Below are positions 1 to 64,000 of a stretch of DNA of 64,000 bases, one piece after another. The first letter of the stretch is position 1. Each line of letters begins with the position of its first letter. The position numbers and the translations under genes were made by a program. This DNA is from Parcubacteria group bacterium Gr01-1014_13 (GTDB lineage Bacteria > Patescibacteriota > Patescibacteriia > Magasanikbacterales > GWA2-37-8). The notes below the pieces were generated by a model. The model worked only from the letters and a program-made list of their open reading frames with translations. It was not told where the DNA came from and did not search any database. Location of the stretch: contig VMGB01000001.1 in NCBI GenBank assembly GCA_007376295.1, positions 413,969-477,968 on the forward strand, given 5' to 3'.

Positions 1-721
1 TAATGCCAACATAATAAACACCAGCCAAATACTATCGAAATGTCCGTGTACAACCCACTCAAATAAGGCTGCGGGTTGTAAAAACCACAATAACCAAAAA
101 TTACTCTTCTGCGAATTTTCATCTGATAAATCCAAAAACTTGTAAACCAGCCAACCGCATAATGCAAAAAATAGAGCGACTATAAATTTCCACAAAACAA
201 TAAAAGCAATTACATTGTCACGGCTTAAATCGTAAACGGCTCCAAAAACATGCGCCATTATCGGACCATATGGAAACCTATCCATTACTTTAAAAGCCGG
301 TTCCATAAAATGGTTTTCTCTGGGCCAATCCTGGGTAAATACATTCACCGTTCCTTGGCTAATGGATTTGCCTGCCCAAAAATAAAAGACTACATCGCCG
401 GATCCAAATGGCACCACAAGCGTGGCTAGAAAAATAAAAAGTGCAACGATACCCAAAATTTGTTTCTTTGATTTTGGTTTTTCACCCTCTTTAAACATTT
501 TCCAGAGAAAAAATCCCGAAGAAACCAAACAAGCAAGAATTATAAACAATGAGATAATTAAAATTAATTTCGAGACTGTATTTAACTGTGAAGCGCAAAA
601 AAGCCAGCCTTGCCCAAAGTAACACTTTTCCGCTAATACTTTAGGGTACATTGATAGGGAAAATGCGGCCAACATGCCCCACCCTATAAGACCAAGGATT
701 ATCGTCTTTTTAAAATTGGAC
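1..721 (-). CDS. polytopic membrane protein, 3'-part truncated by window edge
   Basis: Reverse-strand ATG at 719-721 translates MSNFKKTIILGLIGWGMLAAF..., hydrophobic throughout, no stop before coordinate 1; lies 10 bp downstream of the rfbH-like gene (same strand, likely same operon). Confidence 0.45.
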
Positions 722-730
722 ATACTTTAC

Positions 731-2032
731 TTAATACTGACTAACGAATTCTTCAAAACAAGTGACCATATACTCCATCATTTCAGTGGTGAGTCCAGGG
801 AAAACCCCGACCCAAAAAGTATTATTCATCACCAAATCGGCATTCTTTAAATCCCCCACCGCTCGATGTTCTATTTTATTTTCTATAAAATATGGCTGCT
901 TCACAATATTGCCGGCAAACAAATAACGTGTGGCAATTTGCTTATCATTCAAAAAATGGACGAGGGTATCGCGATCAAACGGCGCGTCTTCTTTTATTGT
1001 TAACAAAAATCCAAACCAGCTTGGTTCGGCATTATCAAGCCATTTGGGCAAAATAAAATAATCTTCAAATTTCTTTAGGCCTTTGTATAAAATATCAAAG
1101 TTTTCTCGGCGCTTGGCCACAAAACTCTCCAACTTTTCTAGTTGCGCCACTCCCAATGCAGCCTGCATGTCGGTAACCTTTAAATTGTAGCCGGTTTCGG
1201 AATAAATATATTTGTGATCATAACCATATGGCAAATTTCCCAGCTGCCAACCAAACCTCATACCGCAAGTGTTGTCGCAGCCTGGTTTACAATAACAATC
1301 TCTGCCCCAATCACGAAATGAACGAATAATTTTTGCCAAAATAGCATCGTTAGTAAACAACATGCCGCCTTCGCCCAAAGTAATATGATGAGCCGGATAA
1401 AAACTGCAGGTGGCAATATGGCCAAATGTTCCTGTGTGTTTGCCGTTATAAATTGAACCCAAAGCATCGCAGTTATCTTCTATCAACCAAAGATCGTGTT
1501 CTTTGCAAATAGCGGCAATTGCATCCAAATCAAATGGGTTACCCAAAGTGTGTGCTAAAAATATGGCTTTGGTTTTTGGAGTTACCGCCTTTCTAATTTC
1601 TTCGACATTGGCATTGTAGTAACCTAAATCAACATCTACCAAAACCGGTATTAATCTGTTTTGAATAATTGGATTTACGGTGGTAGGAAAACTCGTGGCC
1701 ACAGTGATTACTTCGTCGCCCGGATTTAATCGTTTAGCGCCCAGTTTTGCCGAAGTAAGAGCTGAGATGGCCAACAAGTTTGCTGATGATCCGGAGTTTA
1801 CCAAAATCGCTTGCTTGGCTCCCAACCAATATGCAAGTTTACTTTCAAATTCTTCAGTAAAATGACCTTCTGTCCACCAACCTTCGAGCACTGCTTCTAC
1901 CGCATTGATCATTTCTTTTTCATCAAAAACTTTGCCAGTTATGGGAACTGGCGAATCTCCGGGAATAAATGATTTTGGAGGGAATCTTTTATTGTATTCA
2001 GCCTGAATTTGATCTTTTAGATAATCTTCCAT
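731..2032 (-). CDS. rfbH: CDP-6-deoxy-D-xylo-4-hexulose-3-dehydrase (E1, DegT/DnrJ/EryC1 PLP/PMP-dependent family)
   Basis: 433 aa; DegT-family fold with the E1-specific cysteine cluster CYCKPGCDNTCGMRFGW ([2Fe-2S] site of RfbH/DdhC); co-clustered with rfbF and rfbG homologues. Confidence 0.8.
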   Translation of the reverse strand: MEDYLKDQIQAEYNKRFPPKSFIPGDSPVPITGKVFDEKEMINAVEAVLEGWWTEGHFTEEFESKLAYWLGAKQAILVNSGSSANLLAISALTSAKLGAKRLNPGDEVITVATSFPTTVNPIIQNRLIPVLVDVDLGYYNANVEEIRKAVTPKTKAIFLAHTLGNPFDLDAIAAICKEHDLWLIEDNCDALGSIYNGKHTGTFGHIATCSFYPAHHITLGEGGMLFTNDAILAKIIRSFRDWGRDCYCKPGCDNTCGMRFGWQLGNLPYGYDHKYIYSETGYNLKVTDMQAALGVAQLEKLESFVAKRRENFDILYKGLKKFEDYFILPKWLDNAEPSWFGFLLTIKEDAPFDRDTLVHFLNDKQIATRYLFAGNIVKQPYFIENKIEHRAVGDLKNADLVMNNTFWVGVFPGLTTEMMEYMVTCFEEFVSQY

Positions 2033-2040
2033 AGTGCTTT

Positions 2041-2592
2041 TTACTTTTTAAATACTTTTACCGCAGCTGGGATAACATATTTACGATGATGTGGAATTGT
2101 ATTTTTTGGCAAATGCTTTACATCCCACCAACGTCCTTCAGAATTTGGAACACCCTTGCATTTTATTAAATACACCATTGATAAAAACCAACCGCGCGGA
2201 TCGGGAATAAAAATTGAATCATGACATTTAAAATCACTAGTAATGGTTGTTTTAAACTCTCTTGAACTTAACCGATGAGCCACGTCCTTTGGCTGTTCAT
2301 TCGGACGAAAGACAGCTCCTGGTATATGCCACTGACCGGAGAAAGATTCGTGGACTCCACGTTTTAGCATAAAAACTTCTATGGCCCCGGTTTTTTTATT
2401 TTTCCGCAAACAAACAGCTTCAAAAGCCACACTTACAGACAGTCTGGCAATAGCTTCAAAAAGTCTGCTGCCCAAAGGTTTTTGCCCATTTTGAGATGTA
2501 AAAAAACTCTTATCATGCTGACCTTTTCCTTGCCAGGCATCTTCCACCAAGTCTTCAAATGAGGTAATAATTTCTTCTGAAGTTAATTGCAT
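2041..2592 (-). CDS. Nudix-fold hydrolase-like protein, divergent Nudix box (paralog 1 of 3)
   Basis: 183 aa; GQWHIPGAVFRPNEQPKDVAHRLSSREF aligns to the MutT Nudix box GxWxxPGG..E..7..REUxEE, but with R-L in place of R-E, as in GDP-mannose mannosyl hydrolase (NudD/WcaH). Shares AFEA, QWHxPG and HHRxxIPxA motifs with the two neighbouring paralogs. Own TTGCAT-N17-TAGAAT promoter at ~2600-2640. Confidence 0.5.
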   Translation of the reverse strand: MQLTSEEIITSFEDLVEDAWQGKGQHDKSFFTSQNGQKPLGSRLFEAIARLSVSVAFEAVCLRKNKKTGAIEVFMLKRGVHESFSGQWHIPGAVFRPNEQPKDVAHRLSSREFKTTITSDFKCHDSIFIPDPRGWFLSMVYLIKCKGVPNSEGRWWDVKHLPKNTIPHHRKYVIPAAVKVFKK

Positions 2593-2651
2593 ATCATAGA
2601 TAAATACGGCTTCTATTCTACCAATTAGACCTTAAAAATGCAAGATAAAAA

Positions 2652-2700
2652 AGAAGCCCTGCCACCTTTGTCCTATTGGACTTGGGTGGCAGGGCGTTAC
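2652..2700 (-). terminator. rho-independent terminator (stem gccctgccacc / ggtggcagggc plus T-run on minus strand)
   Basis: 11-bp perfect inverted repeat followed, on the minus strand, by cTTCTTTTTTATC; lies directly 3' of the 2727..3266 gene. Confidence 0.6.
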
Positions 2701-2726
2701 CGAGCTCTTCTGGGGCTGATCCTTTG

Positions 2727-3266
2727 CTAGTAGCGCGGATACTGCCAGTAGACTCGGGCTGCTTTCGGGATGATGATCTCGCGGTGGATATTTACCGTGT
2801 TACTAGGAAGATCGCTGACGGGAAACCACTTGTGACGATCGTCGATGCGTGGATCGCCAGCTAGCTTGACGATAAAGATGTGCGAGTGGACAGTCCCACG
2901 GTCTTCGGAGGTGATCTCTTTGTCGACCAGATCGAACTTTTCAATCCTGGTACCAAATTCCTCCTCCAATCGATTCGCCACGTCACGATCCTGCTCGCCA
3001 TGACGATAGAGTTTTCCAGGCGCATGCCACTGGCCCGGATAGGCAGTGTCATTCATAGCGCGTTGACGCAGAAAAACCTCATTGCCACCTCTGTCCGAAC
3101 GACGGAACACCATTGCCTCGAAGGCTGGCGTGGGCCACAGACGCATGATAGCATCGCACAAGGCGGTGCCAACGGGCTTGGTAGTATCCAATCGGTTCAG
3201 CATCTGAGCTAGAACCCTTTTATAGTCGTCGCTTGAAGGATCTTCCGGAACCACCGTGTTATTCAT
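2727..3266 (-). CDS. Nudix-fold hydrolase-like protein, divergent Nudix box (paralog 2 of 3)
   Basis: 179 aa; GQWHAPGKLYRHGEQDRDVANRLEEEFG is Nudix-like; its own promoter lies at 3324-3352 on the minus strand. Confidence 0.5.
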   Translation of the reverse strand: MNNTVVPEDPSSDDYKRVLAQMLNRLDTTKPVGTALCDAIMRLWPTPAFEAMVFRRSDRGGNEVFLRQRAMNDTAYPGQWHAPGKLYRHGEQDRDVANRLEEEFGTRIEKFDLVDKEITSEDRGTVHSHIFIVKLAGDPRIDDRHKWFPVSDLPSNTVNIHREIIIPKAARVYWQYPRY

Positions 3267-3323
3267 TGCGATTTCTCCTTTGTTTGTTCTCAGACCCTTA
3301 CGGGGGGTCTAAGGAGTAGTTGC

Positions 3324-3352
3324 TTTATATCCTAAATAAACAAAAAAGTCAA
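3324..3352 (-). promoter_or_regulatory. sigma70-type promoter: TTGACT(3347-3352)-N17-TATAAA(3324-3329), minus strand
   Basis: Read on the minus strand: aaCCTTGACTTTTTTgtttatttagga TATAAA; lies ~55 nt upstream of the start at 3266. Confidence 0.45.
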
Positions 3353-3425
3353 GGTTGGCTATTAAAAAAACGCCCTGCAGTCTTGTCCGATTTGGACTAG
3401 ATAAACAGGACGTCAATCTCCTTAA

Positions 3426-4013
3426 TTACTGGAAAGAACGTTTGGGTTGGCCTGATTGATTGCGCTTATGATGAGCTACAGCTGCCAACGGGATGATTGG
3501 ATCGGAGTGGTGCGGCACAATACTCTCTGGCAATTTACTGATGGGATGCCAATCGTGCCGAAGATCAAGCAATGGTTGCCCAACGAGGTCTACTAGAAAA
3601 ACATTTGAATGCACCGTACCCCTCTCTTCGTGATGTACTGGAAATCTACTCACAAAATGGAATGATTTGATTCCAGTATGGAAGAAATCTTCTTCAAGAC
3701 GTTTGGCAACATCTTGATCATGTTCCCCCTGTCGATATATAGAGCTGGGAGCACACCATTCGTTAGGGTGGGCAATGTCGTCTGGTGGGCGCTTGGTCAG
3801 ATAAACTTCGGTATCTTTACCACTACCACGAATATGCAAGGCTTCGAAAGCGACTGCTGGCTTTAGCCTCGTAAGAGCATTGCACAGCTTGGTTCCCTGA
3901 AACTTTCTCGGGTGAATTAGAGAAAGCAGGTCCGCTAACAACTCTTTGAGTTCGTCGCCGTCGAGAGATTTAGCTTTTTCTAAAATATGCCTTACATTTG
4001 CTGATTTTACCAT
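3426..4013 (-). CDS. Nudix-fold hydrolase-like protein, divergent Nudix box (paralog 3 of 3)
   Basis: The ORF track gives 3426..4061 (211 aa). The predicted promoter (-35 at 4088-4093, -10 at 4065-4070) places the TSS near 4058, so the internal Met (MVKSANV..., 4013) is the likelier start, giving ~196 aa. NEWCAPSSIYRQGEHDQDVAKRLEEDF is Nudix-like. Confidence 0.45.
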   Translation of the reverse strand: MVKSANVRHILEKAKSLDGDELKELLADLLSLIHPRKFQGTKLCNALTRLKPAVAFEALHIRGSGKDTEVYLTKRPPDDIAHPNEWCAPSSIYRQGEHDQDVAKRLEEDFFHTGIKSFHFVSRFPVHHEERGTVHSNVFLVDLVGQPLLDLRHDWHPISKLPESIVPHHSDPIIPLAAVAHHKRNQSGQPKRSFQ

Positions 4014-4064
4014 TCTTTTTTTCCTTTGGCACTTCCTATCCACCGTGGATAGAGAAGACATATC

Positions 4065-4093
4065 AAATTATCATTTATTAACAAAAAAGTCAA
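4065..4093 (-). promoter_or_regulatory. sigma70-type promoter TTGACT-N17-TAATTT (minus strand) overlapping the 7-bp inverted repeat gtcaagg-N4-ccttgac
   Basis: Minus strand reads aaaCCTTGACTTTTTTgttaataaatga TAATTT. The palindrome GTCAAGGtttcCCTTGAC (4089-4106) overlaps the -35 box and is a possible operator. On the plus strand, TTGACC(4102-4107)-N16-TACAAT(4124-4129) reads as a possible divergent or antisense promoter. Confidence 0.4.
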
Positions 4094-4121
4094 GGTTTCC
4101 CTTGACCTAATCCGGTTTTAG

Positions 4122-4754
4122 CTACAATATTTTGCGAGTAGAAATATGTTCATGCTCGATCACATTTCCCGCATCATCAAATAATACCCGCCACGCTTCG
4201 CCTTTTTCCAAATACATAACCCTGCCTTTTTCGTTTTTTAACTCCCTAAGCGACGGCAACGACTTGCCTGGATTCAGCAATTGCCACATTGCAAAAGCGG
4301 TCGGATCGCCGTGGCTAACCACAAACACGGTCTTGCCTTGATATTTGGCGAGGATATCCTTTATCGCCGCCACCATCCGAGCCGTAAAACTTGGCGGTCT
4401 TTCAATGCGCAAATTTTGTAAAGCCGGATGTGTATACGGATCTATGATTTCTGCCAACCAAACAAGGGATCTGCCAAACATGTCCGGCGAATCCGGGTCC
4501 TGTAAACGCGGATCAGGCTCAATTGACAAATTCAAGCCGGGATAATTACTCATAATTTCCGCGGAAGATTGCATGGCCCGCAAAAAATCACTGCTGACAA
4601 CCACGTCCGGTACCACCCCACTCTTACGAAAAATACGGCCAAGCACTCGCATTTTTTCTTTTCCAAATTCGCTTAAGGAAATAGTCCCATCGTAAATAAT
4701 TCCTTTCGGATTTTCCAAATCTCCGTGGCGAATTAAAAAGATAGTGGTTTGCAT
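4122..4754 (-). CDS. histidine phosphatase superfamily protein (phosphoglycerate-mutase-like)
   Basis: 210 aa; N-terminal LIRHGD catalytic RHG motif and a C-terminal SHG motif (VVSHGDPT). Confidence 0.6.
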   Translation of the reverse strand: MQTTIFLIRHGDLENPKGIIYDGTISLSEFGKEKMRVLGRIFRKSGVVPDVVVSSDFLRAMQSSAEIMSNYPGLNLSIEPDPRLQDPDSPDMFGRSLVWLAEIIDPYTHPALQNLRIERPPSFTARMVAAIKDILAKYQGKTVFVVSHGDPTAFAMWQLLNPGKSLPSLRELKNEKGRVMYLEKGEAWRVLFDDAGNVIEHEHISTRKIL

Positions 4755-4760
4755 AAAAAC

Positions 4761-4789
4761 TTTATACCGTAAATAAACGAAAAAGTCAA
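4761..4789 (-). promoter_or_regulatory. sigma70-type promoter TTGACT(4784-4789)-N17-TATAAA(4761-4766), minus strand; predicts a leaderless transcript
   Basis: Minus strand reads taaCCTTGACTTTTTcgtttatttacgg TATAAA, and the start codon sits at 4754, ~7 nt after the -10 box. Confidence 0.45.
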
Positions 4790-4797
4790 GGTTAAAC

Positions 4798-5736
4798 CTA
4801 AAAATTCACCCTCTCTCTTTCTATCACCAGTGGCCGTTCGCGTACTTGGGTGTAAATGGCTCCAATATACTCGCCCAAGATACCAATAAAAAACAACTGA
4901 ATGGAAGAAAAGAAAAAGATACCGATACTAAGCGGTGCTAAGCCGGCTTCAAACCGATCCCAAAAAAGCAGTTTGTAAATTAAATAAACTATACCGACTA
5001 TAAAACTGATAACTGACATGCCAAAACCAATAAAACTGGCCAGACGCAAAGGAATTTTGGAATGATTCACAAAACCAAGCATAGCCAAGTCGTAGAGCGA
5101 ATAAAAATTATTGCTGGTCTTACCTCTTTTTCTGGCTGGCTGAAAATAACTTACTTCGGCGCGATTAAAACCAAGTTCGGTAATTAAACCGCGAAAATAT
5201 GGATATGGATCTTTGAGCGTGCGCAAAACCGCAATAAATTTTTGGTCGTATAGACCAAAACCAGTGAAATTTTTTATTTGCTCAACATCCGATATTTTTT
5301 TTATTAAGTTATAATAAACTTTTCGTATAGCGAACATTATAGCATTCTCTTCACTTTTATTTTTTACTCCCACCACAATAGAACTTCCTTCTTCCCACTT
5401 CTGCAAAAATTCTTTAATTGTCGCTGGCGGATCTTGTAAGTCGGAGGCCATCAGCACCACAGCATCGCCATGCGCTTGCTGCAATCCATAGTATGGAGAA
5501 CGGATATGACCAAAATTTTTGATGTTAACGATAATTTTTACATTATAATCTACGGTAGCCAATTTTTTTAATACCGCCACGGTACTGTCTGTGGAAGCAT
5601 TATCAATAAAAATATGTTCATAGCGATATTGAGGCAGATCGGCAAATACGGCTTTAACCTGACTGTACAATTCTTCCACGTTTAATTCTTCGTTGTAGCA
5701 TGGGGTAACCACGCTAATAAGTTTTTTGTCTGACAT
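4798..5736 (-). CDS. family-2 glycosyltransferase with C-terminal TM helices (polyprenol-phosphate sugar transferase, DPM1/ArnC/GtrB-like)
   Basis: 312 aa; N-terminal VVTPCYNEE and DNASTD motifs (GT-A DxD-like); two C-terminal TM helices. Confidence 0.7.
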   Translation of the reverse strand: MSDKKLISVVTPCYNEELNVEELYSQVKAVFADLPQYRYEHIFIDNASTDSTVAVLKKLATVDYNVKIIVNIKNFGHIRSPYYGLQQAHGDAVVLMASDLQDPPATIKEFLQKWEEGSSIVVGVKNKSEENAIMFAIRKVYYNLIKKISDVEQIKNFTGFGLYDQKFIAVLRTLKDPYPYFRGLITELGFNRAEVSYFQPARKRGKTSNNFYSLYDLAMLGFVNHSKIPLRLASFIGFGMSVISFIVGIVYLIYKLLFWDRFEAGLAPLSIGIFFFSSIQLFFIGILGEYIGAIYTQVRERPLVIERERVNF

Positions 5737-5740
5737 ATAA

Positions 5741-6619
5741 TTATTCTTCTAATAAAGTCTGGTGATTTAAATTCGGTAAAGCTGTTTTGTAATAAGATAC
5801 AAGCTGAGCAATGGCAGAATCAATGGTTGTAAAGGTAATGCCAGGAAATGCTTGGTTCATAAGAGTGGAGTCACAAGAATATTCTTTTCCATACCCTTTG
5901 CTAGAGATAAGGACAGGTACTTCATAACCAATAGTCTGAATCACTTTTTCTGCAATAGTTTTTAAATCAATTGCTTCACCACGGCCAATATTAATAAAAG
6001 TTTCTTTTGGCTGGTTGGCAATGCATTTTTCTAAAATATGAATAAAATCATCAATAAAAAGATAATCGAACATCACATTTTGACGCATGGTAATTGGTTG
6101 GCGCAGAAGCGCCCGGCAAATAGCATTGGAAATAAAGCGAATCTCATAATCTTCGTATTTGCCAAAAACTGCGAATAAGCGTAAGTGAGTAATATAATCT
6201 ACTTTGTCTGCGTACTTGGCGCAGACATATTTGTACAAGCCGTATTCATCATTGGGTACGTGTTTATCAAAGTCGGTTTCTTTGACTTTAACGAGCGGCT
6301 GTTGTTTATCATACTCTGCTCCAGAACCAAGGGTAATCATGCGTTTAAAAAAAGGTTTGGCGCGTACCAGATTAAAAAACATCCTTAAATTAACATGGGT
6401 GATACCAAAGACATGTTGTTGTTTACGCGTACCGCCAATATTAGCGGCGTGAATCACAATATCTACCGGATTTTTCTCCAAAAAATTATACACCGCATCG
6501 CTGTCGGTGAGATCTAGTTCGGCATGGGTAGGCGCAATAATCTCGTACTTGCTACTGAGCTGTTCTTTTATATTGCGGCCGATAAATCCATTACCGCCAG
6601 TTAAAAATATTTTCATCAT
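5741..6619 (-). CDS. NAD(P)-dependent epimerase/reductase (extended SDR), candidate nucleotide-sugar 4-reductase
   Basis: 292 aa; N-terminal Rossmann motif GGNGFIGRN and a YxxxK active site (YGLYKYVCAKY); located in the CDP-sugar cluster. Confidence 0.65.
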   Translation of the reverse strand: MMKIFLTGGNGFIGRNIKEQLSSKYEIIAPTHAELDLTDSDAVYNFLEKNPVDIVIHAANIGGTRKQQHVFGITHVNLRMFFNLVRAKPFFKRMITLGSGAEYDKQQPLVKVKETDFDKHVPNDEYGLYKYVCAKYADKVDYITHLRLFAVFGKYEDYEIRFISNAICRALLRQPITMRQNVMFDYLFIDDFIHILEKCIANQPKETFINIGRGEAIDLKTIAEKVIQTIGYEVPVLISSKGYGKEYSCDSTLMNQAFPGITFTTIDSAIAQLVSYYKTALPNLNHQTLLEE

Positions 6620-6620
6620 A

Positions 6621-8426
6621 CTAATTTTTATCTTTAACGATCATATTTTCCGCCAATTCTTCTGGGCTTAAAAACGGAAACATGTTTTCGTATGGATTGG
6701 ACATCATCTTGCCGTCTGGACCTTTTTCAGAAGTAACACGCGGGATAAGAAGCTGCCACTCTGGCGTCATCACATCGCAAATCACCGGACCGTCATGATC
6801 AAGCGCTTCTTTTATTTTTTCATCTACTTCATCTACCGAAGAAATGCGTATACCTTTGATACCGTAGACTTCGGCAATCTTTAACGCATCCGGACACCAC
6901 ACACCAGAATCTGGACTCTCGCCGATCATACGGCCGCCAAAAAAATTACGCTGAGTATGACGCATTAGCAAATAGCCGTTGTTGTTGAAAATAAAAATTT
7001 TCAGTGGCAAATTGTTTATTTTCACTGTGGCCAGTTCCTGTAAATTCATTTGCATGCTGCCGTCACCGGTAATAACGATTGTAGGTTTTCGGCCCGCAGC
7101 AATACACGATCCAATGCCTCCTACCCAATAACCCATTGTAGAAATACCGCCAGTAGTAAGAAAACGCTGATCTTTTTTTATCTTCCATGTTTGAGCAGCT
7201 ACATGAAAACAGGATCCGGTATCAACTAAAATATTTGCGCCCGGCGGAGTCAGTTCGCTTAAGCGGTCGGTAAAATAATATGAATTGACCGGTTTTTCAT
7301 CTTTGTAAGAAGGCAAAACAACCGGATATTTTTTTCTCCAATTCTGACATATTGCCACCCACTGCGGCCTTTCGATTTCCGGCTGACTCTGTGCATATTT
7401 TGCAAGTTCAATCAAAAATTCTTTAGCATCAGCCAAAACAGGTAAAACAATATTTAAATCTGGTTTTTCCAGTTCTTTTTGGTCAATATCGACAACAATC
7501 TTTTCGGAATTACGGCCAAAATCTTTTACGTTGTAGCCGGTAAGCGATACGGTAAGGCGAGAACCAACCGCGATAATCAAATCAGCATTTTGCACAGCAA
7601 AATTAGCACTGCGTTCGCCATAAGTCCCCGGCCGGCCGGCATAAAGCGGGTGATCGCTAGTGATAATATCTAAACCTAAACGTGAAGTTAAAAGAGGAAT
7701 TTTTATTTTTTTTATTACTTCTTCAAAAGCCGGAATGCCGCCAGATAAACGTACGCCTTGTCCGAAAATAAATAACGGTCTTTCTGCCTTGGCAATACGC
7801 TCATAAACAGCTTTTACTTTTTCTGCTAACTCTGGAGATGGCTGAGAAATTTCTACCTCAACTTCTGCCGGTGGGCCATACGCATCAATGACTGACTGCG
7901 GCACTTCTGTGCGCTGCATATCTACCGGCACTTCAATCCACACCGGGCCGGGCCGGCCGGTAGTTACCTGCTTCCAAGCTTCGGCAACATATTCGCCGAT
8001 ACGGGCAGGATCATCTACGGTGACAAAATATTTGGTAATCGGCGCAACCATTTTGCGTATACTTATCCCCTGCACGCCAAATTGGCGAATATCAGTTTTT
8101 TCCGCGTATTGGACAATAGATAAATTTGATTGGCCGGAAATAACAATCATCGGAGAAGAATCTACCCAAGCGCCAACAACGCCATTTAAAGCATTTACCG
8201 CTCCCGGTCCGGCGGTAACCATCGCAATTGCCGGTTTGTTAGCCACTCGGCTGTAGGCCTCGGCAGCCATAGTTGCGCTTTGTTCATGGTGCGGACAGGT
8301 ATAATGAAATTGTTTGTTTTTGGCGACAGCGTCGTTTAAAAACATGGCATGTCCGCCGGTAATAGTAAAAACTTCGCTCACACCGCGCTCACCAAAGTAT
8401 TTGAAAATAAAGTCTGCGATAATCAT
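6621..8426 (-). CDS. thiamine-diphosphate-dependent enzyme of the acetolactate-synthase family (YerE-like candidate C2-branch transferase)
   Basis: 601 aa with three TPP-enzyme domains; TPP-binding motif GDGSMQMNLQELATV...NN; immediately adjacent to the aldolase/dehydrogenase pair and the CDP-sugar genes. Confidence 0.75.
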   Translation of the reverse strand: MIIADFIFKYFGERGVSEVFTITGGHAMFLNDAVAKNKQFHYTCPHHEQSATMAAEAYSRVANKPAIAMVTAGPGAVNALNGVVGAWVDSSPMIVISGQSNLSIVQYAEKTDIRQFGVQGISIRKMVAPITKYFVTVDDPARIGEYVAEAWKQVTTGRPGPVWIEVPVDMQRTEVPQSVIDAYGPPAEVEVEISQPSPELAEKVKAVYERIAKAERPLFIFGQGVRLSGGIPAFEEVIKKIKIPLLTSRLGLDIITSDHPLYAGRPGTYGERSANFAVQNADLIIAVGSRLTVSLTGYNVKDFGRNSEKIVVDIDQKELEKPDLNIVLPVLADAKEFLIELAKYAQSQPEIERPQWVAICQNWRKKYPVVLPSYKDEKPVNSYYFTDRLSELTPPGANILVDTGSCFHVAAQTWKIKKDQRFLTTGGISTMGYWVGGIGSCIAAGRKPTIVITGDGSMQMNLQELATVKINNLPLKIFIFNNNGYLLMRHTQRNFFGGRMIGESPDSGVWCPDALKIAEVYGIKGIRISSVDEVDEKIKEALDHDGPVICDVMTPEWQLLIPRVTSEKGPDGKMMSNPYENMFPFLSPEELAENMIVKDKN

Positions 8427-8427
8427 A

Positions 8428-9438
8428 CTATTGTTTTTTGTGCTTAGCCAACTCCATCGCCACCTCCACTACTATATCTTCTTGTCCGCCCACGACTCGG
8501 CGTTTTCCCAGTTCCATAAAAATTTCCCGCGGATCAACACCAAATCTTTCGGCCGCGCGCTTTACCGGTAAAGTAAACACCGAAAAAACTCCGGCCAAAC
8601 CGCTGGCAATGGTAATAGAATCAATTTCCAATAATTTTTTCATGAACGTTGTCACGATCTGATCGCTTACATCCATTAAAATATTTAAATCAACTGGAAT
8701 TTGATAGCCCATTTTTTTAAGCAGCGCCACTAACACTTCAATCGGGCAATTGCCGGCTCCCGGACCAAATCCGCGAATCGTACCATCAGCAATACGAGCG
8801 CCGACTTCCAGCGCCATCCAAGTATGCGCCACAGCCATGCCCAAATTGTTGTGGGCATGAAAACCGATCGGTACCGGCAGATTTTCTACTAAATATCCAA
8901 TTGTTTCTTTTACCATTGCGGGTGTAGAAGCACCGGCTGAATCCATAATGATAATTCCTTGCGCGCCATAACTTACCATTTTTTTTGCTTCTTCAAGAAG
9001 GCGTTCTTTAGTTGTCATGTGATACATCATGAGCACTCCATAAACTTCTTTTCCCAGTTCGGCTACATACTTTATATATTGCTGAGTAACATCGGCCTCA
9101 GTACAATGCGCGGCCACACAAACCAAATCAACTCCAAGTTTCATGGCTGGAGCCAAATCGTTTGCGATAGTGCCAAAACCAGGCAATAGAAAAATACCCA
9201 AACGAGTTTGTTTTAATTCTTTGCGCGCGACTGCCAATAATTCTAAATCCGGTGTACCCGAAATGCCTACTTGCACAGATGAAGCGCCAATACCATTGCC
9301 ATGGCCAACAATAACCACATATTCACCAGCTTTATCTACGGCACGACAATAGCGCTCCACTTGTTCAGTGGTAAGTTGGTGCGAAATAGCATGTTGGCCA
9401 TCACGCAAAGTAGAATCAAAAATCATTAAATCTTTCAT
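8428..9438 (-). CDS. 4-hydroxy-2-oxovalerate aldolase-like (DmpG/MhpE/BphI family, HMGL-like TIM barrel)
   Basis: 336 aa; DSTLRDGQHAISHQLT, HAHNNLGMAVAHT and GFGPGAGNCPIE motifs match DmpG. Confidence 0.75.
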   Translation of the reverse strand: MKDLMIFDSTLRDGQHAISHQLTTEQVERYCRAVDKAGEYVVIVGHGNGIGASSVQVGISGTPDLELLAVARKELKQTRLGIFLLPGFGTIANDLAPAMKLGVDLVCVAAHCTEADVTQQYIKYVAELGKEVYGVLMMYHMTTKERLLEEAKKMVSYGAQGIIIMDSAGASTPAMVKETIGYLVENLPVPIGFHAHNNLGMAVAHTWMALEVGARIADGTIRGFGPGAGNCPIEVLVALLKKMGYQIPVDLNILMDVSDQIVTTFMKKLLEIDSITIASGLAGVFSVFTLPVKRAAERFGVDPREIFMELGKRRVVGGQEDIVVEVAMELAKHKKQ

Positions 9439-9439
9439 A

Positions 9440-10315
9440 TTATTTGCTCAATATTTTTTTACGAGCATATTCTTCCGCAACCCGAATAGCGGCGCAAGTA
9501 ATAATATCCAAATTGCCAGCATAGGCAGGCAAAAAATCGCCGCGGCCGACAACTTCAATAGTAACAGTAACTTTGCCTTTTTCAGCTGTCGGACCCATAG
9601 CCAAACGATAACCGGGCACATACTGCTGTATAGAAGCAGCCACTTCATTAATTTTCTTAGTTAAAGCTTCAATATTTGGCTCTGGAATTAAAGCATAAAG
9701 AGTATTATGCATTAAAATAGGCGGTTCAGCCGGATTTAAAATTAAAATCGCTTTGGCTTCCGGTACGCCGGAAAAACTTTTTAAGGCATTAGTAGTAGTA
9801 TTAATATATTCTTCAATATTCGCTCTAGTGCCTGACCCAGCTGATTTGGAAGCAACACTACCGACAACTTCGATATATTTTGTTTCCGGATGAACTTCCA
9901 TTATCGCTTTGGCAATTGGAATAAGTGTCTGACCGCCACAGGTAACTAGATTGACGTTTGGCACTTCCAAAGCTTCGGCTAAATTTATAGCCGGTACGCA
10001 CATCATACCGATTCTCGACGGAGTAAGGTCAATAGTAAATTTGCCTAAATTTTTTAAAATAGGCGCATGTTCAGTATGATAAACAGCGCTGGTCGTATCA
10101 AAAACAATTTCACAGTAATCCGGATTATTGATAATAGCCCCCAGAGAATCAAATGAAGTAGGTACGCCCATCGCCTTTGCCCGGGCAATACCTTCGGAGT
10201 CTTTATTTCGGCCGGTAAAAATTCCACATTCCAATACTTCGCTGCGGCCTACTTTATGCAACAAATCACTGCCAATATTTCCGGTACCGATTATGCCTAC
10301 CTTAATTTTTTTCAT
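9440..10315 (-). CDS. acetaldehyde dehydrogenase (acetylating), DmpF/MhpF family
   Basis: 291 aa; KVGIIGTGNIGSDL, VTCGGQTLIP (catalytic Cys), SKSAGSGTRANIEE, NPAEPPILM, YVPGYRL and LPAYAGNLDI motifs align closely with DmpF. Confidence 0.8.
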   Translation of the reverse strand: MKKIKVGIIGTGNIGSDLLHKVGRSEVLECGIFTGRNKDSEGIARAKAMGVPTSFDSLGAIINNPDYCEIVFDTTSAVYHTEHAPILKNLGKFTIDLTPSRIGMMCVPAINLAEALEVPNVNLVTCGGQTLIPIAKAIMEVHPETKYIEVVGSVASKSAGSGTRANIEEYINTTTNALKSFSGVPEAKAILILNPAEPPILMHNTLYALIPEPNIEALTKKINEVAASIQQYVPGYRLAMGPTAEKGKVTVTIEVVGRGDFLPAYAGNLDIITCAAIRVAEEYARKKILSK

Positions 10316-10320
10316 ACTCG

Positions 10321-11286
10321 TTACTTACTTTGCAGCTGGTCTTTGTACCATGAGTAGGTTTCTAAAATTCCTTGATTAAAATCGTATTTAGATTTCCATC
10401 CCAAAATCTTTTCTGCTTTCTCAAAATTTAAACTCTGCTCCGGAATCTCATTTTTCTGATTATTCACTATTTTATACTCAATCTTCGCCCCAATAACCTG
10501 AGAAACTTTGGCAATCAAATCTAAAACAGAAAAATTAAAACCGGAACTAAAATTAAATGCCTCGCCTTTTGCTTTTTCCATCTGTTCAGCCAGAGAAATA
10601 TACCCGTCTACAACATCTTTTACATAAACATAATCACGTTTAAAATTACCATCGCTGCGCAGTTCTAACACTTCATTTTTGATGGCCGCCTTCATCATTC
10701 CTGGAACAATACGGTTGAAATTTAAATCGCCCGGACCAAAAATATTGCCGAAACGAGAAACTGTCACCGGCAGATTATATGTCTTGGCATAAGTGAGTGC
10801 TAAAAGGTCGGTGCAAGATTTGGAAACATCATATGGATGATCACCGCGCAGAGGCTGATCTTCAAGAGCAGTTAGGCAATCTTTACCATAGGCTTTGTCG
10901 CTTGAGGCGACTACAACACCATGGATATATGGTGACATCCTGGCTGCTTCCAAAATATGGACAGTACCCATAATGTTGGTGGCAAGCGTTTCATATGGAT
11001 TTATGAAAGCGGTGGCCACGATTGGCTGGGCCGCAATATGAAAAATATAATTTACTTCGTATTTGGTAATAACATCGGCGATGCGTTCGCGATCTTTTAG
11101 GTCTCCATTTACCACAACTACCTTTTCATCAAAATTATTTTTAAAAAAATACGCTTCCGGATCACGGCTGCGCGAGAGCGCGATAATGCGGCCGGTATCC
11201 ATGGACAAAAGACGTTCAATCAAATGCGAACCTACTAATCCAGTGGCTCCGGTTACCAAAATTGTTTTGCCGCGCAAATTGCTCAT
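10321..11286 (-). CDS. rfbG: CDP-glucose 4,6-dehydratase
   Basis: 321 aa extended SDR; GATGLVGSHL Rossmann motif and YDVSKS active site; adjacent to rfbF. Confidence 0.75.
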   Translation of the reverse strand: MSNLRGKTILVTGATGLVGSHLIERLLSMDTGRIIALSRSRDPEAYFFKNNFDEKVVVVNGDLKDRERIADVITKYEVNYIFHIAAQPIVATAFINPYETLATNIMGTVHILEAARMSPYIHGVVVASSDKAYGKDCLTALEDQPLRGDHPYDVSKSCTDLLALTYAKTYNLPVTVSRFGNIFGPGDLNFNRIVPGMMKAAIKNEVLELRSDGNFKRDYVYVKDVVDGYISLAEQMEKAKGEAFNFSSGFNFSVLDLIAKVSQVIGAKIEYKIVNNQKNEIPEQSLNFEKAEKILGWKSKYDFNQGILETYSWYKDQLQSK

Positions 11287-11300
11287 ACTCTGCCTCTAAA

Positions 11301-12101
11301 TTAATTCTGCCAAATCTTCCAAAAAGGATCTTTGTGCCAATTCTCATTTAGTTCCTCTACTTCTTTGTATGTATCCATACACTTCCATTTTCCTTGGTGA
11401 GTATAGACCGATAACTCCCCTTTTTCTGCCAGCATTGGAAAAAGTGATTCAATCATGGTGCCTTCAGCAATCAAATCTAGCGCTTCCGGCTTAAAAACCA
11501 TGAAGCCGCCATTTATAAAATCATTACCTCTTTCTTCTTCAGCACCACGGGTAACTTTGTGCTGAAAAAAATCAACTGCCTTTTTTGTATCGGGATGAAT
11601 ATTTAAAAATCCAAAACGACTAGCCGGACGCACGGCGGTAATGGTCGCCAGAGTATTTTGTTTTTTATGAAAGTCCACTAATTCTTGGAGGTTTATATCA
11701 GCCACACCATCCCCATAAGTTATCATGACATCTTCACCCGGATTTAGGTGCTTTCGCAATTGACGAATACGTTCGCCGGTCAAACTGTTTAATCCGGTTT
11801 CGGCAAAAGTTATTTTGAAGTCATCACAATCATTGTTGTGAAAGATTAGGTCGTTATTTTTGGTATGCAAAGTAAAATCATTGAGCAAACTGCGCCAATT
11901 CAAAAAGTACTCCTTTATCATGCTGCCTTTGTAACCAAGAGCCAGAACAAAATCATTAAATCCATGATGGGCATATATTTTCATGATGTGCCACAAAATC
12001 GGCTTGCCTCCAACTTCCACAAGCGGCTTTGGTTTAAATTCTGTTTCTTCTTTCATGCGGGTGCCGGTGCCGCCGCACAGAATGATTGTTTTCATAAGCA
12101 T
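11301..12101 (-). CDS. rfbF: glucose-1-phosphate cytidylyltransferase
   Basis: 266 aa; N-terminal ILCGGTGTRMKEETEFKPKPLVEVGGKPILWHIM matches the RfbF/DdhA nucleotidyltransferase signature. Confidence 0.8.
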   Translation of the reverse strand: MLMKTIILCGGTGTRMKEETEFKPKPLVEVGGKPILWHIMKIYAHHGFNDFVLALGYKGSMIKEYFLNWRSLLNDFTLHTKNNDLIFHNNDCDDFKITFAETGLNSLTGERIRQLRKHLNPGEDVMITYGDGVADINLQELVDFHKKQNTLATITAVRPASRFGFLNIHPDTKKAVDFFQHKVTRGAEEERGNDFINGGFMVFKPEALDLIAEGTMIESLFPMLAEKGELSVYTHQGKWKCMDTYKEVEELNENWHKDPFWKIWQN

Positions 12102-12124
12102 TTTATTGTCATCTCAAACCAATT

Positions 12125-14197
12125 CTACTTTATTGTCTGCTTGCCTCCCGAAACTTCTGGTGCCAGAATTTGCTGTATTACACTCTGTTCTTCCGGCTTA
12201 AAAACCACTCCATTTTTTTCAGCTAAATTTAGGACTTCTATCGCCTGAGGCATTTTTCCAAGCAGTCTGTATAAATAAGCTAGACGCCAATAACCCTCGC
12301 TTACTTTCGGATCATCATCAATAGTTTGTTTCAATAATTTTACAGCATCATCAGTTTTCCCAATCTGCAAGTAAAAATTAGCCAAATTGTAAATTATTTG
12401 TTGACGCTTAGGAGAATAACTCAACGCTATTTCCAAATTGTCTCCATATAATTCAATGTAACTTGGATCATTGGTTATAGAATAACCGGCCTGGCCTAAC
12501 TGGCTTAAGGTCAGGTAATTTCTTATATCATACGGATGCAGAATAACATTTGCCTGCATCGCTTCAATCCCTATTTTTAATATTTCCATGCGTTGATCTT
12601 TGTTAAGTTTATTGTTTTCACTGTTTAAAACTTGACCAACGGTACGCGTTATATCACTGCGGATATCATCGATATGAGGTGAATTAAAGGCTAAAGCGGA
12701 TTTCATGGCCTCTATGCCTTGCGCTGGCTGATTAGTTAAGTACTTTAAAGCATCAAGCGTTTTCATATTCGCTCTGGCCGGTTGGATTTCAAAAATAAAT
12801 ATTGATAACAAGACTAATAAGCTTGTGGTGACCATCGCGCCTGAACCGATAGTTTTGTTCAAAGAAATATTCCCGGCTTTGCCATTATTTTTTGTTCCGT
12901 TAACAACCAACTCTTCCCGTTTTAAAGATAAACTGCCAACCATAGCCAACCAGAACATGAAATATAAGTATGAGGTTGGATTTTCAAACACCGTAACATT
13001 CTGCACAAGATGAGCAACTAAAAATGAAATTCCAATCACGGCTATATGCAAATCTAAAATCTGTTTCCTTCTGGCCCATACCAAAGTAAAGATGGCGGCA
13101 AAAAAGATAAGCAGATAACTGGCTAGACCAAATGCTCCCTGCACGGCCAAAGTATTCATTATAATATTGTGGGCGTTATCAAACCATGTTTCACCGTAAC
13201 CAAACTGTAAAGATCGAGATTGATAATTCTTGTTAAAAGCATAAAAGAAATTATTCGGACCCCAACCAAAAACTGGTTTTTCTTTCCAACTCTCTATAGC
13301 CACTTCCCACGCTATCCAACGAGGACTGTTTTTAATACCTTCTAAGGAAGTATTCAAAGTACGGCCAACAGCCGGGATATTTTGCACAAAACTTGTCTGT
13401 CTAAAAGCATAAAGCACAGAAATGACCGCAACCCCGGCCACAGCTACGCCCACCAGAATCTTTCTTGTTTTAGGAAAATCACGCAAAACGATAATATAGC
13501 CAAGTAAAGCCACACCCATACCGGCAACCAAACCAAGTATTGACCCGCGAGTGCCGCTGAAAAACATGCCTAACAAAGCTAAGAAACCCGCCCCTACTTC
13601 TAACCACTTCCAGGTTTTATTTTGTTCTTTAATAAAAAGTAAAAACGAAACAAAAATTAGAAACAGGCCATAACCACCCACATAAATTGAGTTTCCTAAA
13701 GTGCTCGCGACTCTGCTAATGTCCTGATTCAGCAATAAACCAACTTTGAAATGCTGAATAACGCCAATAAACATCGCGACCGAACCAGCTAACAAAAATA
13801 CTTTTAAAGCCTTATTCCAATCTGTCCAATTTTTAAATACTGAACTGCAGATGAAATAATAAGCAACATAATGAAAGATGGTAAATAGTCCCAACATTCT
13901 TTCGTGATTATCCCAAAAACTATGATAAGGATCTACGCCGACAAAAGTAGAGATAGCAAAACTGACCAAAAAGGTGGCTAATGCCAAATTTAACAGAGAA
14001 AATTTTGGCTTAAACTCCTGCCAATTAATAAGCAGTAACAAGATGTAACAACCGATCATTACTGTCACTAGCGACCGAAACAATAAAATTTTGGGTACGA
14101 TAAAAGGAAAAATAAAGGACATGGGCAGAACTAGCAGCGGCACAAAAAAGGTCGCATACATTAAAAACTTGATGGCTTTAACTAGATTTTGCTTCAT
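12125..14197 (-). CDS. polytopic membrane protein with O-antigen-ligase-like (Wzy_C) core fused to C-terminal TPR repeats
   Basis: 690 aa; ~12 TM helices with a periplasmic loop SGTRGSILGL typical of O-antigen ligase/Wzy_C. The C-terminal ~250 aa is soluble and TPR-like (LAYLYRLLGKMPQAIEVL...). Confidence 0.5.
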   Translation of the reverse strand: MKQNLVKAIKFLMYATFFVPLLVLPMSFIFPFIVPKILLFRSLVTVMIGCYILLLLINWQEFKPKFSLLNLALATFLVSFAISTFVGVDPYHSFWDNHERMLGLFTIFHYVAYYFICSSVFKNWTDWNKALKVFLLAGSVAMFIGVIQHFKVGLLLNQDISRVASTLGNSIYVGGYGLFLIFVSFLLFIKEQNKTWKWLEVGAGFLALLGMFFSGTRGSILGLVAGMGVALLGYIIVLRDFPKTRKILVGVAVAGVAVISVLYAFRQTSFVQNIPAVGRTLNTSLEGIKNSPRWIAWEVAIESWKEKPVFGWGPNNFFYAFNKNYQSRSLQFGYGETWFDNAHNIIMNTLAVQGAFGLASYLLIFFAAIFTLVWARRKQILDLHIAVIGISFLVAHLVQNVTVFENPTSYLYFMFWLAMVGSLSLKREELVVNGTKNNGKAGNISLNKTIGSGAMVTTSLLVLLSIFIFEIQPARANMKTLDALKYLTNQPAQGIEAMKSALAFNSPHIDDIRSDITRTVGQVLNSENNKLNKDQRMEILKIGIEAMQANVILHPYDIRNYLTLSQLGQAGYSITNDPSYIELYGDNLEIALSYSPKRQQIIYNLANFYLQIGKTDDAVKLLKQTIDDDPKVSEGYWRLAYLYRLLGKMPQAIEVLNLAEKNGVVFKPEEQSVIQQILAPEVSGGKQTIK

Positions 14198-14284
14198 AAG
14201 ATATTTAAAAAAGGCTTAAAAGGCTCGAAAGGCCTAAAAAGCTTGATTGATTAAAATTACACTAAATATATTAGCTGTTTTTGC

Positions 14285-15388
14285 CTAAAATGTCAAATAT
14301 CTGGACGCATCCAAATCACCCTTTTTTCTGGCTTTCCAGCAGACAATTATGATCACAATTGCCTCAATGGCAATAAAAACCCCTCCGGCGAAGCTTAAAA
14401 CATATATAAACCGCCTAAACCCGGCTAAAAATAACAAAATCGGCACCGAAATAACCAAAAACTCGGCCAAAATTTTGTTCAGTTTATTGTCCCAAACAAG
14501 ATTTTGTTTCAAAGCAATGCCAGAACCGATAAATCCTGTGGTCATGGCTAAAATAGCAAAAATATTCCCTAAAACCAGAACCCCATCTCCAAATCTAGCA
14601 CCCAAACCAATCGTTGCAATTTCGGAAGTTTGCAAGCCGCTCGACCCGACTACAGCCAAAGCAAAAAGTATGTATACCCCCACCGGGATAAGCGAACCAA
14701 TAATTAAAGCTTTCCTAAAATGGCGCTGACTGCGAGGCAAAAGCGCGTGCGCCTCTACTACAGCCGCTGTACCGTTCAAAGCAAAAAGGATCACGCCATA
14801 TGGCAAAAACATTTTAGTTACATCTGTGTAAATCCAATTTGAAAATTTAAAATCTCTGAAAAGATAAAAAGATAACCCGCAGATTATACTAATAACAATA
14901 AAGCTCAAAACTTTTTCCACGCTTTTTATGGTTTGCAGGCCCCGCCAAACAATAATACTGGCAATGCTCCAAAAAATTACGCTCCAGACGACCGGATTGC
15001 CACCAAACAAAGCCGACAGAGATTGCCCTTCACCGATAATGTAGGCGAGCAATGCGCTATAAGAAGCAAGAATAATAATTACATTAAGAAAATATTTAAC
15101 CCACTTGCCCAAATACTTTCCGGCCAAACCGGGAATTTGCAGAGACTCGTTAGTGCGTACCGCTATCTCGCCCAATACCAAATTTAAAAAAAGCATTATC
15201 AAACCAAGCCCCACAATATAAGCAATGCCTATTTTTAGTCCGACCTGCGCCACTACATAGGGAATACCCAAAACACCGGCGCCGATGGTCATGCCGGTAA
15301 TCATAAAAATCGCATCCGCCATTGAAGCGGCCGGTTTATAAACACCTTGATGCAAAATAATTTTTTTCTCTTCAAGCTGGGTTTGCAT
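14285..15388 (-). CDS. amino-acid permease (aromatic/HAAAP-like transporter family)
   Basis: 367 aa, ~11 TM helices; N-terminal motif FMITGMTIGAGVLGIPY. Confidence 0.5.
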   Translation of the reverse strand: MQTQLEEKKIILHQGVYKPAASMADAIFMITGMTIGAGVLGIPYVVAQVGLKIGIAYIVGLGLIMLFLNLVLGEIAVRTNESLQIPGLAGKYLGKWVKYFLNVIIILASYSALLAYIIGEGQSLSALFGGNPVVWSVIFWSIASIIVWRGLQTIKSVEKVLSFIVISIICGLSFYLFRDFKFSNWIYTDVTKMFLPYGVILFALNGTAAVVEAHALLPRSQRHFRKALIIGSLIPVGVYILFALAVVGSSGLQTSEIATIGLGARFGDGVLVLGNIFAILAMTTGFIGSGIALKQNLVWDNKLNKILAEFLVISVPILLFLAGFRRFIYVLSFAGGVFIAIEAIVIIIVCWKARKKGDLDASRYLTF

Positions 15389-15417
15389 GAAGATATTATA
15401 GCATAAAAAAAATTAGA

Positions 15418-15441
15418 GACGAAGTTGCTACTTCGTCTCAT
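15418..15441 (-). terminator. rho-independent terminator hairpin GAGACGAAG-loop-CTTCGTCTC
   Basis: Perfect 9-bp stem; on the minus strand it is followed by TAATTTTTTTT, 3' of the 15457..16158 gene. Confidence 0.6.
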
Positions 15442-15456
15442 TTTGTCTTCTCCTAA

Positions 15457-16158
15457 TTACTCTTCTTTTTCCTTTATTGCGCCCTCTGCCTGTGCCACCG
15501 CTCTTTCTAGGGGCATTAAGCAAACTTGTACACCATCAACAGTGCTAGTAAACGGGAAATACTGAAAATCATCAACCTTTAACTGTAGCACTTCGGGATC
15601 AAATCCCAGACATACAGCATTGGGATATTTATCATGCCTGATGGGACCAATGTAAGTTACCCATGACCTACCTTCAAATACTTCTGCCAGCTTGTCGGCA
15701 ACTTGGTACACCTTTTCTCCAAGCGCTACAGGCCTTCCTTCCATAATATAAAGACGAACTTGTATACCGTCCACTTCTTTACTATCAGGGAAATATTTAA
15801 ACTGCGCAGCTGTTAGTTTAAACGCGTCGGCAAACACCCGGAGCTGCACAATGCAGCCGTACTTTTGATCTGGCATAACACCCATACCCGCAAACCAATC
15901 CTGCCCTTGAAATATTGGAGCAATATTTTTCGCCACTTCTTTTGCCTTTTCAAAAGAAATCAGAGATGGTGGGGGCAAAACTGCATCCACAGCCGACCTA
16001 TTTTTGAGTTCGTCAGATAAGACGGCCTTTTCTGTTTCCGTTTCTGGTTTAATAAGTCCGCCGCCAGATGGCTTCCATTTCGCCAACTTGGCCATAATGA
16101 TTCCCAGCAGAATAAACACTCCGAGACAAGCAATTACGATCCATCCATTTTTGTCCAT
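15457..16158 (-). CDS. membrane-anchored hypothetical protein with internal duplicated domain
   Basis: 233 aa; N-terminal TM helix. Two ~70-aa repeats share (A/V)xQFKYFP(D/F)...VDG(I/V)QV. Preceded by a TTGACC-N17-CATAAT promoter (~16165-16195, minus strand). Confidence 0.5.
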   Translation of the reverse strand: MDKNGWIVIACLGVFILLGIIMAKLAKWKPSGGGLIKPETETEKAVLSDELKNRSAVDAVLPPPSLISFEKAKEVAKNIAPIFQGQDWFAGMGVMPDQKYGCIVQLRVFADAFKLTAAQFKYFPDSKEVDGIQVRLYIMEGRPVALGEKVYQVADKLAEVFEGRSWVTYIGPIRHDKYPNAVCLGFDPEVLQLKVDDFQYFPFTSTVDGVQVCLMPLERAVAQAEGAIKEKEE

Positions 16159-16228
16159 TTTCTTTTTCTCCTTGTTAAACCAGATTATGGCTTAAATTTT
16201 TTAAAAGGTCAAGTTGGTAAAAAATAAG

Positions 16229-16252
16229 AGACGAAGTTATTACTTCGTCTCT
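16229..16252 (-). terminator. rho-independent terminator hairpin GAGACGAAG-loop-CTTCGTCTC (second copy)
   Basis: Same stem sequence as at 15418; on the minus strand it is followed by TTATTTTTT, 3' of the small gene at 16265..16524. Confidence 0.55.
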
Positions 16253-16264
16253 GAACACGTCCCC

Positions 16265-16524
16265 TTACTGACCGCTTGGCTGCTCTGTTGCCTCTGCCTG
16301 CGGCACAGTTTTTTCTGCCGGAGCTTCAACAGCTACATCTACGTTTGCTTCAACAACGCCAGAAACCAACTTGTTTTTGGCTTCATCAACAGCTTTTATC
16401 GTAGCTTCATTGGCCGTTGGCTGGGACTTGTCAGGTGCATTTTTAAGCATATGGCCAGCCCATAAAGGCATGCCTAATCCAAAGACCCCCATAAGTATAA
16501 GAACAACTACTTCCCAGGTCTCCA
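16265..16524 (-). CDS. small membrane protein, hypothetical
   Basis: Likely start METWEVVVLILMGVFGLG... (preceded by GGGGGAAAC RBS) rather than the track's 16567 start; one TM helix followed by an A/E-rich tail. Confidence 0.4.
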
Positions 16525-16622
16525 TGTGTGTTTCCCCCTTAGCCCGACTATACCTTAAATCGGACAAAAAATCAAGGGTTGGACCAAAACAAAAAAGACC
16601 GTAAAATTACGATCTTTTTTTG

Positions 16623-16696
16623 TAGGCGCTTAGGGATTCGAACCCTAGACCTCCTCGGTGTAAACGAGGCGCTCTAACCAACTGAGCTAAACGCCC
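16623..16696 (-). tRNA. tRNA-Val (anticodon TAC)
   Basis: The reverse complement folds as a cloverleaf: GGGCGTT/TA/GCTC-AGTTGGTTA-GAGC/CCTCG-TTTACAC-CGAGG/AGGTC/TAGGG-TTCGAAT-CCCTA/AGCGCCT-A. Confidence 0.8.
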
Positions 16697-16740
16697 GAAA
16701 AAATATTCTTGCCACACAAATAATAAAAAATTATTTGTTG

Positions 16741-16813
16741 TGGGTCGGCTGGGGATCGAACCCAGGACCACTGCCTTAAAAGGGCATTGCTCTACCAGCT
16801 GAGCTACCGACCC
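16741..16813 (-). tRNA. tRNA-Lys (anticodon TTT)
   Basis: The reverse complement reads GGGTCGG TA GCTC AGCTGGTA GAGC A ATGCC CTTTTAA GGCAG TGGTC CTGGG TTCGATC CCCAG CCGACCC A, a canonical cloverleaf. It has a TTGATT-N17-TAGTAT promoter at ~16830-16861 on the minus strand. Confidence 0.8.
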
Positions 16814-16869
16814 AAATTGTTCAATTTAGTAATTTAAATACTATACTAATTTAATAAAAAAATCAAGGG

Positions 16870-17967
16870 CTACCACCGTTCGACCAACTGCTCTATGATA
16901 TCCACCACCTTTTGAGGTTTGGCTGGCGGCAAAATCGTCTGCAATCTTTCTCCTAAATATTTCAAAGTTTCAGGATAAGCAATTAGATCTATCACTGTTC
17001 GAGCCAACTTTAAACCATCAACCGCTCTCTCATTCATAACTACAGCAGCATGATGGTCTGCTAATAGTTTGGCATTATATTCTTGGTGTGTATGTGAGAT
17101 TGGCAATAGAATTGCCGGCTTTCCTATAGCTGCTAATTCGGTAAGAGTGCCGAATCCGGCTCTAGCTATCACCAAATCAGAAACAGCATAGGCATCCTTC
17201 ATATCTTCTTTTAAAAATTGATAGACATGATAGTTGGGAAATACCTTGGCCGCATTCTCTTGCAATTCGCGCGGCCGTTCTTTACCAACTAAATGAATCA
17301 CATGATATTCACGCGGCCACACCGACAAGGCTTCAATGATTAATTTGTTTATAACAGCCGAACCAGTACCTCCGCCCATTGCCAAGATAACTGGCGCGCC
17401 CTCGGGAATATTAAATTTTTTTCGTGAATCGCTTGCGTTTGCCACCGATAAATTACGCACCGGATTGCCGATCCATTCAGTTTTACTTTCCGGAAAATAT
17501 CTCTCCGTTTCCCGCAAAGCCGTAGTAATTTTTTTGGCCGTATGCGACATTAATTTATTGGCCAATCCGGCCTGAAAATCCTGTTGATGCACCCAAGTCG
17601 GAATTCCGAGCGCAAATGCGGCAAAGTGTAATGGCACGCTCACAAACCCTCCGGCTGAAATGAGCAGACTGGGTTTTTCATGCCATAACAAAAACAAAGA
17701 CTGAAAAAAACCAAAAATTATTTTAAAAAAATCAAAGAAATTACTCAAAGAAATATACCGGCGGAATTTCCCGGAAGTTATATGGAAAAAAGAGATTCCA
17801 TACTGCTCTACCAGCTCTTTCTCTGGGCCATTTTTTGTGCCTATCCAAACAAACTCAACTTGAGAATTATGTTTTTTATAAATTTCGGCTATAGCGAGTA
17901 GCGGCGCCACTGGCCCCAATGTTCCGCCGCCGGAAAATAGTATTTTCATAACTATAATTTTCGCCAA
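16870..17967 (-). CDS. murG: undecaprenyldiphospho-muramoylpentapeptide beta-N-acetylglucosaminyltransferase
   Basis: 365 aa GT28 enzyme; N-terminal FSGGGTLGPVAP loop and the C-terminal GT-B fold; typical MurG length. Confidence 0.75.
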   Translation of the reverse strand: MAKIIVMKILFSGGGTLGPVAPLLAIAEIYKKHNSQVEFVWIGTKNGPEKELVEQYGISFFHITSGKFRRYISLSNFFDFFKIIFGFFQSLFLLWHEKPSLLISAGGFVSVPLHFAAFALGIPTWVHQQDFQAGLANKLMSHTAKKITTALRETERYFPESKTEWIGNPVRNLSVANASDSRKKFNIPEGAPVILAMGGGTGSAVINKLIIEALSVWPREYHVIHLVGKERPRELQENAAKVFPNYHVYQFLKEDMKDAYAVSDLVIARAGFGTLTELAAIGKPAILLPISHTHQEYNAKLLADHHAAVVMNERAVDGLKLARTVIDLIAYPETLKYLGERLQTILPPAKPQKVVDIIEQLVERW

Positions 17968-19073
17968 AAAATTTCAAATTTACTTACAATCGCTTCCAAT
18001 TCTGCTTTTGCCTCTGGCAAACCAATCCTGTTTTCTGGATCTGGTTCTATCATTTTTTTGGATAAATCTTCAAGTTTTTTAGCGGCTTTTGAATCTGAGA
18101 TTTCAAAAGCTGGATTATCTTCGTATAGTTTTAAAATCTCTTGTAGGCAAACCCCAAACTGGTAAACCATCTCCCCGGCTTTTATCACACCCTCTTCATT
18201 TAATAAGTCCTTAAGCGGCGGCCTATACCCTTTGGAATATAACCTGTCTCCTTTTTGCGTACCTTCTTTTACTAACCCTTCCAAATCAAAAAGCACGCCT
18301 TTAGCAGATTTTTCTTCCATAACTAGACCAAGATTGTCTAACTTGATATCCTGCAAAACCAGGCCGTTTTCTGCCAAATATACTCCCCCAACCAAACAAT
18401 CTTTTAAAATCTTTAAGCTGATCAAAAAATCCTTCCTACTTCTATCAGAAAAACCTAGAAACTCTTTTAAACTATGCATTTTTAGTTTTTCATAAATGGT
18501 TCGCTGGTTAGTCGGATCATAATCTTTTATACTGACAACGTTGGGGTGTGGAGGTAATTTATTTAACACAGCAAAAGCTTCCGGCATTTCACGAGCATGC
18601 TCTTCCCCTAAATGTCCTTGATTTTTATATATTTTTTCTCTGCCGCTATCTGTATCAATCAACTGATTAATAATATTTTCGCGGCCAGAACTTGGACTTG
18701 CTTTTACTTTTTTAATATTTTTGATAACAAGGTAAATTTTTTCATCAATTTTTCCTTTCAACTGCTCAATCAATGCTTGTCGCACTCTCTTGATTACACC
18801 TTCAGCTTCGTCAAAATCTAAATTACCCTTAAATATTTCTTTTTTCACTTCCGCTTCGTTTAATATTTTAGTATCACTTAACGCATCAATAACAAAAGCT
18901 TTTTTTTCACTGCTATTTTTTAATAACTTAAGCTCGTCGATTATATAATCGGCATACTTTTTAACGTCAGCCTGACTAATCACATCGCTACTTACCATCT
19001 TCTTCTCAAGATCATGATCAGGCATGTCTTTAATACTTCCCATGTCTGGAGAAAATGTTTCTATGCGGTGCAT
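17952..19073 (-). CDS. hypothetical protein with degenerate protein-kinase-like C-terminal domain
   Basis: 373 aa; LVLQDIKLDNLGL resembles the kinase catalytic loop (HRDxKxxN) and VLFDLEGL resembles the DFG region; the N-terminal half is a charged coiled coil. The assignment is weak. Confidence 0.3.
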   Translation of the reverse strand: MHRIETFSPDMGSIKDMPDHDLEKKMVSSDVISQADVKKYADYIIDELKLLKNSSEKKAFVIDALSDTKILNEAEVKKEIFKGNLDFDEAEGVIKRVRQALIEQLKGKIDEKIYLVIKNIKKVKASPSSGRENIINQLIDTDSGREKIYKNQGHLGEEHAREMPEAFAVLNKLPPHPNVVSIKDYDPTNQRTIYEKLKMHSLKEFLGFSDRSRKDFLISLKILKDCLVGGVYLAENGLVLQDIKLDNLGLVMEEKSAKGVLFDLEGLVKEGTQKGDRLYSKGYRPPLKDLLNEEGVIKAGEMVYQFGVCLQEILKLYEDNPAFEISDSKAAKKLEDLSKKMIEPDPENRIGLPEAKAELEAIVSKFEIFWRKL

Positions 19074-19080
19074 AACAATT

Positions 19081-20370
19081 TTAATAATCTTTCAACTTTC
19101 CAATAATACCCATACGTTGAATTTTTTCCAAAGCTTTGGCTTCGATTTGGCGAATACGTTCGCGGGTAACATCAAATTCTTGCCCTACTTCTTCCAAGGT
19201 ATGAGTAACACCATCAGTAAGACCAAATCTCATTTCCAAAATTTTCTGTTCGCGCGGAGAAAGGTCTTTGATAGCTTCTTTTACATAATCACGCAAAATC
19301 TGGAGTCCTGCCACTCTATCTGGCGGCATGTTTTTTACATCTTCCACAAAATCTTGCAACGAAGAATCATCGTCATCATCGCCGACTGACATTTCGAGCG
19401 ATACAGTGTCTTGAGAAATTTTTATAATATGATTTACCTTGGCAACATCTTCACCCATTTCGGCAGCCAACTCTTCTGGCGTAGGATCTCGTCCCAAATC
19501 TTGGAGCAATCTTCTTTGTACTTGTTGGAAACGATTAATAGTTTCCACCATGTGAACTGGAATACGAATAGTACGGGATTGGTCAGCCAAAGCGCGGGTG
19601 ATGGCTTGGCGTATCCACCAGGTGGCATAAGTAGAAAATTTAAAACCACGGCGATAATCAAACTTTTTTACCGCTCTAAACAAACCGATGTTGCCCTCTT
19701 GAATTAAATCCAACAACGAAAGTGATTTGCCCACGAATTTTTTGGCTATAGATACCACCAATCTTAAATTAGCTTCGATCAATCTTCTATCCGCTTCTTT
19801 ATCTCCTCGTTCTTTGCGTTTAGCCAAAGAAATTTCTTCTTCGGCTTTTAGAAGCGGGATTCTGCCGATTTCTCGAAGGTACATCTGAATAGGATCAGAA
19901 GAAATCTGTCCTAAGTCAAATGGGATATCCATATCTGGTTGTTTACCTTGAAAACCCTTTAATGTTTGGGAATGTTCCTCCCTTCGGCCAAGCAAATTAC
20001 CGGCTGTTTCCACAATAGAAACGCCGTTTTTATCTAATAAATCCATAAATCCCTCGTAAAGATCCAGACAACGCTCTGGCCGAGGGAAAACACCTTCAAC
20101 TTCAATTTGAGTAATAAATCCGCGGTTGCGGCCTTTGGCTATTAGGGCCCAGATATCTTTGAGGCTTGGTTCCGGAACTACTTCTTCTGCGGGAAATTTT
20201 TTAACTTTCTTATATTTTTTGTTTGGTTTAAAAGATTTTTTTCCTGAAAATTGTTTTTTAATTTTTTTAACACGTTTTTTCTTGACGATTTTATCCCTTT
20301 TTTGCTTACGCGTATGTTTAACGCGCAATGGCTTAGGATGCTTTTTAGTTGTCCCTCTTTTTTTTACCAT
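19081..20370 (-). CDS. rpoD: RNA polymerase sigma factor RpoD (sigma-70) with lysine-rich N-terminal extension
   Basis: 429 aa; regions 1.2 through 4 are recognisable ([13 protein letters not shown], 4.2 HTH ...[23 protein letters not shown]); classic position next to dnaG. Confidence 0.9.
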
Positions 20371-20401
20371 AAGGGATTAATTAACAACGAATAAATTTAT
20401 T

Positions 20402-22171
20402 TTAATCTAATTCCATTATCTGCTTTAAAATTTGCTGTAGCAATTCTGTATTTTTGTTTTTTTCCGCTTCTTTTAGCGCGCTAGTTAATTCCGCGCGTTT
20501 ATCATTCTGCCATTGCGACTTTATACGCGCCACCAAAATATCTATTTCTTTTTTTGCTTTTGCCAAATCAAAGTCGCTATACTCTTTGTCTGCTTTTAGG
20601 ACTAAAATATCAATGGAGTTTTGCTGCTCCTTTTCAAGCGCCTCTTTTTGGTCTATAGAACCATTGTACTGCCTTTTTAATGATTCGTAAAGGCTTGCCA
20701 TCGAAGCTGGGGGGAAGAACGCCTGACTTGAACTCATATCATATTCCCCGAACAATTTGGGGAATTTTATAAATAAAGCAAAAATATTCTCGGCCAATAA
20801 GCGTGATTGGCTCTGTTGACCCCAGTTTTCATCCTTAGCTTTCTCTTGGGGAACGTTCTCTGCCTTGCCTTCATAATGCTTTGGTTTGGCCGAAGCAAGC
20901 CGGCGCATTTCGGCTGTTAAAGTAGCGTGATCAACACTTAATTCATCAGCCAATTTTTTTAACCAATGATCCCGCTCTACCGCATAAGGCAGACGGATTA
21001 TTTCCGCAAGCAGGGTATCAGCAATTTTTTGCTTTTGTTTTGGATCATGCTTATCCGCTCCCAGTAGCACGCTGGCAAAATACCATTCCATCACTTCTTT
21101 GGCATTTTCTACGGCTTTAAACCAAACTGCTGAATTCTTTTTCAAACATTCATCGGCGTCTTTACCAGCACCGGCCGGAATTTGAATAATTTTTATATTC
21201 ATCCCCTGCTCCAGCGCCAAATCTATACCGCGCTTAGCCGCATTTTGACCGGCCGCATCAGCGTCAAAAGCAATGGCGATATTATTGGAATATCTTTTTA
21301 ATAATTTTATCTGTTCAAATGTTAGGGCTGTACCCGAAGATGCCACGACATTTTTCATACCGGCCTGATGACAAGCAATCACATCCATCTGCCCTTCTAC
21401 CAACACCGTAAAATCTTTATTTTTAATTTCCGTTTTAGCTTTGTTTAATCCGTATAAAATCCGCGACTTATCAAACACCAAAGTTTGCGGGGTGTTTATA
21501 TATTTACCGCCAGACTTTTCTGTTTCAACCAGTACCCGGCCGGTAAAACCAACATTATTGCCATGCGCATCCCAAATCGGAAACATAATACGCCCGCGAA
21601 AACGATCGTAGACTCCTCCACCATCTTTTTTTATCGTCAACCCAGAAGCCAGTAGATCATCTACATTGTTTCCTTTTTTTAATAAATACTGAGTGAGTAG
21701 ATCCCACTGTTCGGGAATAAAACCAACTTTCCATTCTTCAATTGTTTCTGGTTTTAACTGCCGGCGTGATAAATAATCTCTGGCGCCACCGCTAGCAGGC
21801 ATCTCCAACAGAAACTGATGAAAAAAATATGCGGCTTTGGCATTTATTTCTAAAATTCTATTTTTCTGACTTTTGTTTATGTCGCTGACAAACGTATCTA
21901 ATTTTACTCCGGCTCTGTCTGCCAAAATTTTTAACGCCTCGGAAAATTCTAAACCTTCCATTTCCTGTAAAAAAGAAAAAACATCTCCGCCTTTACTGCA
22001 ACCAAAACAATGCCAGAATTGCTTTTCTGGATGAACCATAAATGAAGGAGATTTTTCATTATGGAATGGACAGTTGGCTTTCCAGTTAGCACCAGCTTTT
22101 TTCAGCGGAATATATTCGCCGATTATCTGCACAATATCCAATCTGTCTTTGATGGCTTGAGTGTCGGTCAT
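20402..22171 (-). CDS. dnaG: DNA primase
   Basis: 589 aa; N-terminal zinc ribbon CPFHNEKSPSFMV...CFGC and a TOPRIM domain (EGQMDVIA, DADAAG). Confidence 0.9.
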   Translation of the reverse strand: MTDTQAIKDRLDIVQIIGEYIPLKKAGANWKANCPFHNEKSPSFMVHPEKQFWHCFGCSKGGDVFSFLQEMEGLEFSEALKILADRAGVKLDTFVSDINKSQKNRILEINAKAAYFFHQFLLEMPASGGARDYLSRRQLKPETIEEWKVGFIPEQWDLLTQYLLKKGNNVDDLLASGLTIKKDGGGVYDRFRGRIMFPIWDAHGNNVGFTGRVLVETEKSGGKYINTPQTLVFDKSRILYGLNKAKTEIKNKDFTVLVEGQMDVIACHQAGMKNVVASSGTALTFEQIKLLKRYSNNIAIAFDADAAGQNAAKRGIDLALEQGMNIKIIQIPAGAGKDADECLKKNSAVWFKAVENAKEVMEWYFASVLLGADKHDPKQKQKIADTLLAEIIRLPYAVERDHWLKKLADELSVDHATLTAEMRRLASAKPKHYEGKAENVPQEKAKDENWGQQSQSRLLAENIFALFIKFPKLFGEYDMSSSQAFFPPASMASLYESLKRQYNGSIDQKEALEKEQQNSIDILVLKADKEYSDFDLAKAKKEIDILVARIKSQWQNDKRAELTSALKEAEKNKNTELLQQILKQIMELD

Positions 22172-22271
22172 ATGTCGTTACTTTATCACAGTAGAAGCAA
22201 AACCAGCAAGCTACTAAGCATTGACAAAATGACTAAAAAAACATAAAATTCTCCTCAAAAGGAGAAAACAA

Positions 22272-22580
22272 ATGTTTACATTGAATTTGGATCTTGATAA
22301 AGTTAGGGAGTTCTACGAACCACACCCTGGTCATAACGAGAATGAGAAGATGAACTTTACCTTTCCAGCCGAAGTTAAGCAAGTGGCTGATGAACTGGCT
22401 GGTTGTAAGATGTCGGTTCGACAAGCCGTTTTAGCCTTCGAGGCTGCTATCATCAAAGGAAAGGTTAGAGGCCGCATATCTTTCGATAAAGATGAAGGAG
22501 AAAAATATATTACCTTAGAAGTTTTTTGCGCTGGCCGTTTCGATGTTAGTCATAAATTCAAGGTAATCAAGTGGCGCTAA
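22272..22580 (+). CDS. hypothetical protein
   Basis: 102 aa ORF preceded by aaaaGGAGaaaacaaATG (a good RBS); no recognisable motif. Confidence 0.4.
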   Translation: MFTLNLDLDKVREFYEPHPGHNENEKMNFTFPAEVKQVADELAGCKMSVRQAVLAFEAAIIKGKVRGRISFDKDEGEKYITLEVFCAGRFDVSHKFKVIKWR

Positions 22581-22628
22581 CTTGTATTTGACAACCTGAT
22601 TGATGACCGATATAGTTTAAGTATGCTC

Positions 22629-22759
22629 GGAGCTGTAGTTTAATGGCAAAACTCTAGACAAGCCGACGCTCGTTCGCTCGGAATTCTCCGGGCGTATGGC
22701 TGGTGTACCACATCGTCGGGACTAGCTAGAACGCTCTGTTCAAACCGGAGCCAGCTCCA
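22629..22759 (+). tRNA. tRNA-like gene with ~55-nt insertion between D-arm and T-arm (intron-containing tRNA, or pseudo/tRNA-like element)
   Basis: Acceptor stem GGAGCUG pairs with CAGCUCC, followed by discriminator A; U8-A9 is canonical. The D-arm GUUU-AAUGGCA-AAAC includes G18G19 and the T-arm is CUCUG-UUCAAAC-CGGAG. However, ~80 nt lie between the D-arm and T-arm where ~25 nt are expected, and the 3' end GCCAGCUCCA resembles a tRNA-Ala or tmRNA acceptor. Confidence 0.4.
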
Positions 22760-22793
22760 CTTTTTCTTCCTTAAGTTCTTTAAAATATTTTAT

Positions 22794-22867
22794 TGGGCGG
22801 TAGCTCAACCTAGAAAGAGTGCCTCGCTAACACCGAGGAAGTAGAGGTTCAATTCCTTTCCGCTCAA
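22794..22867 (+). tRNA. tRNA-like, anticodon AAC (Val) with atypical D-loop
   Basis: Cloverleaf reads TGGGCGG TA GCTC AACCTAGAAA GAGT G CCTCG CTAACAC CGAGG AAGT AGAGG TTCAATT CCTTT CCGCTCA A. It has a T1-A72 pair, a D-loop lacking G18G19 and an A34 anticodon; all three are unusual for bacteria. Confidence 0.35.
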
Positions 22868-22915
22868 CCCCACTTAGCCGGCGTGTTTCATTAAAGAAAC
22901 CACCGGCTTTTTTAT

Positions 22916-24388
22916 TTATTTTTTCTCCCAATCCTGCACATCTTTTAAGTATTTGTCTTTTATTTCATCAAAGTATTTCTTAGCCGCTTCGTATTCATTA
23001 GGAATTATCCCGTCCAAAATCGCTTCTTCTATCGCCTCTTTTATCTTTCCCACAGTTGGACCCGGTTTCAATTTTGCCAGTTCCATAATCTCATCACCTC
23101 GTAATGGCGATTGAAACGCGCGTAATTTGTCTCTTTCCAAAACTTCGGCAATCTTTTTTTCCAGATTGTCGTAATTTTTTAATCTTTTTTCTTTTTTGGC
23201 TGGATTGCCGGTGGTAATATCACTGCGGCCCAAAATTAAAAGGTCGTTTAATTCATCACCCAGACTGACAACCAATCGCCGTACGGCCGAATCGCTGATG
23301 CCTTCATCCATTAGGCTGATAGGTTGCATATGCCAACGAACGAGTTTAGCTAAATAGTCGGTATCGCTTTTGGAAAAACGCAAACGACGGCTAATTTGAT
23401 AAACCATTTTTTTACCTACATGTTCATGCTGATGAAATGTCCAACCGACTTTTGGTATGAATTTCTTGGTATTAGGTTTACCAATATCATGAAAAAGACC
23501 AGCCAAACGAAGTAGTGTTTTGTCCGAAAACTCCGAAACGTTATCTACCACCTTAAATGTATGCGCCAGATTATCTTTGTGCTGATGACCATAAACATCC
23601 TCTACACCTTCCAATTTAGCTACTTCCGGCAATACAAAATCAAGTATGTGTGTCTGCCACATTAAAGTAAGACCAATGGATGGTTTGGGACAAGACATTA
23701 ATTTAAAAAGTTCTTCCTGAATTCTTTCAGCGGAAACAATTTTTAAACGCTCGCGGTTTTTGTGAATTGATTCCAAAGTTTTGGGATCAATAGAAAAATC
23801 CAACTGACTAGCAAAACGCACTGCTCGCATCATGCGCAACGGATCATCACTAAAAGTCTGGTCCGGATCCAGAGGCGTACGCAAAGTTTTGCTGGCCAAA
23901 TCTTTTCTGCCTTTAAATGGATCGATTAAATTCTTTTTTAATTTAGCTTCAGTTAATTTTTTACCATCTGCAAAAACAGCCGCGGGGACAGCCATACAAT
24001 TAACGGTAAAATCACGCCGTGCCAAATCTTCTTCGAGCGTCGTATGTTCTACTACCGGTTTACGAGAGTTAGGTTTGTATTTTTCTGTGCGCGCACCGGC
24101 AAATTCAAACATCAATTGATCATCTTCGGTTCCTAATATATACCGGGCGGTATCAAAATCCGGAAATTCGATTAAACTACCTGCCTTATCTACCGACTCG
24201 TCAAATTTTTTGGCAAATTCCAAACCACTGCCAACGACTACAAAATCAATATCTTTCTTTTGTTCCCGGCCCAACAAAAAATCACGCACAAAACCACCCA
24301 CGACATATATCGGTGTCTTGGAATCTTCGGAAACAGAATTAATTTTCTTTAGCACATCTAGCAATTGCATACTTTTTTCTCTCTTCAC
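22916..24388 (-). CDS. cca: CCA tRNA nucleotidyltransferase / poly(A) polymerase family protein with HD domain
   Basis: 490 aa; N-terminal class-II nucleotidyltransferase head (VVGGFVRDFLLG...DIDFVV) and a C-terminal HD motif (FHDIGK). Confidence 0.8.
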   Translation of the reverse strand: MKREKSMQLLDVLKKINSVSEDSKTPIYVVGGFVRDFLLGREQKKDIDFVVVGSGLEFAKKFDESVDKAGSLIEFPDFDTARYILGTEDDQLMFEFAGARTEKYKPNSRKPVVEHTTLEEDLARRDFTVNCMAVPAAVFADGKKLTEAKLKKNLIDPFKGRKDLASKTLRTPLDPDQTFSDDPLRMMRAVRFASQLDFSIDPKTLESIHKNRERLKIVSAERIQEELFKLMSCPKPSIGLTLMWQTHILDFVLPEVAKLEGVEDVYGHQHKDNLAHTFKVVDNVSEFSDKTLLRLAGLFHDIGKPNTKKFIPKVGWTFHQHEHVGKKMVYQISRRLRFSKSDTDYLAKLVRWHMQPISLMDEGISDSAVRRLVVSLGDELNDLLILGRSDITTGNPAKKEKRLKNYDNLEKKIAEVLERDKLRAFQSPLRGDEIMELAKLKPGPTVGKIKEAIEEAILDGIIPNEYEAAKKYFDEIKDKYLKDVQDWEKK

Positions 24389-24408
24389 TCCCTAGACCTT
24401 GCTTACTA

Positions 24409-25443
24409 TTATATTTTTTTGTTCATCCCCACTCTATTAGCCGCTACTTCTTCGGTAATTAAGCCCTCTTTTAATAATTTTTTAACAGAATTTTCCATGG
24501 TAGACATGCCTTCCTTTACTCCAGTTTGAATAGTTGATTTTATCTGGCCAATTTCGTTGTTTCTTACCAAGTTTGCGACAGCCGGCGTGTTAATCAAAAT
24601 TTCGCGCGCTGGCACTCGGCCACCATCTTTGGATGGTATTAACTGCTGAGCAACCACGCCGCGGAGCACGGATGATAATTGGATAAGGATTTGCTTTTGT
24701 TTTGAACCTTCAAATACATCCACAATACGTTCTACGGCCTCAGCTGCGCTAGGAGTGTGCAAAGTGGAAAATACCAAGTGGCCGGTTTCGGCCGCAGTAA
24801 GCACGGTGGCTATAGTCTCCGGGTCGCGCATTTCTCCCACCAAGATAACATTAGGGTCTTGGCGCAAAACGTGTTTTAGAGCGTTAGCAAAGGATTTTGT
24901 GTCTACCCCAATTTCACGCTGTTCAATTAAGCTTTTTTTATCTTCATATGCAAACTCTATCGGATCCTCTATGGTAATAATATGCGCTTTTCTGGTTTTA
25001 TTTATTTCTTCGATCATAGAGGCGATGGTCGTAGTCTTACCGCAACCAGTGGGCCCAGTAACTAAGACTAAACCATCTAACAAATTGGTCATCTCTAGTA
25101 GTGCTGGTTCAAAACGCAAATCTTCCGGAGTAGGAATTTCGGTAGGAATAACGCGGGCGCTTAAACCAATATTTTCCGACTGCTGATGTAAATTTACGCG
25201 AAAACGAGTGTCATCCAGTTGAAAACCAAAATCCAATTCTTTTTCTTCGGCGTATTTAGCTTGCTGTTCTTTGGTCAGCAACTCATTAATTCCAGCCTCT
25301 AAATCTTTATTACTCAAAGGTTTTTCATCCAATTCCTTTAATTCACCTTCTATTCGGAGCATTGGCAATTCACCGCCAACCAAATGCAGATCCGAAGCTT
25401 CTTGTTTGATTGCGTCTTTAAAATATGATTTTAGCTCGAGCAT
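24409..25443 (-). CDS. pilT: type IV pilus retraction ATPase (PilT/PilU family)
   Basis: 344 aa; Walker A GPTGCGKTTT, Walker B/Asp box VILVGEMRD, and the His box FSTLHT. Confidence 0.8.
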   Translation of the reverse strand: MLELKSYFKDAIKQEASDLHLVGGELPMLRIEGELKELDEKPLSNKDLEAGINELLTKEQQAKYAEEKELDFGFQLDDTRFRVNLHQQSENIGLSARVIPTEIPTPEDLRFEPALLEMTNLLDGLVLVTGPTGCGKTTTIASMIEEINKTRKAHIITIEDPIEFAYEDKKSLIEQREIGVDTKSFANALKHVLRQDPNVILVGEMRDPETIATVLTAAETGHLVFSTLHTPSAAEAVERIVDVFEGSKQKQILIQLSSVLRGVVAQQLIPSKDGGRVPAREILINTPAVANLVRNNEIGQIKSTIQTGVKEGMSTMENSVKKLLKEGLITEEVAANRVGMNKKI

Positions 25444-25540
25444 ACGATAATATAAATGATTAATGTTTAAATTGTATCACAGGCCCTTACTCTTGAAAAG
25501 CCCATTATGCCGTGCTAATCTACGGTAGAAGGAGATCGTC

Positions 25541-25747
25541 ATGACGGAAAAAAGTAACGATCCAAAAACAAGCAACGATCATAATCGTACTCCCAATCTC
25601 ATTTGGAGTTATGGGGGCGGCATGATCAGCGGAGGGCTGTTGGGTCTGTTTGGCGGTGTAAGTATTGGCGCCGCTATCGGCGCCAGCATTGCTTTTATTC
25701 TTGTATGGCTAACTCACCCACCCAAGGATAAACCCGATGCCAAATAA
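25541..25747 (+). CDS. small membrane protein, hypothetical
   Basis: 68 aa; Gly-rich TM segment GGGMISGGLLGLFGGVSIGAAIGASIAFILVWL; RBS GGAGAtcgtcATG. Confidence 0.4.
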   Translation: MTEKSNDPKTSNDHNRTPNLIWSYGGGMISGGLLGLFGGVSIGAAIGASIAFILVWLTHPPKDKPDAK

Positions 25748-26027
25748 CCATTGTGATGCGTGGTGGGACTTGATTTTTGACAATAACAATCGCGGCAAGA
25801 TTTACGACCAATTTAACCGCGAACGAGCGGAGTTAATCGAGCATTTGGAGCATTGCGATATTTGCAAAAATGTAATTGGACAGATAGAGCCACTGTCAAC
25901 GTTCATGGATATTGACGAGCTGGCATCTTTAACTCCTGAGGAGTTCGCCATCCTGATACGAGAACTCTACAGCAATGCTCGAGGACTGGTGTTCGAGGAT
26001 GACGCTGTCAATATGGATCATGATTAG
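25737..26027 (+). CDS. small zinc-finger protein with ZAS-like C-x31-H-x3-C-x2-C motif (paralog A)
   Basis: 96 aa; Cys6 ... HLEHCDICKN. The start overlaps the preceding small gene by 11 nt. Confidence 0.45.
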   Translation: MPNNHCDAWWDLIFDNNNRGKIYDQFNRERAELIEHLEHCDICKNVIGQIEPLSTFMDIDELASLTPEEFAILIRELYSNARGLVFEDDAVNMDHD

Positions 26028-26052
26028 ACACCGACTTTAAAGGAGTAGCGCC

Positions 26053-26304
26053 ATGACAAAAACACCTTGCGAGTTGTGGTTTGACTTATTCTGCGGCGAT
26101 TCACGATACACCAGCAAATTGTTCAATGACTTCTTGACCTACAGGTCTACGCTTACCAGACACCTTAAGCGTTGTGAAAAATGTAGGAACATATTCATAC
26201 AATTTAACGTAAGGGCCAGCATTATCCCAAATAGTAATATGAATGACCAAGAATTTTCCAAAGCCATTCGAGAGATTTGGAAGTTTGCTCGGAAGAAAAA
26301 ATAA
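26053..26304 (+). CDS. small zinc-finger protein with ZAS-like C-x31-H-x3-C-x2-C motif (paralog B)
   Basis: 83 aa; Cys6 ... HLKRCEKCRN. Shares CxxWxDL...F...L..HL..C..C.N with paralog A; RBS AAGGAGtagcgccATG. Confidence 0.45.
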   Translation: MTKTPCELWFDLFCGDSRYTSKLFNDFLTYRSTLTRHLKRCEKCRNIFIQFNVRASIIPNSNMNDQEFSKAIREIWKFARKKK

Positions 26305-26358
26305 CGCTCATTTTTTACTCAGGAGAGAAAGCTTACCCTTTCTCTCTTCTACATTAAT

Positions 26359-26793
26359 ATGCTACTTACAACAAACTCACAATCAGAAACCGAGCGATTC
26401 GGAAAAAAACTTTCCGCCAAACTACGTGGTGGAGATATTTTGTTGTTATCAGGAGATTTAGGCGCAGGTAAAACTTCTCTCGTAAAAGGCTTGGCTAAAA
26501 GTTTAGGGATTAAGCATGAAATCACCAGCCCCACCTTCACTCTGATGAATACATACAAAGTCCAAGGTTCAAAGTCCAAAGTCAAAAATCTGGTCCATAT
26601 TGATACCTACCGACTTAAAGACGAAAAAGAATTGCTGGAAATTGGTGTGGAAGATTATTTAGGAAAACCGGATACGATTTGCGTAATAGAATGGCCGGAG
26701 AAAATTTCTGGCTTGTTAAAAAACAAAAAAACAACTTCAATTTCTTTTGAGCACGGTAATAAACCTGAGGAAAGAAAAATTTTAATCTCTTAA
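26359..26793 (+). CDS. tsaE: tRNA threonylcarbamoyladenosine biosynthesis ATPase TsaE (YjeE)
   Basis: 144 aa; P-loop GDLGAGKTSL, SPTFTLMNTY and the H(I/V)DxYRL motif. Confidence 0.8.
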   Translation: MLLTTNSQSETERFGKKLSAKLRGGDILLLSGDLGAGKTSLVKGLAKSLGIKHEITSPTFTLMNTYKVQGSKSKVKNLVHIDTYRLKDEKELLEIGVEDYLGKPDTICVIEWPEKISGLLKNKKTTSISFEHGNKPEERKILIS

Positions 26794-27272
26794 TTTATCA
26801 AAGCGCGTAGCTTTGGATATCTGGAAAAAATAGGTAAATTTACGAGCCATTTCTCTACACCCCAGATGTGCCCGGCGCGGCAAGTGGCCAACAACAGAAG
26901 GCCGGATATATAAATTATATGTTGGTTTACCAAATAACTATTGGTACCGACCATAGGAAAATTTAAAAGAGGAAGGTAAAGCAAAAACATCAACAACATT
27001 CCCAGATAGGAGCTAATCCGCACGAATAAACCGAGCAATAGAGATACTCCCAGCAATGTCATCCCCCACTTCACCATAAAATCTACGACCGGCAAAACCT
27101 GAGGATTTGAAAACCACTGGAATAAATAAACGAAACTTTTTGCTTCCCCAATATATTTGGCAGAAGAAAATGTTGTGTCCAAAATATGGCTGATGCCGGC
27201 ATAAAGATACATCCAACCCATTGTGATACGCAATATAAACAAAGAAACTCTTTGTGGTTTTGACATTGACAT
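26790..27272 (-). CDS. DoxX-family membrane protein
   Basis: 160 aa, 4 TM helices; N-terminal LRIxMGWMYLYAG resembles the DoxX signature. Confidence 0.4.
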   Translation of the reverse strand: MSMSKPQRVSLFILRITMGWMYLYAGISHILDTTFSSAKYIGEAKSFVYLFQWFSNPQVLPVVDFMVKWGMTLLGVSLLLGLFVRISSYLGMLLMFLLYLPLLNFPMVGTNSYLVNQHIIYISGLLLLATCRAGHIWGVEKWLVNLPIFSRYPKLRALIN

Positions 27273-27376
27273 ACTTTTTAAATTTAAAATTAAACCTATT
27301 TAATTATAGCATTTTTTCTCTTTTAAAAAAAGAGCGGTTTTGTGACTTGCTCAGGTCGTATTAACTAATTCACTAC

Positions 27377-27769
27377 TTACTTTTTCTTGCATTCTACTTC
27401 AAATCGCTCTTGTAACAATTTAAAGCGTCGAGATGTATTTTTGTCGGCTAGCAGAACAGACACTCCGATTTGTTTTATTTCCAACTCACCTGGATATTCT
27501 TTACCGAATTGAGAACGGGTAAAATCTATTACCTGTCCGTCCGGAAAAATATTCCAAAGATGAACCTTCATTTTAGCGAATTTTGTCCCTTTTAGATTTA
27601 CTCCGTAAATCTTCCCGCCAAATAAACTCTGCGCCAACAGGCTGATTATGGAACTATGCCCCCAAAACGGATTTTCCTTTGTCCAGCCTTTGGGATCAAA
27701 GCTTGTATCTTTGCCGCAAATTTGCGGCGAAATTTTCCTAAACTTTTTGACTGTCATTGGGACAATCAT
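27377..27769 (-). CDS. hypothetical protein
   Basis: 130 aa ORF with no recognisable motif. Confidence 0.35.
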   Translation of the reverse strand: MIVPMTVKKFRKISPQICGKDTSFDPKGWTKENPFWGHSSIISLLAQSLFGGKIYGVNLKGTKFAKMKVHLWNIFPDGQVIDFTRSQFGKEYPGELEIKQIGVSVLLADKNTSRRFKLLQERFEVECKKK

Positions 27770-27840
27770 GATTTTCCTCCTTTATGAGAATGCCCTCGAA
27801 TCAAGTTGTCTCAATTCAAGGGCAATACGAACATTTTTTG

Positions 27841-28392
27841 CTACATCCAGAGCCATGTAGTAATTACCACCGAAATGTTGTACAAGCTGTGCGCGGCCAC
27901 ACTGGAAAAGTATGATCCAAACCGGCTCGGACCATTACGGAACCAAAGCCGAGCAAGGAACAAACCGCCAACACCCTGCAACAAAACAGAAAAGTAACCA
28001 TACCCGTGCGCCAAACCAAAAGCAATAAACGACCAACCGAGAACCACAAACAGGAATTCCGGTCTTAGCGTCCCCTCTTTATCCGAGAGAGCCCGACAAG
28101 GACCGCGGAAAATGATTTCCTCCAAGAAAGGCGCGCCAAAAATAATGATTAGCACCTGCATCACCACAAATGGCGAAGTAAGCGCCTGTCCCAGCGAAAG
28201 GCTGTGCGATTGAAGCCAATAGTTTAGGGTAGCTCCCATCACTGGCATACTAGTGCCAAAATCAACAGAGGCCAACCCAATAGCCTTGAAAAAACTAACA
28301 ACAGCTAACATGCCAAACCACATAAGGAAAACCGTAAAGCCAATTTCTCCAATTTTAGCTCCAAGAGTCTTATGTTCTGCAGATCGAAACAT
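27841..28392 (-). CDS. CPBP-family intramembrane metalloprotease (CAAX protease-like)
   Basis: 183 aa, 5 TM helices; conserved EEIIFRG and FGLAH motifs; locally elevated GC. Confidence 0.6.
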   Translation of the reverse strand: MFRSAEHKTLGAKIGEIGFTVFLMWFGMLAVVSFFKAIGLASVDFGTSMPVMGATLNYWLQSHSLSLGQALTSPFVVMQVLIIIFGAPFLEEIIFRGPCRALSDKEGTLRPEFLFVVLGWSFIAFGLAHGYGYFSVLLQGVGGLFLARLWFRNGPSRFGSYFSSVAAHSLYNISVVITTWLWM

Positions 28393-28558
28393 TATGTACC
28401 TCTTTCTGCATGATCAGAACATGCAGATTGTATTGTAACTTAAAAAGACCAAGATTCTATCTTGTCCCCTGTGGATAACTATATTCGAAATGAGTGAGTG
28501 AAATAATTTGCTTGCAAATTTATTTCCGAGCGAATGAGAATATATGCGGCGAAGCCCC

Positions 28559-29134
28559 CTATATACTGTAAGTAAACAAACTGAGGATACCAAAAACAAT
28601 GGCCAGATAAAAAGTACCTTTTGAGATCGGAAGCAAGTGCTCTATATTAAAAATAATTGATAATAAAAGAATCAATACTCCTAGCACTTGTAAAATCATT
28701 TTAATCTTCCCCCACCAATTTGCCTGCGGATGCTCCTCGCCACGCTTATACTTTAGTAATGCCGCGACAATTATAATAAATTCCAAAACTATAACCACCC
28801 AAGCTGTATAAACATCGACATACTTTAAAACTAATATATAGGCTACCGTACAAATAAGAATTTTATCAGCCAAAGGATCAAGCATTTTGCCAAGATTAGT
28901 AACTTGATTCCTGGTTCTGGCCATGGCGCCATCTAGAGCGTCAGTAAAAGAAGTGGCCAAAAATAAAAACCCTCCCCACAAGTAACTATCCCGCCAAAAA
29001 AACCAAATAACAAGCGGCGTTAAAAATATACGGCCTACAGAAACATGGTTTGGTTTTATCCACCTTGGAAACAATGGCAAAAAAACTTTAGCCAATAATT
29101 TATCCATCCAACTAATTTTTATTTCTTCTGACAT
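28559..29134 (-). CDS. pgsA: CDP-alcohol phosphatidyltransferase (CDP-diacylglycerol--glycerol-3-phosphate 3-phosphatidyltransferase-like)
   Basis: 191 aa; signature DALDGAMAR...G..LDPLADK (D-x2-DG-x2-AR...G-x3-D-x3-D). Confidence 0.75.
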   Translation of the reverse strand: MSEEIKISWMDKLLAKVFLPLFPRWIKPNHVSVGRIFLTPLVIWFFWRDSYLWGGFLFLATSFTDALDGAMARTRNQVTNLGKMLDPLADKILICTVAYILVLKYVDVYTAWVVIVLEFIIIVAALLKYKRGEEHPQANWWGKIKMILQVLGVLILLLSIIFNIEHLLPISKGTFYLAIVFGILSLFTYSI

Positions 29135-29233
29135 ATACCCTAAACTTACTAGAGGTGAAGCAAATGAAATTTTAATTTCATTTGTGAGGTTCGACGTAAT
29201 TTCAAGCTTCGCTTATATTTTACTCTATTCTGC

Positions 29234-29887
29234 TTAACTACGCAAAGAAAATGTGGCGAGATTGTTTACAGGTTTTCTTTTAAAATACCAAAATACCAAT
29301 ACACTAAGAATAGCCGCGAAAAAGCACCAGACCGAAAAAAATGTTTCATTAAAGAAATAACCAGCGATAACAAAAGCAACAAACAAAGTGATGCCAAATA
29401 TATTTATTATTTTATGTTTTGAAACAATAGCGCTTCCGCACGTTACAACTACATAGAAAGCCACTATCCAAAGCGGGTATAAATGAGGCGAAAGATAGGC
29501 AATGCTATTGTTAACAATTTGTGATGTTACCGGATCAGCAAGAATAAAATAAAGCAAATACATTCCCACCGCCAAACCAACTACAAAAAACAAATATAAG
29601 ATCTTTTTTCGCAGACGATCTGTCTCTAATAATAAAATAGAAAAGGGAATAAAAATCGGCCACAATACATGAGAAAATATCGAATAAGCGTAAGTCATTG
29701 CCGTGTTAAGTAAAGGCGAACCAAAAGAAAGCCATATTACCCCTTCGATAATTTGTTGAATTCCAAACAAAAGCGGGATTGCGGCAAAAGGAATCTCCGC
29801 CTTTCCTTTTGCCTTTGTTATGGTTGCCACTCCAACTGCCGATAACGCGGAGCCAGCTACAAAACTGGCTGTGGCCGAAAAACACAT
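29234..29887 (-). CDS. hypothetical polytopic membrane protein
   Basis: 217 aa with ~7 predicted TM helices and no recognisable motif. Confidence 0.4.
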   Translation of the reverse strand: MCFSATASFVAGSALSAVGVATITKAKGKAEIPFAAIPLLFGIQQIIEGVIWLSFGSPLLNTAMTYAYSIFSHVLWPIFIPFSILLLETDRLRKKILYLFFVVGLAVGMYLLYFILADPVTSQIVNNSIAYLSPHLYPLWIVAFYVVVTCGSAIVSKHKIINIFGITLFVAFVIAGYFFNETFFSVWCFFAAILSVLVFWYFKRKPVNNLATFSLRS

Positions 29888-29924
29888 AATTACTTTTTAA
29901 CTGTGATTCAACCCGTTTTAATGC

Positions 29925-30185
29925 TTAGTTTTGCTTCAAGCTGGCATTGTGCATCCAAGCGATATACGCTCCGCCCAAACCTGACCAAGCTGCTACCGAA
30001 ATAGCACCCAACAGCCAGCTACCAAAATTCATTCCTGAAAATCCGAGAAGTAATTGAAATAAATTCAAGTGCAGTTCGGCCGCTTTACTGGTAAGGAATA
30101 TTCCATAAACCATACAGATCGTATACGCGATTTCTCCGCCAAGTACGCAAAGTTTGGCATATTTACCAAGAGATACTTTTCCCAT
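29925..30185 (-). CDS. hypothetical small membrane protein
   Basis: 86 aa with 2-3 TM helices. Confidence 0.35.
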   Translation of the reverse strand: MGKVSLGKYAKLCVLGGEIAYTICMVYGIFLTSKAAELHLNLFQLLLGFSGMNFGSWLLGAISVAAWSGLGGAYIAWMHNASLKQN

Positions 30186-30321
30186 ATTTTTAAATACTTA
30201 AAAAAAATAGACTATTTACACTGTCCTATCTTTTAGCTTGTTAGCATGTTTACCTCCTTTCCTTTATAGCCGCTCTCTAATCTATATAGCATACCACTAT
30301 TCCGCATTTATATAAAATATG

Positions 30322-32559
30322 TCAGATAATATTTTTGCGCTTAAGCAAAAGGGAGTTAGCAACCACCGAAATGGAGCTGGTGGCCATGGCCACCGAAGCA
30401 AAAATCGGACTAAGCAGAAGTTGGAAGAATGGATACAGCACGCCCATGGCTACCGGAATAAGAATGATATTATAGGCAAATGCCCAAAACAGATTCATTT
30501 TAATCGTGCGCATAGTTTTTTTGGAAAGCACAACTGCGGCGGCCACCGAACGCAAATCTTTGTTAATCAAGGTTATATCGGCCGCTTCTATGGCCACATC
30601 AGTCCCGCTGCCCATAGCAATACCCACATCAGCTGCAGCCAGAGCCGGAGCGTCATTGATACCATCACCCACCATAGCGACCACCTTGCCTTCAGCCTGA
30701 ATTTTTTTCACTTCCGCTTCTTTTTGATCGGGTAGCACTTCGGCCAATACCCGCGTAATACCCAACTTTGCGCCAATAGCGGCGGCTGTGCGCTGATTAT
30801 CTCCAGTAATCATAACCACTTCAATCCCTAATGCTTTGAGAGCAGCCAGCCCATCTTTGGCAGTATCTTTAATAATATCAGCCACAGCAATCAGACCGGA
30901 CAATGCTCCATTAGCGGCTAACATCATTACAGTTTTACCGTCATTTTCTAATTTAATAATTTGATTATTCTGCTCATCTGTAATCGTAACTTTTTCCCGT
31001 TCCATCAACCGACGGTTGCCAAAAAAAATTTTCACACCATCAACATTGCCCTCAACGCCATGGCCGGGGATAGCCTGGAAACTTTCAGCCTTGCTAATAG
31101 CGATTTTTTCTTCTTCCGCCTTCTTAACAATCGCTTCGGCCAGTGAATGTTCTGATCCTTTTTCAATAGATGCGGCCAGACGCAACAGCTCTTCGCTCTT
31201 TAGATGATTTACCGAAATAATATCTGTTACTTCGGGCTTGCCAACTGTAAGTGTGCCGGTTTTATCAAAAACAATCGTATTAATTTTGTGGGCTGTTTCC
31301 AAACTTTCGGCGTCTTTAATCAAAATGCCGTGTTCCGCGCCTTTGCCGGTTCCGACCATAATGGCCGTGGGCGTAGCCAAACCCATGGCGCATGGACAAG
31401 CGATGATAAGCACCGCCACGGTATTTAAAATAGCAAACAAAAGCGCTCTGTCGGCCGGACCAAAATTGTACCAAACCACAAACGTGGCCACAGCCAGCAT
31501 AATAACAATTGGCACAAAATATGAAGAAATGAGATCAGCGATGCGCTGAATAGGCGCTTTGCTGCCCTGCGCTTCTTGCACGAGTTTGATAATCTGAGCC
31601 AGCATGGTCTCCTGACCAACTTTTGTCGCTTTAAATATAAAACTACCAGTCTTATTCATTGTCGCCCCTACAACAACATCGTCTTTGGTTTTATCGGCAG
31701 GCATACTTTCTCCTGTGACCATTGATTCATCTATGCTTGATTCACCCTCGACAATAATGCCATCTACGGGAATTTTTTCACCAGGACGGACACGAATGTG
31801 ATCGCCAATTTCTACTTCATTGATTGGCAAATCGATTTCTTTGCCATCACGCACCACGCGCGCGGTTTTAGCTTGTAGACCAATTAATTTTTTAATAGCT
31901 TCCGACGTACCAGCTTTGGCTTTAGCTTCAAAATAACGGCCAAGTAAAATTAGGCCGATAATAATCGTACTTACATCAAAATACGGCATCGGTTCAATAC
32001 CAGCCCTTTCCACCACAGAAGGCATAATAGTTACAAATGCCGAATAACCAAACGCTACAGTCGTGCCCATTGCCACCAGTGTATCCATGTTGGCGCTGCG
32101 ATGTTTGAGCGCCGAAAGAGTGGCGCGATAAAACCCAAACCCAGCCCAGAACTGTACCGGCGCGGCCAAAAATAACTGAACCCAAAAATTTTGTAAAAAC
32201 ATTGGCGCGGATTTCATCAGACCGGGAAAACTTCCCCAAAGTATCAGACCGCCCAATACCAGACTAACAATGACTTTAACGCGCAAATCCTTAAGTTCTT
32301 TCTGCTTTTCTTTTTGCTCTCCATCTTCTGATTTCAACTCCTCGCCGATCATCGCTTGATAACCGACATTGGATACAGCTGACTCTAAATGTTTATCCGT
32401 GACTTTTTGCGGATCATACGAAACAGTGGCTTTCTCGGTTGCCAGATTCACATTTGCCTGGCTGACGCCATCTATTTGTTTCAGCGCCCTTTCCAGCATA
32501 GTAACGCACGAGGCGCAATGCATGCCTTTAATGGAAAACGTTTTTTTAGATTCAGACAT
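30322..32559 (-). CDS. copA: copper-translocating P1B-type ATPase
   Basis: 745 aa; N-terminal HMA domain [13 protein letters not shown] motif ([13 protein letters not shown]), phosphorylation site DKTGTLT, and GDGINDAP. Confidence 0.9.
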
Positions 32560-32568
32560 ATTATTTTA

Positions 32569-32928
32569 TTATTTAACAATCAACTTTCCATGAAACATAT
32601 TCATGCCGCAGACAAATTCATATTCCCCCGCTTTTTCCGGCTTTATTTCCACAGAAACAGTTTGATTTAACGGCAAAAATTTACGGATTTTAAATTCCGG
32701 CACGACTACTTCTTCCAAACAACTCGACGGGTCTTTGCGGGTAAACCGCAATGTAGTAGTTTTGCCTTTGGCAATAACGATTGTGTTTGGCGAATAGCCG
32801 CCTTCAACTGTTATATCCACCAAATCACCGGCAGTAACCGTTTTTTCTTTTTTCATCAAAAAGAACCAATAAATAAAACCCATCACACCGATACCGATAA
32901 TTGTGACAATAATATTGTCTAGTTGCAT
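32569..32928 (-). CDS. membrane-anchored cupredoxin-like domain protein
   Basis: 119 aa; N-terminal TM helix and the C-terminal motif YEFVCGMNMFHGKLIVK (Cys/Met/His copper-site-like). Confidence 0.5.
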   Translation of the reverse strand: MQLDNIIVTIIGIGVMGFIYWFFLMKKEKTVTAGDLVDITVEGGYSPNTIVIAKGKTTTLRFTRKDPSSCLEEVVVPEFKIRKFLPLNQTVSVEIKPEKAGEYEFVCGMNMFHGKLIVK

Positions 32929-32952
32929 AAAATAAATAAATAAATTAACTAA

Positions 32953-34272
32953 CTAATCTGTTACGATAAATTTGCCGCGGTACATACCCATAGAACAAGA
33001 AAAAGGAATTTCGCCAACTTGGGTGGGTGTAAAAGTAATAATATTTTCTCCAGCGCGGAGTGATTTGCTTATGCCATACTTTGGCACCACCAAATACGCG
33101 GTGCAATGCAAAGAGGTCTCAGAAGTAATTATCCATTTCACTGGCTGTCCTTTTTTAATAGTAAATATATTTGGTGAATACCCTGTACGCCCTTGCATCA
33201 TCCGCACTTCTTGGGCATTTTGTTCTACAACTGCGACGGCTTTGGTGTCGGCGCGACGGCCAAACAACCGACTACCATTAGCAATGTTTGCCCAGCCCAA
33301 AAGAATTACTGTCAATCCGGCGGTCATAAAAAATATCCGGGCCTTACGGCCTTTGAATATAGAAGTCAAACCACCAATACCCAGCAATCCAGGTGCGGTG
33401 CCAATCGCAAATAGCCCCATAATTACGGTGCCTTGCCAAAAACTGCCTGTAGATACCGCATACAGTTGCATAGCTTGGGTAAAACCGCAGGGCAAGAAAA
33501 ATGTTAACGCTCCTACTACTATCGCGCCTTTATGACTATATTCTTTTACTTCTTTTTTTAAACCAAAAAATCTGGCAATGCCAGACGGCAAAGTAATGCT
33601 TTTGTCGCGCAGAGCGGGAAAAATTTCTATAAGTTTTAAACCAAAAAATACCATTACAAAACCAATTAGTACAGTGAGAAATCCAAGTAAATTATTTGAT
33701 GGTTTGAAAGCCTGGCCGATAAGACCAATAAGACCGCCCAAAAAAGCAAAGCCCAAAATGCGGCCAATATTAAAATATATATGTGGACGAAATTTTTGCA
33801 GCGACGTAGCTTCCGGGTGCTGTTCGGCATGACGCGCCGACAGACTAAGCACCAAACCACCGATTAATGCCATACAAGTGGATACCCCGGCCACCAATCC
33901 CACCAAAAACGCCACAGCTACACCGGAATTTGGGGCATTGATACCCAGATCAAACATGTTGAACCATCTGGTGAGTAAATAAACTACAAAAAAAATACCA
34001 GCCGCCAGAGCCAGATCTTTGTAGTCCGCAGGATTGCGGGAAATCCAAGGTAATTTTTCTTTTTGCCCAACTTCGTAGCCGGCTGCTTGCACGGCTTTGG
34101 CTATATCCGAATCATTTATCTGGGCTGTACTCGAAAACTCAATTATAGCCAATGCTTTTTTCTGATTAGCATAGACGCTAAATACACCGGGGATTTTTTT
34201 TAATTCTTCTCCGATAAGTATTTCACATGCAGTACAATGCATGCCGCGGATAGGAATTATTTTTTTGTTCAT
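32953..34272 (-). CDS. HMA-domain / polytopic permease / cupredoxin-like three-domain membrane protein
   Basis: 439 aa; N-terminal GMHCTACE HMA metal-binding motif, ~8 TM helices, and the C-terminal motif IPFSCSMGMYRGKFIVTD paralogous to the upstream cupredoxin-like gene. Confidence 0.55.
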   Translation of the reverse strand: MNKKIIPIRGMHCTACEILIGEELKKIPGVFSVYANQKKALAIIEFSSTAQINDSDIAKAVQAAGYEVGQKEKLPWISRNPADYKDLALAAGIFFVVYLLTRWFNMFDLGINAPNSGVAVAFLVGLVAGVSTCMALIGGLVLSLSARHAEQHPEATSLQKFRPHIYFNIGRILGFAFLGGLIGLIGQAFKPSNNLLGFLTVLIGFVMVFFGLKLIEIFPALRDKSITLPSGIARFFGLKKEVKEYSHKGAIVVGALTFFLPCGFTQAMQLYAVSTGSFWQGTVIMGLFAIGTAPGLLGIGGLTSIFKGRKARIFFMTAGLTVILLGWANIANGSRLFGRRADTKAVAVVEQNAQEVRMMQGRTGYSPNIFTIKKGQPVKWIITSETSLHCTAYLVVPKYGISKSLRAGENIITFTPTQVGEIPFSCSMGMYRGKFIVTD

Positions 34273-34279
34273 ACAAAAA

Positions 34280-34573
34280 TCAATTATCTTTTTTGGATAA
34301 TTTATACACCTTCATTACTTCACCAACAGCTTTGGCATGTTGGCCTGATTTTATTTGATTTACTACACAAGTAGACAAATGACTTTCGAGTAATGCGTCT
34401 TCAAAACTGGAAACAGCTTTTTTTACGGCGCTGGCTTGGGTAATAACATCCACGCAATAAGTGCCATTTTCGAGCATCGCCTGTAAACCGCGAATCTGCC
34501 CTTCAATTATTTTTAGGCGTTTGAGAAGTTTGTTTTTTAACGGAGATTTTGACATACATTTTATTTGTACCAA
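34280..34573 (-). CDS. csoR: CsoR/RcnR-family metal-sensing transcriptional repressor
   Basis: ~91-97 aa (likely start MSKSPLKNK); conserved LKRLKIIEGQIRGLQAML...YCVDVITQ...A..HL..C motif with a Cu(I)-ligand C-H-C arrangement. Confidence 0.75.
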   Translation of the reverse strand: MVQIKCMSKSPLKNKLLKRLKIIEGQIRGLQAMLENGTYCVDVITQASAVKKAVSSFEDALLESHLSTCVVNQIKSGQHAKAVGEVMKVYKLSKKDN

Positions 34574-35172
34574 TTCTTATACCAATCTTGCATTTCCTTT
34601 ATTTCTTTTAACTGTGATTGAATAATATCGTCTGCGAGAGACGACATCTCTGGTCTATTAGTGCCAGACTTCAACATTTGCGCCATCATTATAGCCAATT
34701 GATGATGCGGGATCATAGCTTCAATAAATGCTTTATCAAAATCAGCTGAGGCTTCTAGTATTTTTATATCTTCTTGTCCTCCCATATGCATTCCTCCTTG
34801 AGACATCATGCCCCCCATCATTACATAGGCTTTATCCGAGACATCCTTTCCGAACCAGTCTTTATACCAAATTCTCATATCTTTAATTTCTTTGGACTGC
34901 GCTTCTATAATCGCATTCGCTAGCGTTTTAATTTCCTGACGTTGTGATTTTTGGATAGCAAGATTTGCCATAGCAATTGCCCCATCATGATGCGGTATCA
35001 TCTGCTCAATAAAATGGCGGTCGATTGAACCCATACCCGCTGGCCATTGGCCTGGCGCTAAGCCAGTCCTCCAAGGCATCATTGAACCGAACCACAACAT
35101 CGGACTTAATAATAAGGTAATGATTACCCCGACTAATATCCCCCCAATTCCAAATAAAATTTTATTGTTCAT
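34561..35172 (-). CDS. DUF305-family protein (copper-resistance associated), signal-anchored
   Basis: 203 aa; duplicated MIPHHxxAIxMA motifs (MIPHHDGAIAMA, MIPHHQLAIMMA) and an N-terminal TM helix. Confidence 0.7.
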   Translation of the reverse strand: MNNKILFGIGGILVGVIITLLLSPMLWFGSMMPWRTGLAPGQWPAGMGSIDRHFIEQMIPHHDGAIAMANLAIQKSQRQEIKTLANAIIEAQSKEIKDMRIWYKDWFGKDVSDKAYVMMGGMMSQGGMHMGGQEDIKILEASADFDKAFIEAMIPHHQLAIMMAQMLKSGTNRPEMSSLADDIIQSQLKEIKEMQDWYKNWYK

Positions 35173-35205
35173 ATTTTTTAAATTATTTTTTATGGAATAA
35201 TTTAT

Positions 35206-35234
35206 ATTATACCCCCATGGGGTATTGGTGGCAA
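35206..35234 (-). promoter_or_regulatory. promoter TTGCCA-N17-TATAAT with CsoR-type operator palindrome (TACCCCCATGGGGTA, 35210-35224) in the spacer
   Basis: Minus strand reads cTTGCCAccaataccccatggggg TATAAT ataaat. The 10-bp perfect palindrome CCCCATGGGG is flanked by TA/TA and sits immediately upstream of the DUF305-csoR-HMA-cupredoxin-copA operon. Confidence 0.5.
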
Positions 35235-35284
35235 GAGCGGGTTATGCACAGATAAAATAAAAAAGACCCTTAACAGATCCCAGC

Positions 35285-35372
35285 TGGCGGAGAGGGAGGG
35301 AGTCGAACCCTCGATACATTTCTGTATACACGCTTTCCAAGCGTGCGCACTAGGCCACTATGCGACCTCTCC
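35285..35372 (-). tRNA. tRNA-Ser (anticodon GGA), CCA encoded
   Basis: The reverse complement reads GGAGAGG TC GCAT AGTGGCCTAGT GCGC A CGCTT GGAAAGC GTG + long variable arm TATACAGAAATGTATC + GAGGG TTCGACT CCCTC CCTCTCC G CCA. Confidence 0.8.
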
Positions 35373-36149
35373 GTTTGTTCGCTTCATCTTACTCAAAACC
35401 AACACCGAAGTCAACCCAACCAACACTGCCAACATCCCCCACTGTGCCGGCGTTAGAGCTGAATAACGCACATCGCCCCCCGGAAAGTCCGGTGTAGCGC
35501 GCAAAAAATCCAAGAAAAATCTGGCAACTGCATAACTCGCCACCGAATATCCAGCCACCAATCCAAAACGGATTTTAATTAATTTTTTAAATAAAAGATA
35601 AAAAGTAATAAAAAGAATAAAGCCTAAAATAGATTCCATTAAACCAAGATCAAACCTGGCTCCATCAGGAAATTTTACCCCTAAAATAAAATGCGTGAGG
35701 GTACCTGGATGATCATGAATTAAAAAACAGCCGATTCGCCCTATTCCCCAACCCAACCAAAAACCCAAAGCGCCGATATCAAAATAAGGCAATAATTCTT
35801 TGAATGTAAAGTGTCTTTTTTTAGCAAACAACCACAAACTTAAGCCCGCGCCGACAAACCCGCCCAGTGATGATGCGCCGCCATGCCAAAGTTTGATTGT
35901 TTCCATTGGATTGGCAACAAAATAAGCTGGATTATAAAATACAACATAAAAAACACGCGCCATTATAAACGCGCCGACAAGAGCCCATATCCCCATATCT
36001 AAAATCACTTCGCCGGAAAGTAGATATTTTTTAGAAAGAAAATAAGCAAAAGTTATGCCCGCGATAATTCCCAAAGCTACCAAAAGACCCCAAACGTGAA
36101 TAACGACAGGGCCAAGATGGATAAAATCGAATTGAAAAAAAGGAATCAT
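35358..36149 (-). CDS. lgt: phosphatidylglycerol--prolipoprotein diacylglyceryl transferase
   Basis: 263 aa; Lgt signature G(R/W)GIGRIGCFLIHDHPG and the membrane topology. The stop codon TAG lies inside the first 15 nt of tRNA-Ser on the same strand. Confidence 0.8.
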   Translation of the reverse strand: MIPFFQFDFIHLGPVVIHVWGLLVALGIIAGITFAYFLSKKYLLSGEVILDMGIWALVGAFIMARVFYVVFYNPAYFVANPMETIKLWHGGASSLGGFVGAGLSLWLFAKKRHFTFKELLPYFDIGALGFWLGWGIGRIGCFLIHDHPGTLTHFILGVKFPDGARFDLGLMESILGFILFITFYLLFKKLIKIRFGLVAGYSVASYAVARFFLDFLRATPDFPGGDVRYSALTPAQWGMLAVLVGLTSVLVLSKMKRTNGEVA

Positions 36150-37546
36150 TTTTTTAAATAAGGCAAAATATCTTTCGGATCATTAATAACCTTCAAAAAA
36201 TCTTCGTCTATTTGACTAATAGTTTTAAATTCGTAGCTCATACTATGAATTATATCGAGCAACGGCTTCCAGAATTCCCGACCATAAAGTATGGTTGGTA
36301 TTGGTTCAATTTTTTTCGTTTCCTGCAAGGTAAGCATTTCAAACAATTGATGCAAAGTGCCAAACCCGCCCGGGAAATAAATGAAGGCTTTCGCCGGTGA
36401 AGTAATGATTAACTTGCGCACGAATGGAAAAAAGAAACCAAGGGATTTGGTAATATAATTATTTACCCTCTCCCCTTTTTCAACACGCATATTTATTCCT
36501 ACACTCACTCCGCCTTTTTCAAAAGCGCCTTTGTTGGCCGCTTCCATGATTCCTGGGCCGCCGCCGGTAACTATGGTAAATTGATTTTCCGCCAACAATT
36601 GCCCGACTTCATATGCGGCGTTGTAATAAGACGTGCCGGGCAGCAAACTTTTTGTTCCTAAAACCGTAACGCTGTTGGAAATTTTTGTCAAAAATTCAAA
36701 ACCATCTACCAGCTCGGCCATTATTCTAAATATGCTCCAATCCAACCCGCCTTCACAATACAAATCAGTTGATCCTGGCTCACAAACATGCGGTCTGTCC
36801 GAAGTGTCTTTTATAAATTCAAACGCTTCTTTCGCGGTTTCCACAACCTGCCATCTATTTATTTCTTCTTCATCAACTGAATGAACGTCTCGCGCGGATT
36901 TGGCTTTTAAAAAACTAACGATTGGCCCCCAAAACTCTTTGCCTACCAAAATCACCGGAACTTTTGGTATGTGGCCATTTTCCATGTTGTCTACGACTTC
37001 AAAAAATTCATCCAGAGTACCAAAACCACCGGGGAAAAATACAAAAGCGTTGGCCGGAGAAGTAAGCATTACTTTGCGGCTGAAAAAATAATAAAAAGCG
37101 GTTGATTTATTTACATAAGGATTAACACGTTGTTCCCTGGGAAGCTGAATATTTAACCCGACTGAAACTCCACCGCCTTCAAACGCGCCCTTGTTGGCCG
37201 CTTCCATAATTCCCGGGCCGCCGCCGGTAATCGTAGCAAAACCATTTTTACCTAATAAATATCCCAAATCTTCCGCTATTTTATAATATTTATTATTGCT
37301 TGGAATTCGCGCCGAACCCAAAATAGTAACTTCTTTTTTTAAATCAGCTAAAAATTGATAACCTTCCACGAACTCGGTAATAATCCTAAAAATTCTCCAA
37401 CTGTCGCGATAATTTACCACTGCGCCGGCGCTGGCGGCAATCGCTGGTGATGCTTCCGTGTCTGTTGCAGGTTTGATTATATCTTCTACCTTAACCGGAT
37501 CTGCTTTTGGCAGGGTGGAATTTTTTAAATTTGAAGCTTTAGGCAT
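36146..37546 (-). CDS. tandem-duplicated LOG-family (TIGR00730, lysine-decarboxylase-like) Rossmann protein
   Basis: 466 aa containing two complete LOG modules: TGGGPGIMEAANKGAFEGGG...FFPGGFGTLDEFFE and TGGGPGIMEAANKGAFEKGG...YFPGGFGTLHQLFE. Confidence 0.7.
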   Translation of the reverse strand: MPKASNLKNSTLPKADPVKVEDIIKPATDTEASPAIAASAGAVVNYRDSWRIFRIITEFVEGYQFLADLKKEVTILGSARIPSNNKYYKIAEDLGYLLGKNGFATITGGGPGIMEAANKGAFEGGGVSVGLNIQLPREQRVNPYVNKSTAFYYFFSRKVMLTSPANAFVFFPGGFGTLDEFFEVVDNMENGHIPKVPVILVGKEFWGPIVSFLKAKSARDVHSVDEEEINRWQVVETAKEAFEFIKDTSDRPHVCEPGSTDLYCEGGLDWSIFRIMAELVDGFEFLTKISNSVTVLGTKSLLPGTSYYNAAYEVGQLLAENQFTIVTGGGPGIMEAANKGAFEKGGVSVGINMRVEKGERVNNYITKSLGFFFPFVRKLIITSPAKAFIYFPGGFGTLHQLFEMLTLQETKKIEPIPTILYGREFWKPLLDIIHSMSYEFKTISQIDEDFLKVINDPKDILPYLKK

Positions 37547-37549
37547 ATT

Positions 37550-38977
37550 TTAAGAATATAATTTATCACCTATTTTTAAAACTGCTTCTTCTCCCAATCT
37601 TGGTCCGATAATTTGCACGCCAACCGGTAAACCGGCGGCGGTTTTTCCGCAATTAACAGACAAAGCAGGCATACCGGCAATAGAAGCCGGGCTAACCATT
37701 ACATCGGCCATATACAAAGCCAATGGATTATCTTTCTTTTCGTCAATGCCAAAAGCGGGAAATGGCGAGGTTGGAGTAATTAGCGCGTCAACTTTTTTAA
37801 AAACATTTTCAAAATCTTTTTTTATTAAAGTACGGACTGTCTGCGCTTTTTTGTAATATGCATCATAATATCCGGCCGACAAAGCATACGTACCGATTAA
37901 AATTCGGCGCTTCACTTCTTCTGGAAAACCTGTTGCGCGTGAACTAGCATACAAATCATACAGGTCTTTGCCTTTTTGCCTGACTCCGTATCTTATACCA
38001 TCCATTCTGCCCAAATTTGAGCTGTCTTCGCTAGGCACTATGATGTAATAAACGGCAATGGCATATTTGGTGTGCGGCAAACTTACTTCTTCGATTTTAC
38101 AACCCAATTTTTTTAATTTAGCAATTTGTTGTTCGGTAATTTTTCTTACTTCCTCGTCTAAGCCTTCTAGTTCAAAATATTCTTTCGGAATTCCAATGCG
38201 CATGCCTTTTATTTTTCCCTCAACCTCTTCGCTATAGCTAGGAACCGGATCATTTACTGTAGTAGCATCAAGTCGATCATTGCCTGCAATTTGTTCCATA
38301 ACCAAAGCGGAGTCGTAGACAGTTTTTGTTATTGGCCCAACTGTATCTAAAGAAGAACCCATCGGCATGATACCATAGCGCGAATTACGTCCGTAGCTGG
38401 GACGAAAACCGGTGACTCCACAAAAACTAGCTGGCTGACGAATTGAACCGCCCGTATCTTCGGCAATAGCATAGATACACATATTGTCCGCTACTGCGGC
38501 AGCCGAACCTCCGGATGATCCGCCCGCGACCTTTGATAAATCGTGTGGATTGCGTACCGGACCATACATGCTATTTTCGTTACTAGCGCCATGACCAAAA
38601 GCATCGCAATTGTTTTTACCTAGTAATACACCACCTTGACTACGAATTTTGCCGATTACAGTTGCATCAAATGGTGGAATATAATTATCCAAAATTTTTG
38701 CCGAAGCGGTAGAACGTACCTCAGCTGTACAGATAGCGTCTTTTACAGCAAATGGAATCCCAGTAAGCGGCCCGGCCTTTCCTTGATGTATTAATCCATC
38801 AGCAATTTTTGCTTCTTCTAACGCTGATTCTTCACAAACAGTAATAAAGGCATTTATTTCTTTATTTCTAGCTTTAATCCTATCTAAACAAGCCTGCGTC
38901 AACTCCACAGAGGTAAATTTTTTCTTTTTTAATCCTTCACCAGCTTCTTTGATTGTGAGTTCGTTTAAATTCTTCAT
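37550..38977 (-). CDS. gatA: Glu-tRNA(Gln)/Asp-tRNA(Asn) amidotransferase subunit A
   Basis: 475 aa; amidase signature GGSSGGSAAAVA and catalytic Ser-cisSer-Lys context; gatC lies immediately upstream with a 4-nt overlap. Confidence 0.85.
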   Translation of the reverse strand: MKNLNELTIKEAGEGLKKKKFTSVELTQACLDRIKARNKEINAFITVCEESALEEAKIADGLIHQGKAGPLTGIPFAVKDAICTAEVRSTASAKILDNYIPPFDATVIGKIRSQGGVLLGKNNCDAFGHGASNENSMYGPVRNPHDLSKVAGGSSGGSAAAVADNMCIYAIAEDTGGSIRQPASFCGVTGFRPSYGRNSRYGIMPMGSSLDTVGPITKTVYDSALVMEQIAGNDRLDATTVNDPVPSYSEEVEGKIKGMRIGIPKEYFELEGLDEEVRKITEQQIAKLKKLGCKIEEVSLPHTKYAIAVYYIIVPSEDSSNLGRMDGIRYGVRQKGKDLYDLYASSRATGFPEEVKRRILIGTYALSAGYYDAYYKKAQTVRTLIKKDFENVFKKVDALITPTSPFPAFGIDEKKDNPLALYMADVMVSPASIAGMPALSVNCGKTAAGLPVGVQIIGPRLGEEAVLKIGDKLYS

Positions 38978-39276
38978 AAATCAGCTTGATTTTCAAATAC
39001 TCCCGGCACTACCAATTCGTTATTTTCCATTTGCGGCATCTGAGCTAACAACTCCTTGATTATTTTGCAATCGCGAGATTCGTCTGCCCGTACCACATCT
39101 TCTAAACCGGTAACTTGCGAGGTTTGTTCGACACCACTAGTGTCTACTTCATTTAAAATTTTCATATAATCCAAAACAACCGAAATGGTTTCGGCATAGC
39201 GTTTTTCTTCATCTGGGGCCAACTTAATTCTGGCCAGTTGAGCAATCTTTTTTAGCTCCTCGATAGATATGGACAT
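38974..39276 (-). CDS. gatC: Glu-tRNA(Gln)/Asp-tRNA(Asn) amidotransferase subunit C
   Basis: 100 aa; N-terminal LARIKLAPDEEKRYAE typical of GatC; overlaps the gatA start. Promoter TTGCCA(39305-39310)-N16-TAGAAT(39283-39288) predicts a near-leaderless mRNA. Confidence 0.7.
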   Translation of the reverse strand: MSISIEELKKIAQLARIKLAPDEEKRYAETISVVLDYMKILNEVDTSGVEQTSQVTGLEDVVRADESRDCKIIKELLAQMPQMENNELVVPGVFENQADL

Positions 39277-39311
39277 AGTGATATTCTACTAAAAAACCAG
39301 AGTGTTGGCAA

Positions 39312-39612
39312 ATAAAAAAGCGTGCAAGGTTACCAGCGCCCATTGCACGCAGGAGATTTGTCAGATAGAGCTTAAATATCGAGTATCAAGTACCTCGCAA
39401 TACTGCGAGGGAGTAGTAATGTAAAGCACTCTATCCTACCCCTTTTGCTTTTGAGGCGGGGTCGTATCCATCAATGTGGAATACGCCAGATTGAATCAGT
39501 CAATGTTACCATTGACCACGGTTTTAATCCCGAGCAGGTTTGCTGGCTTGCTGCACCTACTACCCAACCACATTTGAGCTGCTATAGAGGCAGCTTTTGC
39601 CCACCTAAGCAC
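39312..39612 (-). ncRNA. candidate ~300-nt structured non-coding RNA (identity unknown)
   Basis: The region is GC-richer than its flanks and has no credible ORF. On the minus strand it is bounded by a TTGACA(39636-39641)-N17-TAGTGT promoter-like box on the upstream side. On the downstream side it ends at a strong hairpin GCGTGCAA-N15-TTGCACGC (39319-39349) plus TTTTTTATTT. The assignment to the minus strand is tentative. Confidence 0.35.
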
Positions 39613-39649
39613 CACACTACAATACAAAATTTACCCTGTCAATACAAAA

Positions 39650-39674
39650 ACAGCCTTTGGTAAGGCTGTTTTTG
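39650..39674 (-). terminator. rho-independent terminator (stem CAGCCTT-loop-AAGGCTG plus T-run)
   Basis: Minus strand reads aaaaaCAGCCTTaccaAAGGCTGtttttgtatt, placed 3' of the 39692..40177 gene. Confidence 0.6.
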
Positions 39675-39691
39675 AGATAAAATTTGGTATT

Positions 39692-40177
39692 TTATTTCTG
39701 TACCGTAATTGTTGCAGCTCCGCCCCCATCGCAGGTTATATAATGAGTACCGAGTGTAGATGGCGCAGTAGCAATTGCGAAACCATAGGCTTTTATATTG
39801 AAGGATTGTCCGCCGGTAATAGCAATCTTGTGGGCTCTTGGATCTCTGTTATCTAACATGAACTTGGTACCTTTTTTCAAGGTAAGAGTACCAGGAGAAC
39901 CATGACAGCTAACAAATTGAAAGTAATAGCCGGTATTCTTGTAAATTTTTATAGCGTCTAAGTACGATTTGGTGGCTGGCAAAGATACATTTGTGGCAGC
40001 AGCAGGTTTTTTTGAAGTTGCGGCTCCAGATTCAGGCAGAGTGTTTGTGCTTGAATCTGTACTTGCTGGAAAAGACGGGTAATTCAATTTTAAATTAACA
40101 TAAACAGAATACGCGATTACTCCTAATAAAATAACCCCTCCTATTATATATAAAAATTTTCTTGGAATTTTATGCAT
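39692..40177 (-). CDS. signal-anchored secreted hypothetical protein
   Basis: 161 aa; N-terminal TM/signal segment, Ser/Thr/Ala-rich linker and a C-terminal beta-rich domain. Confidence 0.45.
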   Translation of the reverse strand: MHKIPRKFLYIIGGVILLGVIAYSVYVNLKLNYPSFPASTDSSTNTLPESGAATSKKPAAATNVSLPATKSYLDAIKIYKNTGYYFQFVSCHGSPGTLTLKKGTKFMLDNRDPRAHKIAITGGQSFNIKAYGFAIATAPSTLGTHYITCDGGGAATITVQK

Positions 40178-40188
40178 ACTAATTAAAT

Positions 40189-40530
40189 TTAAATTATCTT
40201 TCCTTCTCGACCTTTTAATTGTGATAAAACTTCTTCATTTTCCTCAGCTTCTTCTACTTCGGCATCTCTTCGCGCCCAAGCTGCTTCTTGCATACCCCGT
40301 AATAAATCATGATGTTTTAATTCGTTTTTCTCTTTTGTTCTATTTAGGTATATCCCGATACTTTTTTTCTTGTACTCGCCCCAAGCACCGTGATTATCGC
40401 CCAAAAAAATAGTTGCCGCTTTACCAAAAGAAGCATCCACCGTAAGCGGATTAGGCATACGCAAGTATTCTTCGGCTTTTTTTATTATTTTTTCTATTAA
40501 TTTCTGATCTAAACCCTGCTGTTTCATAGC
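40189..40530 (-). CDS. hypothetical charged protein (start probably at internal Met)
   Basis: The track ORF 40189..40665 overlaps the upstream gene by 74 nt in another frame; the internal start MKQQGLDQK... avoids that overlap. The C-terminus is acidic (EVEEAEENEE). Confidence 0.35.
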   Translation of the reverse strand, partial: AMKQQGLDQKLIEKIIKKAEEYLRMPNPLTVDASFGKAATIFLGDNHGAWGEYKKKSIGIYLNRTKEKNELKHHDLLRGMQEAAWARRDAEVEEAEENEEVLSQLKGREGKII

Positions 40531-40591
40531 ACTATAAATGATAGCACAAAAAGAGCGTTTTTTCAAATACTCATTTGGTATAAAGTAAAAA

Positions 40592-42109
40592 TCAGGCAAG
40601 CCCAGGGAAGAAGTCTTTTTTAATCTGTTGTTTTGGCACACCAATTTTTCGTAAGATTTGTTCAAAAGCCACTACCATATTGTTGGAACCGGACAAGTAA
40701 AAAGTTCTTTCTTTAAAATCCGGGACTGTGCGCATAATCATTTTGTCATCTACCATACCCCGTTCACCTTGCCAATCAGCTGGATAAGGAGTGCTGGAAA
40801 TAGTGTAAATTGTTTTTATTCCCAATTCCCGCTCACCCTGATCAAAAAGGTCTCGGTAAGCAATATCAGCTGGGGTGTAATTTGAGTATAGTAAAATTAT
40901 ATTTCTCTTTTCTTTCGTGTCCAACAAATACTTTACCATGCTTCTAAAAGGGGTGATACCGATACCACCGGCTATAAAAACAAGTTTTTTATTTTTATCT
41001 TTTGGCAAAACAAAGTCTCCGGCCAATTGAGAAGCCACGATTTTGTCGCCATGGTTTAGAGTAAGTATTGATTTTTTAAAACTGCTTGAGTGAGGATAAA
41101 ATTTTATCCCCGTTCTAATTTCCGGCTCAGTTGGAGATGAGGCGATAGTAAAATATCGTCTCATACCTCTGGTATCTTGATGATCGTGTTCCAAAGTCCA
41201 TTCCAAATACTGCCCGGGTTTAAATACTAATTTTTTGTCTGATTGAAAAACAAAATCATACACATCTGGCGCTATCATCAATTTTTCTTTTAATTCTAAA
41301 ATAAGTTTATACTTTGGACTAATGATATAAGAAAAAATGTTACCTGCCAGCAGAGCTAATTCCGGAGTGGAATAAACATAACCAATATGAATAAAAGGAG
41401 CGAACAAAACTCCGGTTAGGGCACCATAAAGTATCCGCAACTTTTTGGTGGGAGGTGTAGTCATCGGTTCGGTGAGCATAACACAGGCGAAGAAAATAAG
41501 CGGAGAAGAAAATAATATTTCTTTTGAAATCATTAATAAATTGCTTTGTTTTAAGAAAAAGTATCCCAAAATAGTGGCCGCAGAAAAAATAATAAAACTT
41601 AAAACTAAATCAAATCTTCTTAATTTCCGCACCATGAGCAAACCGCCAACAAAAACAAAAGGCAACATATACAGATTACCCACCCACCAATTGGCTGACT
41701 GTCCCGAAATTATAGCCGTCAACGCTACAGCGACTGCTGTCGGATTAAAAATGTGCTTCTTGTTTATCGCGATAATATACTTAGAAGCCATGGCCAAAAA
41801 AGCTGCGAAACCCAAAAATACCAAGCCGTTAACCGATCGAACCGGCGCAATAATGAGTGTTAAGATAAGACCCGTGGTGTACACCGATTCAATATTACTT
41901 GGAGCGCCAAAAACACGCGCAAAAATTGCGTTTACAACCAAACAAACACATACGATAAATATCCCGGAAACTGCCAAAGCGATTGGCGTGTACGGCAACA
42001 ATCTAAAAAAACTCAAAAACAAAGCGGCCAGCCAAAGAGCCAGCACATAATAAAGTACCAATCGATACATTGTTATTCGGTTGAGGAAATTGTCTATAAA
42101 TTTAATCAT
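40592..42109 (-). CDS. polytopic membrane domain fused to FNR-like FAD/NAD(P)-binding oxidoreductase domain
   Basis: 505 aa; ~8 TM helices N-terminally. The C-terminal FNR module has RRYFTIASSP (RxYS FAD motif) and GGIGITPFRSM (NAD motif). The N-terminal domain is paralogous to that of 43856..46240 (shared HxFNP(T/A) and ML(T/I)EP(M/L)T motifs). Confidence 0.6.
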   Translation of the reverse strand: MIKFIDNFLNRITMYRLVLYYVLALWLAALFLSFFRLLPYTPIALAVSGIFIVCVCLVVNAIFARVFGAPSNIESVYTTGLILTLIIAPVRSVNGLVFLGFAAFLAMASKYIIAINKKHIFNPTAVAVALTAIISGQSANWWVGNLYMLPFVFVGGLLMVRKLRRFDLVLSFIIFSAATILGYFFLKQSNLLMISKEILFSSPLIFFACVMLTEPMTTPPTKKLRILYGALTGVLFAPFIHIGYVYSTPELALLAGNIFSYIISPKYKLILELKEKLMIAPDVYDFVFQSDKKLVFKPGQYLEWTLEHDHQDTRGMRRYFTIASSPTEPEIRTGIKFYPHSSSFKKSILTLNHGDKIVASQLAGDFVLPKDKNKKLVFIAGGIGITPFRSMVKYLLDTKEKRNIILLYSNYTPADIAYRDLFDQGERELGIKTIYTISSTPYPADWQGERGMVDDKMIMRTVPDFKERTFYLSGSNNMVVAFEQILRKIGVPKQQIKKDFFPGLA

Positions 42110-42116
42110 ATATAAG

Positions 42117-42863
42117 CTATTTTACGACATATTTATCAAACCCGCTAGTCATCGTGGCAATACCATCCTTATCAATCATATATCCTTCAAAACCTGCTAG
42201 TCTCTCTATAAAATCTATTCCTTTTTTTCCCATAGCAAAGGCGGTAGTGGCGAACCTGTCTGCCTCATAGATATTTGGACCAATTACGGATAAACTGACA
42301 ATTTCAGTAATTAATTCTTTGGTCTGATGGGGATTGTAAATATGCTGACCTCGGATATAGGTACCTGACGTGGCTACTCCAACATCTGTGAGAGAAATAA
42401 CTTTAATTATTTCTTCGGCATTAAAAGGATTGCGTATCCCCACTCGCCAATTTTTACCTTGACTGTTTTGACCGTGCATCTCGATATCTCCTCCAGCTTC
42501 TACATAAAAATTTTTAAAACCTTGTTCTTGCAAAAGTTTGGCGGCATTATTTATTGCCCAACCTTTTACCAAGCCGGAAGGATCGTATTTTCCATCTTTG
42601 GATTTAATATCAAAGTATCCGTTTGTTATTTTCTTAGTTTCTTCACACAGCCGCCAGACTTCTAACATGTCTTGGCTATAATCTTTTTCTTTTATTTCGC
42701 CACGATTAATTTGACTTATATCGCTTTCGTCTTTATAGGTACTAAACTTTTTGTCTACATAATCAAAGTAAGAAAAAACTTTATCAAAAATATCTTCGGT
42801 AGCAAACGAATCACAAATTTCTACGGTAATTGGCATGCCCATCAGCTGTCGTGTTTGTTTCAT
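42117..42863 (-). CDS. apbE: FAD:protein FMN transferase (ApbE family)
   Basis: 248 aa; the ApbE core (MGMPITVEI, GWAINNAAKLL and ATSGTY motifs) is recognisable. The protein is short for the family and may be N-terminally trimmed, since the adjacent gene ends 1 nt upstream. Confidence 0.65.
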   Translation of the reverse strand: MKQTRQLMGMPITVEICDSFATEDIFDKVFSYFDYVDKKFSTYKDESDISQINRGEIKEKDYSQDMLEVWRLCEETKKITNGYFDIKSKDGKYDPSGLVKGWAINNAAKLLQEQGFKNFYVEAGGDIEMHGQNSQGKNWRVGIRNPFNAEEIIKVISLTDVGVATSGTYIRGQHIYNPHQTKELITEIVSLSVIGPNIYEADRFATTAFAMGKKGIDFIERLAGFEGYMIDKDGIATMTSGFDKYVVK

Positions 42864-42864
42864 G

Positions 42865-43389
42865 CTATGATTTAGCTTTGACCAAAGCGGAGGCCAATGA
42901 CTCTATAAAACCTTCGCTTGTTTGAGTAGCACCAGACACCATATCAATCTTGGCGCTTTGAGCGATGATCGCTTCAGTTCTTAGCCGAGGAAGAGATTCA
43001 TTGCTGATATTAATAGAAGTAGGTCGGTCATTAGGAAACTCCAAAAACTTTACATCTGTAAGTTTGCCGCTACTAATAACTGCAGATACCCGCACATTGC
43101 CAAAAATAGTGACTACGCTTGGTCCTAAATATTCTCCATTTTTGTATTGCCCCTTCTCTTCTTTTGGAGGTTGCGGAGTAGGTTTAACTGGTGGTGGGGT
43201 TTGGGCAGGCTTCTTTGAGATGACAGGAACAGGTGTCTCAGTGGTAGTTGGTATGCTGACTAAAGTCGTTGAGGAAACATCGAGCTTAAGGCCTAAATCC
43301 TGATTAGCACCTCCTAAACGCTGATAAACTGCATAAGCAACTACAGCCAAAACTACAAAAGAAGAAAAAATGATTTTCTTAAGTTTCAT
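42865..43389 (-). CDS. secreted FMN-binding domain protein (flavinylation target)
   Basis: 174 aa; signal/TM anchor, Pro/Thr-rich linker, and an FMN_bind motif DMVSGATQTSEGF carrying the (S/T)GAT threonine flavinylation site. Confidence 0.65.
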   Translation of the reverse strand: MKLKKIIFSSFVVLAVVAYAVYQRLGGANQDLGLKLDVSSTTLVSIPTTTETPVPVISKKPAQTPPPVKPTPQPPKEEKGQYKNGEYLGPSVVTIFGNVRVSAVISSGKLTDVKFLEFPNDRPTSINISNESLPRLRTEAIIAQSAKIDMVSGATQTSEGFIESLASALVKAKS

Positions 43390-43485
43390 AGAAGATCCGC
43401 TAAGATTAGATGAACTAGTATAATATATACTAAACTATACTATGAAATATATGAATTATCAAGGAGGCTTAACACAAAAACAAAA

Positions 43486-43512
43486 ACCCTCCGGTAAAGG
43501 AGGGCTTTTTAT
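43486..43512. terminator. bidirectional rho-independent terminator (CCCTCC-ggtaaa-GGAGGG flanked by A- and T-runs)
   Basis: Plus strand reads aaaaaCCCTCCggtaaaGGAGGGcttttt, located 3' of cspA. Confidence 0.6.
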
Positions 43513-43520
43513 TGAACTGG

Positions 43521-43721
43521 TTAGGCGCGAACAACGTTTGCAGCGCGAGGACCTTTTTCTGACTCTTCAACATCAAATGACACTGTGTCACCTTGTTTTA
43601 ATTCAGAAAATTGCATACCGCTCAAAGCAGTGGCGTGAAAGAAAATATCTTTTGAGCCATCTTCTGGAGTGATAAAACCAAAATTCTTTTCTGTAACTAG
43701 GGTTTTGATAGTACCTGTCAT
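43521..43721 (-). CDS. cspA: cold-shock protein (CspA family)
   Basis: 66 aa; RNP1 KGFGFI and RNP2 VFFHF-like motifs: GTIKTLVTEKNFGFITPEDGSKDIFFH. Confidence 0.9.
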   Translation of the reverse strand: MTGTIKTLVTEKNFGFITPEDGSKDIFFHATALSGMQFSELKQGDTVSFDVEESEKGPRAANVVRA

Positions 43722-43855
43722 AGTAAAAAATTAAATTGTGAATAAATTAATCGCCGGCAAAATTCGACTATTTTTCCACCTGGGAGATTTTTAATGAAAT
43801 TAGTATATCACAAAACAGCTCTTTTGTCAATACTTTATCCCTCTTTTGCCTAATT

Positions 43856-46240
43856 TTAGGCAAGTTTAACCGTGTCGTTATCTGTGCTAATTTCTACTGG
43901 ATCCAAGCCGCGTTTGGCTGGGCCATTTTTAAGAGAACCGTCAAATTCAAAACGTGAGCCGTGGCAAGGGCAGTCCCAGGTATTTTCGCCGTCATTCCAT
44001 TCAATTTGGCACCCAAGATGCGGACAGACAGTCGAAAAAGCTTTGACTTTGCCCTCTTTTTTAACTACGGCAAGCTTCTTGCCACCCACATCCAAAACCA
44101 TGCCTTTATTGTCAGCAAGACCGCTGATGTCCCCTGCTCCAGATGCAGATTGGGAGCCGGCTTCAACTGGCCAAACTAATGGACGATCGCAGGCAAAAAA
44201 CGCATGGTGGGGATTATTTTTTTGTTGTACCAAATCAGCGGCAATATTACCAGCAAAAAATCCTTGAGCTGTGCCATTGCCTGCCCAGCCAGTTAAAAAG
44301 ATGGCATTTTTGCCATATGCTGGATGAGGACCGATAAGAGGCAGGGTGTCTGGAGTATAGAAAAGCGAGCCTTGCCAGCTATTGATAACCTTTAGCGGTG
44401 TTTTCGAACCCACAAGGCTTCTAAACCATTTTTCCAATTCAACATGCGGATTTGTGTCCGGTTTTGGGGTATTGGTCTTCCAGTCCTCACCGCCTAAAAT
44501 AAATTCATCCTCGCCAACAGCCCGGAAATAATGATATGGATCCTGGTCATCCCAAAAAAATCCTTCAGCAAAAGTTGGTTTTTTATCAAACTTAATATCT
44601 ATAACATAACTCACTGCGCTACGAAGCAACTCTGCCACTTTAGGGAAAAATTTTACGGGCGGTAAACCAGTGGCCATGATAAGCCATTTTGCTTTTACAC
44701 TACCTGATTTAGTTTTGACGACCACTTGATCACTGAGAGCAATATCAACTACTTCACTATCTTCAAAAAATATAGCTCCATTTTTTGTAGATCGCTCTGC
44801 CAAAGAAATTAAAAATTGCCGCATATGGAACATGACCTCGGAAGCTTTTTTACGATAAGCAGCTACTACCGGAACACCGATGGCAGCACTCGCCTCTTCC
44901 TTTAACAAATACTCCATACTAGAATCCTTGGCTTGAAATTTTTGAAAGGTCTCAGCAAAATGTTTGAGTGATTTCTTATCTTTCTGAAGCGTAAAACAGG
45001 CAGTGTCAACTTCTTGCCACTCGCAATCTATTTTCTCCTCAATAATTGTTTTTTTAAACAGAGCGATAGCGGCATCACTACTTTCCCAGGCTGCCAAAGT
45101 TGGATCTAATGAATCAAGAAAGCGAGTGCCGCAAGCTGTAGTAAAACCAGAATCGCCACTGGCAATAGTAACGGATTCAAGCAGCGCAGTGCTAATACCA
45201 TTTTTTGATAAAAAATACGCAGCTGAAATTCCGGCCATACCGCCGCCAACTATTACTACATCAACTTGTTTATCACCTTGCAAAGCAGGATAACGCGGCT
45301 TGTCCGGAACAGATCTAAACCAATAAGAAGCTTCTCCGGCAATAGTTGGATTTTTAGCCCCACAATCACAATTGGCACAGGTCGAAACTTTTTTTCGATT
45401 AGGCAAAAATAACAGACTGGCCACAAGATTGCCGGCCAAAAGTCCGAAGACGAGCGGGTCTAAAGTGACTAGATTAAATTTACGAGCCAGATAGGTAACC
45501 AGGACTATGGCAAAGCCAACAAATGCTCCGTAAAATATTTCTTGACGTCTTGTACGAAAAGTTGAAGTGAGCGGTTCAATAAGCATTACTGTCGAGAAGT
45601 AAAGAATTACACTGCTCACTATTTGAACAAAGAGTACGTCCGGCAATCGTTCTGGCGTTACTCCATTAATCAAAGATAATATGCCAAGAAAAAAAGCATA
45701 CGATAACAAAAATGGAACGGTGACATGCCAGCGATTCTGCCGCCAAAGAATAATAACAGCAGCCACTGCGCTAAACACAAATAGCCACATGCCAATATCT
45801 AATTTTTGCAAACCACCTATTGTCGGAACTACTTCGCCAGTTACTGCCCACCAAGAAACAGAGGGAGTAAAAAAACTCATTACCGCCAAAGCAAAAGAGG
45901 CGGGATTGAAGACGTGGCGATTTTTCCTAAAATGCAAAAGTTGTTTAGAAGCAACAGCTAACAGTGGAAGAGCAATGAGAATTATAAGAGGAGGTTTTGG
46001 GAGAGCGCCGATAGTGAGTATAAAGCCAGATATCCAAGATGATACGGGAAGATACCAAACTCTGTCGCGTGCATATGTCCATAAAAGATCAAAAGAAGCA
46101 TAAAGGAGTACAATTAGTACTCCATCTGCAAACATCATGATATCTTTAAAATAGAGAGACGCAAATAATGTGAGTAGGCCCAAATAGCCCACCATGAAAT
46201 ATTTAATATTTAACGACTTCTTCAGACGGGCCAAAATCAT
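43856..46240 (-). CDS. three-module membrane oxidoreductase: polytopic membrane domain + FAD-dependent oxidoreductase (DAO-like) + C-terminal Rieske [2Fe-2S] domain
   Basis: 794 aa; the N-terminal ~300 aa is membrane-embedded and paralogous to 40592..42109. The middle has VVIVGGGMAGISAAYFLSKNG (FAD Rossmann). The C-terminus has CPHLGCQ...CPCHGSRF (Rieske CxH...CxxH). Confidence 0.6.
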   Translation of the reverse strand: MILARLKKSLNIKYFMVGYLGLLTLFASLYFKDIMMFADGVLIVLLYASFDLLWTYARDRVWYLPVSSWISGFILTIGALPKPPLIILIALPLLAVASKQLLHFRKNRHVFNPASFALAVMSFFTPSVSWWAVTGEVVPTIGGLQKLDIGMWLFVFSAVAAVIILWRQNRWHVTVPFLLSYAFFLGILSLINGVTPERLPDVLFVQIVSSVILYFSTVMLIEPLTSTFRTRRQEIFYGAFVGFAIVLVTYLARKFNLVTLDPLVFGLLAGNLVASLLFLPNRKKVSTCANCDCGAKNPTIAGEASYWFRSVPDKPRYPALQGDKQVDVVIVGGGMAGISAAYFLSKNGISTALLESVTIASGDSGFTTACGTRFLDSLDPTLAAWESSDAAIALFKKTIIEEKIDCEWQEVDTACFTLQKDKKSLKHFAETFQKFQAKDSSMEYLLKEEASAAIGVPVVAAYRKKASEVMFHMRQFLISLAERSTKNGAIFFEDSEVVDIALSDQVVVKTKSGSVKAKWLIMATGLPPVKFFPKVAELLRSAVSYVIDIKFDKKPTFAEGFFWDDQDPYHYFRAVGEDEFILGGEDWKTNTPKPDTNPHVELEKWFRSLVGSKTPLKVINSWQGSLFYTPDTLPLIGPHPAYGKNAIFLTGWAGNGTAQGFFAGNIAADLVQQKNNPHHAFFACDRPLVWPVEAGSQSASGAGDISGLADNKGMVLDVGGKKLAVVKKEGKVKAFSTVCPHLGCQIEWNDGENTWDCPCHGSRFEFDGSLKNGPAKRGLDPVEISTDNDTVKLA

Positions 46241-46257
46241 AATTCCTTAGAGGTGAT

Positions 46258-47415
46258 TTATTCAGTTACAACTACACTGCCTTGCATGGAACCATGATAT
46301 TCACAGAGGTAAGAAAAAGTTCCAACAGAAGTAAATGTGTGGCTATAGGTTGCACCTGGCGCCATGTTTCCACTATTAAATGAGCCGTCAGCTGCTGTTA
46401 CTGTGTGAGGAGAGCTATCGTTATTTGTCCAGGTAACAGTGCCGCCTTTGGAAACCGATACGCTAACTGGTTGAAAAGCAAAACCGGCAATTTTTGCAGA
46501 GACTTGAAGAACTTTGACTTTTTCTTCTATTTTTTCTTCCTCCTCAACTTTTACCTTAGCAGGCTCTTCTATTTTTACTTTAGCTTTTTCTTCTTTTACT
46601 TTTTTAACTTTAAGAGTTGTGGTTGGGGTGGCAGGTTTAGGGGGTTTGGCTGCGGCCAAAGCAGCCCTCAGGTCTTTAGTAGCTTTTTCTACAGCTTTTT
46701 TAAAATCAGCTCGTGCTTTGGTCAAAGCCGCCTTGCGGGCTGCGGTTAAAGTTTTTAGGTTCGCAGTAAGTTTTTCTACTGCCTTGCGATCAGTGGCAAA
46801 CTTTTCACGAGCTGCTTTTACAGACGCTTGAAAAGTAGCACGAGCAGTTGTTGGAGCAATTCCACCAGCACAATCGGCCTTAGCTTTTGCTTCGGCGTTT
46901 TTTAAGGCTGTTTGAAAAGCGGTCGCGGCAGATTGCATGCCGACTTTACGAGCTGCAATAGCGGCATCTACACCACTACGAAAAGAAGTGCGGGTAGAAT
47001 CAAAGGCGGCTTTGCGCGCACTAACTGCGGCAGTCATAGCTGCTTGAAACGCATCAAGAGCTTTTTTTTGAGCATCGTTTTTGGCTTTACTCTGCATTTT
47101 AGCAAAGCTGTCGGCAAGTTTTTTGTCTGCGTCAGCTTTTTGTTGAGTTAATTTTTCATCACGATCAGAACGAGTTTTTTCTAATTTAGCAGCTCTGGTA
47201 CCGGCCAGTTCGTCTAATTTTTTAGCCTTATCGCCCATTTCTCTATCTAGTTTTGTAGAAGAATTTTCCAAACGAGTACAAAAATTTTCCGCTGGTTTTT
47301 TTGGCGTAGAAGTTCTGGTAGATGTTGTTTCAGCTAAAACCGGCAATGCCACTGTATTAGCAAGCATTGCTACAGACATGGCAAAACCAATTACTTTTTT
47401 AGAAATCTGTTGCAT
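46258..47415 (-). CDS. secreted Ala/Lys-rich repeat protein with C-terminal cupredoxin (plastocyanin/azurin-like) domain
   Basis: 385 aa; signal peptide, ~250 aa of low-complexity A/K/T coiled-coil-like repeats, and a C-terminal HTVT...FSYLCEYHGSMQGSVVV (His, Cys, His, Met type-1 copper ligands). Confidence 0.55.
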   Translation of the reverse strand: MQQISKKVIGFAMSVAMLANTVALPVLAETTSTRTSTPKKPAENFCTRLENSSTKLDREMGDKAKKLDELAGTRAAKLEKTRSDRDEKLTQQKADADKKLADSFAKMQSKAKNDAQKKALDAFQAAMTAAVSARKAAFDSTRTSFRSGVDAAIAARKVGMQSAATAFQTALKNAEAKAKADCAGGIAPTTARATFQASVKAAREKFATDRKAVEKLTANLKTLTAARKAALTKARADFKKAVEKATKDLRAALAAAKPPKPATPTTTLKVKKVKEEKAKVKIEEPAKVKVEEEEKIEEKVKVLQVSAKIAGFAFQPVSVSVSKGGTVTWTNNDSSPHTVTAADGSFNSGNMAPGATYSHTFTSVGTFSYLCEYHGSMQGSVVVTE

Positions 47416-47710
47416 AAGTATTATTTAAATTATTTAAAGCTGCGTTATCTGAAGTTACCATGGCACTATCCTTTTCTTCTTCAGCCTCGGCAGGCGGCTC
47501 GGTATTGGCAATTTTCACTGCAGCATTAATATCAGCATCTGTGAGCGGTGGGGAATTTAAATCATACCATTTTCCTCCGAGAACCTGGTTTTGTTCGGCA
47601 GTTTCTGCGGCTGGAGCTGGAACTGTAGTAGGATTTTTAAACTTAGCCACTGCTCCGACCACGATAGCAAGGGCGACAACAGGCAAAACTATTTTCCAAG
47701 TTGAAGACAT
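47399..47710 (-). CDS. small secreted/membrane hypothetical protein
   Basis: 103 aa; N-terminal TM/signal segment followed by an acidic tail. Confidence 0.35.
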   Translation of the reverse strand: MSSTWKIVLPVVALAIVVGAVAKFKNPTTVPAPAAETAEQNQVLGGKWYDLNSPPLTDADINAAVKIANTEPPAEAEEEKDSAMVTSDNAALNNLNNTYATDF

Positions 47711-48074
47711 AAAATTTTATTAATTAAACTATTTGATAATATTATATAACTAAAGCTGTATATCAGTAAATATTTTTATCAACAAGCATGCAGTACACGT
47801 ATGTATTACGGCCGATTGTGCCGCATACTATCTAGCGCCCAAGTGTACTCTATGACCAAAACAGGTATCCACTGCGCTTCTTTATGAATAATAAACATGG
47901 CAGTGCCGAAAACTAGTGCCGCGGTATTGATAATAAAAAAAGCAATATCAAAACCTTGCTCATGTCGAGAGACTTCTTCATTATTGGTTATATACAAAAA
48001 CCATTTGCGTAAACTCATACATTAACTATACCATCAAACGGTTTTATGCGCAAAATATGTTTTGCCAATTTTGG

Positions 48075-49427
48075 TTAGTGCAAAATAAAGACGCTGGCGA
48101 TGGAAAAATAAATTGTAATTCCGGTAACATCTACAAAGGTGGCCACAAACGGACTGCTGGCATATGCCGGATCAATACCTAATTTTTTGAAAATAATCGG
48201 AAGCATTGAACCAACGAGCGTTCCCCAAAGACAAATGCTGGCGACGGACAAACCAATAACCAACCCAATAGGCAGACGCTCAGCTGGCCCAAGAATATGT
48301 TGCGGAGTTAAATAAGCGCGTAAAAAACCGATAAGGCCCAGCGCCACACCAAGCGCTATGCCCATAAAAAGTTCGTGGCGAAAAACCCGCCACCAATCCC
48401 GGGCGGTGATATGCCCTAGGGCCATCGCGCGGGTGATAATTGTGGCCGCTTGGGACCCGCTGTTTCCGCCAGTCGATATAGCTAGCGGCACAAATAATGC
48501 CAACGCGGTGACAGCAGCGATAGATGATTCAAATCTAGACAAGGCGGTGAAAGTAAAAAGTTCCGCCACAAAAAGAATAGAAAGCCAACCCACTCTTTTT
48601 TTCCAAATGGTAAAAAATTTACTCTCCAAATAACTGGCATCGATTCGACCTACCGCGCCCATGCGGTAGAGATCTTCGCTGGCCTCTACTCGCGCGATGC
48701 GCAATATATCGTTCATATGAATAATGCCGAGAATTTTTTGATTTTCATCAATAACAGAAATGATATCGCTGTTTTCCTTACCCATCAGTTCAAGCACCTC
48801 TTCTCTATCAGCAGAATGCAAAATTGTCGGCACTTCTCGCGACACCCGCGCGACTTCAATATTATTTGGAGAAGTAACGAGCGTGCGGGCTGGCGCCCAA
48901 CGCACACCTTCTTTAGCCTGAAAAATCACTGTTGGCACTCGCTTGTGTTCCTTCGTATACTTTTGAACTGTATCAATAACGTCGTTAATTTTAGTTTCGG
49001 GCGGCAATTCAAGAAAATTTAAGTCCATCAAACCGCCTGCGGTTTCCGGGCCAAATTTTAACAACTTTTCAATGCGTAGGCGTTTGTCTTGATGAACATG
49101 TTGCAAAATATCATTATGACGCACGCTTGGCAGCTGCTGTAAAATATCCGTCGCATTGTCTTCATCTAAAAAATAAAAAAATCTAGCAAGAGCTAAATCT
49201 GATAATTGAGAAAAAATAAGTTCGCGAGCAGTATCTGAAAAAAACATGGCTGCGGTGGCCTGCTTCTCCGGAGGCAGCATCGCAAAAATTTCCAACTCTC
49301 TGCCGGAAAATTCACTGATAGCATTCGCAATTGTACGGGCATCTTCCTGCTCCAAAATTTGTTGCAATTCTGGGCGGTTATTTTCCCGCAAAAGGATTTC
49401 GATGCGTTGAACAAGCGCTTGATCCAT
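48075..49427 (-). CDS. mgtE: magnesium transporter MgtE
   Basis: 450 aa; MgtE_N, tandem CBS and a C-terminal 5-TM MgtE channel domain (PxxVxxSPFVATFVDVTG...). An extended -10 promoter TGGTATAAT lies at ~49485-49496 on the minus strand. Confidence 0.8.
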   Translation of the reverse strand: MDQALVQRIEILLRENNRPELQQILEQEDARTIANAISEFSGRELEIFAMLPPEKQATAAMFFSDTARELIFSQLSDLALARFFYFLDEDNATDILQQLPSVRHNDILQHVHQDKRLRIEKLLKFGPETAGGLMDLNFLELPPETKINDVIDTVQKYTKEHKRVPTVIFQAKEGVRWAPARTLVTSPNNIEVARVSREVPTILHSADREEVLELMGKENSDIISVIDENQKILGIIHMNDILRIARVEASEDLYRMGAVGRIDASYLESKFFTIWKKRVGWLSILFVAELFTFTALSRFESSIAAVTALALFVPLAISTGGNSGSQAATIITRAMALGHITARDWWRVFRHELFMGIALGVALGLIGFLRAYLTPQHILGPAERLPIGLVIGLSVASICLWGTLVGSMLPIIFKKLGIDPAYASSPFVATFVDVTGITIYFSIASVFILH

Positions 49428-49562
49428 ATAAAAATTTTGGCAGATTTCCTAGCGCTCTGTAGATTACGTCTTTACCGAACTAGCTAAATTATACCAGGAG
49501 ATTAAATTAAGTCCAGCCAAGATTGATAAAGTAACATTTACAGCGCGGCTATAGAGGAAAAA

Positions 49563-52538
49563 TTAGATTTGGCTTTTAGTTGAAATTTGATATTTCTTCT
49601 TTCGTTTTTCAAACGCCCTTTCACCGCCCTCAAGTATATTACATACCTGTTCGATAATGCCGTCCTCAAATTGTTCTACCGGCACGTTAGGAATATGTTT
49701 TGCTTGATCTTCAAGAGAGCCTGAACTGTATTCAAGACGCGGGATGCGCTTGCCGTTGTAATTAGCAACAATAATCTGTTCGGCGTCTGTATTTACCACA
49801 AGATTTGGATTATGCGTAACCATGATAATTTGCCTATACTGCTTTCTGTCACGGAAATAATTAATCAAATCTTTGTAAACAGAAAGGTTGTCCAGATTTT
49901 CTTCTGGTTGGTCAATAATTAACGGCCTGTAGTCGCCCTTATCAATCTCTAAAAAGAGCATGAGCAGAATAATACCTTTTTGACCAGGTGATAGAACGTA
50001 CAAATCCGTATCATCAAATTGAAGGGATGAAACAATTTCAAAATTAGTTGGGTCGAAAAGCCAATTATAGAAATCTTCGATACTATAATTCTCTCTTAGC
50101 TGCTCTTCGATTGAAATATTCTCCCCTTCAAACACCGTAAAACTGCGTAATATTTTAGCAAGCTCAGTTTCAAGTACCGTGTTGCTAAAATTATTACGAG
50201 CACATTCATCCCACATAACAGTGAGCGCTGTTTTAAGACTGCTGGTCTCCCTAAAATTTCCTTTACGTGTACGATCAATAATATCTAGGCCGCTCTTGCA
50301 ATGAGGATCCAGCCGGTAATTTATCTGGGCTTCAAAGACAAGTTTTTTATCCGTGTCTGTACCAGCCAAAAGTGATTCTTGGAGTGGTTTATACAACACT
50401 TCCATCTGCACTTTTTCTTCACGCAACAAACCAAAATACGAGCAATAAAAAACCATTCTTTCCTTTTCCAGTCGTTCCTTATCAGGTGCTGATTCGGTTT
50501 TTATTTTAGCCAATTCATTTTGCAATGCCTTAATTGATCCATCAAGCGCAAGCGCAGTTTTCTTTTGTTGTTGATATTTGATTTTGGTTGTCTCGAATGC
50601 TCTGGTTTCTTTTTGTTTTTCTTCAATTCCTCTGTTCAGTGCTTGAAGATTATCAAACACCAGATCCGTAACGGCTACGGCCAGCAAAGCCGCCACATCA
50701 GCCTTCGCACCGTCTTTTAATGTTTGAAGTTTGGCGGCAATTTCATTTTTATTCTGATCAAGTACGGTTTTAATACCGGCTTCGTCCATGCTCACGTCAA
50801 AAATTGAAGTTTCGGAAATTCCGAGGACCGACAAAAGCGCGCCGATTTCTTCACGGTACTCTTTGACCTGGGTCTTGAACACTTTAACTTTTGTTTCAAC
50901 CTGTCCAATTTTATTTAATCGTGATTGAAGTTCAATTATTTTAGTTTCAAATTTTTTCTTTAATTCAGAGAGAGCCACCAATTCTTCTTGGCCTATTTTA
51001 TCTTCGGCAGGAAGCTCTGGCAAACTGTTATTTAAACGATCAAATTCTCTTTTCTTTTCATCAAGCATTTTTTCTTTTTCCGGCAACCCCGCAAGTACAG
51101 CAGACAGGTTGCTTAGTTTTTGGTTAATGTCGCGAATCTTTTTTATCACCTGTTCCTTTTCATACTGAAAACCGCTCAACACTCGCACTCTCAACTCATC
51201 AAAATCAGATGCACCCATGCGCTCTGTTTCATCCAGAGCTTGAAAAATAACATTTTCTATTTGCTTTTGTAATTTCTCGCTATTTTTGTGTGAGCAAAGA
51301 TCTTCAACAACACCTTGTGGCAAATATCGAACAAGGCCTTGATCCTCTGAAAATTCCCCAACTTTAAATTCGGTGGTGGCGCCGTCGGCCCAAACAATCG
51401 ATATTTTTGTACCTTTGATCGGGTTTTTATGCTTGATAGCTTTCTTCAAGAAAGCACCATCAGTTTCGTCCTCACTACCGGCGCCATAAGCAATCGCTTC
51501 TGCCAAAGCAGATTTTCCAGAGCCGCGACCTCCGATTAGAGTAGCTAAATCACGATTTAATTCAAGCTCAAAGTTTTCCGGAAACCATCCATTAGAAGAA
51601 GGGATAGAAATTCGTGAGATGACTTTGTGGTCAGGTTTATAATTAGGTGGTGTGGCGCCAATAAATACACGAGCTTCTGGCTCATTTAAAACTTGCTTCA
51701 AGCCAGCAAAAGAAGGATCCGCTTTTATCCAAAGCATGGTCTGGCCCACACGATCTATCTCATGAGCATCTGACGAGTGAAGGACTAAGCTATTTAATTT
51801 GTTAGCACTGAGGTCTTTACGATTTTCTTCAATCTTTGCTGGATTGTCTAAATTTGTTAGAGAAAAATTTGCAGAATTGATGAGCGTACGTTTTTCAGCG
51901 GCCGACTGATCCCATCTGGACTGGTCCCATTCCGAATATCCAATTGCCGTAACAAACCGACCCTTAAAACAATTTTTCTCTAGTAATTTCTCAATGTCTG
52001 CGCGTTTATATGTAATATTGTCAAAACCAACCTCGAGATCTGGCTTGCTTTGGATGGTATTACCGGCTGGAGCGGCCGCCTTTATTTGCTTCCCGAGTTC
52101 TTCAAGCGACCGTACCGTTGGTGTTTGTTGCCAAACCGTACCATCCTGAATTTTATAGCCTGTGGACAAACAATTAAGAAGTTGGTCGCGGATATCTTGG
52201 ACTGTAACTGACTCATCAAATATTACATGAAAATTGTGACGTTTGGTGTTATGTGCCGTACCACTAAAAGTGTCCAAACGAAATTCAATGTTTGGAATAA
52301 TTAACTCTATATTAGGTATCTCATTTTTCCGTGTTAGTAAATATTCGTAACCATCACAAAATAAGTAATCAGTTACAGCTATTGCTTTGATCTCTGGTGG
52401 TAATGAAGCAAGCTTCTCAACAAAGCTATTCCATACCGCTTCTGTAGGACCACCGTAACTCTGGATAATTGATTTTGGCGTATGAACGTGCAGGTCCCAT
52501 TTCCTCCACTCTGAGCCGCGCGGATAAAGATGTGTCAT
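49563..52538 (-). CDS. PHP-domain phosphoesterase fused to Rad50/SbcC/SMC-like ABC ATPase with long coiled-coil insert (candidate defence or DNA-processing nuclease-ATPase)
   Basis: 991 aa. The N-terminus has WDLHVHTPKS plus the downstream LHSSDAHEIDRVG (PHP HxH...H...DxH metal site). Walker A GGRGSGKSALAEAI lies at ~aa 335. A ~450-aa heptad-rich region follows. The C-terminus has Walker B/D-loop PLIIDQPEENLDN and H-loop MVTHNPN. Confidence 0.65.
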   Translation of the reverse strand: MTHLYPRGSEWRKWDLHVHTPKSIIQSYGGPTEAVWNSFVEKLASLPPEIKAIAVTDYLFCDGYEYLLTRKNEIPNIELIIPNIEFRLDTFSGTAHNTKRHNFHVIFDESVTVQDIRDQLLNCLSTGYKIQDGTVWQQTPTVRSLEELGKQIKAAAPAGNTIQSKPDLEVGFDNITYKRADIEKLLEKNCFKGRFVTAIGYSEWDQSRWDQSAAEKRTLINSANFSLTNLDNPAKIEENRKDLSANKLNSLVLHSSDAHEIDRVGQTMLWIKADPSFAGLKQVLNEPEARVFIGATPPNYKPDHKVISRISIPSSNGWFPENFELELNRDLATLIGGRGSGKSALAEAIAYGAGSEDETDGAFLKKAIKHKNPIKGTKISIVWADGATTEFKVGEFSEDQGLVRYLPQGVVEDLCSHKNSEKLQKQIENVIFQALDETERMGASDFDELRVRVLSGFQYEKEQVIKKIRDINQKLSNLSAVLAGLPEKEKMLDEKKREFDRLNNSLPELPAEDKIGQEELVALSELKKKFETKIIELQSRLNKIGQVETKVKVFKTQVKEYREEIGALLSVLGISETSIFDVSMDEAGIKTVLDQNKNEIAAKLQTLKDGAKADVAALLAVAVTDLVFDNLQALNRGIEEKQKETRAFETTKIKYQQQKKTALALDGSIKALQNELAKIKTESAPDKERLEKERMVFYCSYFGLLREEKVQMEVLYKPLQESLLAGTDTDKKLVFEAQINYRLDPHCKSGLDIIDRTRKGNFRETSSLKTALTVMWDECARNNFSNTVLETELAKILRSFTVFEGENISIEEQLRENYSIEDFYNWLFDPTNFEIVSSLQFDDTDLYVLSPGQKGIILLMLFLEIDKGDYRPLIIDQPEENLDNLSVYKDLINYFRDRKQYRQIIMVTHNPNLVVNTDAEQIIVANYNGKRIPRLEYSSGSLEDQAKHIPNVPVEQFEDGIIEQVCNILEGGERAFEKRKKKYQISTKSQI

Positions 52539-52639
52539 AGATATATAAATTTACGCGTATAGCGTAGCTTAATCGGAATAAAATGACAAGCGATAATCTT
52601 GATTTACAAATCTCTCTATAGTACAATGTATATACAATT

Positions 52640-52795
52640 TATATAACGACCTAAACCCTGCGCAAGCAGGGCATGGTCAAAAAACCAACCAAGGTAGTAA
52701 GCTCTCCGTCCAGAGCACCTTGGTTGGTCGTGGGTCGAAAGATCCGCGGGTGGCGCAAGCCATCGCTGGCGGGGAGCTTTTTGTTTTTAAAATTA
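52640..52795. other. GC-rich structured element (candidate sRNA or cis-regulatory RNA) in the intergenic region between the PHP-ATPase gene and the plus-strand operon
   Basis: The background is AT-rich, but this stretch has a hairpin CCCTGCGCAAGCAGGG (52654-52669), a long stem AACCAACCAAGGT...ACCTTGGTTGG (52685-52735), and the GC-rich CCGCGGGTGGCGCAAGCCATCGCTGGCGGGGAGC before a T-run ending 5 nt before the ATG at 52800. Confidence 0.3.
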
Positions 52796-52799
52796 AATT

Positions 52800-53294
52800 A
52801 TGAACGATCATCTAATTAACGGCTTTGAACACAATTTGATTAAGGGCAAGATAGCCGAAACTATTTTTGAATTAATGTTCCAAGAATCTAAAAAGTTTTC
52901 TGTATTTCACTTTGGCTATGAGTACACCGCCGAATACCTAGCACAATATAATTTAGCATTACCAAAGGAGGTGCTTAGCAATATCCGCCACTCACCTGAT
53001 TTTATTATCGTCACAGAAAATAAAAAGGGTGCTTATTTAGTTGAGGTTAAATACAGAACGCACATTGATAACCAAGAAATGATAGATACAGCTAGACGAC
53101 TTAAGGAACGATGGAACCCATCATATATTTTTGTTATATCTAACGACGGCTTTTATTTTACTCCGGCTAATACCATTATTAACAAAGGTAAGATGGAAAA
53201 ATTAGACAGAAAATGGATCAATAGCGGGCTTCAAACCAAATACTTTAAACTGGTAGAAGATTATCTCTGCCACCACAAGGACAAAAATCTATAA
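52800..53294 (+). CDS. small PD-(D/E)xK nuclease-fold protein (restriction-endonuclease-like), hypothetical
   Basis: 164 aa; motif order E(...IAETIFE)...PDFIIV...AYLVEVKYR fits the D-x(n)-(D/E)xK catalytic core. Confidence 0.4.
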   Translation: MNDHLINGFEHNLIKGKIAETIFELMFQESKKFSVFHFGYEYTAEYLAQYNLALPKEVLSNIRHSPDFIIVTENKKGAYLVEVKYRTHIDNQEMIDTARRLKERWNPSYIFVISNDGFYFTPANTIINKGKMEKLDRKWINSGLQTKYFKLVEDYLCHHKDKNL

Positions 53295-53309
53295 CCAACC
53301 TTCATACCA

Positions 53310-54362
53310 TTGACTCCTTACCTATTTTACCCATATAGTAGTGGCTCTATGGACAAAATAGATCTCAAAAAATATTACATTGAGGAGCATATATTTGAGA
53401 GTTTTTCAGAAAACTCTAGTTTTTTAATTAGCCTTGCCATCTCTCTTTTAAGCGACCGGCTTACAGACCTAGCTTCTTCGGGTTATAAGAAAGGAGAAAA
53501 ATATATACATGATTATAGAAAAGAATTCATACCTGACATGGTTTTTGGAGAACCCTCGCCCACTGATTATCATTTTATAATAATTTTAGATAGAAAATTA
53601 CCTTTAAAAATTAAAGATAACGGAAAAACAAAACTTGCTTTAATGCGGTTACTGAATAACCCTGATTTTATATTAGATATAAATTGGGATCACAGTCGTC
53701 TGGTACGTTTAAAACAAGCTGCAAACGAACCCAAAACAAAAAAACAGATTGATTGGATTCTTAATGAGTTTGTTTATTGTGACGATATCCCCCAATTGCA
53801 AAAAGATGTACAAAAACATTTAAAACGCAACGAGTTGCCAATGATAGATTATATTTTAGAAATAATGGTAATCCAACCAATGATCCAGGAATTATCTAAA
53901 AAATATAAAATACCTACAGAACAAAAACACTTTTTAGAAAGCATTATAGAATACGGAATTGATCATGTCATACAAAATGTATCAAATATAAAAACCGGCT
54001 CATTATCCTATCTTGATTTTTACGGTGGAGTCGTATATTTGCTTAAACCCCACGACGAACGAATCGCTCCACAAATAAAATCGGTTTGGGCCAGCGAAAC
54101 AAACGGGCAACATCTCAAACGCACCGAATCCATTGTTAAATACTTTCAAAAAAAATATCTTCCAATAACCCCATCAACGCCAGCGAATGACACAGATTTA
54201 GATAAGCATTTTTTATTATTTAAACTTGATCGAAATTCAAAATTTAACGATGAAAAAAAGGCGCGGATTATTTTTAATATTCCTGACAATAAACCCTGTG
54301 GAAAAGCTCAGACCAACAAAATTGCCTCAATGAGGCGTAATTTGAAACCCTACTTAAAATAA
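53310..54362 (+). CDS. hypothetical protein
   Basis: 350 aa, AT-rich codon usage, no recognisable motif; same operon as the flanking genes. Confidence 0.4.
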   Translation: MTPYLFYPYSSGSMDKIDLKKYYIEEHIFESFSENSSFLISLAISLLSDRLTDLASSGYKKGEKYIHDYRKEFIPDMVFGEPSPTDYHFIIILDRKLPLKIKDNGKTKLALMRLLNNPDFILDINWDHSRLVRLKQAANEPKTKKQIDWILNEFVYCDDIPQLQKDVQKHLKRNELPMIDYILEIMVIQPMIQELSKKYKIPTEQKHFLESIIEYGIDHVIQNVSNIKTGSLSYLDFYGGVVYLLKPHDERIAPQIKSVWASETNGQHLKRTESIVKYFQKKYLPITPSTPANDTDLDKHFLLFKLDRNSKFNDEKKARIIFNIPDNKPCGKAQTNKIASMRRNLKPYLK

Positions 54363-54467
54363 ATGATATAAAGTAATTTTTTGTATCATACTTTTGGCTT
54401 TACAGAGCCATTTTTTTATTTAAAACTGCATATGTAGCTACACAGTTTAATTATTAACTTAAATTTT

Positions 54468-54824
54468 ATGCCCAACGACAAGTTGGAGAATTACGGCCTT
54501 AACATTAAAGATATCGAGGTCAAAACAAAAATCATTGAGAACCAGTCTCTCAAAGCAATTATCGGTTTAAATTTCGGCCCTTTTACAGTAAAGGGATTCA
54601 GAATTAGTAAATCAAAATACGTACCGGATAGCGGGGAAAAAACTAAAAATGGAGAATTATGGATCGTCCCTCCATCGTACAAGGACAGTGGCGGCAGATA
54701 CCACCCGACCTTCTTCATACCACATAAAGAGCTCTGGCAAGAACTCAAAGATCATATCATGACAGAATATGAAAAAGCGGTGGATGCACACTACAGAAAA
54801 CGACTTAATATGCCCGAATTCTAA
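54468..54824 (+). CDS. SpoVG-like nucleic-acid-binding protein
   Basis: 118 aa; aligns with SpoVG (I.D(I/V)..k....lkAi....f.v.g.r...........ELW(I/F)V(P/A)PS...(D/S)G....P.F...(K/R)....I...I..EY) by recollection of B. subtilis SpoVG. Confidence 0.4.
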   Translation: MPNDKLENYGLNIKDIEVKTKIIENQSLKAIIGLNFGPFTVKGFRISKSKYVPDSGEKTKNGELWIVPPSYKDSGGRYHPTFFIPHKELWQELKDHIMTEYEKAVDAHYRKRLNMPEF

Positions 54825-54829
54825 AACTT

Positions 54830-54960
54830 ATAGCTCTACATAGTTAATTATATATAGTTAACAATATATAATAACTTAATTTAATTAATAATATTACATT
54901 ATAGTTGTTCTATTAAGTAAAAGTTGACTATATGGGGCTCTATTATTCTATTCGGTTCAA
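54830..54960. repeat. extremely AT-rich region with inverted repeats (TAGTTAAttatatataGTTAACA) upstream of the recombinase gene; candidate recombination (att-like) site
   Basis: ~90% A+T over 130 bp; a 7-bp inverted repeat is centred at ~54856; the position is analogous to attP placement next to serine integrase genes. Confidence 0.3.
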
Positions 54961-55243
54961 CCATTATCCTCGCCCTGTGGCGGCATCTGTGATGCCGTCC
55001 ATGGGCGGATATAATATTGCACTTAACTTTACTATTACATTATTTGGTTCGTTTCTATGTTGGAAAACAATAAAGGACAATCTGTTTTTTCCAATGAGGT
55101 GATCGTAAACTTCACTGTCTTTTATAATAGTCTCCTCACGGTTAGAAATAGATTGCTTAGGGAAGGATACAGCATAGAGAATGGTAAAATTTTTAAGCCC
55201 GCTGGAAATTTTGATAAGATATGTTATACTCCTGATAAGTATG

Positions 55244-56950
55244 ACCAAAACCAACCAAGGTAATACCTACCTAATCTACGCTCGTAAGAGTACGGATGAT
55301 TCTGAAAATCAAAAAAATTCTATAGACTACCAAGTGGGTGAATGTTTGAGATACTCAAAAACTAATAATCTTGTAATATCTGATTACTCCTTTGAAGGAT
55401 TAAGTAACAACGGTGTAATTAAAGAAAAACATACCGCATATAAAACTTCCGATATCTCCATCAATAAAGATGGTTCTTTTGTGTACCACATTGAACGCCC
55501 AAAATTTAAACAGCTCGTAGACAGTCTAATGAAAAAAGAATTTAAAGGTGTTATCTGTTTGTGTTGGGATCGTATAAGCCGTAATGACCAAGACGGTATT
55601 ATAATTAAAAACCTAATCAAAAATGGCATTGACGTTCGATTTGTCCAAACAAAATATGAAAAGACTAGCTCCGGAGCTTTACACATGGATATAGATGGCA
55701 TGTTCGCGGCACACTACTCTAGAGTAATAAGCGAGAAAGTAAAAGCTGCTTATTCAAAACTTCAAAGCGAGGGAAAATGTACTTACATAGCTCCGATTGG
55801 TTATTTAGATAAGGGTTCAGATAACAAGCCACTGGATTTAGACAGGGCACATATTGTAAAACAAATATTTGAAATGTACTCCGAGGGTGGTTGGAGTTTA
55901 AATCAATTGGCGAAATGGGCAAACCAACAAGGACTAACAACTAAGCCTTCTCGTAGTAAAAGAACTTCTCAAGAAGTAATGTCTGGCGAAGAAAACAATA
56001 AACCAAAGGTCGGTCGTCCTCTCAATGACAAAAGTGTTGAGCTTATTCTTAAAAATCCATTCTACATAGGCAAACTTAAAATTGGCGGCCAAATTATTGA
56101 CGGTATTCATCAGCCCTTAATCAATGTCGGTTTATTTAACAAGGTACAAGAAGTTTTGAAAAGCCGAAATGTAAAGGTCTATTACGTAGATAAAGAATTT
56201 TACACTTTTAGAGGACTGATAACTTGCGATTGTGGCAGATCTTATTCCCCGTACAGAAAGAAAGGTATTGTGTATTATCGTTGTCGTTGTAAAACTGACT
56301 GCACCAGTACCGATACAAACCTCAATGAAAGCGAAATTAATAGGGTTATAAACGATTTGATGGGTCAGATACACTTCAACGACCAAGAGCTCGCCGAAAT
56401 TGAATCTAGGGCAAAATTTGGGCTTCAAGAAGTATCAGATCGTAGAAACACAGAGATGGAAACGTTGAACAAACAAAGACAACGTCTTTTTGATGATTTG
56501 GACTATCTGCAAAACAATAAAATCACACTACTTCGGACAAATGTTTATTCCATGGAGAAAATTAACGACGAAATAAACAGTCTTGAAAGGAGATTAGACG
56601 AAATTGAGGAAAAAATGAAGGCTTACAAAGAAGCGGCCATCGATATGCTGAAGTATGTGCTATCTTTTTCCGAACTTGTAAAAGAGGCTAAGCTATACTA
56701 CGAACACGCACTTGATACTGAAAAAAGGGATATTACCTTATCTGTGTTTTCCGAACTGACTTTCCACAATGGAAGCTTATCTAAATTTAAAGCAAAAGAA
56801 GGCTTTGAAGCCCTCTTTAAAAGACACGACACGATATCTGGCTCCCGGGGTCGGATTCGAACCGACGACCAATTGGTTAACAGCCAACTGCGCTACCGCT
56901 GCGCTACCCGGGAATTTACGACACTAGTATATTTAAAATTTTCGCTTTAG
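55244..56950 (+). CDS. large serine recombinase (resolvase/invertase N-terminal catalytic domain + recombinase domain + zinc ribbon + coiled coil)
   Basis: Catalytic motif YLIYARKSTDDSENQ (Ser nucleophile); zinc ribbon CDCGRSYSPYRKKGIVYYRCRC; C-terminal coiled coil. The track ORF begins at 55181; Met at 55244 is the likelier start. The last ~38 codons are antisense to tRNA-Asn, so the true C-terminus is uncertain. Confidence 0.7.
   Translation, partial: TKTNQGNTYLIYARKSTDDSENQKNSIDYQVGECLRYSKTNNLVISDYSFEGLSNNGVIKEKHTAYKTSDISINKDGSFVYHIERPKFKQLVDSLMKKEFKGVICLCWDRISRNDQDGIIIKNLIKNGIDVRFVQTKYEKTSSGALHMDIDGMFAAHYSRVISEKVKAAYSKLQSEGKCTYIAPIGYLDKGSDNKPLDLDRAHIVKQIFEMYSEGGWSLNQLAKWANQQGLTTKPSRSKRTSQEVMSGEENNKPKVGRPLNDKSVELILKNPFYIGKLKIGGQIIDGIHQPLINVGLFNKVQEVLKSRNVKVYYVDKEFYTFRGLITCDCGRSYSPYRKKGIVYYRCRCKTDCTSTDTNLNESEINRVINDLMGQIHFNDQELAEIESRAKFGLQEVSDRRNTEMETLNKQRQRLFDDLDYLQNNKITLLRTNVYSMEKINDEINSLERRLDEIEEKMKAYKEAAIDMLKYVLSFSELVKEAKLYYEHALDTEKRDITLSVFSELTFHNGSLSKFKAKEGFEALFKRHDTISGSRGRIRTDDQLVNSQLRYRCATREFTTLVYLKFSL
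56838..56912 (-). tRNA. tRNA-Asn (anticodon GTT), CCA encoded
   Basis: The reverse complement reads TCCCGGG TA GCGC AGCGGTA GCGC A GTTGG CTGTTAA CCAAT TGGTC GTCGG TTCGAAT CCGAC CCCGGGA G CCA. Confidence 0.8.
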
Positions 56951-57010
56951 TCAAGATACTAACCTCAATTAAAATCCCCTGTATCCTCAAATGAGAACAC
57001 AAGGGATAAG

Positions 57011-58549
57011 CTATTTACACCGTTCTACATTCCAAATGTTGGCCTTTTCGCATTCGCGCTTCGATTTTAGCGCCTGCTGTCGGGCTTTTTCTCTGTTTAT
57101 TTCCAAATACAGCATGGCTACGCGTTGTAGAGCATCTTTGTCCAGCTTGTAGCGCCTAGCTATGAATCTTGCAACTTCCGCTTTTCTAGCTTGCAGAGCC
57201 GAATCAAAAGCCAGCCGAATACCCCAATTTTTAAAATCAGCGCGCGTATCGCTGTGGGCAATGTCTGCGGCCAGGTCAAAAGCCCCGCGGCGAAGAGCGT
57301 GCAGAAAGGCCCGTTCATTCCAGGCAATTATGTACGTATCGCTAAGACCATCTTTGTGTTGGACCAAGAAAGAGGTGACGGACCATTCTTCGTTGGCATC
57401 CAAAATTTTATTCAAGATACCATCACGATAGTCTTGAACTCTTTCTCCGCCCCACGGCTCAATGTTTAACACCTCGGCATAGTCTTGAGCTGCCAAACCC
57501 TCGGTTACCAATTTATCAAAATGATTTTTTCCCAAAGAAAGTTTTTCAATCGCGCGGCGAGCTAACACAAACTCCTGCGCTTTCAGGCTTAAATTAAAAA
57601 ACCATTCAGCCTTTGACTGAGGAATAAATACCGGGTCAACTTGCCCCAAAGTACCGCCAAGACACTTGGGATTCAAAAAGATCGCCTCTACCGTTTTATC
57701 TGACAACTTCTGTTTTATTGCCACTATCGCCGCCATGCCGCATTCATACTGCGTCACGGCTAGAGAGATAAAATTTTCATAATCCGCGGGAGTTTTCTTG
57801 AAACCGTCTTTCTCCAGAATTGCTTTGGCAAATGAAAACTTTTTGTCATTTAGGCCAATAGCAAATAAATCCGCATACTGCCCTGTCGTAAGCGGACACA
57901 TGTCCGCAATTTTTCCCATTGGCTCATACTCGTCGACAAAGACGGCCTTCCAGTAGGAATGATACTCACGCAATTCAGGACGTATCTGTTTGAAATTTTC
58001 AACCCAGCCATTTATCAATTTGCTTTGCAACTCTTTTGTGCCGGGCCTTTTGCAAGCCAAGCGCGCCACTTGGACATAATCAGCGCTGGTTGAAGCTACG
58101 GCACAGTTAATGGCTTTGTCCGCGTAAACTGCTCCCAGACTAAAATGATAAACCACATCGGCGGCGGTTTCGCAAAAATCATTTTTGGTTAAAAAAGCAA
58201 AAACTTCTTGAGCGAATGCCTCTTCGGTAGCGCGGTCGAGCTTGAACACTTTTGAAATGTCTTTGGCCTCGCCCACGCCCACCTCTCTGGTTAGGATCAC
58301 TTTTTGCCACATAGTCGCAGTGACGGCAGCAATGACTACGCGGCGATCCACTTTCTTTTTATCGGCAATCGCCTTGGCCTTGGCATAATGGTCGACTTTA
58401 GAGTCGGCAGCAAGTTCTCGATCTTCGAAAGTGAGTTCTTTGTAGAACTCCTGATAATTGGCTTCAGCTTCGGCAGCCGTTAAGACACGCCTTTGCGGCG
58501 AAAGAGATGCGCAAGAACACCATAACATCACGAACATTGCATGACGCAT
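57011..58549 (-). CDS. secreted hypothetical protein, high-GC gene
   Basis: 512 aa; N-terminal signal peptide (MFVMLWCSCASLS); no recognisable motif; GC content is visibly higher than the rest of the window. Confidence 0.45.
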   Translation of the reverse strand: MRHAMFVMLWCSCASLSPQRRVLTAAEAEANYQEFYKELTFEDRELAADSKVDHYAKAKAIADKKKVDRRVVIAAVTATMWQKVILTREVGVGEAKDISKVFKLDRATEEAFAQEVFAFLTKNDFCETAADVVYHFSLGAVYADKAINCAVASTSADYVQVARLACKRPGTKELQSKLINGWVENFKQIRPELREYHSYWKAVFVDEYEPMGKIADMCPLTTGQYADLFAIGLNDKKFSFAKAILEKDGFKKTPADYENFISLAVTQYECGMAAIVAIKQKLSDKTVEAIFLNPKCLGGTLGQVDPVFIPQSKAEWFFNLSLKAQEFVLARRAIEKLSLGKNHFDKLVTEGLAAQDYAEVLNIEPWGGERVQDYRDGILNKILDANEEWSVTSFLVQHKDGLSDTYIIAWNERAFLHALRRGAFDLAADIAHSDTRADFKNWGIRLAFDSALQARKAEVARFIARRYKLDKDALQRVAMLYLEINREKARQQALKSKRECEKANIWNVERCK

Positions 58550-58622
58550 GATTACCTCCGGCTCTTGATTGTAAAAGAGCTATTTTTACAGTATCATCGA
58601 GGTTAATTATCGTCAATCAGCT

Positions 58623-60797
58623 CTAGGCGGTTTCTCTACCCAATATACTATCGAGTTCATTACTGATAGATGCATAATCAAACTCATAACCTAAGACATC
58701 ATAACTCTCCTCTTTGCTTTCATTAGCAATTTTGAATTTACCGATTTTAAAGACCCCATCTTTTTCCACTACTACCACATTCGATTTTACCTTGCCATTT
58801 TCTACAACAAACAGACCGCGCAAAGGTCCTATTTGCTGTTTTACTGTCTCCTCCCCTTGTTTTTTTAATAAAAGATTTAGTTTTCTTTCCGCCTTTTCTA
58901 TATCTTTGGCAATAGCTACTCCGGCTTCAGCTCGTTTTAACGCTTGTAAATGAGACTCAACTAATTCCTGCTGATCGCTTTCTAGGGAGACGCTTTTTTC
59001 GGATTTTGCCACCACGGTTTTAATAACGCGAGTATTGGTTTTTTCTTTTAAGGCGAACAAAAAATCATCCAATTTTTCTTCACTCATGTTGCTGGTATCT
59101 ATAGCTAGAGCCAACTCATCGCCACCGACTTCGCCGGTAATTAAACCGTCTTTAAAACCAAATTTTTTACAAACTTGCGCCACTTTTTTTCTAAAATCCC
59201 GTAATTTTTCCGTAGTCAAATCCCCGGCAGACAATGCCAGTTCATTAAATTTATCCATTTTTTTCTTACCACTAACCTTGTCTACATCCTGTAAAATATT
59301 TTCGTATTCCAAAAGCTGATCTACTCCCAAATCCAAAACATCCAAACTTACATAGGCGCATTCTGACATAGCCACAGCTCTTTTGTTAAACTCGCTTTTT
59401 GAAGTATAGGCGCGGTCTTTTTCTTCGGAACGCAACATATCGGCCGCCAACTCTACTTCCCGATTCTCGAGGACTTCTCCTTTTTTAATCTTCTCAGATA
59501 AACTACGTGCTATGTTAATGTTGTCTTCGACTTGAGAAATCTCTTTCAGCGTAAACGGCTTTACCGTGTCTAAAATATTCAACTTTTTGACATAAAACGC
59601 GATATCCGCCAAATTATTTTTGTCTTCGGTTTTAAATTCGCCTTTGCGCACATCTCTGAGCACGTCTGGATTAAGGAAAAACTTTTCTCCTTTCTTGATA
59701 AAAATTTCAAATTCATTTCCTTCATTATCTGTTATCTTATTACCGTGCTCGCTAATTATTTTTTCTCGTAATTCTTTTATATTTCCCAGCTCAGCCTCAA
59801 TACTTTCTTCATTGTACTCCGCGCCATAATTATCCGGATTCTGCCTAGCCATCCTGCTTGTCTGCTGTGAATGATTTAGGCTTTCCAACTTGTCTTCCAT
59901 TTTGTCTCCGCCAACTTCCGATAGGCCGTAATTCATTTTAAACCCGCCCTTACCATTAGTTTTCTCGGATTTACCCTGCAAATCATTTTTAAATTCCTCT
60001 AAAATTTTAATTTTATCTTTATCTGTTACTTCTTCAACCATCAAGTCGTCAACTATTTTTTCTATAAATACGGTCATTTCTTTATCTATGGCCAAAGACA
60101 CCTCTTCTAATTTACCGGTATCAATACTGGAATCTTTGGAAATTTTTACTACTTCGATTTTATAATCGCTTTGTAGGATAGACGCATTTGTGTCTATTTT
60201 TTTTATCTCTCTTTCAATGACCCGGCGTTTCTCCGCAATTATTTTATTGGTAACTTGCGGACCGAGAATAACATCATTTAAATTTTTAATTGATAAAAAA
60301 TCAGCGCCCGGCACCAAAAAACTTAAAACTTTATCCCCTTTTTTTAATCCGGTAAATATTTTTCCCCAATTTTGGCGTTCCAAAACACCGGCCAATTGCT
60401 GGCGATTGAACTCTTGGCCTGTTTCCATTTTTTCTACTTCTTGGGCCAACTCAACATCTCTTTCGGCGCGACCGACAGTGTCAGGACTAATTTCTGTTTC
60501 TTTATCAACTTCTCCCTTATATAATCTTTCGATGGCTGCTTTAAACCGCTCCAAATCTTTGATATTTTCCGGATTCTTTTTCAACTCCTCGACAATTATA
60601 TTGTTTATTTCTTCTAACGCAGATTTAAAATCAAGTCCGCTCAGGTCTAACTTGCCTAATATTTCCTGCATATAGGCCGGGGTTTCACTTAATTTTATTA
60701 GGTTTTCAAAACTTGGCCCGGCCTGAGCTTCGGCTTGCTTCTCTTGAGATTTTTGATTTTCTGCAGGCTCCTGGCTGATTTCTTGATCGGTGTTCAC
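58623..60797 (-). CDS. large acidic hypothetical protein with C-terminal degenerate GGDEF-like (palm) nucleotide-cyclase domain
   Basis: 724 aa; residues ~490-600 contain AYVSLDVLDLGVDQL (DxD metal site of GGDEF/palm domains) and ITGEVGGDELALAID (GG(D/E)EF-like). The N-terminal 480 aa is coiled-coil and E/K-rich. Confidence 0.4.
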   Translation of the reverse strand: MNTDQEISQEPAENQKSQEKQAEAQAGPSFENLIKLSETPAYMQEILGKLDLSGLDFKSALEEINNIIVEELKKNPENIKDLERFKAAIERLYKGEVDKETEISPDTVGRAERDVELAQEVEKMETGQEFNRQQLAGVLERQNWGKIFTGLKKGDKVLSFLVPGADFLSIKNLNDVILGPQVTNKIIAEKRRVIEREIKKIDTNASILQSDYKIEVVKISKDSSIDTGKLEEVSLAIDKEMTVFIEKIVDDLMVEEVTDKDKIKILEEFKNDLQGKSEKTNGKGGFKMNYGLSEVGGDKMEDKLESLNHSQQTSRMARQNPDNYGAEYNEESIEAELGNIKELREKIISEHGNKITDNEGNEFEIFIKKGEKFFLNPDVLRDVRKGEFKTEDKNNLADIAFYVKKLNILDTVKPFTLKEISQVEDNINIARSLSEKIKKGEVLENREVELAADMLRSEEKDRAYTSKSEFNKRAVAMSECAYVSLDVLDLGVDQLLEYENILQDVDKVSGKKKMDKFNELALSAGDLTTEKLRDFRKKVAQVCKKFGFKDGLITGEVGGDELALAIDTSNMSEEKLDDFLFALKEKTNTRVIKTVVAKSEKSVSLESDQQELVESHLQALKRAEAGVAIAKDIEKAERKLNLLLKKQGEETVKQQIGPLRGLFVVENGKVKSNVVVVEKDGVFKIGKFKIANESKEESYDVLGYEFDYASISNELDSILGRETA

Positions 60798-60807
60798 ATT
60801 ATTATAT

Positions 60808-61134
60808 TTAAACTGAATTTATCTTAGATAAAATAATTTCCATCTTTTTATGATCTTCGTCGTTTAATTTTTGTTTATACAAACTTATTATTTCTTCATC
60901 TGATTTTTTTCTGGCGCGGATAATTTTATTATAAAAATCGTGATCTTCTTTAATTTTTTTATCCAAAATTTTTCCTTGCCATTTATTAACTTCAGATAAA
61001 ATTATTTTTAATTTTTTTAATCCGGCAGCGTCTAAATTTTCTGCTTTCGCCAAAATCTCTTCCTTAAATTTTATTTCAAAAACAAGGATATTTTCCAGTA
61101 AATTGTTAATTTCTTTTAAATCATCAACTGACAT
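60808..61134 (-). CDS. small coiled-coil hypothetical protein
   Basis: 108 aa, K/E-rich; lies 10 nt downstream of the GGDEF-like gene on the same strand. Confidence 0.35.
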   Translation of the reverse strand: MSVDDLKEINNLLENILVFEIKFKEEILAKAENLDAAGLKKLKIILSEVNKWQGKILDKKIKEDHDFYNKIIRARKKSDEEIISLYKQKLNDEDHKKMEIILSKINSV

Positions 61135-61137
61135 ATT

Positions 61138-62466
61138 TTACATTAACTGGTAACTCTTGGTTGGGTTTTTTATATGATTAAAGACTACTTCTTTAATATT
61201 AGATACGCCGAATTGCCGGCCATCTAAAAATCCTGACATGGCCGCTTCGGCTAACCAGCCGCTGTCCAGCCAATCAAATAGCCATTCATGGGTATATTTC
61301 GGATTATTTTGAGAAATACCAGCACCAATGGTTTTTAACCAAGTACGGTTATAAACTTCTTGGGCGCCCAGCGATGGGGCGGTGATAAGCGGAACACCTA
61401 AAGCTGTGTAGAAAACCAATTCACTGGGTTTAGTCCAAAGCACATCGGTGGTTCGCAAAGCTTCATTGAACTGGCGGAAATAGTCTTCTTTTTCCAGGGC
61501 AAAAATAATTTTAATGTTTTTGCCTAATAAATTTTTTAGACCGCACTCTTTAATTTTTTCTTGAAAATATAAATAAACATCATTGCGCGAACCGGCCACT
61601 AAATTTAAATGCAGATCTCCTTGCAAAAGACGTTTTTTTAGACCGACCAAAATATCATGGGCCATTGTTTTTTGGGCGCCAGCTCCACCGACGGCAAAGG
61701 TAATAGTAAGTGGGTGGGTTCCGTGTGTTTTATTGCTATCTGTTTTCAAAAACCGAGCTACAGTGTCGGCATACTTTTGTCTATATCTTTTCAGAGGATC
61801 AAGATTGTGAATTCTGCCCAATAAATCAGCTTTCAAAACATGCAGATCAGAACTACCCAAATTTTCTTCTGGCAAAGGAAACCCTGTGAGAAAAATATTT
61901 TTTTCTTTTACGCCATAAAGCTTTAATCTGTCCACTACCCGCCGGCAAGGCGCCAAATATTTTATCCGGCTTTTTTGAGGATTAATCGGGACCCAAGTGC
62001 GGCTAATATCGGCATCGCACAAAACCAGATAAATATCGTTTTTAAATTTATGCTCTTCGGCCATAAAAGCCGTAACAAAAAAGGTAGTGATAAGGGGGAT
62101 GTCTTTCGTATTGAGATACTTTATCAAATCTTCTCCCCAACCTTTTTTCATGAACGAATACATTTGCTTGAGTTGCAAATTTGGAGCTGACAAATCCCGG
62201 CGCGGATAAAAATCTTTTATGCTCTGTAATTTGTCGTACAGATTAAACAAAAATTGGCCAATCAAAGGAACGCTAATAAGCCGGGAAACAAACCCATAAA
62301 AAACTTCTGAATCATGCCAAATTCGATAATCTTTTTGAGGAATACCTTGATAGTTATTAGCGCTAATTACTTTACCTGTAGGAGAAAGATGACGCAAAGG
62401 ATAAGCTGCGCGCTGGTGGCCATATCCCATATCCACGGCCACTATCCAAGCTTGTTTCTCGGTCAT
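61138..62466 (-). CDS. GT28/MGDG-synthase-like glycosyltransferase (UgtP/MurG-related)
   Basis: 442 aa; N-terminal VDMGYGHQRAAYPL (the G-loop of MGDG synthase/UgtP) and a C-terminal GT-B motif GVPLITAPSLGAQEVYNRTWL. Confidence 0.5.
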   Translation of the reverse strand: MTEKQAWIVAVDMGYGHQRAAYPLRHLSPTGKVISANNYQGIPQKDYRIWHDSEVFYGFVSRLISVPLIGQFLFNLYDKLQSIKDFYPRRDLSAPNLQLKQMYSFMKKGWGEDLIKYLNTKDIPLITTFFVTAFMAEEHKFKNDIYLVLCDADISRTWVPINPQKSRIKYLAPCRRVVDRLKLYGVKEKNIFLTGFPLPEENLGSSDLHVLKADLLGRIHNLDPLKRYRQKYADTVARFLKTDSNKTHGTHPLTITFAVGGAGAQKTMAHDILVGLKKRLLQGDLHLNLVAGSRNDVYLYFQEKIKECGLKNLLGKNIKIIFALEKEDYFRQFNEALRTTDVLWTKPSELVFYTALGVPLITAPSLGAQEVYNRTWLKTIGAGISQNNPKYTHEWLFDWLDSGWLAEAAMSGFLDGRQFGVSNIKEVVFNHIKNPTKSYQLM

Positions 62467-62481
62467 AATTTATTAACCCCC

Positions 62482-63192
62482 TTAAAATTTAGATCTTTTG
62501 TTGTTTGCCCAAATAAAACCCATGGTCTTATCAAAATGAGACGGAAACACTTGTACGCCAAAACCGTTGGCTCTTAATTTTTCTTCCAATTCTTCTTTGC
62601 TTTTTTCTCTACTTATATGATACTCCAAAATTACATAATTTACCATCGCAAAATCATCAGCAGACATGCCATTAAACAGTTCGTATTCCCCTCCTTCAAT
62701 ATCCATTTTTAATAAAGAAATCTTTTTAAGCTTATTCTGCTTGCAAAAATCGGCAAAAGAAAAAGTTTGAACAGTAATTGTTTTTTCTGTCCTATCTTCA
62801 TCCCTGAAACTTGGTCCGGCCAAGTAATGATTGTGGCTATCTGCGGATAAAATTAATTGCCTTTCTTCAGTTTGTGAAGCTATTGCGCCGGAAACAACTT
62901 TTATTCCTAAAATTTTATTTTCAGCCAAATGCTGCTTGAATAAATTTAAATTATCCGGTTCCGGCTCAATAGCATAGATTTTTACTTTTTTATTCAACGA
63001 CCGGCAGTACATGCTGAAAAATCCGGCATGCGCGCCTACGTCTATTATAGGGTGCTTAGCATTTTTGATAACATCGTCGGCCGACCGATATTCTTTTAAT
63101 TTAAAAATTTCGTTATATACGCTCTGATCCGCCTCGTCGCGCAGATAAACATGCCAATCGTACCCGTTTAATTTTAAATTTATCTTCTGCAT
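62482..63192 (-). CDS. FkbM-family SAM-dependent methyltransferase
   Basis: 236 aa; IIDVGAHAGFFS (SAM-binding Gly loop) and the MDIEGGEYEL motif characteristic of FkbM. Confidence 0.7.
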   Translation of the reverse strand: MQKINLKLNGYDWHVYLRDEADQSVYNEIFKLKEYRSADDVIKNAKHPIIDVGAHAGFFSMYCRSLNKKVKIYAIEPEPDNLNLFKQHLAENKILGIKVVSGAIASQTEERQLILSADSHNHYLAGPSFRDEDRTEKTITVQTFSFADFCKQNKLKKISLLKMDIEGGEYELFNGMSADDFAMVNYVILEYHISREKSKEELEEKLRANGFGVQVFPSHFDKTMGFIWANNKRSKF

Positions 63193-63237
63193 ACCCCAGT
63201 ATTTTAGCTTAAAAAACGAGAATATACAACAAAAATA

Positions 63238-63266
63238 TTGACAAAAGATAAAAACTGTACTATCCT
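63238..63266 (+). promoter_or_regulatory. sigma70-type promoter TTGACA(63238-63243)-N17-TATCCT(63261-63266) driving a small structured RNA
   Basis: Perfect -35 hexamer, 17-bp spacer and a TATCCT -10; no plus-strand ORF follows. Confidence 0.4.
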
Positions 63267-63273
63267 TAATTCT

Positions 63274-63424
63274 GCCCTTCGGAAGAATAATCTGCGTGTC
63301 AATCTCGTAGTGAGAAGTCCTTTGTTTACTGCGGTTTCACCCCACCGCACCCGTGACGGAGCAACAAAGACGACCACTCCTGCAGATATAGGCGCCAACT
63401 ATTTTCCCGAAGGGCGCTTTTTTT
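63274..63424 (+). ncRNA. ~150-nt rod-like structured RNA with own promoter and terminator; possible signal-recognition-particle RNA (ffs) or other small RNA
   Basis: The 5' GCCCUUCGGAAG pairs with the 3' UUCCCGAAGGGC, which is followed by UUUUUUU. Nested stems are AUCUGC/GCAGAU and CUUUGUU/AACAAAG. The apical region CCCGUGACGGAGCAAC loosely resembles the SRP RNA helix-8 motif (GNRA loop + AGCA). Confidence 0.35.
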
Positions 63425-63436
63425 ACAAAAAAATTA

Positions 63437-63466
63437 GATCGGGCCGCAGTTGTGGCCCGATCTTTT
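63437..63466. terminator. bidirectional terminator GATCGGGCCGCAgttgTGGCCCGATC flanked by A- and T-runs
   Basis: Perfect 11-bp stem with a T-run on both strands; sits 3' of both the small RNA (plus strand) and the ClpP-like gene (minus strand). Confidence 0.6.
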
Positions 63467-63476
63467 ATTTTACAAC

Positions 63477-63998
63477 TCAGACAATTTCGTCAATGAGACC
63501 AAATTTGAGCGCTTCTTCAGCAAGCAAATCATGATCTTCTTTGCAAAGAGCAATTATCTCTCCTCGCGACTTCTTTGTCCTTTTCTCTAATATAGAAAAC
63601 AGGTTTGCCTGAGTTTCTCGCATCTCTGCCATGATCTTTTCCCATTCTTTAGCATCATCAATTTGACTGATCCTCACGTCAAAAATATTGTCATGAATCA
63701 AAACCAATGAACCTCGCATGCATTCTCGCCGATCGCATGCTTGAAGAATAGTGACGGCCGCTGAACGAGCGGCGCCGATAACAGTGCCGGTCTTTTCGCC
63801 GGGATAAAGGCGTAAAAGATCATATATAGCGAAACTTGCTCTTGTATTACCGCCATTGCTGGTAATCTTGATTGAGATTGGCGGATTGTCTTTCGTAGCC
63901 AACCTCATTATGCACTCCCGTACATAAATAAACATATCTTCATTGACTTCTCCTTGTAAGTCAATGATATTTTTTTCTAAAAGTTCCAGCTTCAGCAT
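63477..63998 (-). CDS. ClpP-family serine peptidase-like protein (S14)
   Basis: 173 aa; ITSNGGNTRASFAIYDLLRL...GAARSAA...LIHD parallels ClpP INSPGG...GxAASMG...MIHQP (Ser/His catalytic residues present). Shorter than canonical ClpP and not followed by clpX in this window. Confidence 0.55.
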   Translation of the reverse strand: MLKLELLEKNIIDLQGEVNEDMFIYVRECIMRLATKDNPPISIKITSNGGNTRASFAIYDLLRLYPGEKTGTVIGAARSAAVTILQACDRRECMRGSLVLIHDNIFDVRISQIDDAKEWEKIMAEMRETQANLFSILEKRTKKSRGEIIALCKEDHDLLAEEALKFGLIDEIV

Positions 63999-64000
63999 TT

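What the first reader, a model, noticed from the sequence alone, without database searches (positions are those of the whole stretch)
58623..60797. 724-aa protein with a degenerate GGDEF-like palm domain
Residues ~495-575 carry SLDVLDLGVDQL and GEVGGDELALAID, which match the two metal- and nucleotide-binding elements of GGDEF/palm-domain cyclases (DxD...GG(D/E)EF) at the right spacing. The preceding 480 aa are an acidic coiled-coil region. Its location in the island, next to a small coiled-coil ORF, raises the possibility of a nucleotide-second-messenger signalling component of the CBASS, mCpol or GGDEF-effector kind, or an inactive scaffold.
Basis: inference. Interest (0 to 1): 0.55.

Follow-up and report, generated by a model that had tools for sequence, protein, structure and literature searches.

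The report
Uncharacterised enzyme with two GGDEF-like domains
This 724-residue protein of a Parcubacteria/Magasanikbacteria genome belongs to an undescribed family with two cyclase-type (GGDEF/Cas10-like) palm domains, only the second of which keeps a complete, strictly conserved active site, and the same module also forms the C-terminal cargo domain of giant injection-system (eCIS) proteins in myxobacteria.

Summary
The ORF (58623-60797, minus strand, 724 aa) and both motifs are real: SLDVLDLGVDQL is residues 484-495 and GEVGGDELALAID is residues 555-567.

The palm-domain idea holds, on predicted structure rather than sequence. Every top Foldseek hit of a confident AlphaFold model is Cas10, a GGDEF cyclase or a tandem adenylyl cyclase. 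Pfam, NCBIfam, PADLOC and hhalign give nothing significant.

The rest of the reading needs correcting:
- The motif domain ("Palm2", about 478-650) is not degenerate. D486, GGDE558-561 and K631 are 97-99% conserved in 138 homologues.
- The "acidic coiled coil" hides a second palm domain ("Palm1", about 150-330). Modelled alone, it hits GGDEF domains at probability 1.00. It has lost the catalytic residues but keeps a K/N/D helix.
- The gene is not on the island. It lies in a five-gene operon (FkbM methyltransferase, DUF6938 glycosyltransferase-like protein, 108-aa protein, this gene, 512-aa protein) that is syntenic across Magasanikbacteria. No sensor or effector gene of a defence system is nearby.
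- The same roughly 550-aa module ends giant eCIS_core (DUF4157) proteins. One of these sits in a Vitiosangium eCIS locus.

Most likely it is a single-active-site, NTP-using nucleotidyltransferase or cyclase. Its product is unknown.

The parts
58623..60797 (-). Whole ORF, 724 aa, GTG start. Member of an unnamed family (141 representative clusters at 50% identity).
60408..60797 (-). Residues 1-130: acidic, helical, poorly conserved N-terminal region. Absent from the eCIS-type modules.
59808..60350 (-). Palm1, residues 150-330: GGDEF-fold domain without catalytic residues. P163 stands where the metal-binding Asp would be, and 'SDYK' 210-213 where GGDEF would be. It keeps K171, N174 and D175.
   Evidence: Model of residues 138-330 has pLDDT 93.7. 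Foldseek against PDB: GGDEF domains at E 5.5e-4, prob 1.00, TM 0.5-0.6, then class III cyclases. hhalign register. Conservation.
60273..60308 (-). Palm1 motif GADFLSIKNLND (residues 164-175). It aligns with PleD '[10 protein letters not shown]'. K171 and N174 are 98-99% conserved.
59367..59807 (-). Linker domain, residues 331-477: small beta-sheet plus helices, with conserved R381, R384, K385, Y402, N407, D410, K413, S466 and F470. It has no cysteine, so no Cas10-type zinc finger.
58848..59366 (-). Palm2, residues 478-650: catalytic-type palm domain with order beta1, three helices, beta2-beta3 hairpin, helix, beta4, long helix.
   Evidence: Secondary-structure order in the model. Full-length Foldseek hits to Cas10, GGDEF and sAC. 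Weak per-member Pfam hits to GGDEF, GGDEF_2, Cas10-Cmr2_palm2 and GCH_III.
59313..59348 (-). SLDVLDLGVDQL (residues 484-495), at the end of strand beta1. D486 is the putative metal ligand and aligns with PleD D327.
59097..59135 (-). GEVGGDELALAID (residues 555-567), the beta2-beta3 hairpin. GGDE558-561 aligns with PleD GGEEF368-372.
58905..58940 (-). LKRAEAGVAIAK (residues 620-631), which aligns with PleD 'LKRADEGVYQAK'. K631 (0.99 conserved) aligns with PleD K442.
58626..58847 (-). Residues 651-724: small beta-rich C-terminal domain, variable, with low confidence at 690-703. Not part of the eCIS-type module.
60808..61134 (-). 108-aa all-helical protein, 10 nt upstream. It is found immediately upstream of the homologue in the closer relatives (L001-L003, L005, L008-L014; several of these loci are the same genomes fetched twice) and in L015, L016 and L022. 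It belongs to no known family.
61138..62466 (-). DUF6938 protein (GT-B type, MGDG-synthase-like). Same operon. It is 66-81% identical across loci in which the palm protein is 38-58% identical.
62482..63192 (-). FkbM-family methyltransferase, first gene of the operon.
57011..58549 (-). 512-aa protein of no known family, last gene of the operon. Its only detected homologue (39% identity) is at the same position in one other genome.
56974..57007 (-). Terminator-like hairpin (15-bp stem) closing the operon, just before tRNA-Asn at 56839-56913.

Best explanation
The protein is a fused, asymmetric pair of GGDEF/Cas10-type palm domains.

Shown (by prediction and comparative analysis):
- Palm2 (residues 478-650) has the cyclase-type palm fold.
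- It carries an Asp at the end of strand beta1 (D486) and a GGDE hairpin (558-561).
- It also has a GD at the start of the helix before the hairpin (G525-D526) and a Lys in the following helix (K631).
- All of these are nearly invariant, both in Patescibacteria and in the distant eCIS-fused copies.
- Palm1 (150-330) has the same fold. It has lost the metal ligand and the hairpin motif but keeps an invariant K171/N174 helix in the position of the GGDEF 'FKxxND' helix.

Inferred:
- Palm2 binds a Mg2+-NTP and catalyses attack of a 3'-OH on its alpha-phosphate.
- Palm1, together with the basic, conserved linker residues (R381, R384, K385), holds the second (acceptor) nucleotide.
- One polypeptide would then do what a GGDEF homodimer or the two palms of Cas10 do, but with a single catalytic centre.
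- The expected product is a linear or cyclic di- or oligonucleotide, or a cNMP if the acceptor OH belongs to the same NTP.

Biological role (inferred): in Magasanikbacteria it is a chromosomal, vertically inherited cytoplasmic enzyme expressed from an envelope or lipid-related operon. In myxobacteria and deltaproteobacteria the same module is delivered as an eCIS cargo domain, where making the nucleotide, or consuming NTPs, in the target cell would be the toxic act.
For: - Full-length AlphaFold model: pLDDT 82.9, pTM 0.79.
- All 50 best PDB matches are palm-domain nucleotide cyclases. Cmr2/Cas10 matches at E 5.7e-4 over about 650 columns. Type III-D Cas10, Csm1 and the tandem-domain soluble adenylyl cyclase also match. 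GGDEF domains match at prob 1.00 with TM 0.5-0.6.
- BFVD gives phage GGDEF proteins first.
- Palm1 modelled alone (pLDDT 93.7) hits GGDEF domains at E 5.5e-4, prob 1.00, then class III cyclases.
- Conservation over 138 modules: D486 .99, G491 .98, GGDE .97-.99, K631 .99, E634 .97, H616 .96, K171 .98, N174 .99, R384 .99, N407 .98, D410 .99. These residues are also invariant in the eight aligned eCIS-type modules.
- Relaxed hhalign places D486, G525-D526, GGDE and K631 opposite PleD D327, G343-D344, GGEEF and K442, collinearly.
- The only families hit by more than one Palm2 member are GGDEF and GGDEF_2; single members also hit Cas10-Cmr2_palm2 and GCH_III, among many unrelated single-member hits.
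- eCIS link: PF13699 eCIS_core at the N-terminus and this module at the C-terminus in P0139, P0141, P0144, P0148, P0150, P0158, P0174 and P0176. P0144 lies among Pvc16_N, AAA and other eCIS_core genes. DUF4157 N-terminus with a toxin C-terminus is the published architecture of eCIS toxins (PMC8213781).
Against: - No sequence method reaches significance. There is no Pfam hit at E<=1 for the whole protein. A profile search of PDB sequences finds nothing relevant. hhalign against GGDEF profiles gives probability 2-8% and P 0.005-0.02, and one relaxed run mis-registers the GGDE hairpin.
- Palm2 was never modelled or searched on its own, so its fold assignment rests on the full-length model and its secondary-structure order.
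- Global TM-scores to Cas10 and sAC are low (0.15-0.25). The relative arrangement of the two palms is therefore not shown to match either.
- Palm2 lacks equivalents of PleD N335 and R366, and the D-to-GGDE spacing is 31 residues longer than in PleD.
- No biochemical data exist for any member.
- Toxicity of the eCIS-fused copies is inferred from architecture only.
- Synteny with the glycosyltransferase is limited to relatives of about 38% identity or more.
Confidence: 0.6

Rival explanations
1. It is an ordinary, merely divergent, diguanylate cyclase that makes c-di-GMP for housekeeping signalling.
For: GGDEF domains are the best structural matches at domain level. The GG(D/E)E hairpin, the beta1 Asp, the GD that aligns with PleD G343-D344 and the 'LKRAExGxxxAK' helix are collinear with PleD.
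Against: PF00990 is not matched (best single member E 0.012). Only one of the two palm domains can be catalytic, whereas c-di-GMP synthesis needs two active half-sites. Palm2 lacks the Asn335 and Arg366 equivalents and the RxxD I-site. There is no fused sensor domain of the usual kinds. An eCIS cargo role is not a diguanylate cyclase habit.
Confidence: 0.07
2. It is the signal synthase of an anti-phage system (mCpol/Panoptes-like, Cas10-like or CBASS-like).
For: It has Cas10-like two-palm architecture, and Cas10 proteins are the top full-length structural hits. A genuine mobile or defence island lies 2-9 kb away, with a serine recombinase and a TrlF/Ppl-like ATPase.
Against: The gene is separated from that island by tRNA-Asn and a terminator. 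It sits in an operon syntenic across many Magasanikbacteria genomes. There are no PADLOC hits. There is no CARF, SAVED or effector neighbour, and no tandem or CRISPR-like repeat array in the window. There is no Cas10 zinc finger, since the protein has only two Cys. CD-NTases have a different fold.
Confidence: 0.07
3. It is a catalytically silent scaffold or nucleotide receptor, like PelD or other degenerate GGDEF proteins.
For: Palm1 is clearly degenerate yet conserved. Neighbouring glycosyltransferase-like and PLD-like genes recall c-di-GMP-receptor control of polysaccharide synthesis.
Against: The acidic residues needed for metal binding (D486, D560, E561) and K631 are 98-99% conserved down to about 22-25% overall identity. 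That is the pattern of an active site, not of a receptor. Use as a terminal eCIS cargo domain implies an activity.
Confidence: 0.1
4. It is a palm-domain enzyme of another kind. It could be a template-independent polymerase or primase-like enzyme, or a nucleotidyltransferase acting on RNA, DNA or protein rather than a small-molecule cyclase.
For: The palm fold is shared with polymerases, and weaker BFVD matches include RdRps and reverse transcriptases. The linker has a conserved basic patch, R381/R384/K385. A nucleic-acid-modifying activity would also be a plausible toxin.
Against: The significant matches are all to cyclase-type palms (Cas10, GGDEF, class III cyclases), not polymerases. No fingers or thumb-like elements were identified. 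The GGDEF-type accessory motifs (GD helix, KRAExG..AK helix) are present.
Confidence: 0.13
5. It is not a palm domain at all. On this view the motif is a coincidence and the AlphaFold/Foldseek similarity reflects a generic ferredoxin-like beta-alpha-beta-beta-alpha-beta fold.
For: Sequence-profile tests are insignificant. Foldseek E-values are modest (5e-4 to 1e-1) and rmsd values are large.
Against: All 50 top PDB hits for both models belong to one superfamily. The invariant residues fall exactly on the catalytic positions of that superfamily: the end of beta1 and the beta2-beta3 hairpin.
Confidence: 0.03

Closest known systems
GGDEF diguanylate cyclases (PF00990; e.g. PleD, PDB 1w25)
   Same: Both domains have the GGDEF-type palm fold by Foldseek. 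Palm2 has the beta1 Asp, the GG(D/E)E hairpin, a GD helix and a 'LKRA(D/E)xGxxxAK' helix in PleD order. Palm1 keeps the 'xKxxND' helix.
   Different: It is not detectable by the Pfam model. Two domains are fused in one chain and only one has catalytic residues. An extra helix of about 30 residues lies between beta1 and the hairpin. There is no RxxD I-site, and Palm2 has no Asn335 or Arg366 equivalents. There are no sensor domains. The genomic and eCIS contexts are different.
Cas10 (Cmr2/Csm1), the large subunit of type III CRISPR-Cas
   Same: Cas10 proteins are the best full-length structural matches. The order is the same: degenerate Palm1, intervening domain, catalytic Palm2 with a GGD(D/E) hairpin, then a helical C-terminal part. 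Both have a single catalytic centre using two nucleotide sites.
   Different: There is no HD domain and no zinc-finger D2 domain (two Cys only). There are no Csm/Cmr partners and no repeat array in the window. Global TM is only 0.16-0.25. Pfam Cas10-Cmr2_palm2 is hit by only one of 28 members, at E 0.002.
Tandem class III nucleotidyl cyclases (mammalian soluble adenylyl cyclase; C1-C2 pseudo-heterodimers)
   Same: Two cyclase-type palm domains lie in one chain, with catalytic Asp residues on only one of them. sAC entries align over about 500 columns. Class III cyclases match Palm1.
   Different: TM is low (0.14-0.18). The catalytic domain is second here, not first. The accessory motifs look like GGDEF rather than class III (no Asn-Arg pair was identified).
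eCIS-associated toxins with an N-terminal DUF4157/eCIS_core domain (Geller et al. 2021, PMC8213781)
   Same: Distant members of this family occupy the C-terminal 'toxin' position of giant eCIS_core proteins, one of them inside an eCIS gene cluster.
   Different: The window protein has no eCIS_core domain and no eCIS genes nearby. No cyclase, GGDEF or palm toxin domain is mentioned in the eCIS or polymorphic-toxin surveys that were searched.
mCpol (minimal CRISPR polymerase) / Panoptes
   Same: It is a Cas10-related palm enzyme used outside CRISPR (from my own knowledge and the title and abstract of PMC12657230).
   Different: mCpol is a small single-palm protein partnered with a nucleotide-sensing effector. 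Here there are two palms, about 550 aa of core module and no such partner. No direct comparison could be run.

Membership tests
GGDEF domain (PF00990) diguanylate cyclase | Match to the Pfam GGDEF model, or a significant profile-profile match | tested here: not met
   No hit at E<=1 for the whole protein. Best single-member E 0.012 for Palm2 and 0.1 for Palm1. hhalign probability 2-8%.
GGDEF domain (PF00990) diguanylate cyclase | Palm fold with GG(D/E)EF on the beta2-beta3 hairpin and a metal-binding Asp at the end of beta1 | tested here: met
   In the predicted model D486 ends strand 479-487, and GGDE 558-561 lies between strands 555-557 and 561-567. Foldseek matches GGDEF domains at prob 1.00. 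Residues are 97-99% conserved. This rests on a predicted structure only.
GGDEF domain (PF00990) diguanylate cyclase | Guanine-binding Asn335/Asp344 pair and Arg366 in the catalytic domain (PleD numbering); RxxD I-site | tested here: not met
   D526 aligns with D344. No Asn335 equivalent is present (Q494, not conserved), E556 stands in place of R366, and there is no RxxD upstream of GGDE. The K/N/D helix survives only in the non-catalytic Palm1.
GGDEF domain (PF00990) diguanylate cyclase | Synthesis of c-di-GMP from two GTP by a dimer of two active domains | not testable with these tools
   Needs an enzyme assay. The sequence shows only one catalytic half-site per chain.
Cas10 (type III CRISPR large subunit) | Two palm domains in one chain, with the GGDD-type catalytic hairpin in the second | tested here: met
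Cas10 (type III CRISPR large subunit) | Zinc-finger (treble-clef) domain between the palms | tested here: not met
   The protein has only C480 and C543, and none in residues 331-477.
Cas10 (type III CRISPR large subunit) | Encoded with Csm/Cmr subunits and a CRISPR array | tested here: not met
   The neighbours are FkbM, DUF6938, a 108-aa protein and a 512-aa protein. No tandem repeats occur in the 64-kb window. The same non-CRISPR neighbours recur in other genomes. Not every ORF of the window was scanned for cas genes.
CBASS CD-NTase | Pol-beta-type nucleotidyltransferase fold; operon with an effector and Cap genes | tested here: not met
   No PADLOC hit for this protein or its operon partners. 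Structural matches are to cyclase-type palms, not pol-beta NTases.
mCpol | Small single-palm Cas10-like protein next to a nucleotide-sensing effector | tested here: not met
   It has two palms in 724 aa. Its neighbours have no recognisable sensor or effector domain. No direct profile comparison with mCpol was possible.
Class III nucleotidyl cyclase | Head-to-tail (pseudo)dimer of cyclase domains with the active site at the interface; Asn-Arg transition-state pair on the partner domain | tested here: inconclusive
   sAC and class III cyclases are among the structural hits.
eCIS-associated toxin domain | C-terminal domain of a protein with N-terminal eCIS_core/DUF4157, encoded in an eCIS cluster | tested here: met
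   This is met for distant family members only, not for the window protein itself, which has neither feature.
eCIS-associated toxin domain | Toxicity on expression in target cells | not testable with these tools
   Needs expression assays.

The most novel reading that the evidence does not exclude
The family is a new class of nucleotide-synthesising enzyme: a fused, one-active-site GGDEF/Cas10-like pseudo-dimer that makes a product not yet known from bacteria. That chemistry would be used in two ways. One is as an injected eCIS toxin in myxobacteria, which would be the first palm-domain nucleotide-synthase cargo of a contractile injection system. The other is as a conserved endogenous signal or metabolic enzyme tied to envelope or lipid genes in ultra-small Magasanikbacteria.
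Probability: 0.3. Interest if true: 0.8.

Novelty: new variant of a known kind. Interest (0 to 1): 0.62.

Why it matters
Cyclase-type palm enzymes (GGDEF, Cas10, mCpol, class III cyclases) make most known bacterial nucleotide messengers. This family has Cas10-like two-palm architecture but no CRISPR context. No Pfam, NCBIfam or PADLOC model matches it. None of the eCIS and polymorphic-toxin surveys I searched mentions a cyclase, GGDEF or palm domain.

If active, it would add a new synthase, and probably a new product, to that repertoire. It would also give eCIS research a candidate cargo with a defined, mutable active site. And it would assign a testable function to one of the conserved 'hypothetical' proteins of Patescibacteria, whose signalling is almost unknown.

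The finding also shows that a strictly conserved four-residue motif can flag a domain that profile methods miss.

Tried and rejected
1. Direct family assignment failed. Pfam at E<=1, NCBIfam, PADLOC and phmmer against PDB gave nothing relevant for the whole protein.

2. A profile of Palm2 against PDB sequences returned only alpha-catenin and dynein noise.

3. hhalign of Palm2 and Palm1 was run against a 2-sequence GGDEF alignment and a 119-sequence one. The local matches were in the expected places, but probabilities were 1-8%. With the larger (low-diversity, PleD-only) profile, the relaxed Palm2 alignment lost the GGDE register. The database search used to build that profile returned only close PleD orthologues and was poor value.

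4. hhalign of Palm1 against Palm2 showed no detectable internal repeat at sequence level.

6. A profile search with the eCIS-type modules found only 3 proteins because of the word index.

7. I looked for an att-type direct repeat of the tRNA-Asn end to delimit the neighbouring island and found none.

8. The idea that the 512-aa downstream protein is a conserved partner was rejected. It was detected at the same position in only one other genome, which was fetched twice as L003 and L014.

9. The 'island' and defence-system reading was rejected on synteny and on the lack of partners.
Full report
**1. The observation**

- The window holds an ORF at 58623..60797 on the minus strand, 724 aa, with a GTG start.
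- It is 100% identical to 'hypothetical protein G01um101413_487' of Parcubacteria group bacterium Gr01-1014_13.
- SLDVLDLGVDQL is residues 484-495 and GEVGGDELALAID is residues 555-567.
- A loose version of the motif pair turns up in 0.9% of composition-preserving shuffles. By itself the motif is only a hint.
- The description of the rest of the protein is wrong. Only residues 1-130 are acidic, helical and poorly conserved. Residues 150-650 are a well-conserved, confidently modelled alpha/beta region.

**2. Homologues and conservation**

- The word-indexed search found 48 proteins of 600-1095 aa. All are unnamed and without Pfam domains, and they come from Magasanikbacteria-type Patescibacteria.
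- The exhaustive search of 1.84 billion cluster representatives found 141 clusters (77 at E<=1e-30). Some hold the module (query residues about 110-650) inside proteins of 1000-4138 aa.
- In a 39-sequence alignment Y482, S484, D486, V487, D489, G491, V492, G525, T529, G558, G559, D560, E561, H616, K631, E634 and R638 are invariant.
- Over 138 modules aligned to the family HMM, D486, G559, D560 and K631 are 99% conserved, and G558 and E561 97-98%.
- An upstream block, 'GDxVLSFLVPGADFLSIKxLNDxxFGPQxTNxII', is equally conserved at K171 (98%) and N174 (99%).

**3. Fold**

- No sequence method assigns a family.
- AlphaFold2 with the 39-sequence alignment gives pLDDT 82.9 and pTM 0.79.
- Foldseek against the PDB returns only palm-domain nucleotide cyclases in the top 50:
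  - Cmr2/Cas10 at E 5.7e-4, prob 0.97, about 650 aligned columns.
  - Type III-D Cas10 and Csm1.
  - A class III cyclase-like protein and human soluble adenylyl cyclase (tandem domains, about 500 columns).
  - Many GGDEF domains at prob 1.00 with target-normalised TM 0.5-0.6.
- BFVD puts phage GGDEF proteins first.
- In the model, residues 479-647 run beta1 (ending at D486), three helices, the beta2-beta3 hairpin (GGDE at 558-561), a helix, beta4 and a long helix. That is the cyclase palm order.
- Residues 156-317 show the same order. I modelled 138-330 alone (pLDDT 93.7, pTM 0.88). It hits GGDEF domains at E 5.5e-4, prob 1.00, TM 0.5-0.6, and then class III cyclases.
- The protein therefore has two palm domains.

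**4. Which domain is degenerate**

- hhalign against PleD aligns Palm1 'GDxVxxFLVP...SIKNLNDxxFGPQxTDxII' with '[31 protein letters not shown]'. I checked the PleD sequence against PDB 1w25.
- This puts P163 on the metal-binding D327, K171 on K332 and N174 on N335 (best P = 0.0046). The hairpin there reads SDYK.
- For Palm2, relaxed hhalign gives a collinear 135-column alignment. D486 falls on D327, G525-D526 on G343-D344, GGDE on GGEEF, and 'LKRAEAGVAIAK' on 'LKRADEGVYQAK' (K631 on K442).
- These alignments are not statistically significant (probability 2-8%), and one run mis-registers. I use them only for register, not as proof of homology.
- Among Palm2 segments scanned singly, GGDEF and GGDEF_2 are the only Pfam families hit by more than one member (2 each). 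Cas10-Cmr2_palm2 (E 0.0022) and GCH_III (E 0.0032) are each hit by one member, alongside many unrelated one-member hits of similar strength.
- Conclusion: Palm2 looks catalytically competent. Palm1 is the degenerate one but keeps a conserved helix that binds the base in GGDEF enzymes.
- Differences from canonical GGDEF:
  - D-to-GGDE spacing is 72 residues against 41.
  - There is no Asn335, Arg366 or RxxD equivalent in Palm2.
- Difference from Cas10: only two cysteines, hence no zinc finger.

**5. Genomic context**

- The gene is the fourth of five tightly spaced minus-strand genes: FkbM methyltransferase, DUF6938 (GT-B type, MGDG-synthase-like), a 108-aa helical protein, this gene, and a 512-aa protein. 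The gaps are 15, 3, 10 and 73 nt.
- Terminator-like hairpins bracket the five genes at 63436-63463 and 57007-56974.
- tRNA-Asn (56839-56913), a serine recombinase, a low-GC stretch (52-56 kb, GC 0.33-0.36) and a TrlF/Ppl-like ATPase lie beyond the terminator. That is the island, and this gene is outside it.
- FkbM-DUF6938-(108 aa)-palm recurs, usually downstream of FtsE/FtsX, in relatives of about 40% identity or more. In L004 and L018 (38%) FkbM or DUF6938 lies a few kb upstream rather than adjacent.
- The 108-aa gene also precedes the homologue in L015, L016 and L022.
- More distant loci have other neighbours. In four of them a PLD-type (PLDc_2) gene overlaps or closely follows the 3' end.
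- DUF6938 is 66-81% identical where the palm protein is 38-58% identical, so the palm protein evolves faster.
- No neighbour has a sensor or effector domain of a nucleotide-signalling defence system. The window has no repeat array.

**6. The eCIS connection**

- Eight large representatives carry Pfam eCIS_core (PF13699, formerly DUF4157) at the N-terminus: P0139, P0141, P0144, P0148, P0150, P0158, P0174 and P0176.
- They carry this module at or near the C-terminus. P0141 also has an ADP-ribosyltransferase domain.
- P0144 is WP_108074819.1 of Vitiosangium sp.. It lies next to Pvc16_N, an AAA ATPase and two more eCIS_core genes.
- The published rule is DUF4157 at the N-terminus and a toxin at the C-terminus, often after a linker of more than 1000 aa (PMC8213781).
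- The catalytic residues and the Palm1 K/N are invariant in these copies.
- None of the eCIS and polymorphic-toxin surveys I searched mentions a cyclase, GGDEF or palm domain.

**7. Mechanism**

- Shown: two palm folds (predicted); one complete and one incomplete catalytic set; conservation; the two genomic settings.
- Inferred: Palm2 binds Mg2+-NTP through D486, D560 and E561, with K631 on the phosphates. Palm1 and the basic linker residues present the acceptor nucleotide. One phosphodiester bond forms per cycle, giving a linear or cyclic di- or oligonucleotide, or a cNMP.
- I put 0.6 on 'active NTP-using palm enzyme with one catalytic centre', and much less on any particular product.
- Rivals considered: canonical diguanylate cyclase (0.07), defence signal synthase (0.07), silent scaffold or receptor (0.10), another palm chemistry on nucleic acid or protein (0.13), and not a palm at all (0.03).

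**8. Novelty and verdict**

- The fold and chemistry class are known.
- The family, its fused asymmetric architecture outside CRISPR, and its dual use are not described in the libraries or papers I could search. The dual use is as a conserved Patescibacteria protein and as eCIS cargo.
- I rate it a new variant of a known kind, with interest 0.62.
'Degenerate', 'coiled-coil N-terminus', 'island' and 'CBASS/mCpol-type' are not supported.

Noticed in passing
window 49563-52538 (-): A 991-aa protein matches the NCBIfam TrlF-family AAA-like ATPase model (E 8e-170) and the anti-phage Ppl models of PADLOC and NCBIfam. It has a PHP-like N-terminus. It is probably a defence gene on or next to the integrated element.
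   Followed up: partly
window 52800-56950: This low-GC stretch (0.33-0.36) holds three ORFs of no known family and a large serine recombinase (55181-56950, +). The 3' end of the recombinase ORF overlaps tRNA-Asn (56839-56913, -) in antisense. It looks like an element integrated at the tRNA, but no att-type direct repeat was found.
   Followed up: partly
window 57011-58549 (-): The 512-aa last gene of the operon lies in a region of higher GC (0.445 at 57-59 kb) than its surroundings and has no Pfam, NCBIfam or PADLOC match. Its only detected homologue (39% identity) sits at the same position after the palm gene in one other genome (L003/L014).
   Followed up: partly
window 61138-62466 (-); loci L001-L020: The DUF6938 glycosyltransferase-like protein is unusually conserved. 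It is 66-81% identical across genomes in which the adjacent palm protein is only 38-58% identical. It gives weak hits to MGDG and diglucosyl-diacylglycerol synthases.
   Followed up: partly
L022:4902-6014, L023:6702-7811, L026:7845-8954, L027:7863-8969: In four distant loci a roughly 369-aa gene overlaps or closely follows the end of the palm gene. The L022 and L023 copies were scanned and are two-HKD PLD-type proteins (PLDc_2, cardiolipin-synthase-like). The L026 and L027 copies are assumed to be the same from their size and position. Together with the MGDG-synthase-like neighbour elsewhere, this hints at a link to membrane-lipid head-group enzymes.
   Followed up: partly
P0039 (1095 aa; homologue): This family member has a C-terminal extension of about 390 aa. 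Its sequence looks protein-kinase-like by eye ('DISPANL', 'PxYLPGE', 'WQFG'). Pfam found nothing at E<=0.001.
   Followed up: no
P0141 (4138 aa): This eCIS_core protein carries both an ADP-ribosyltransferase domain (residues about 2932-3089) and the two-palm module (about 3507-3930), so it has two putative toxin domains in one cargo protein.
   Followed up: no
P0155 (3196 aa) and P0177 (2352 aa): These giant proteins contain the module but have no eCIS_core domain. P0177 has a methyltransferase-like region. Their context and delivery route are unknown.
   Followed up: no
window 22793-22870 (+): ARAGORN calls a 78-nt tRNA-Val with anticodon AAC, which is unusual for bacteria. It could be a real oddity or a false call.
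   Followed up: no
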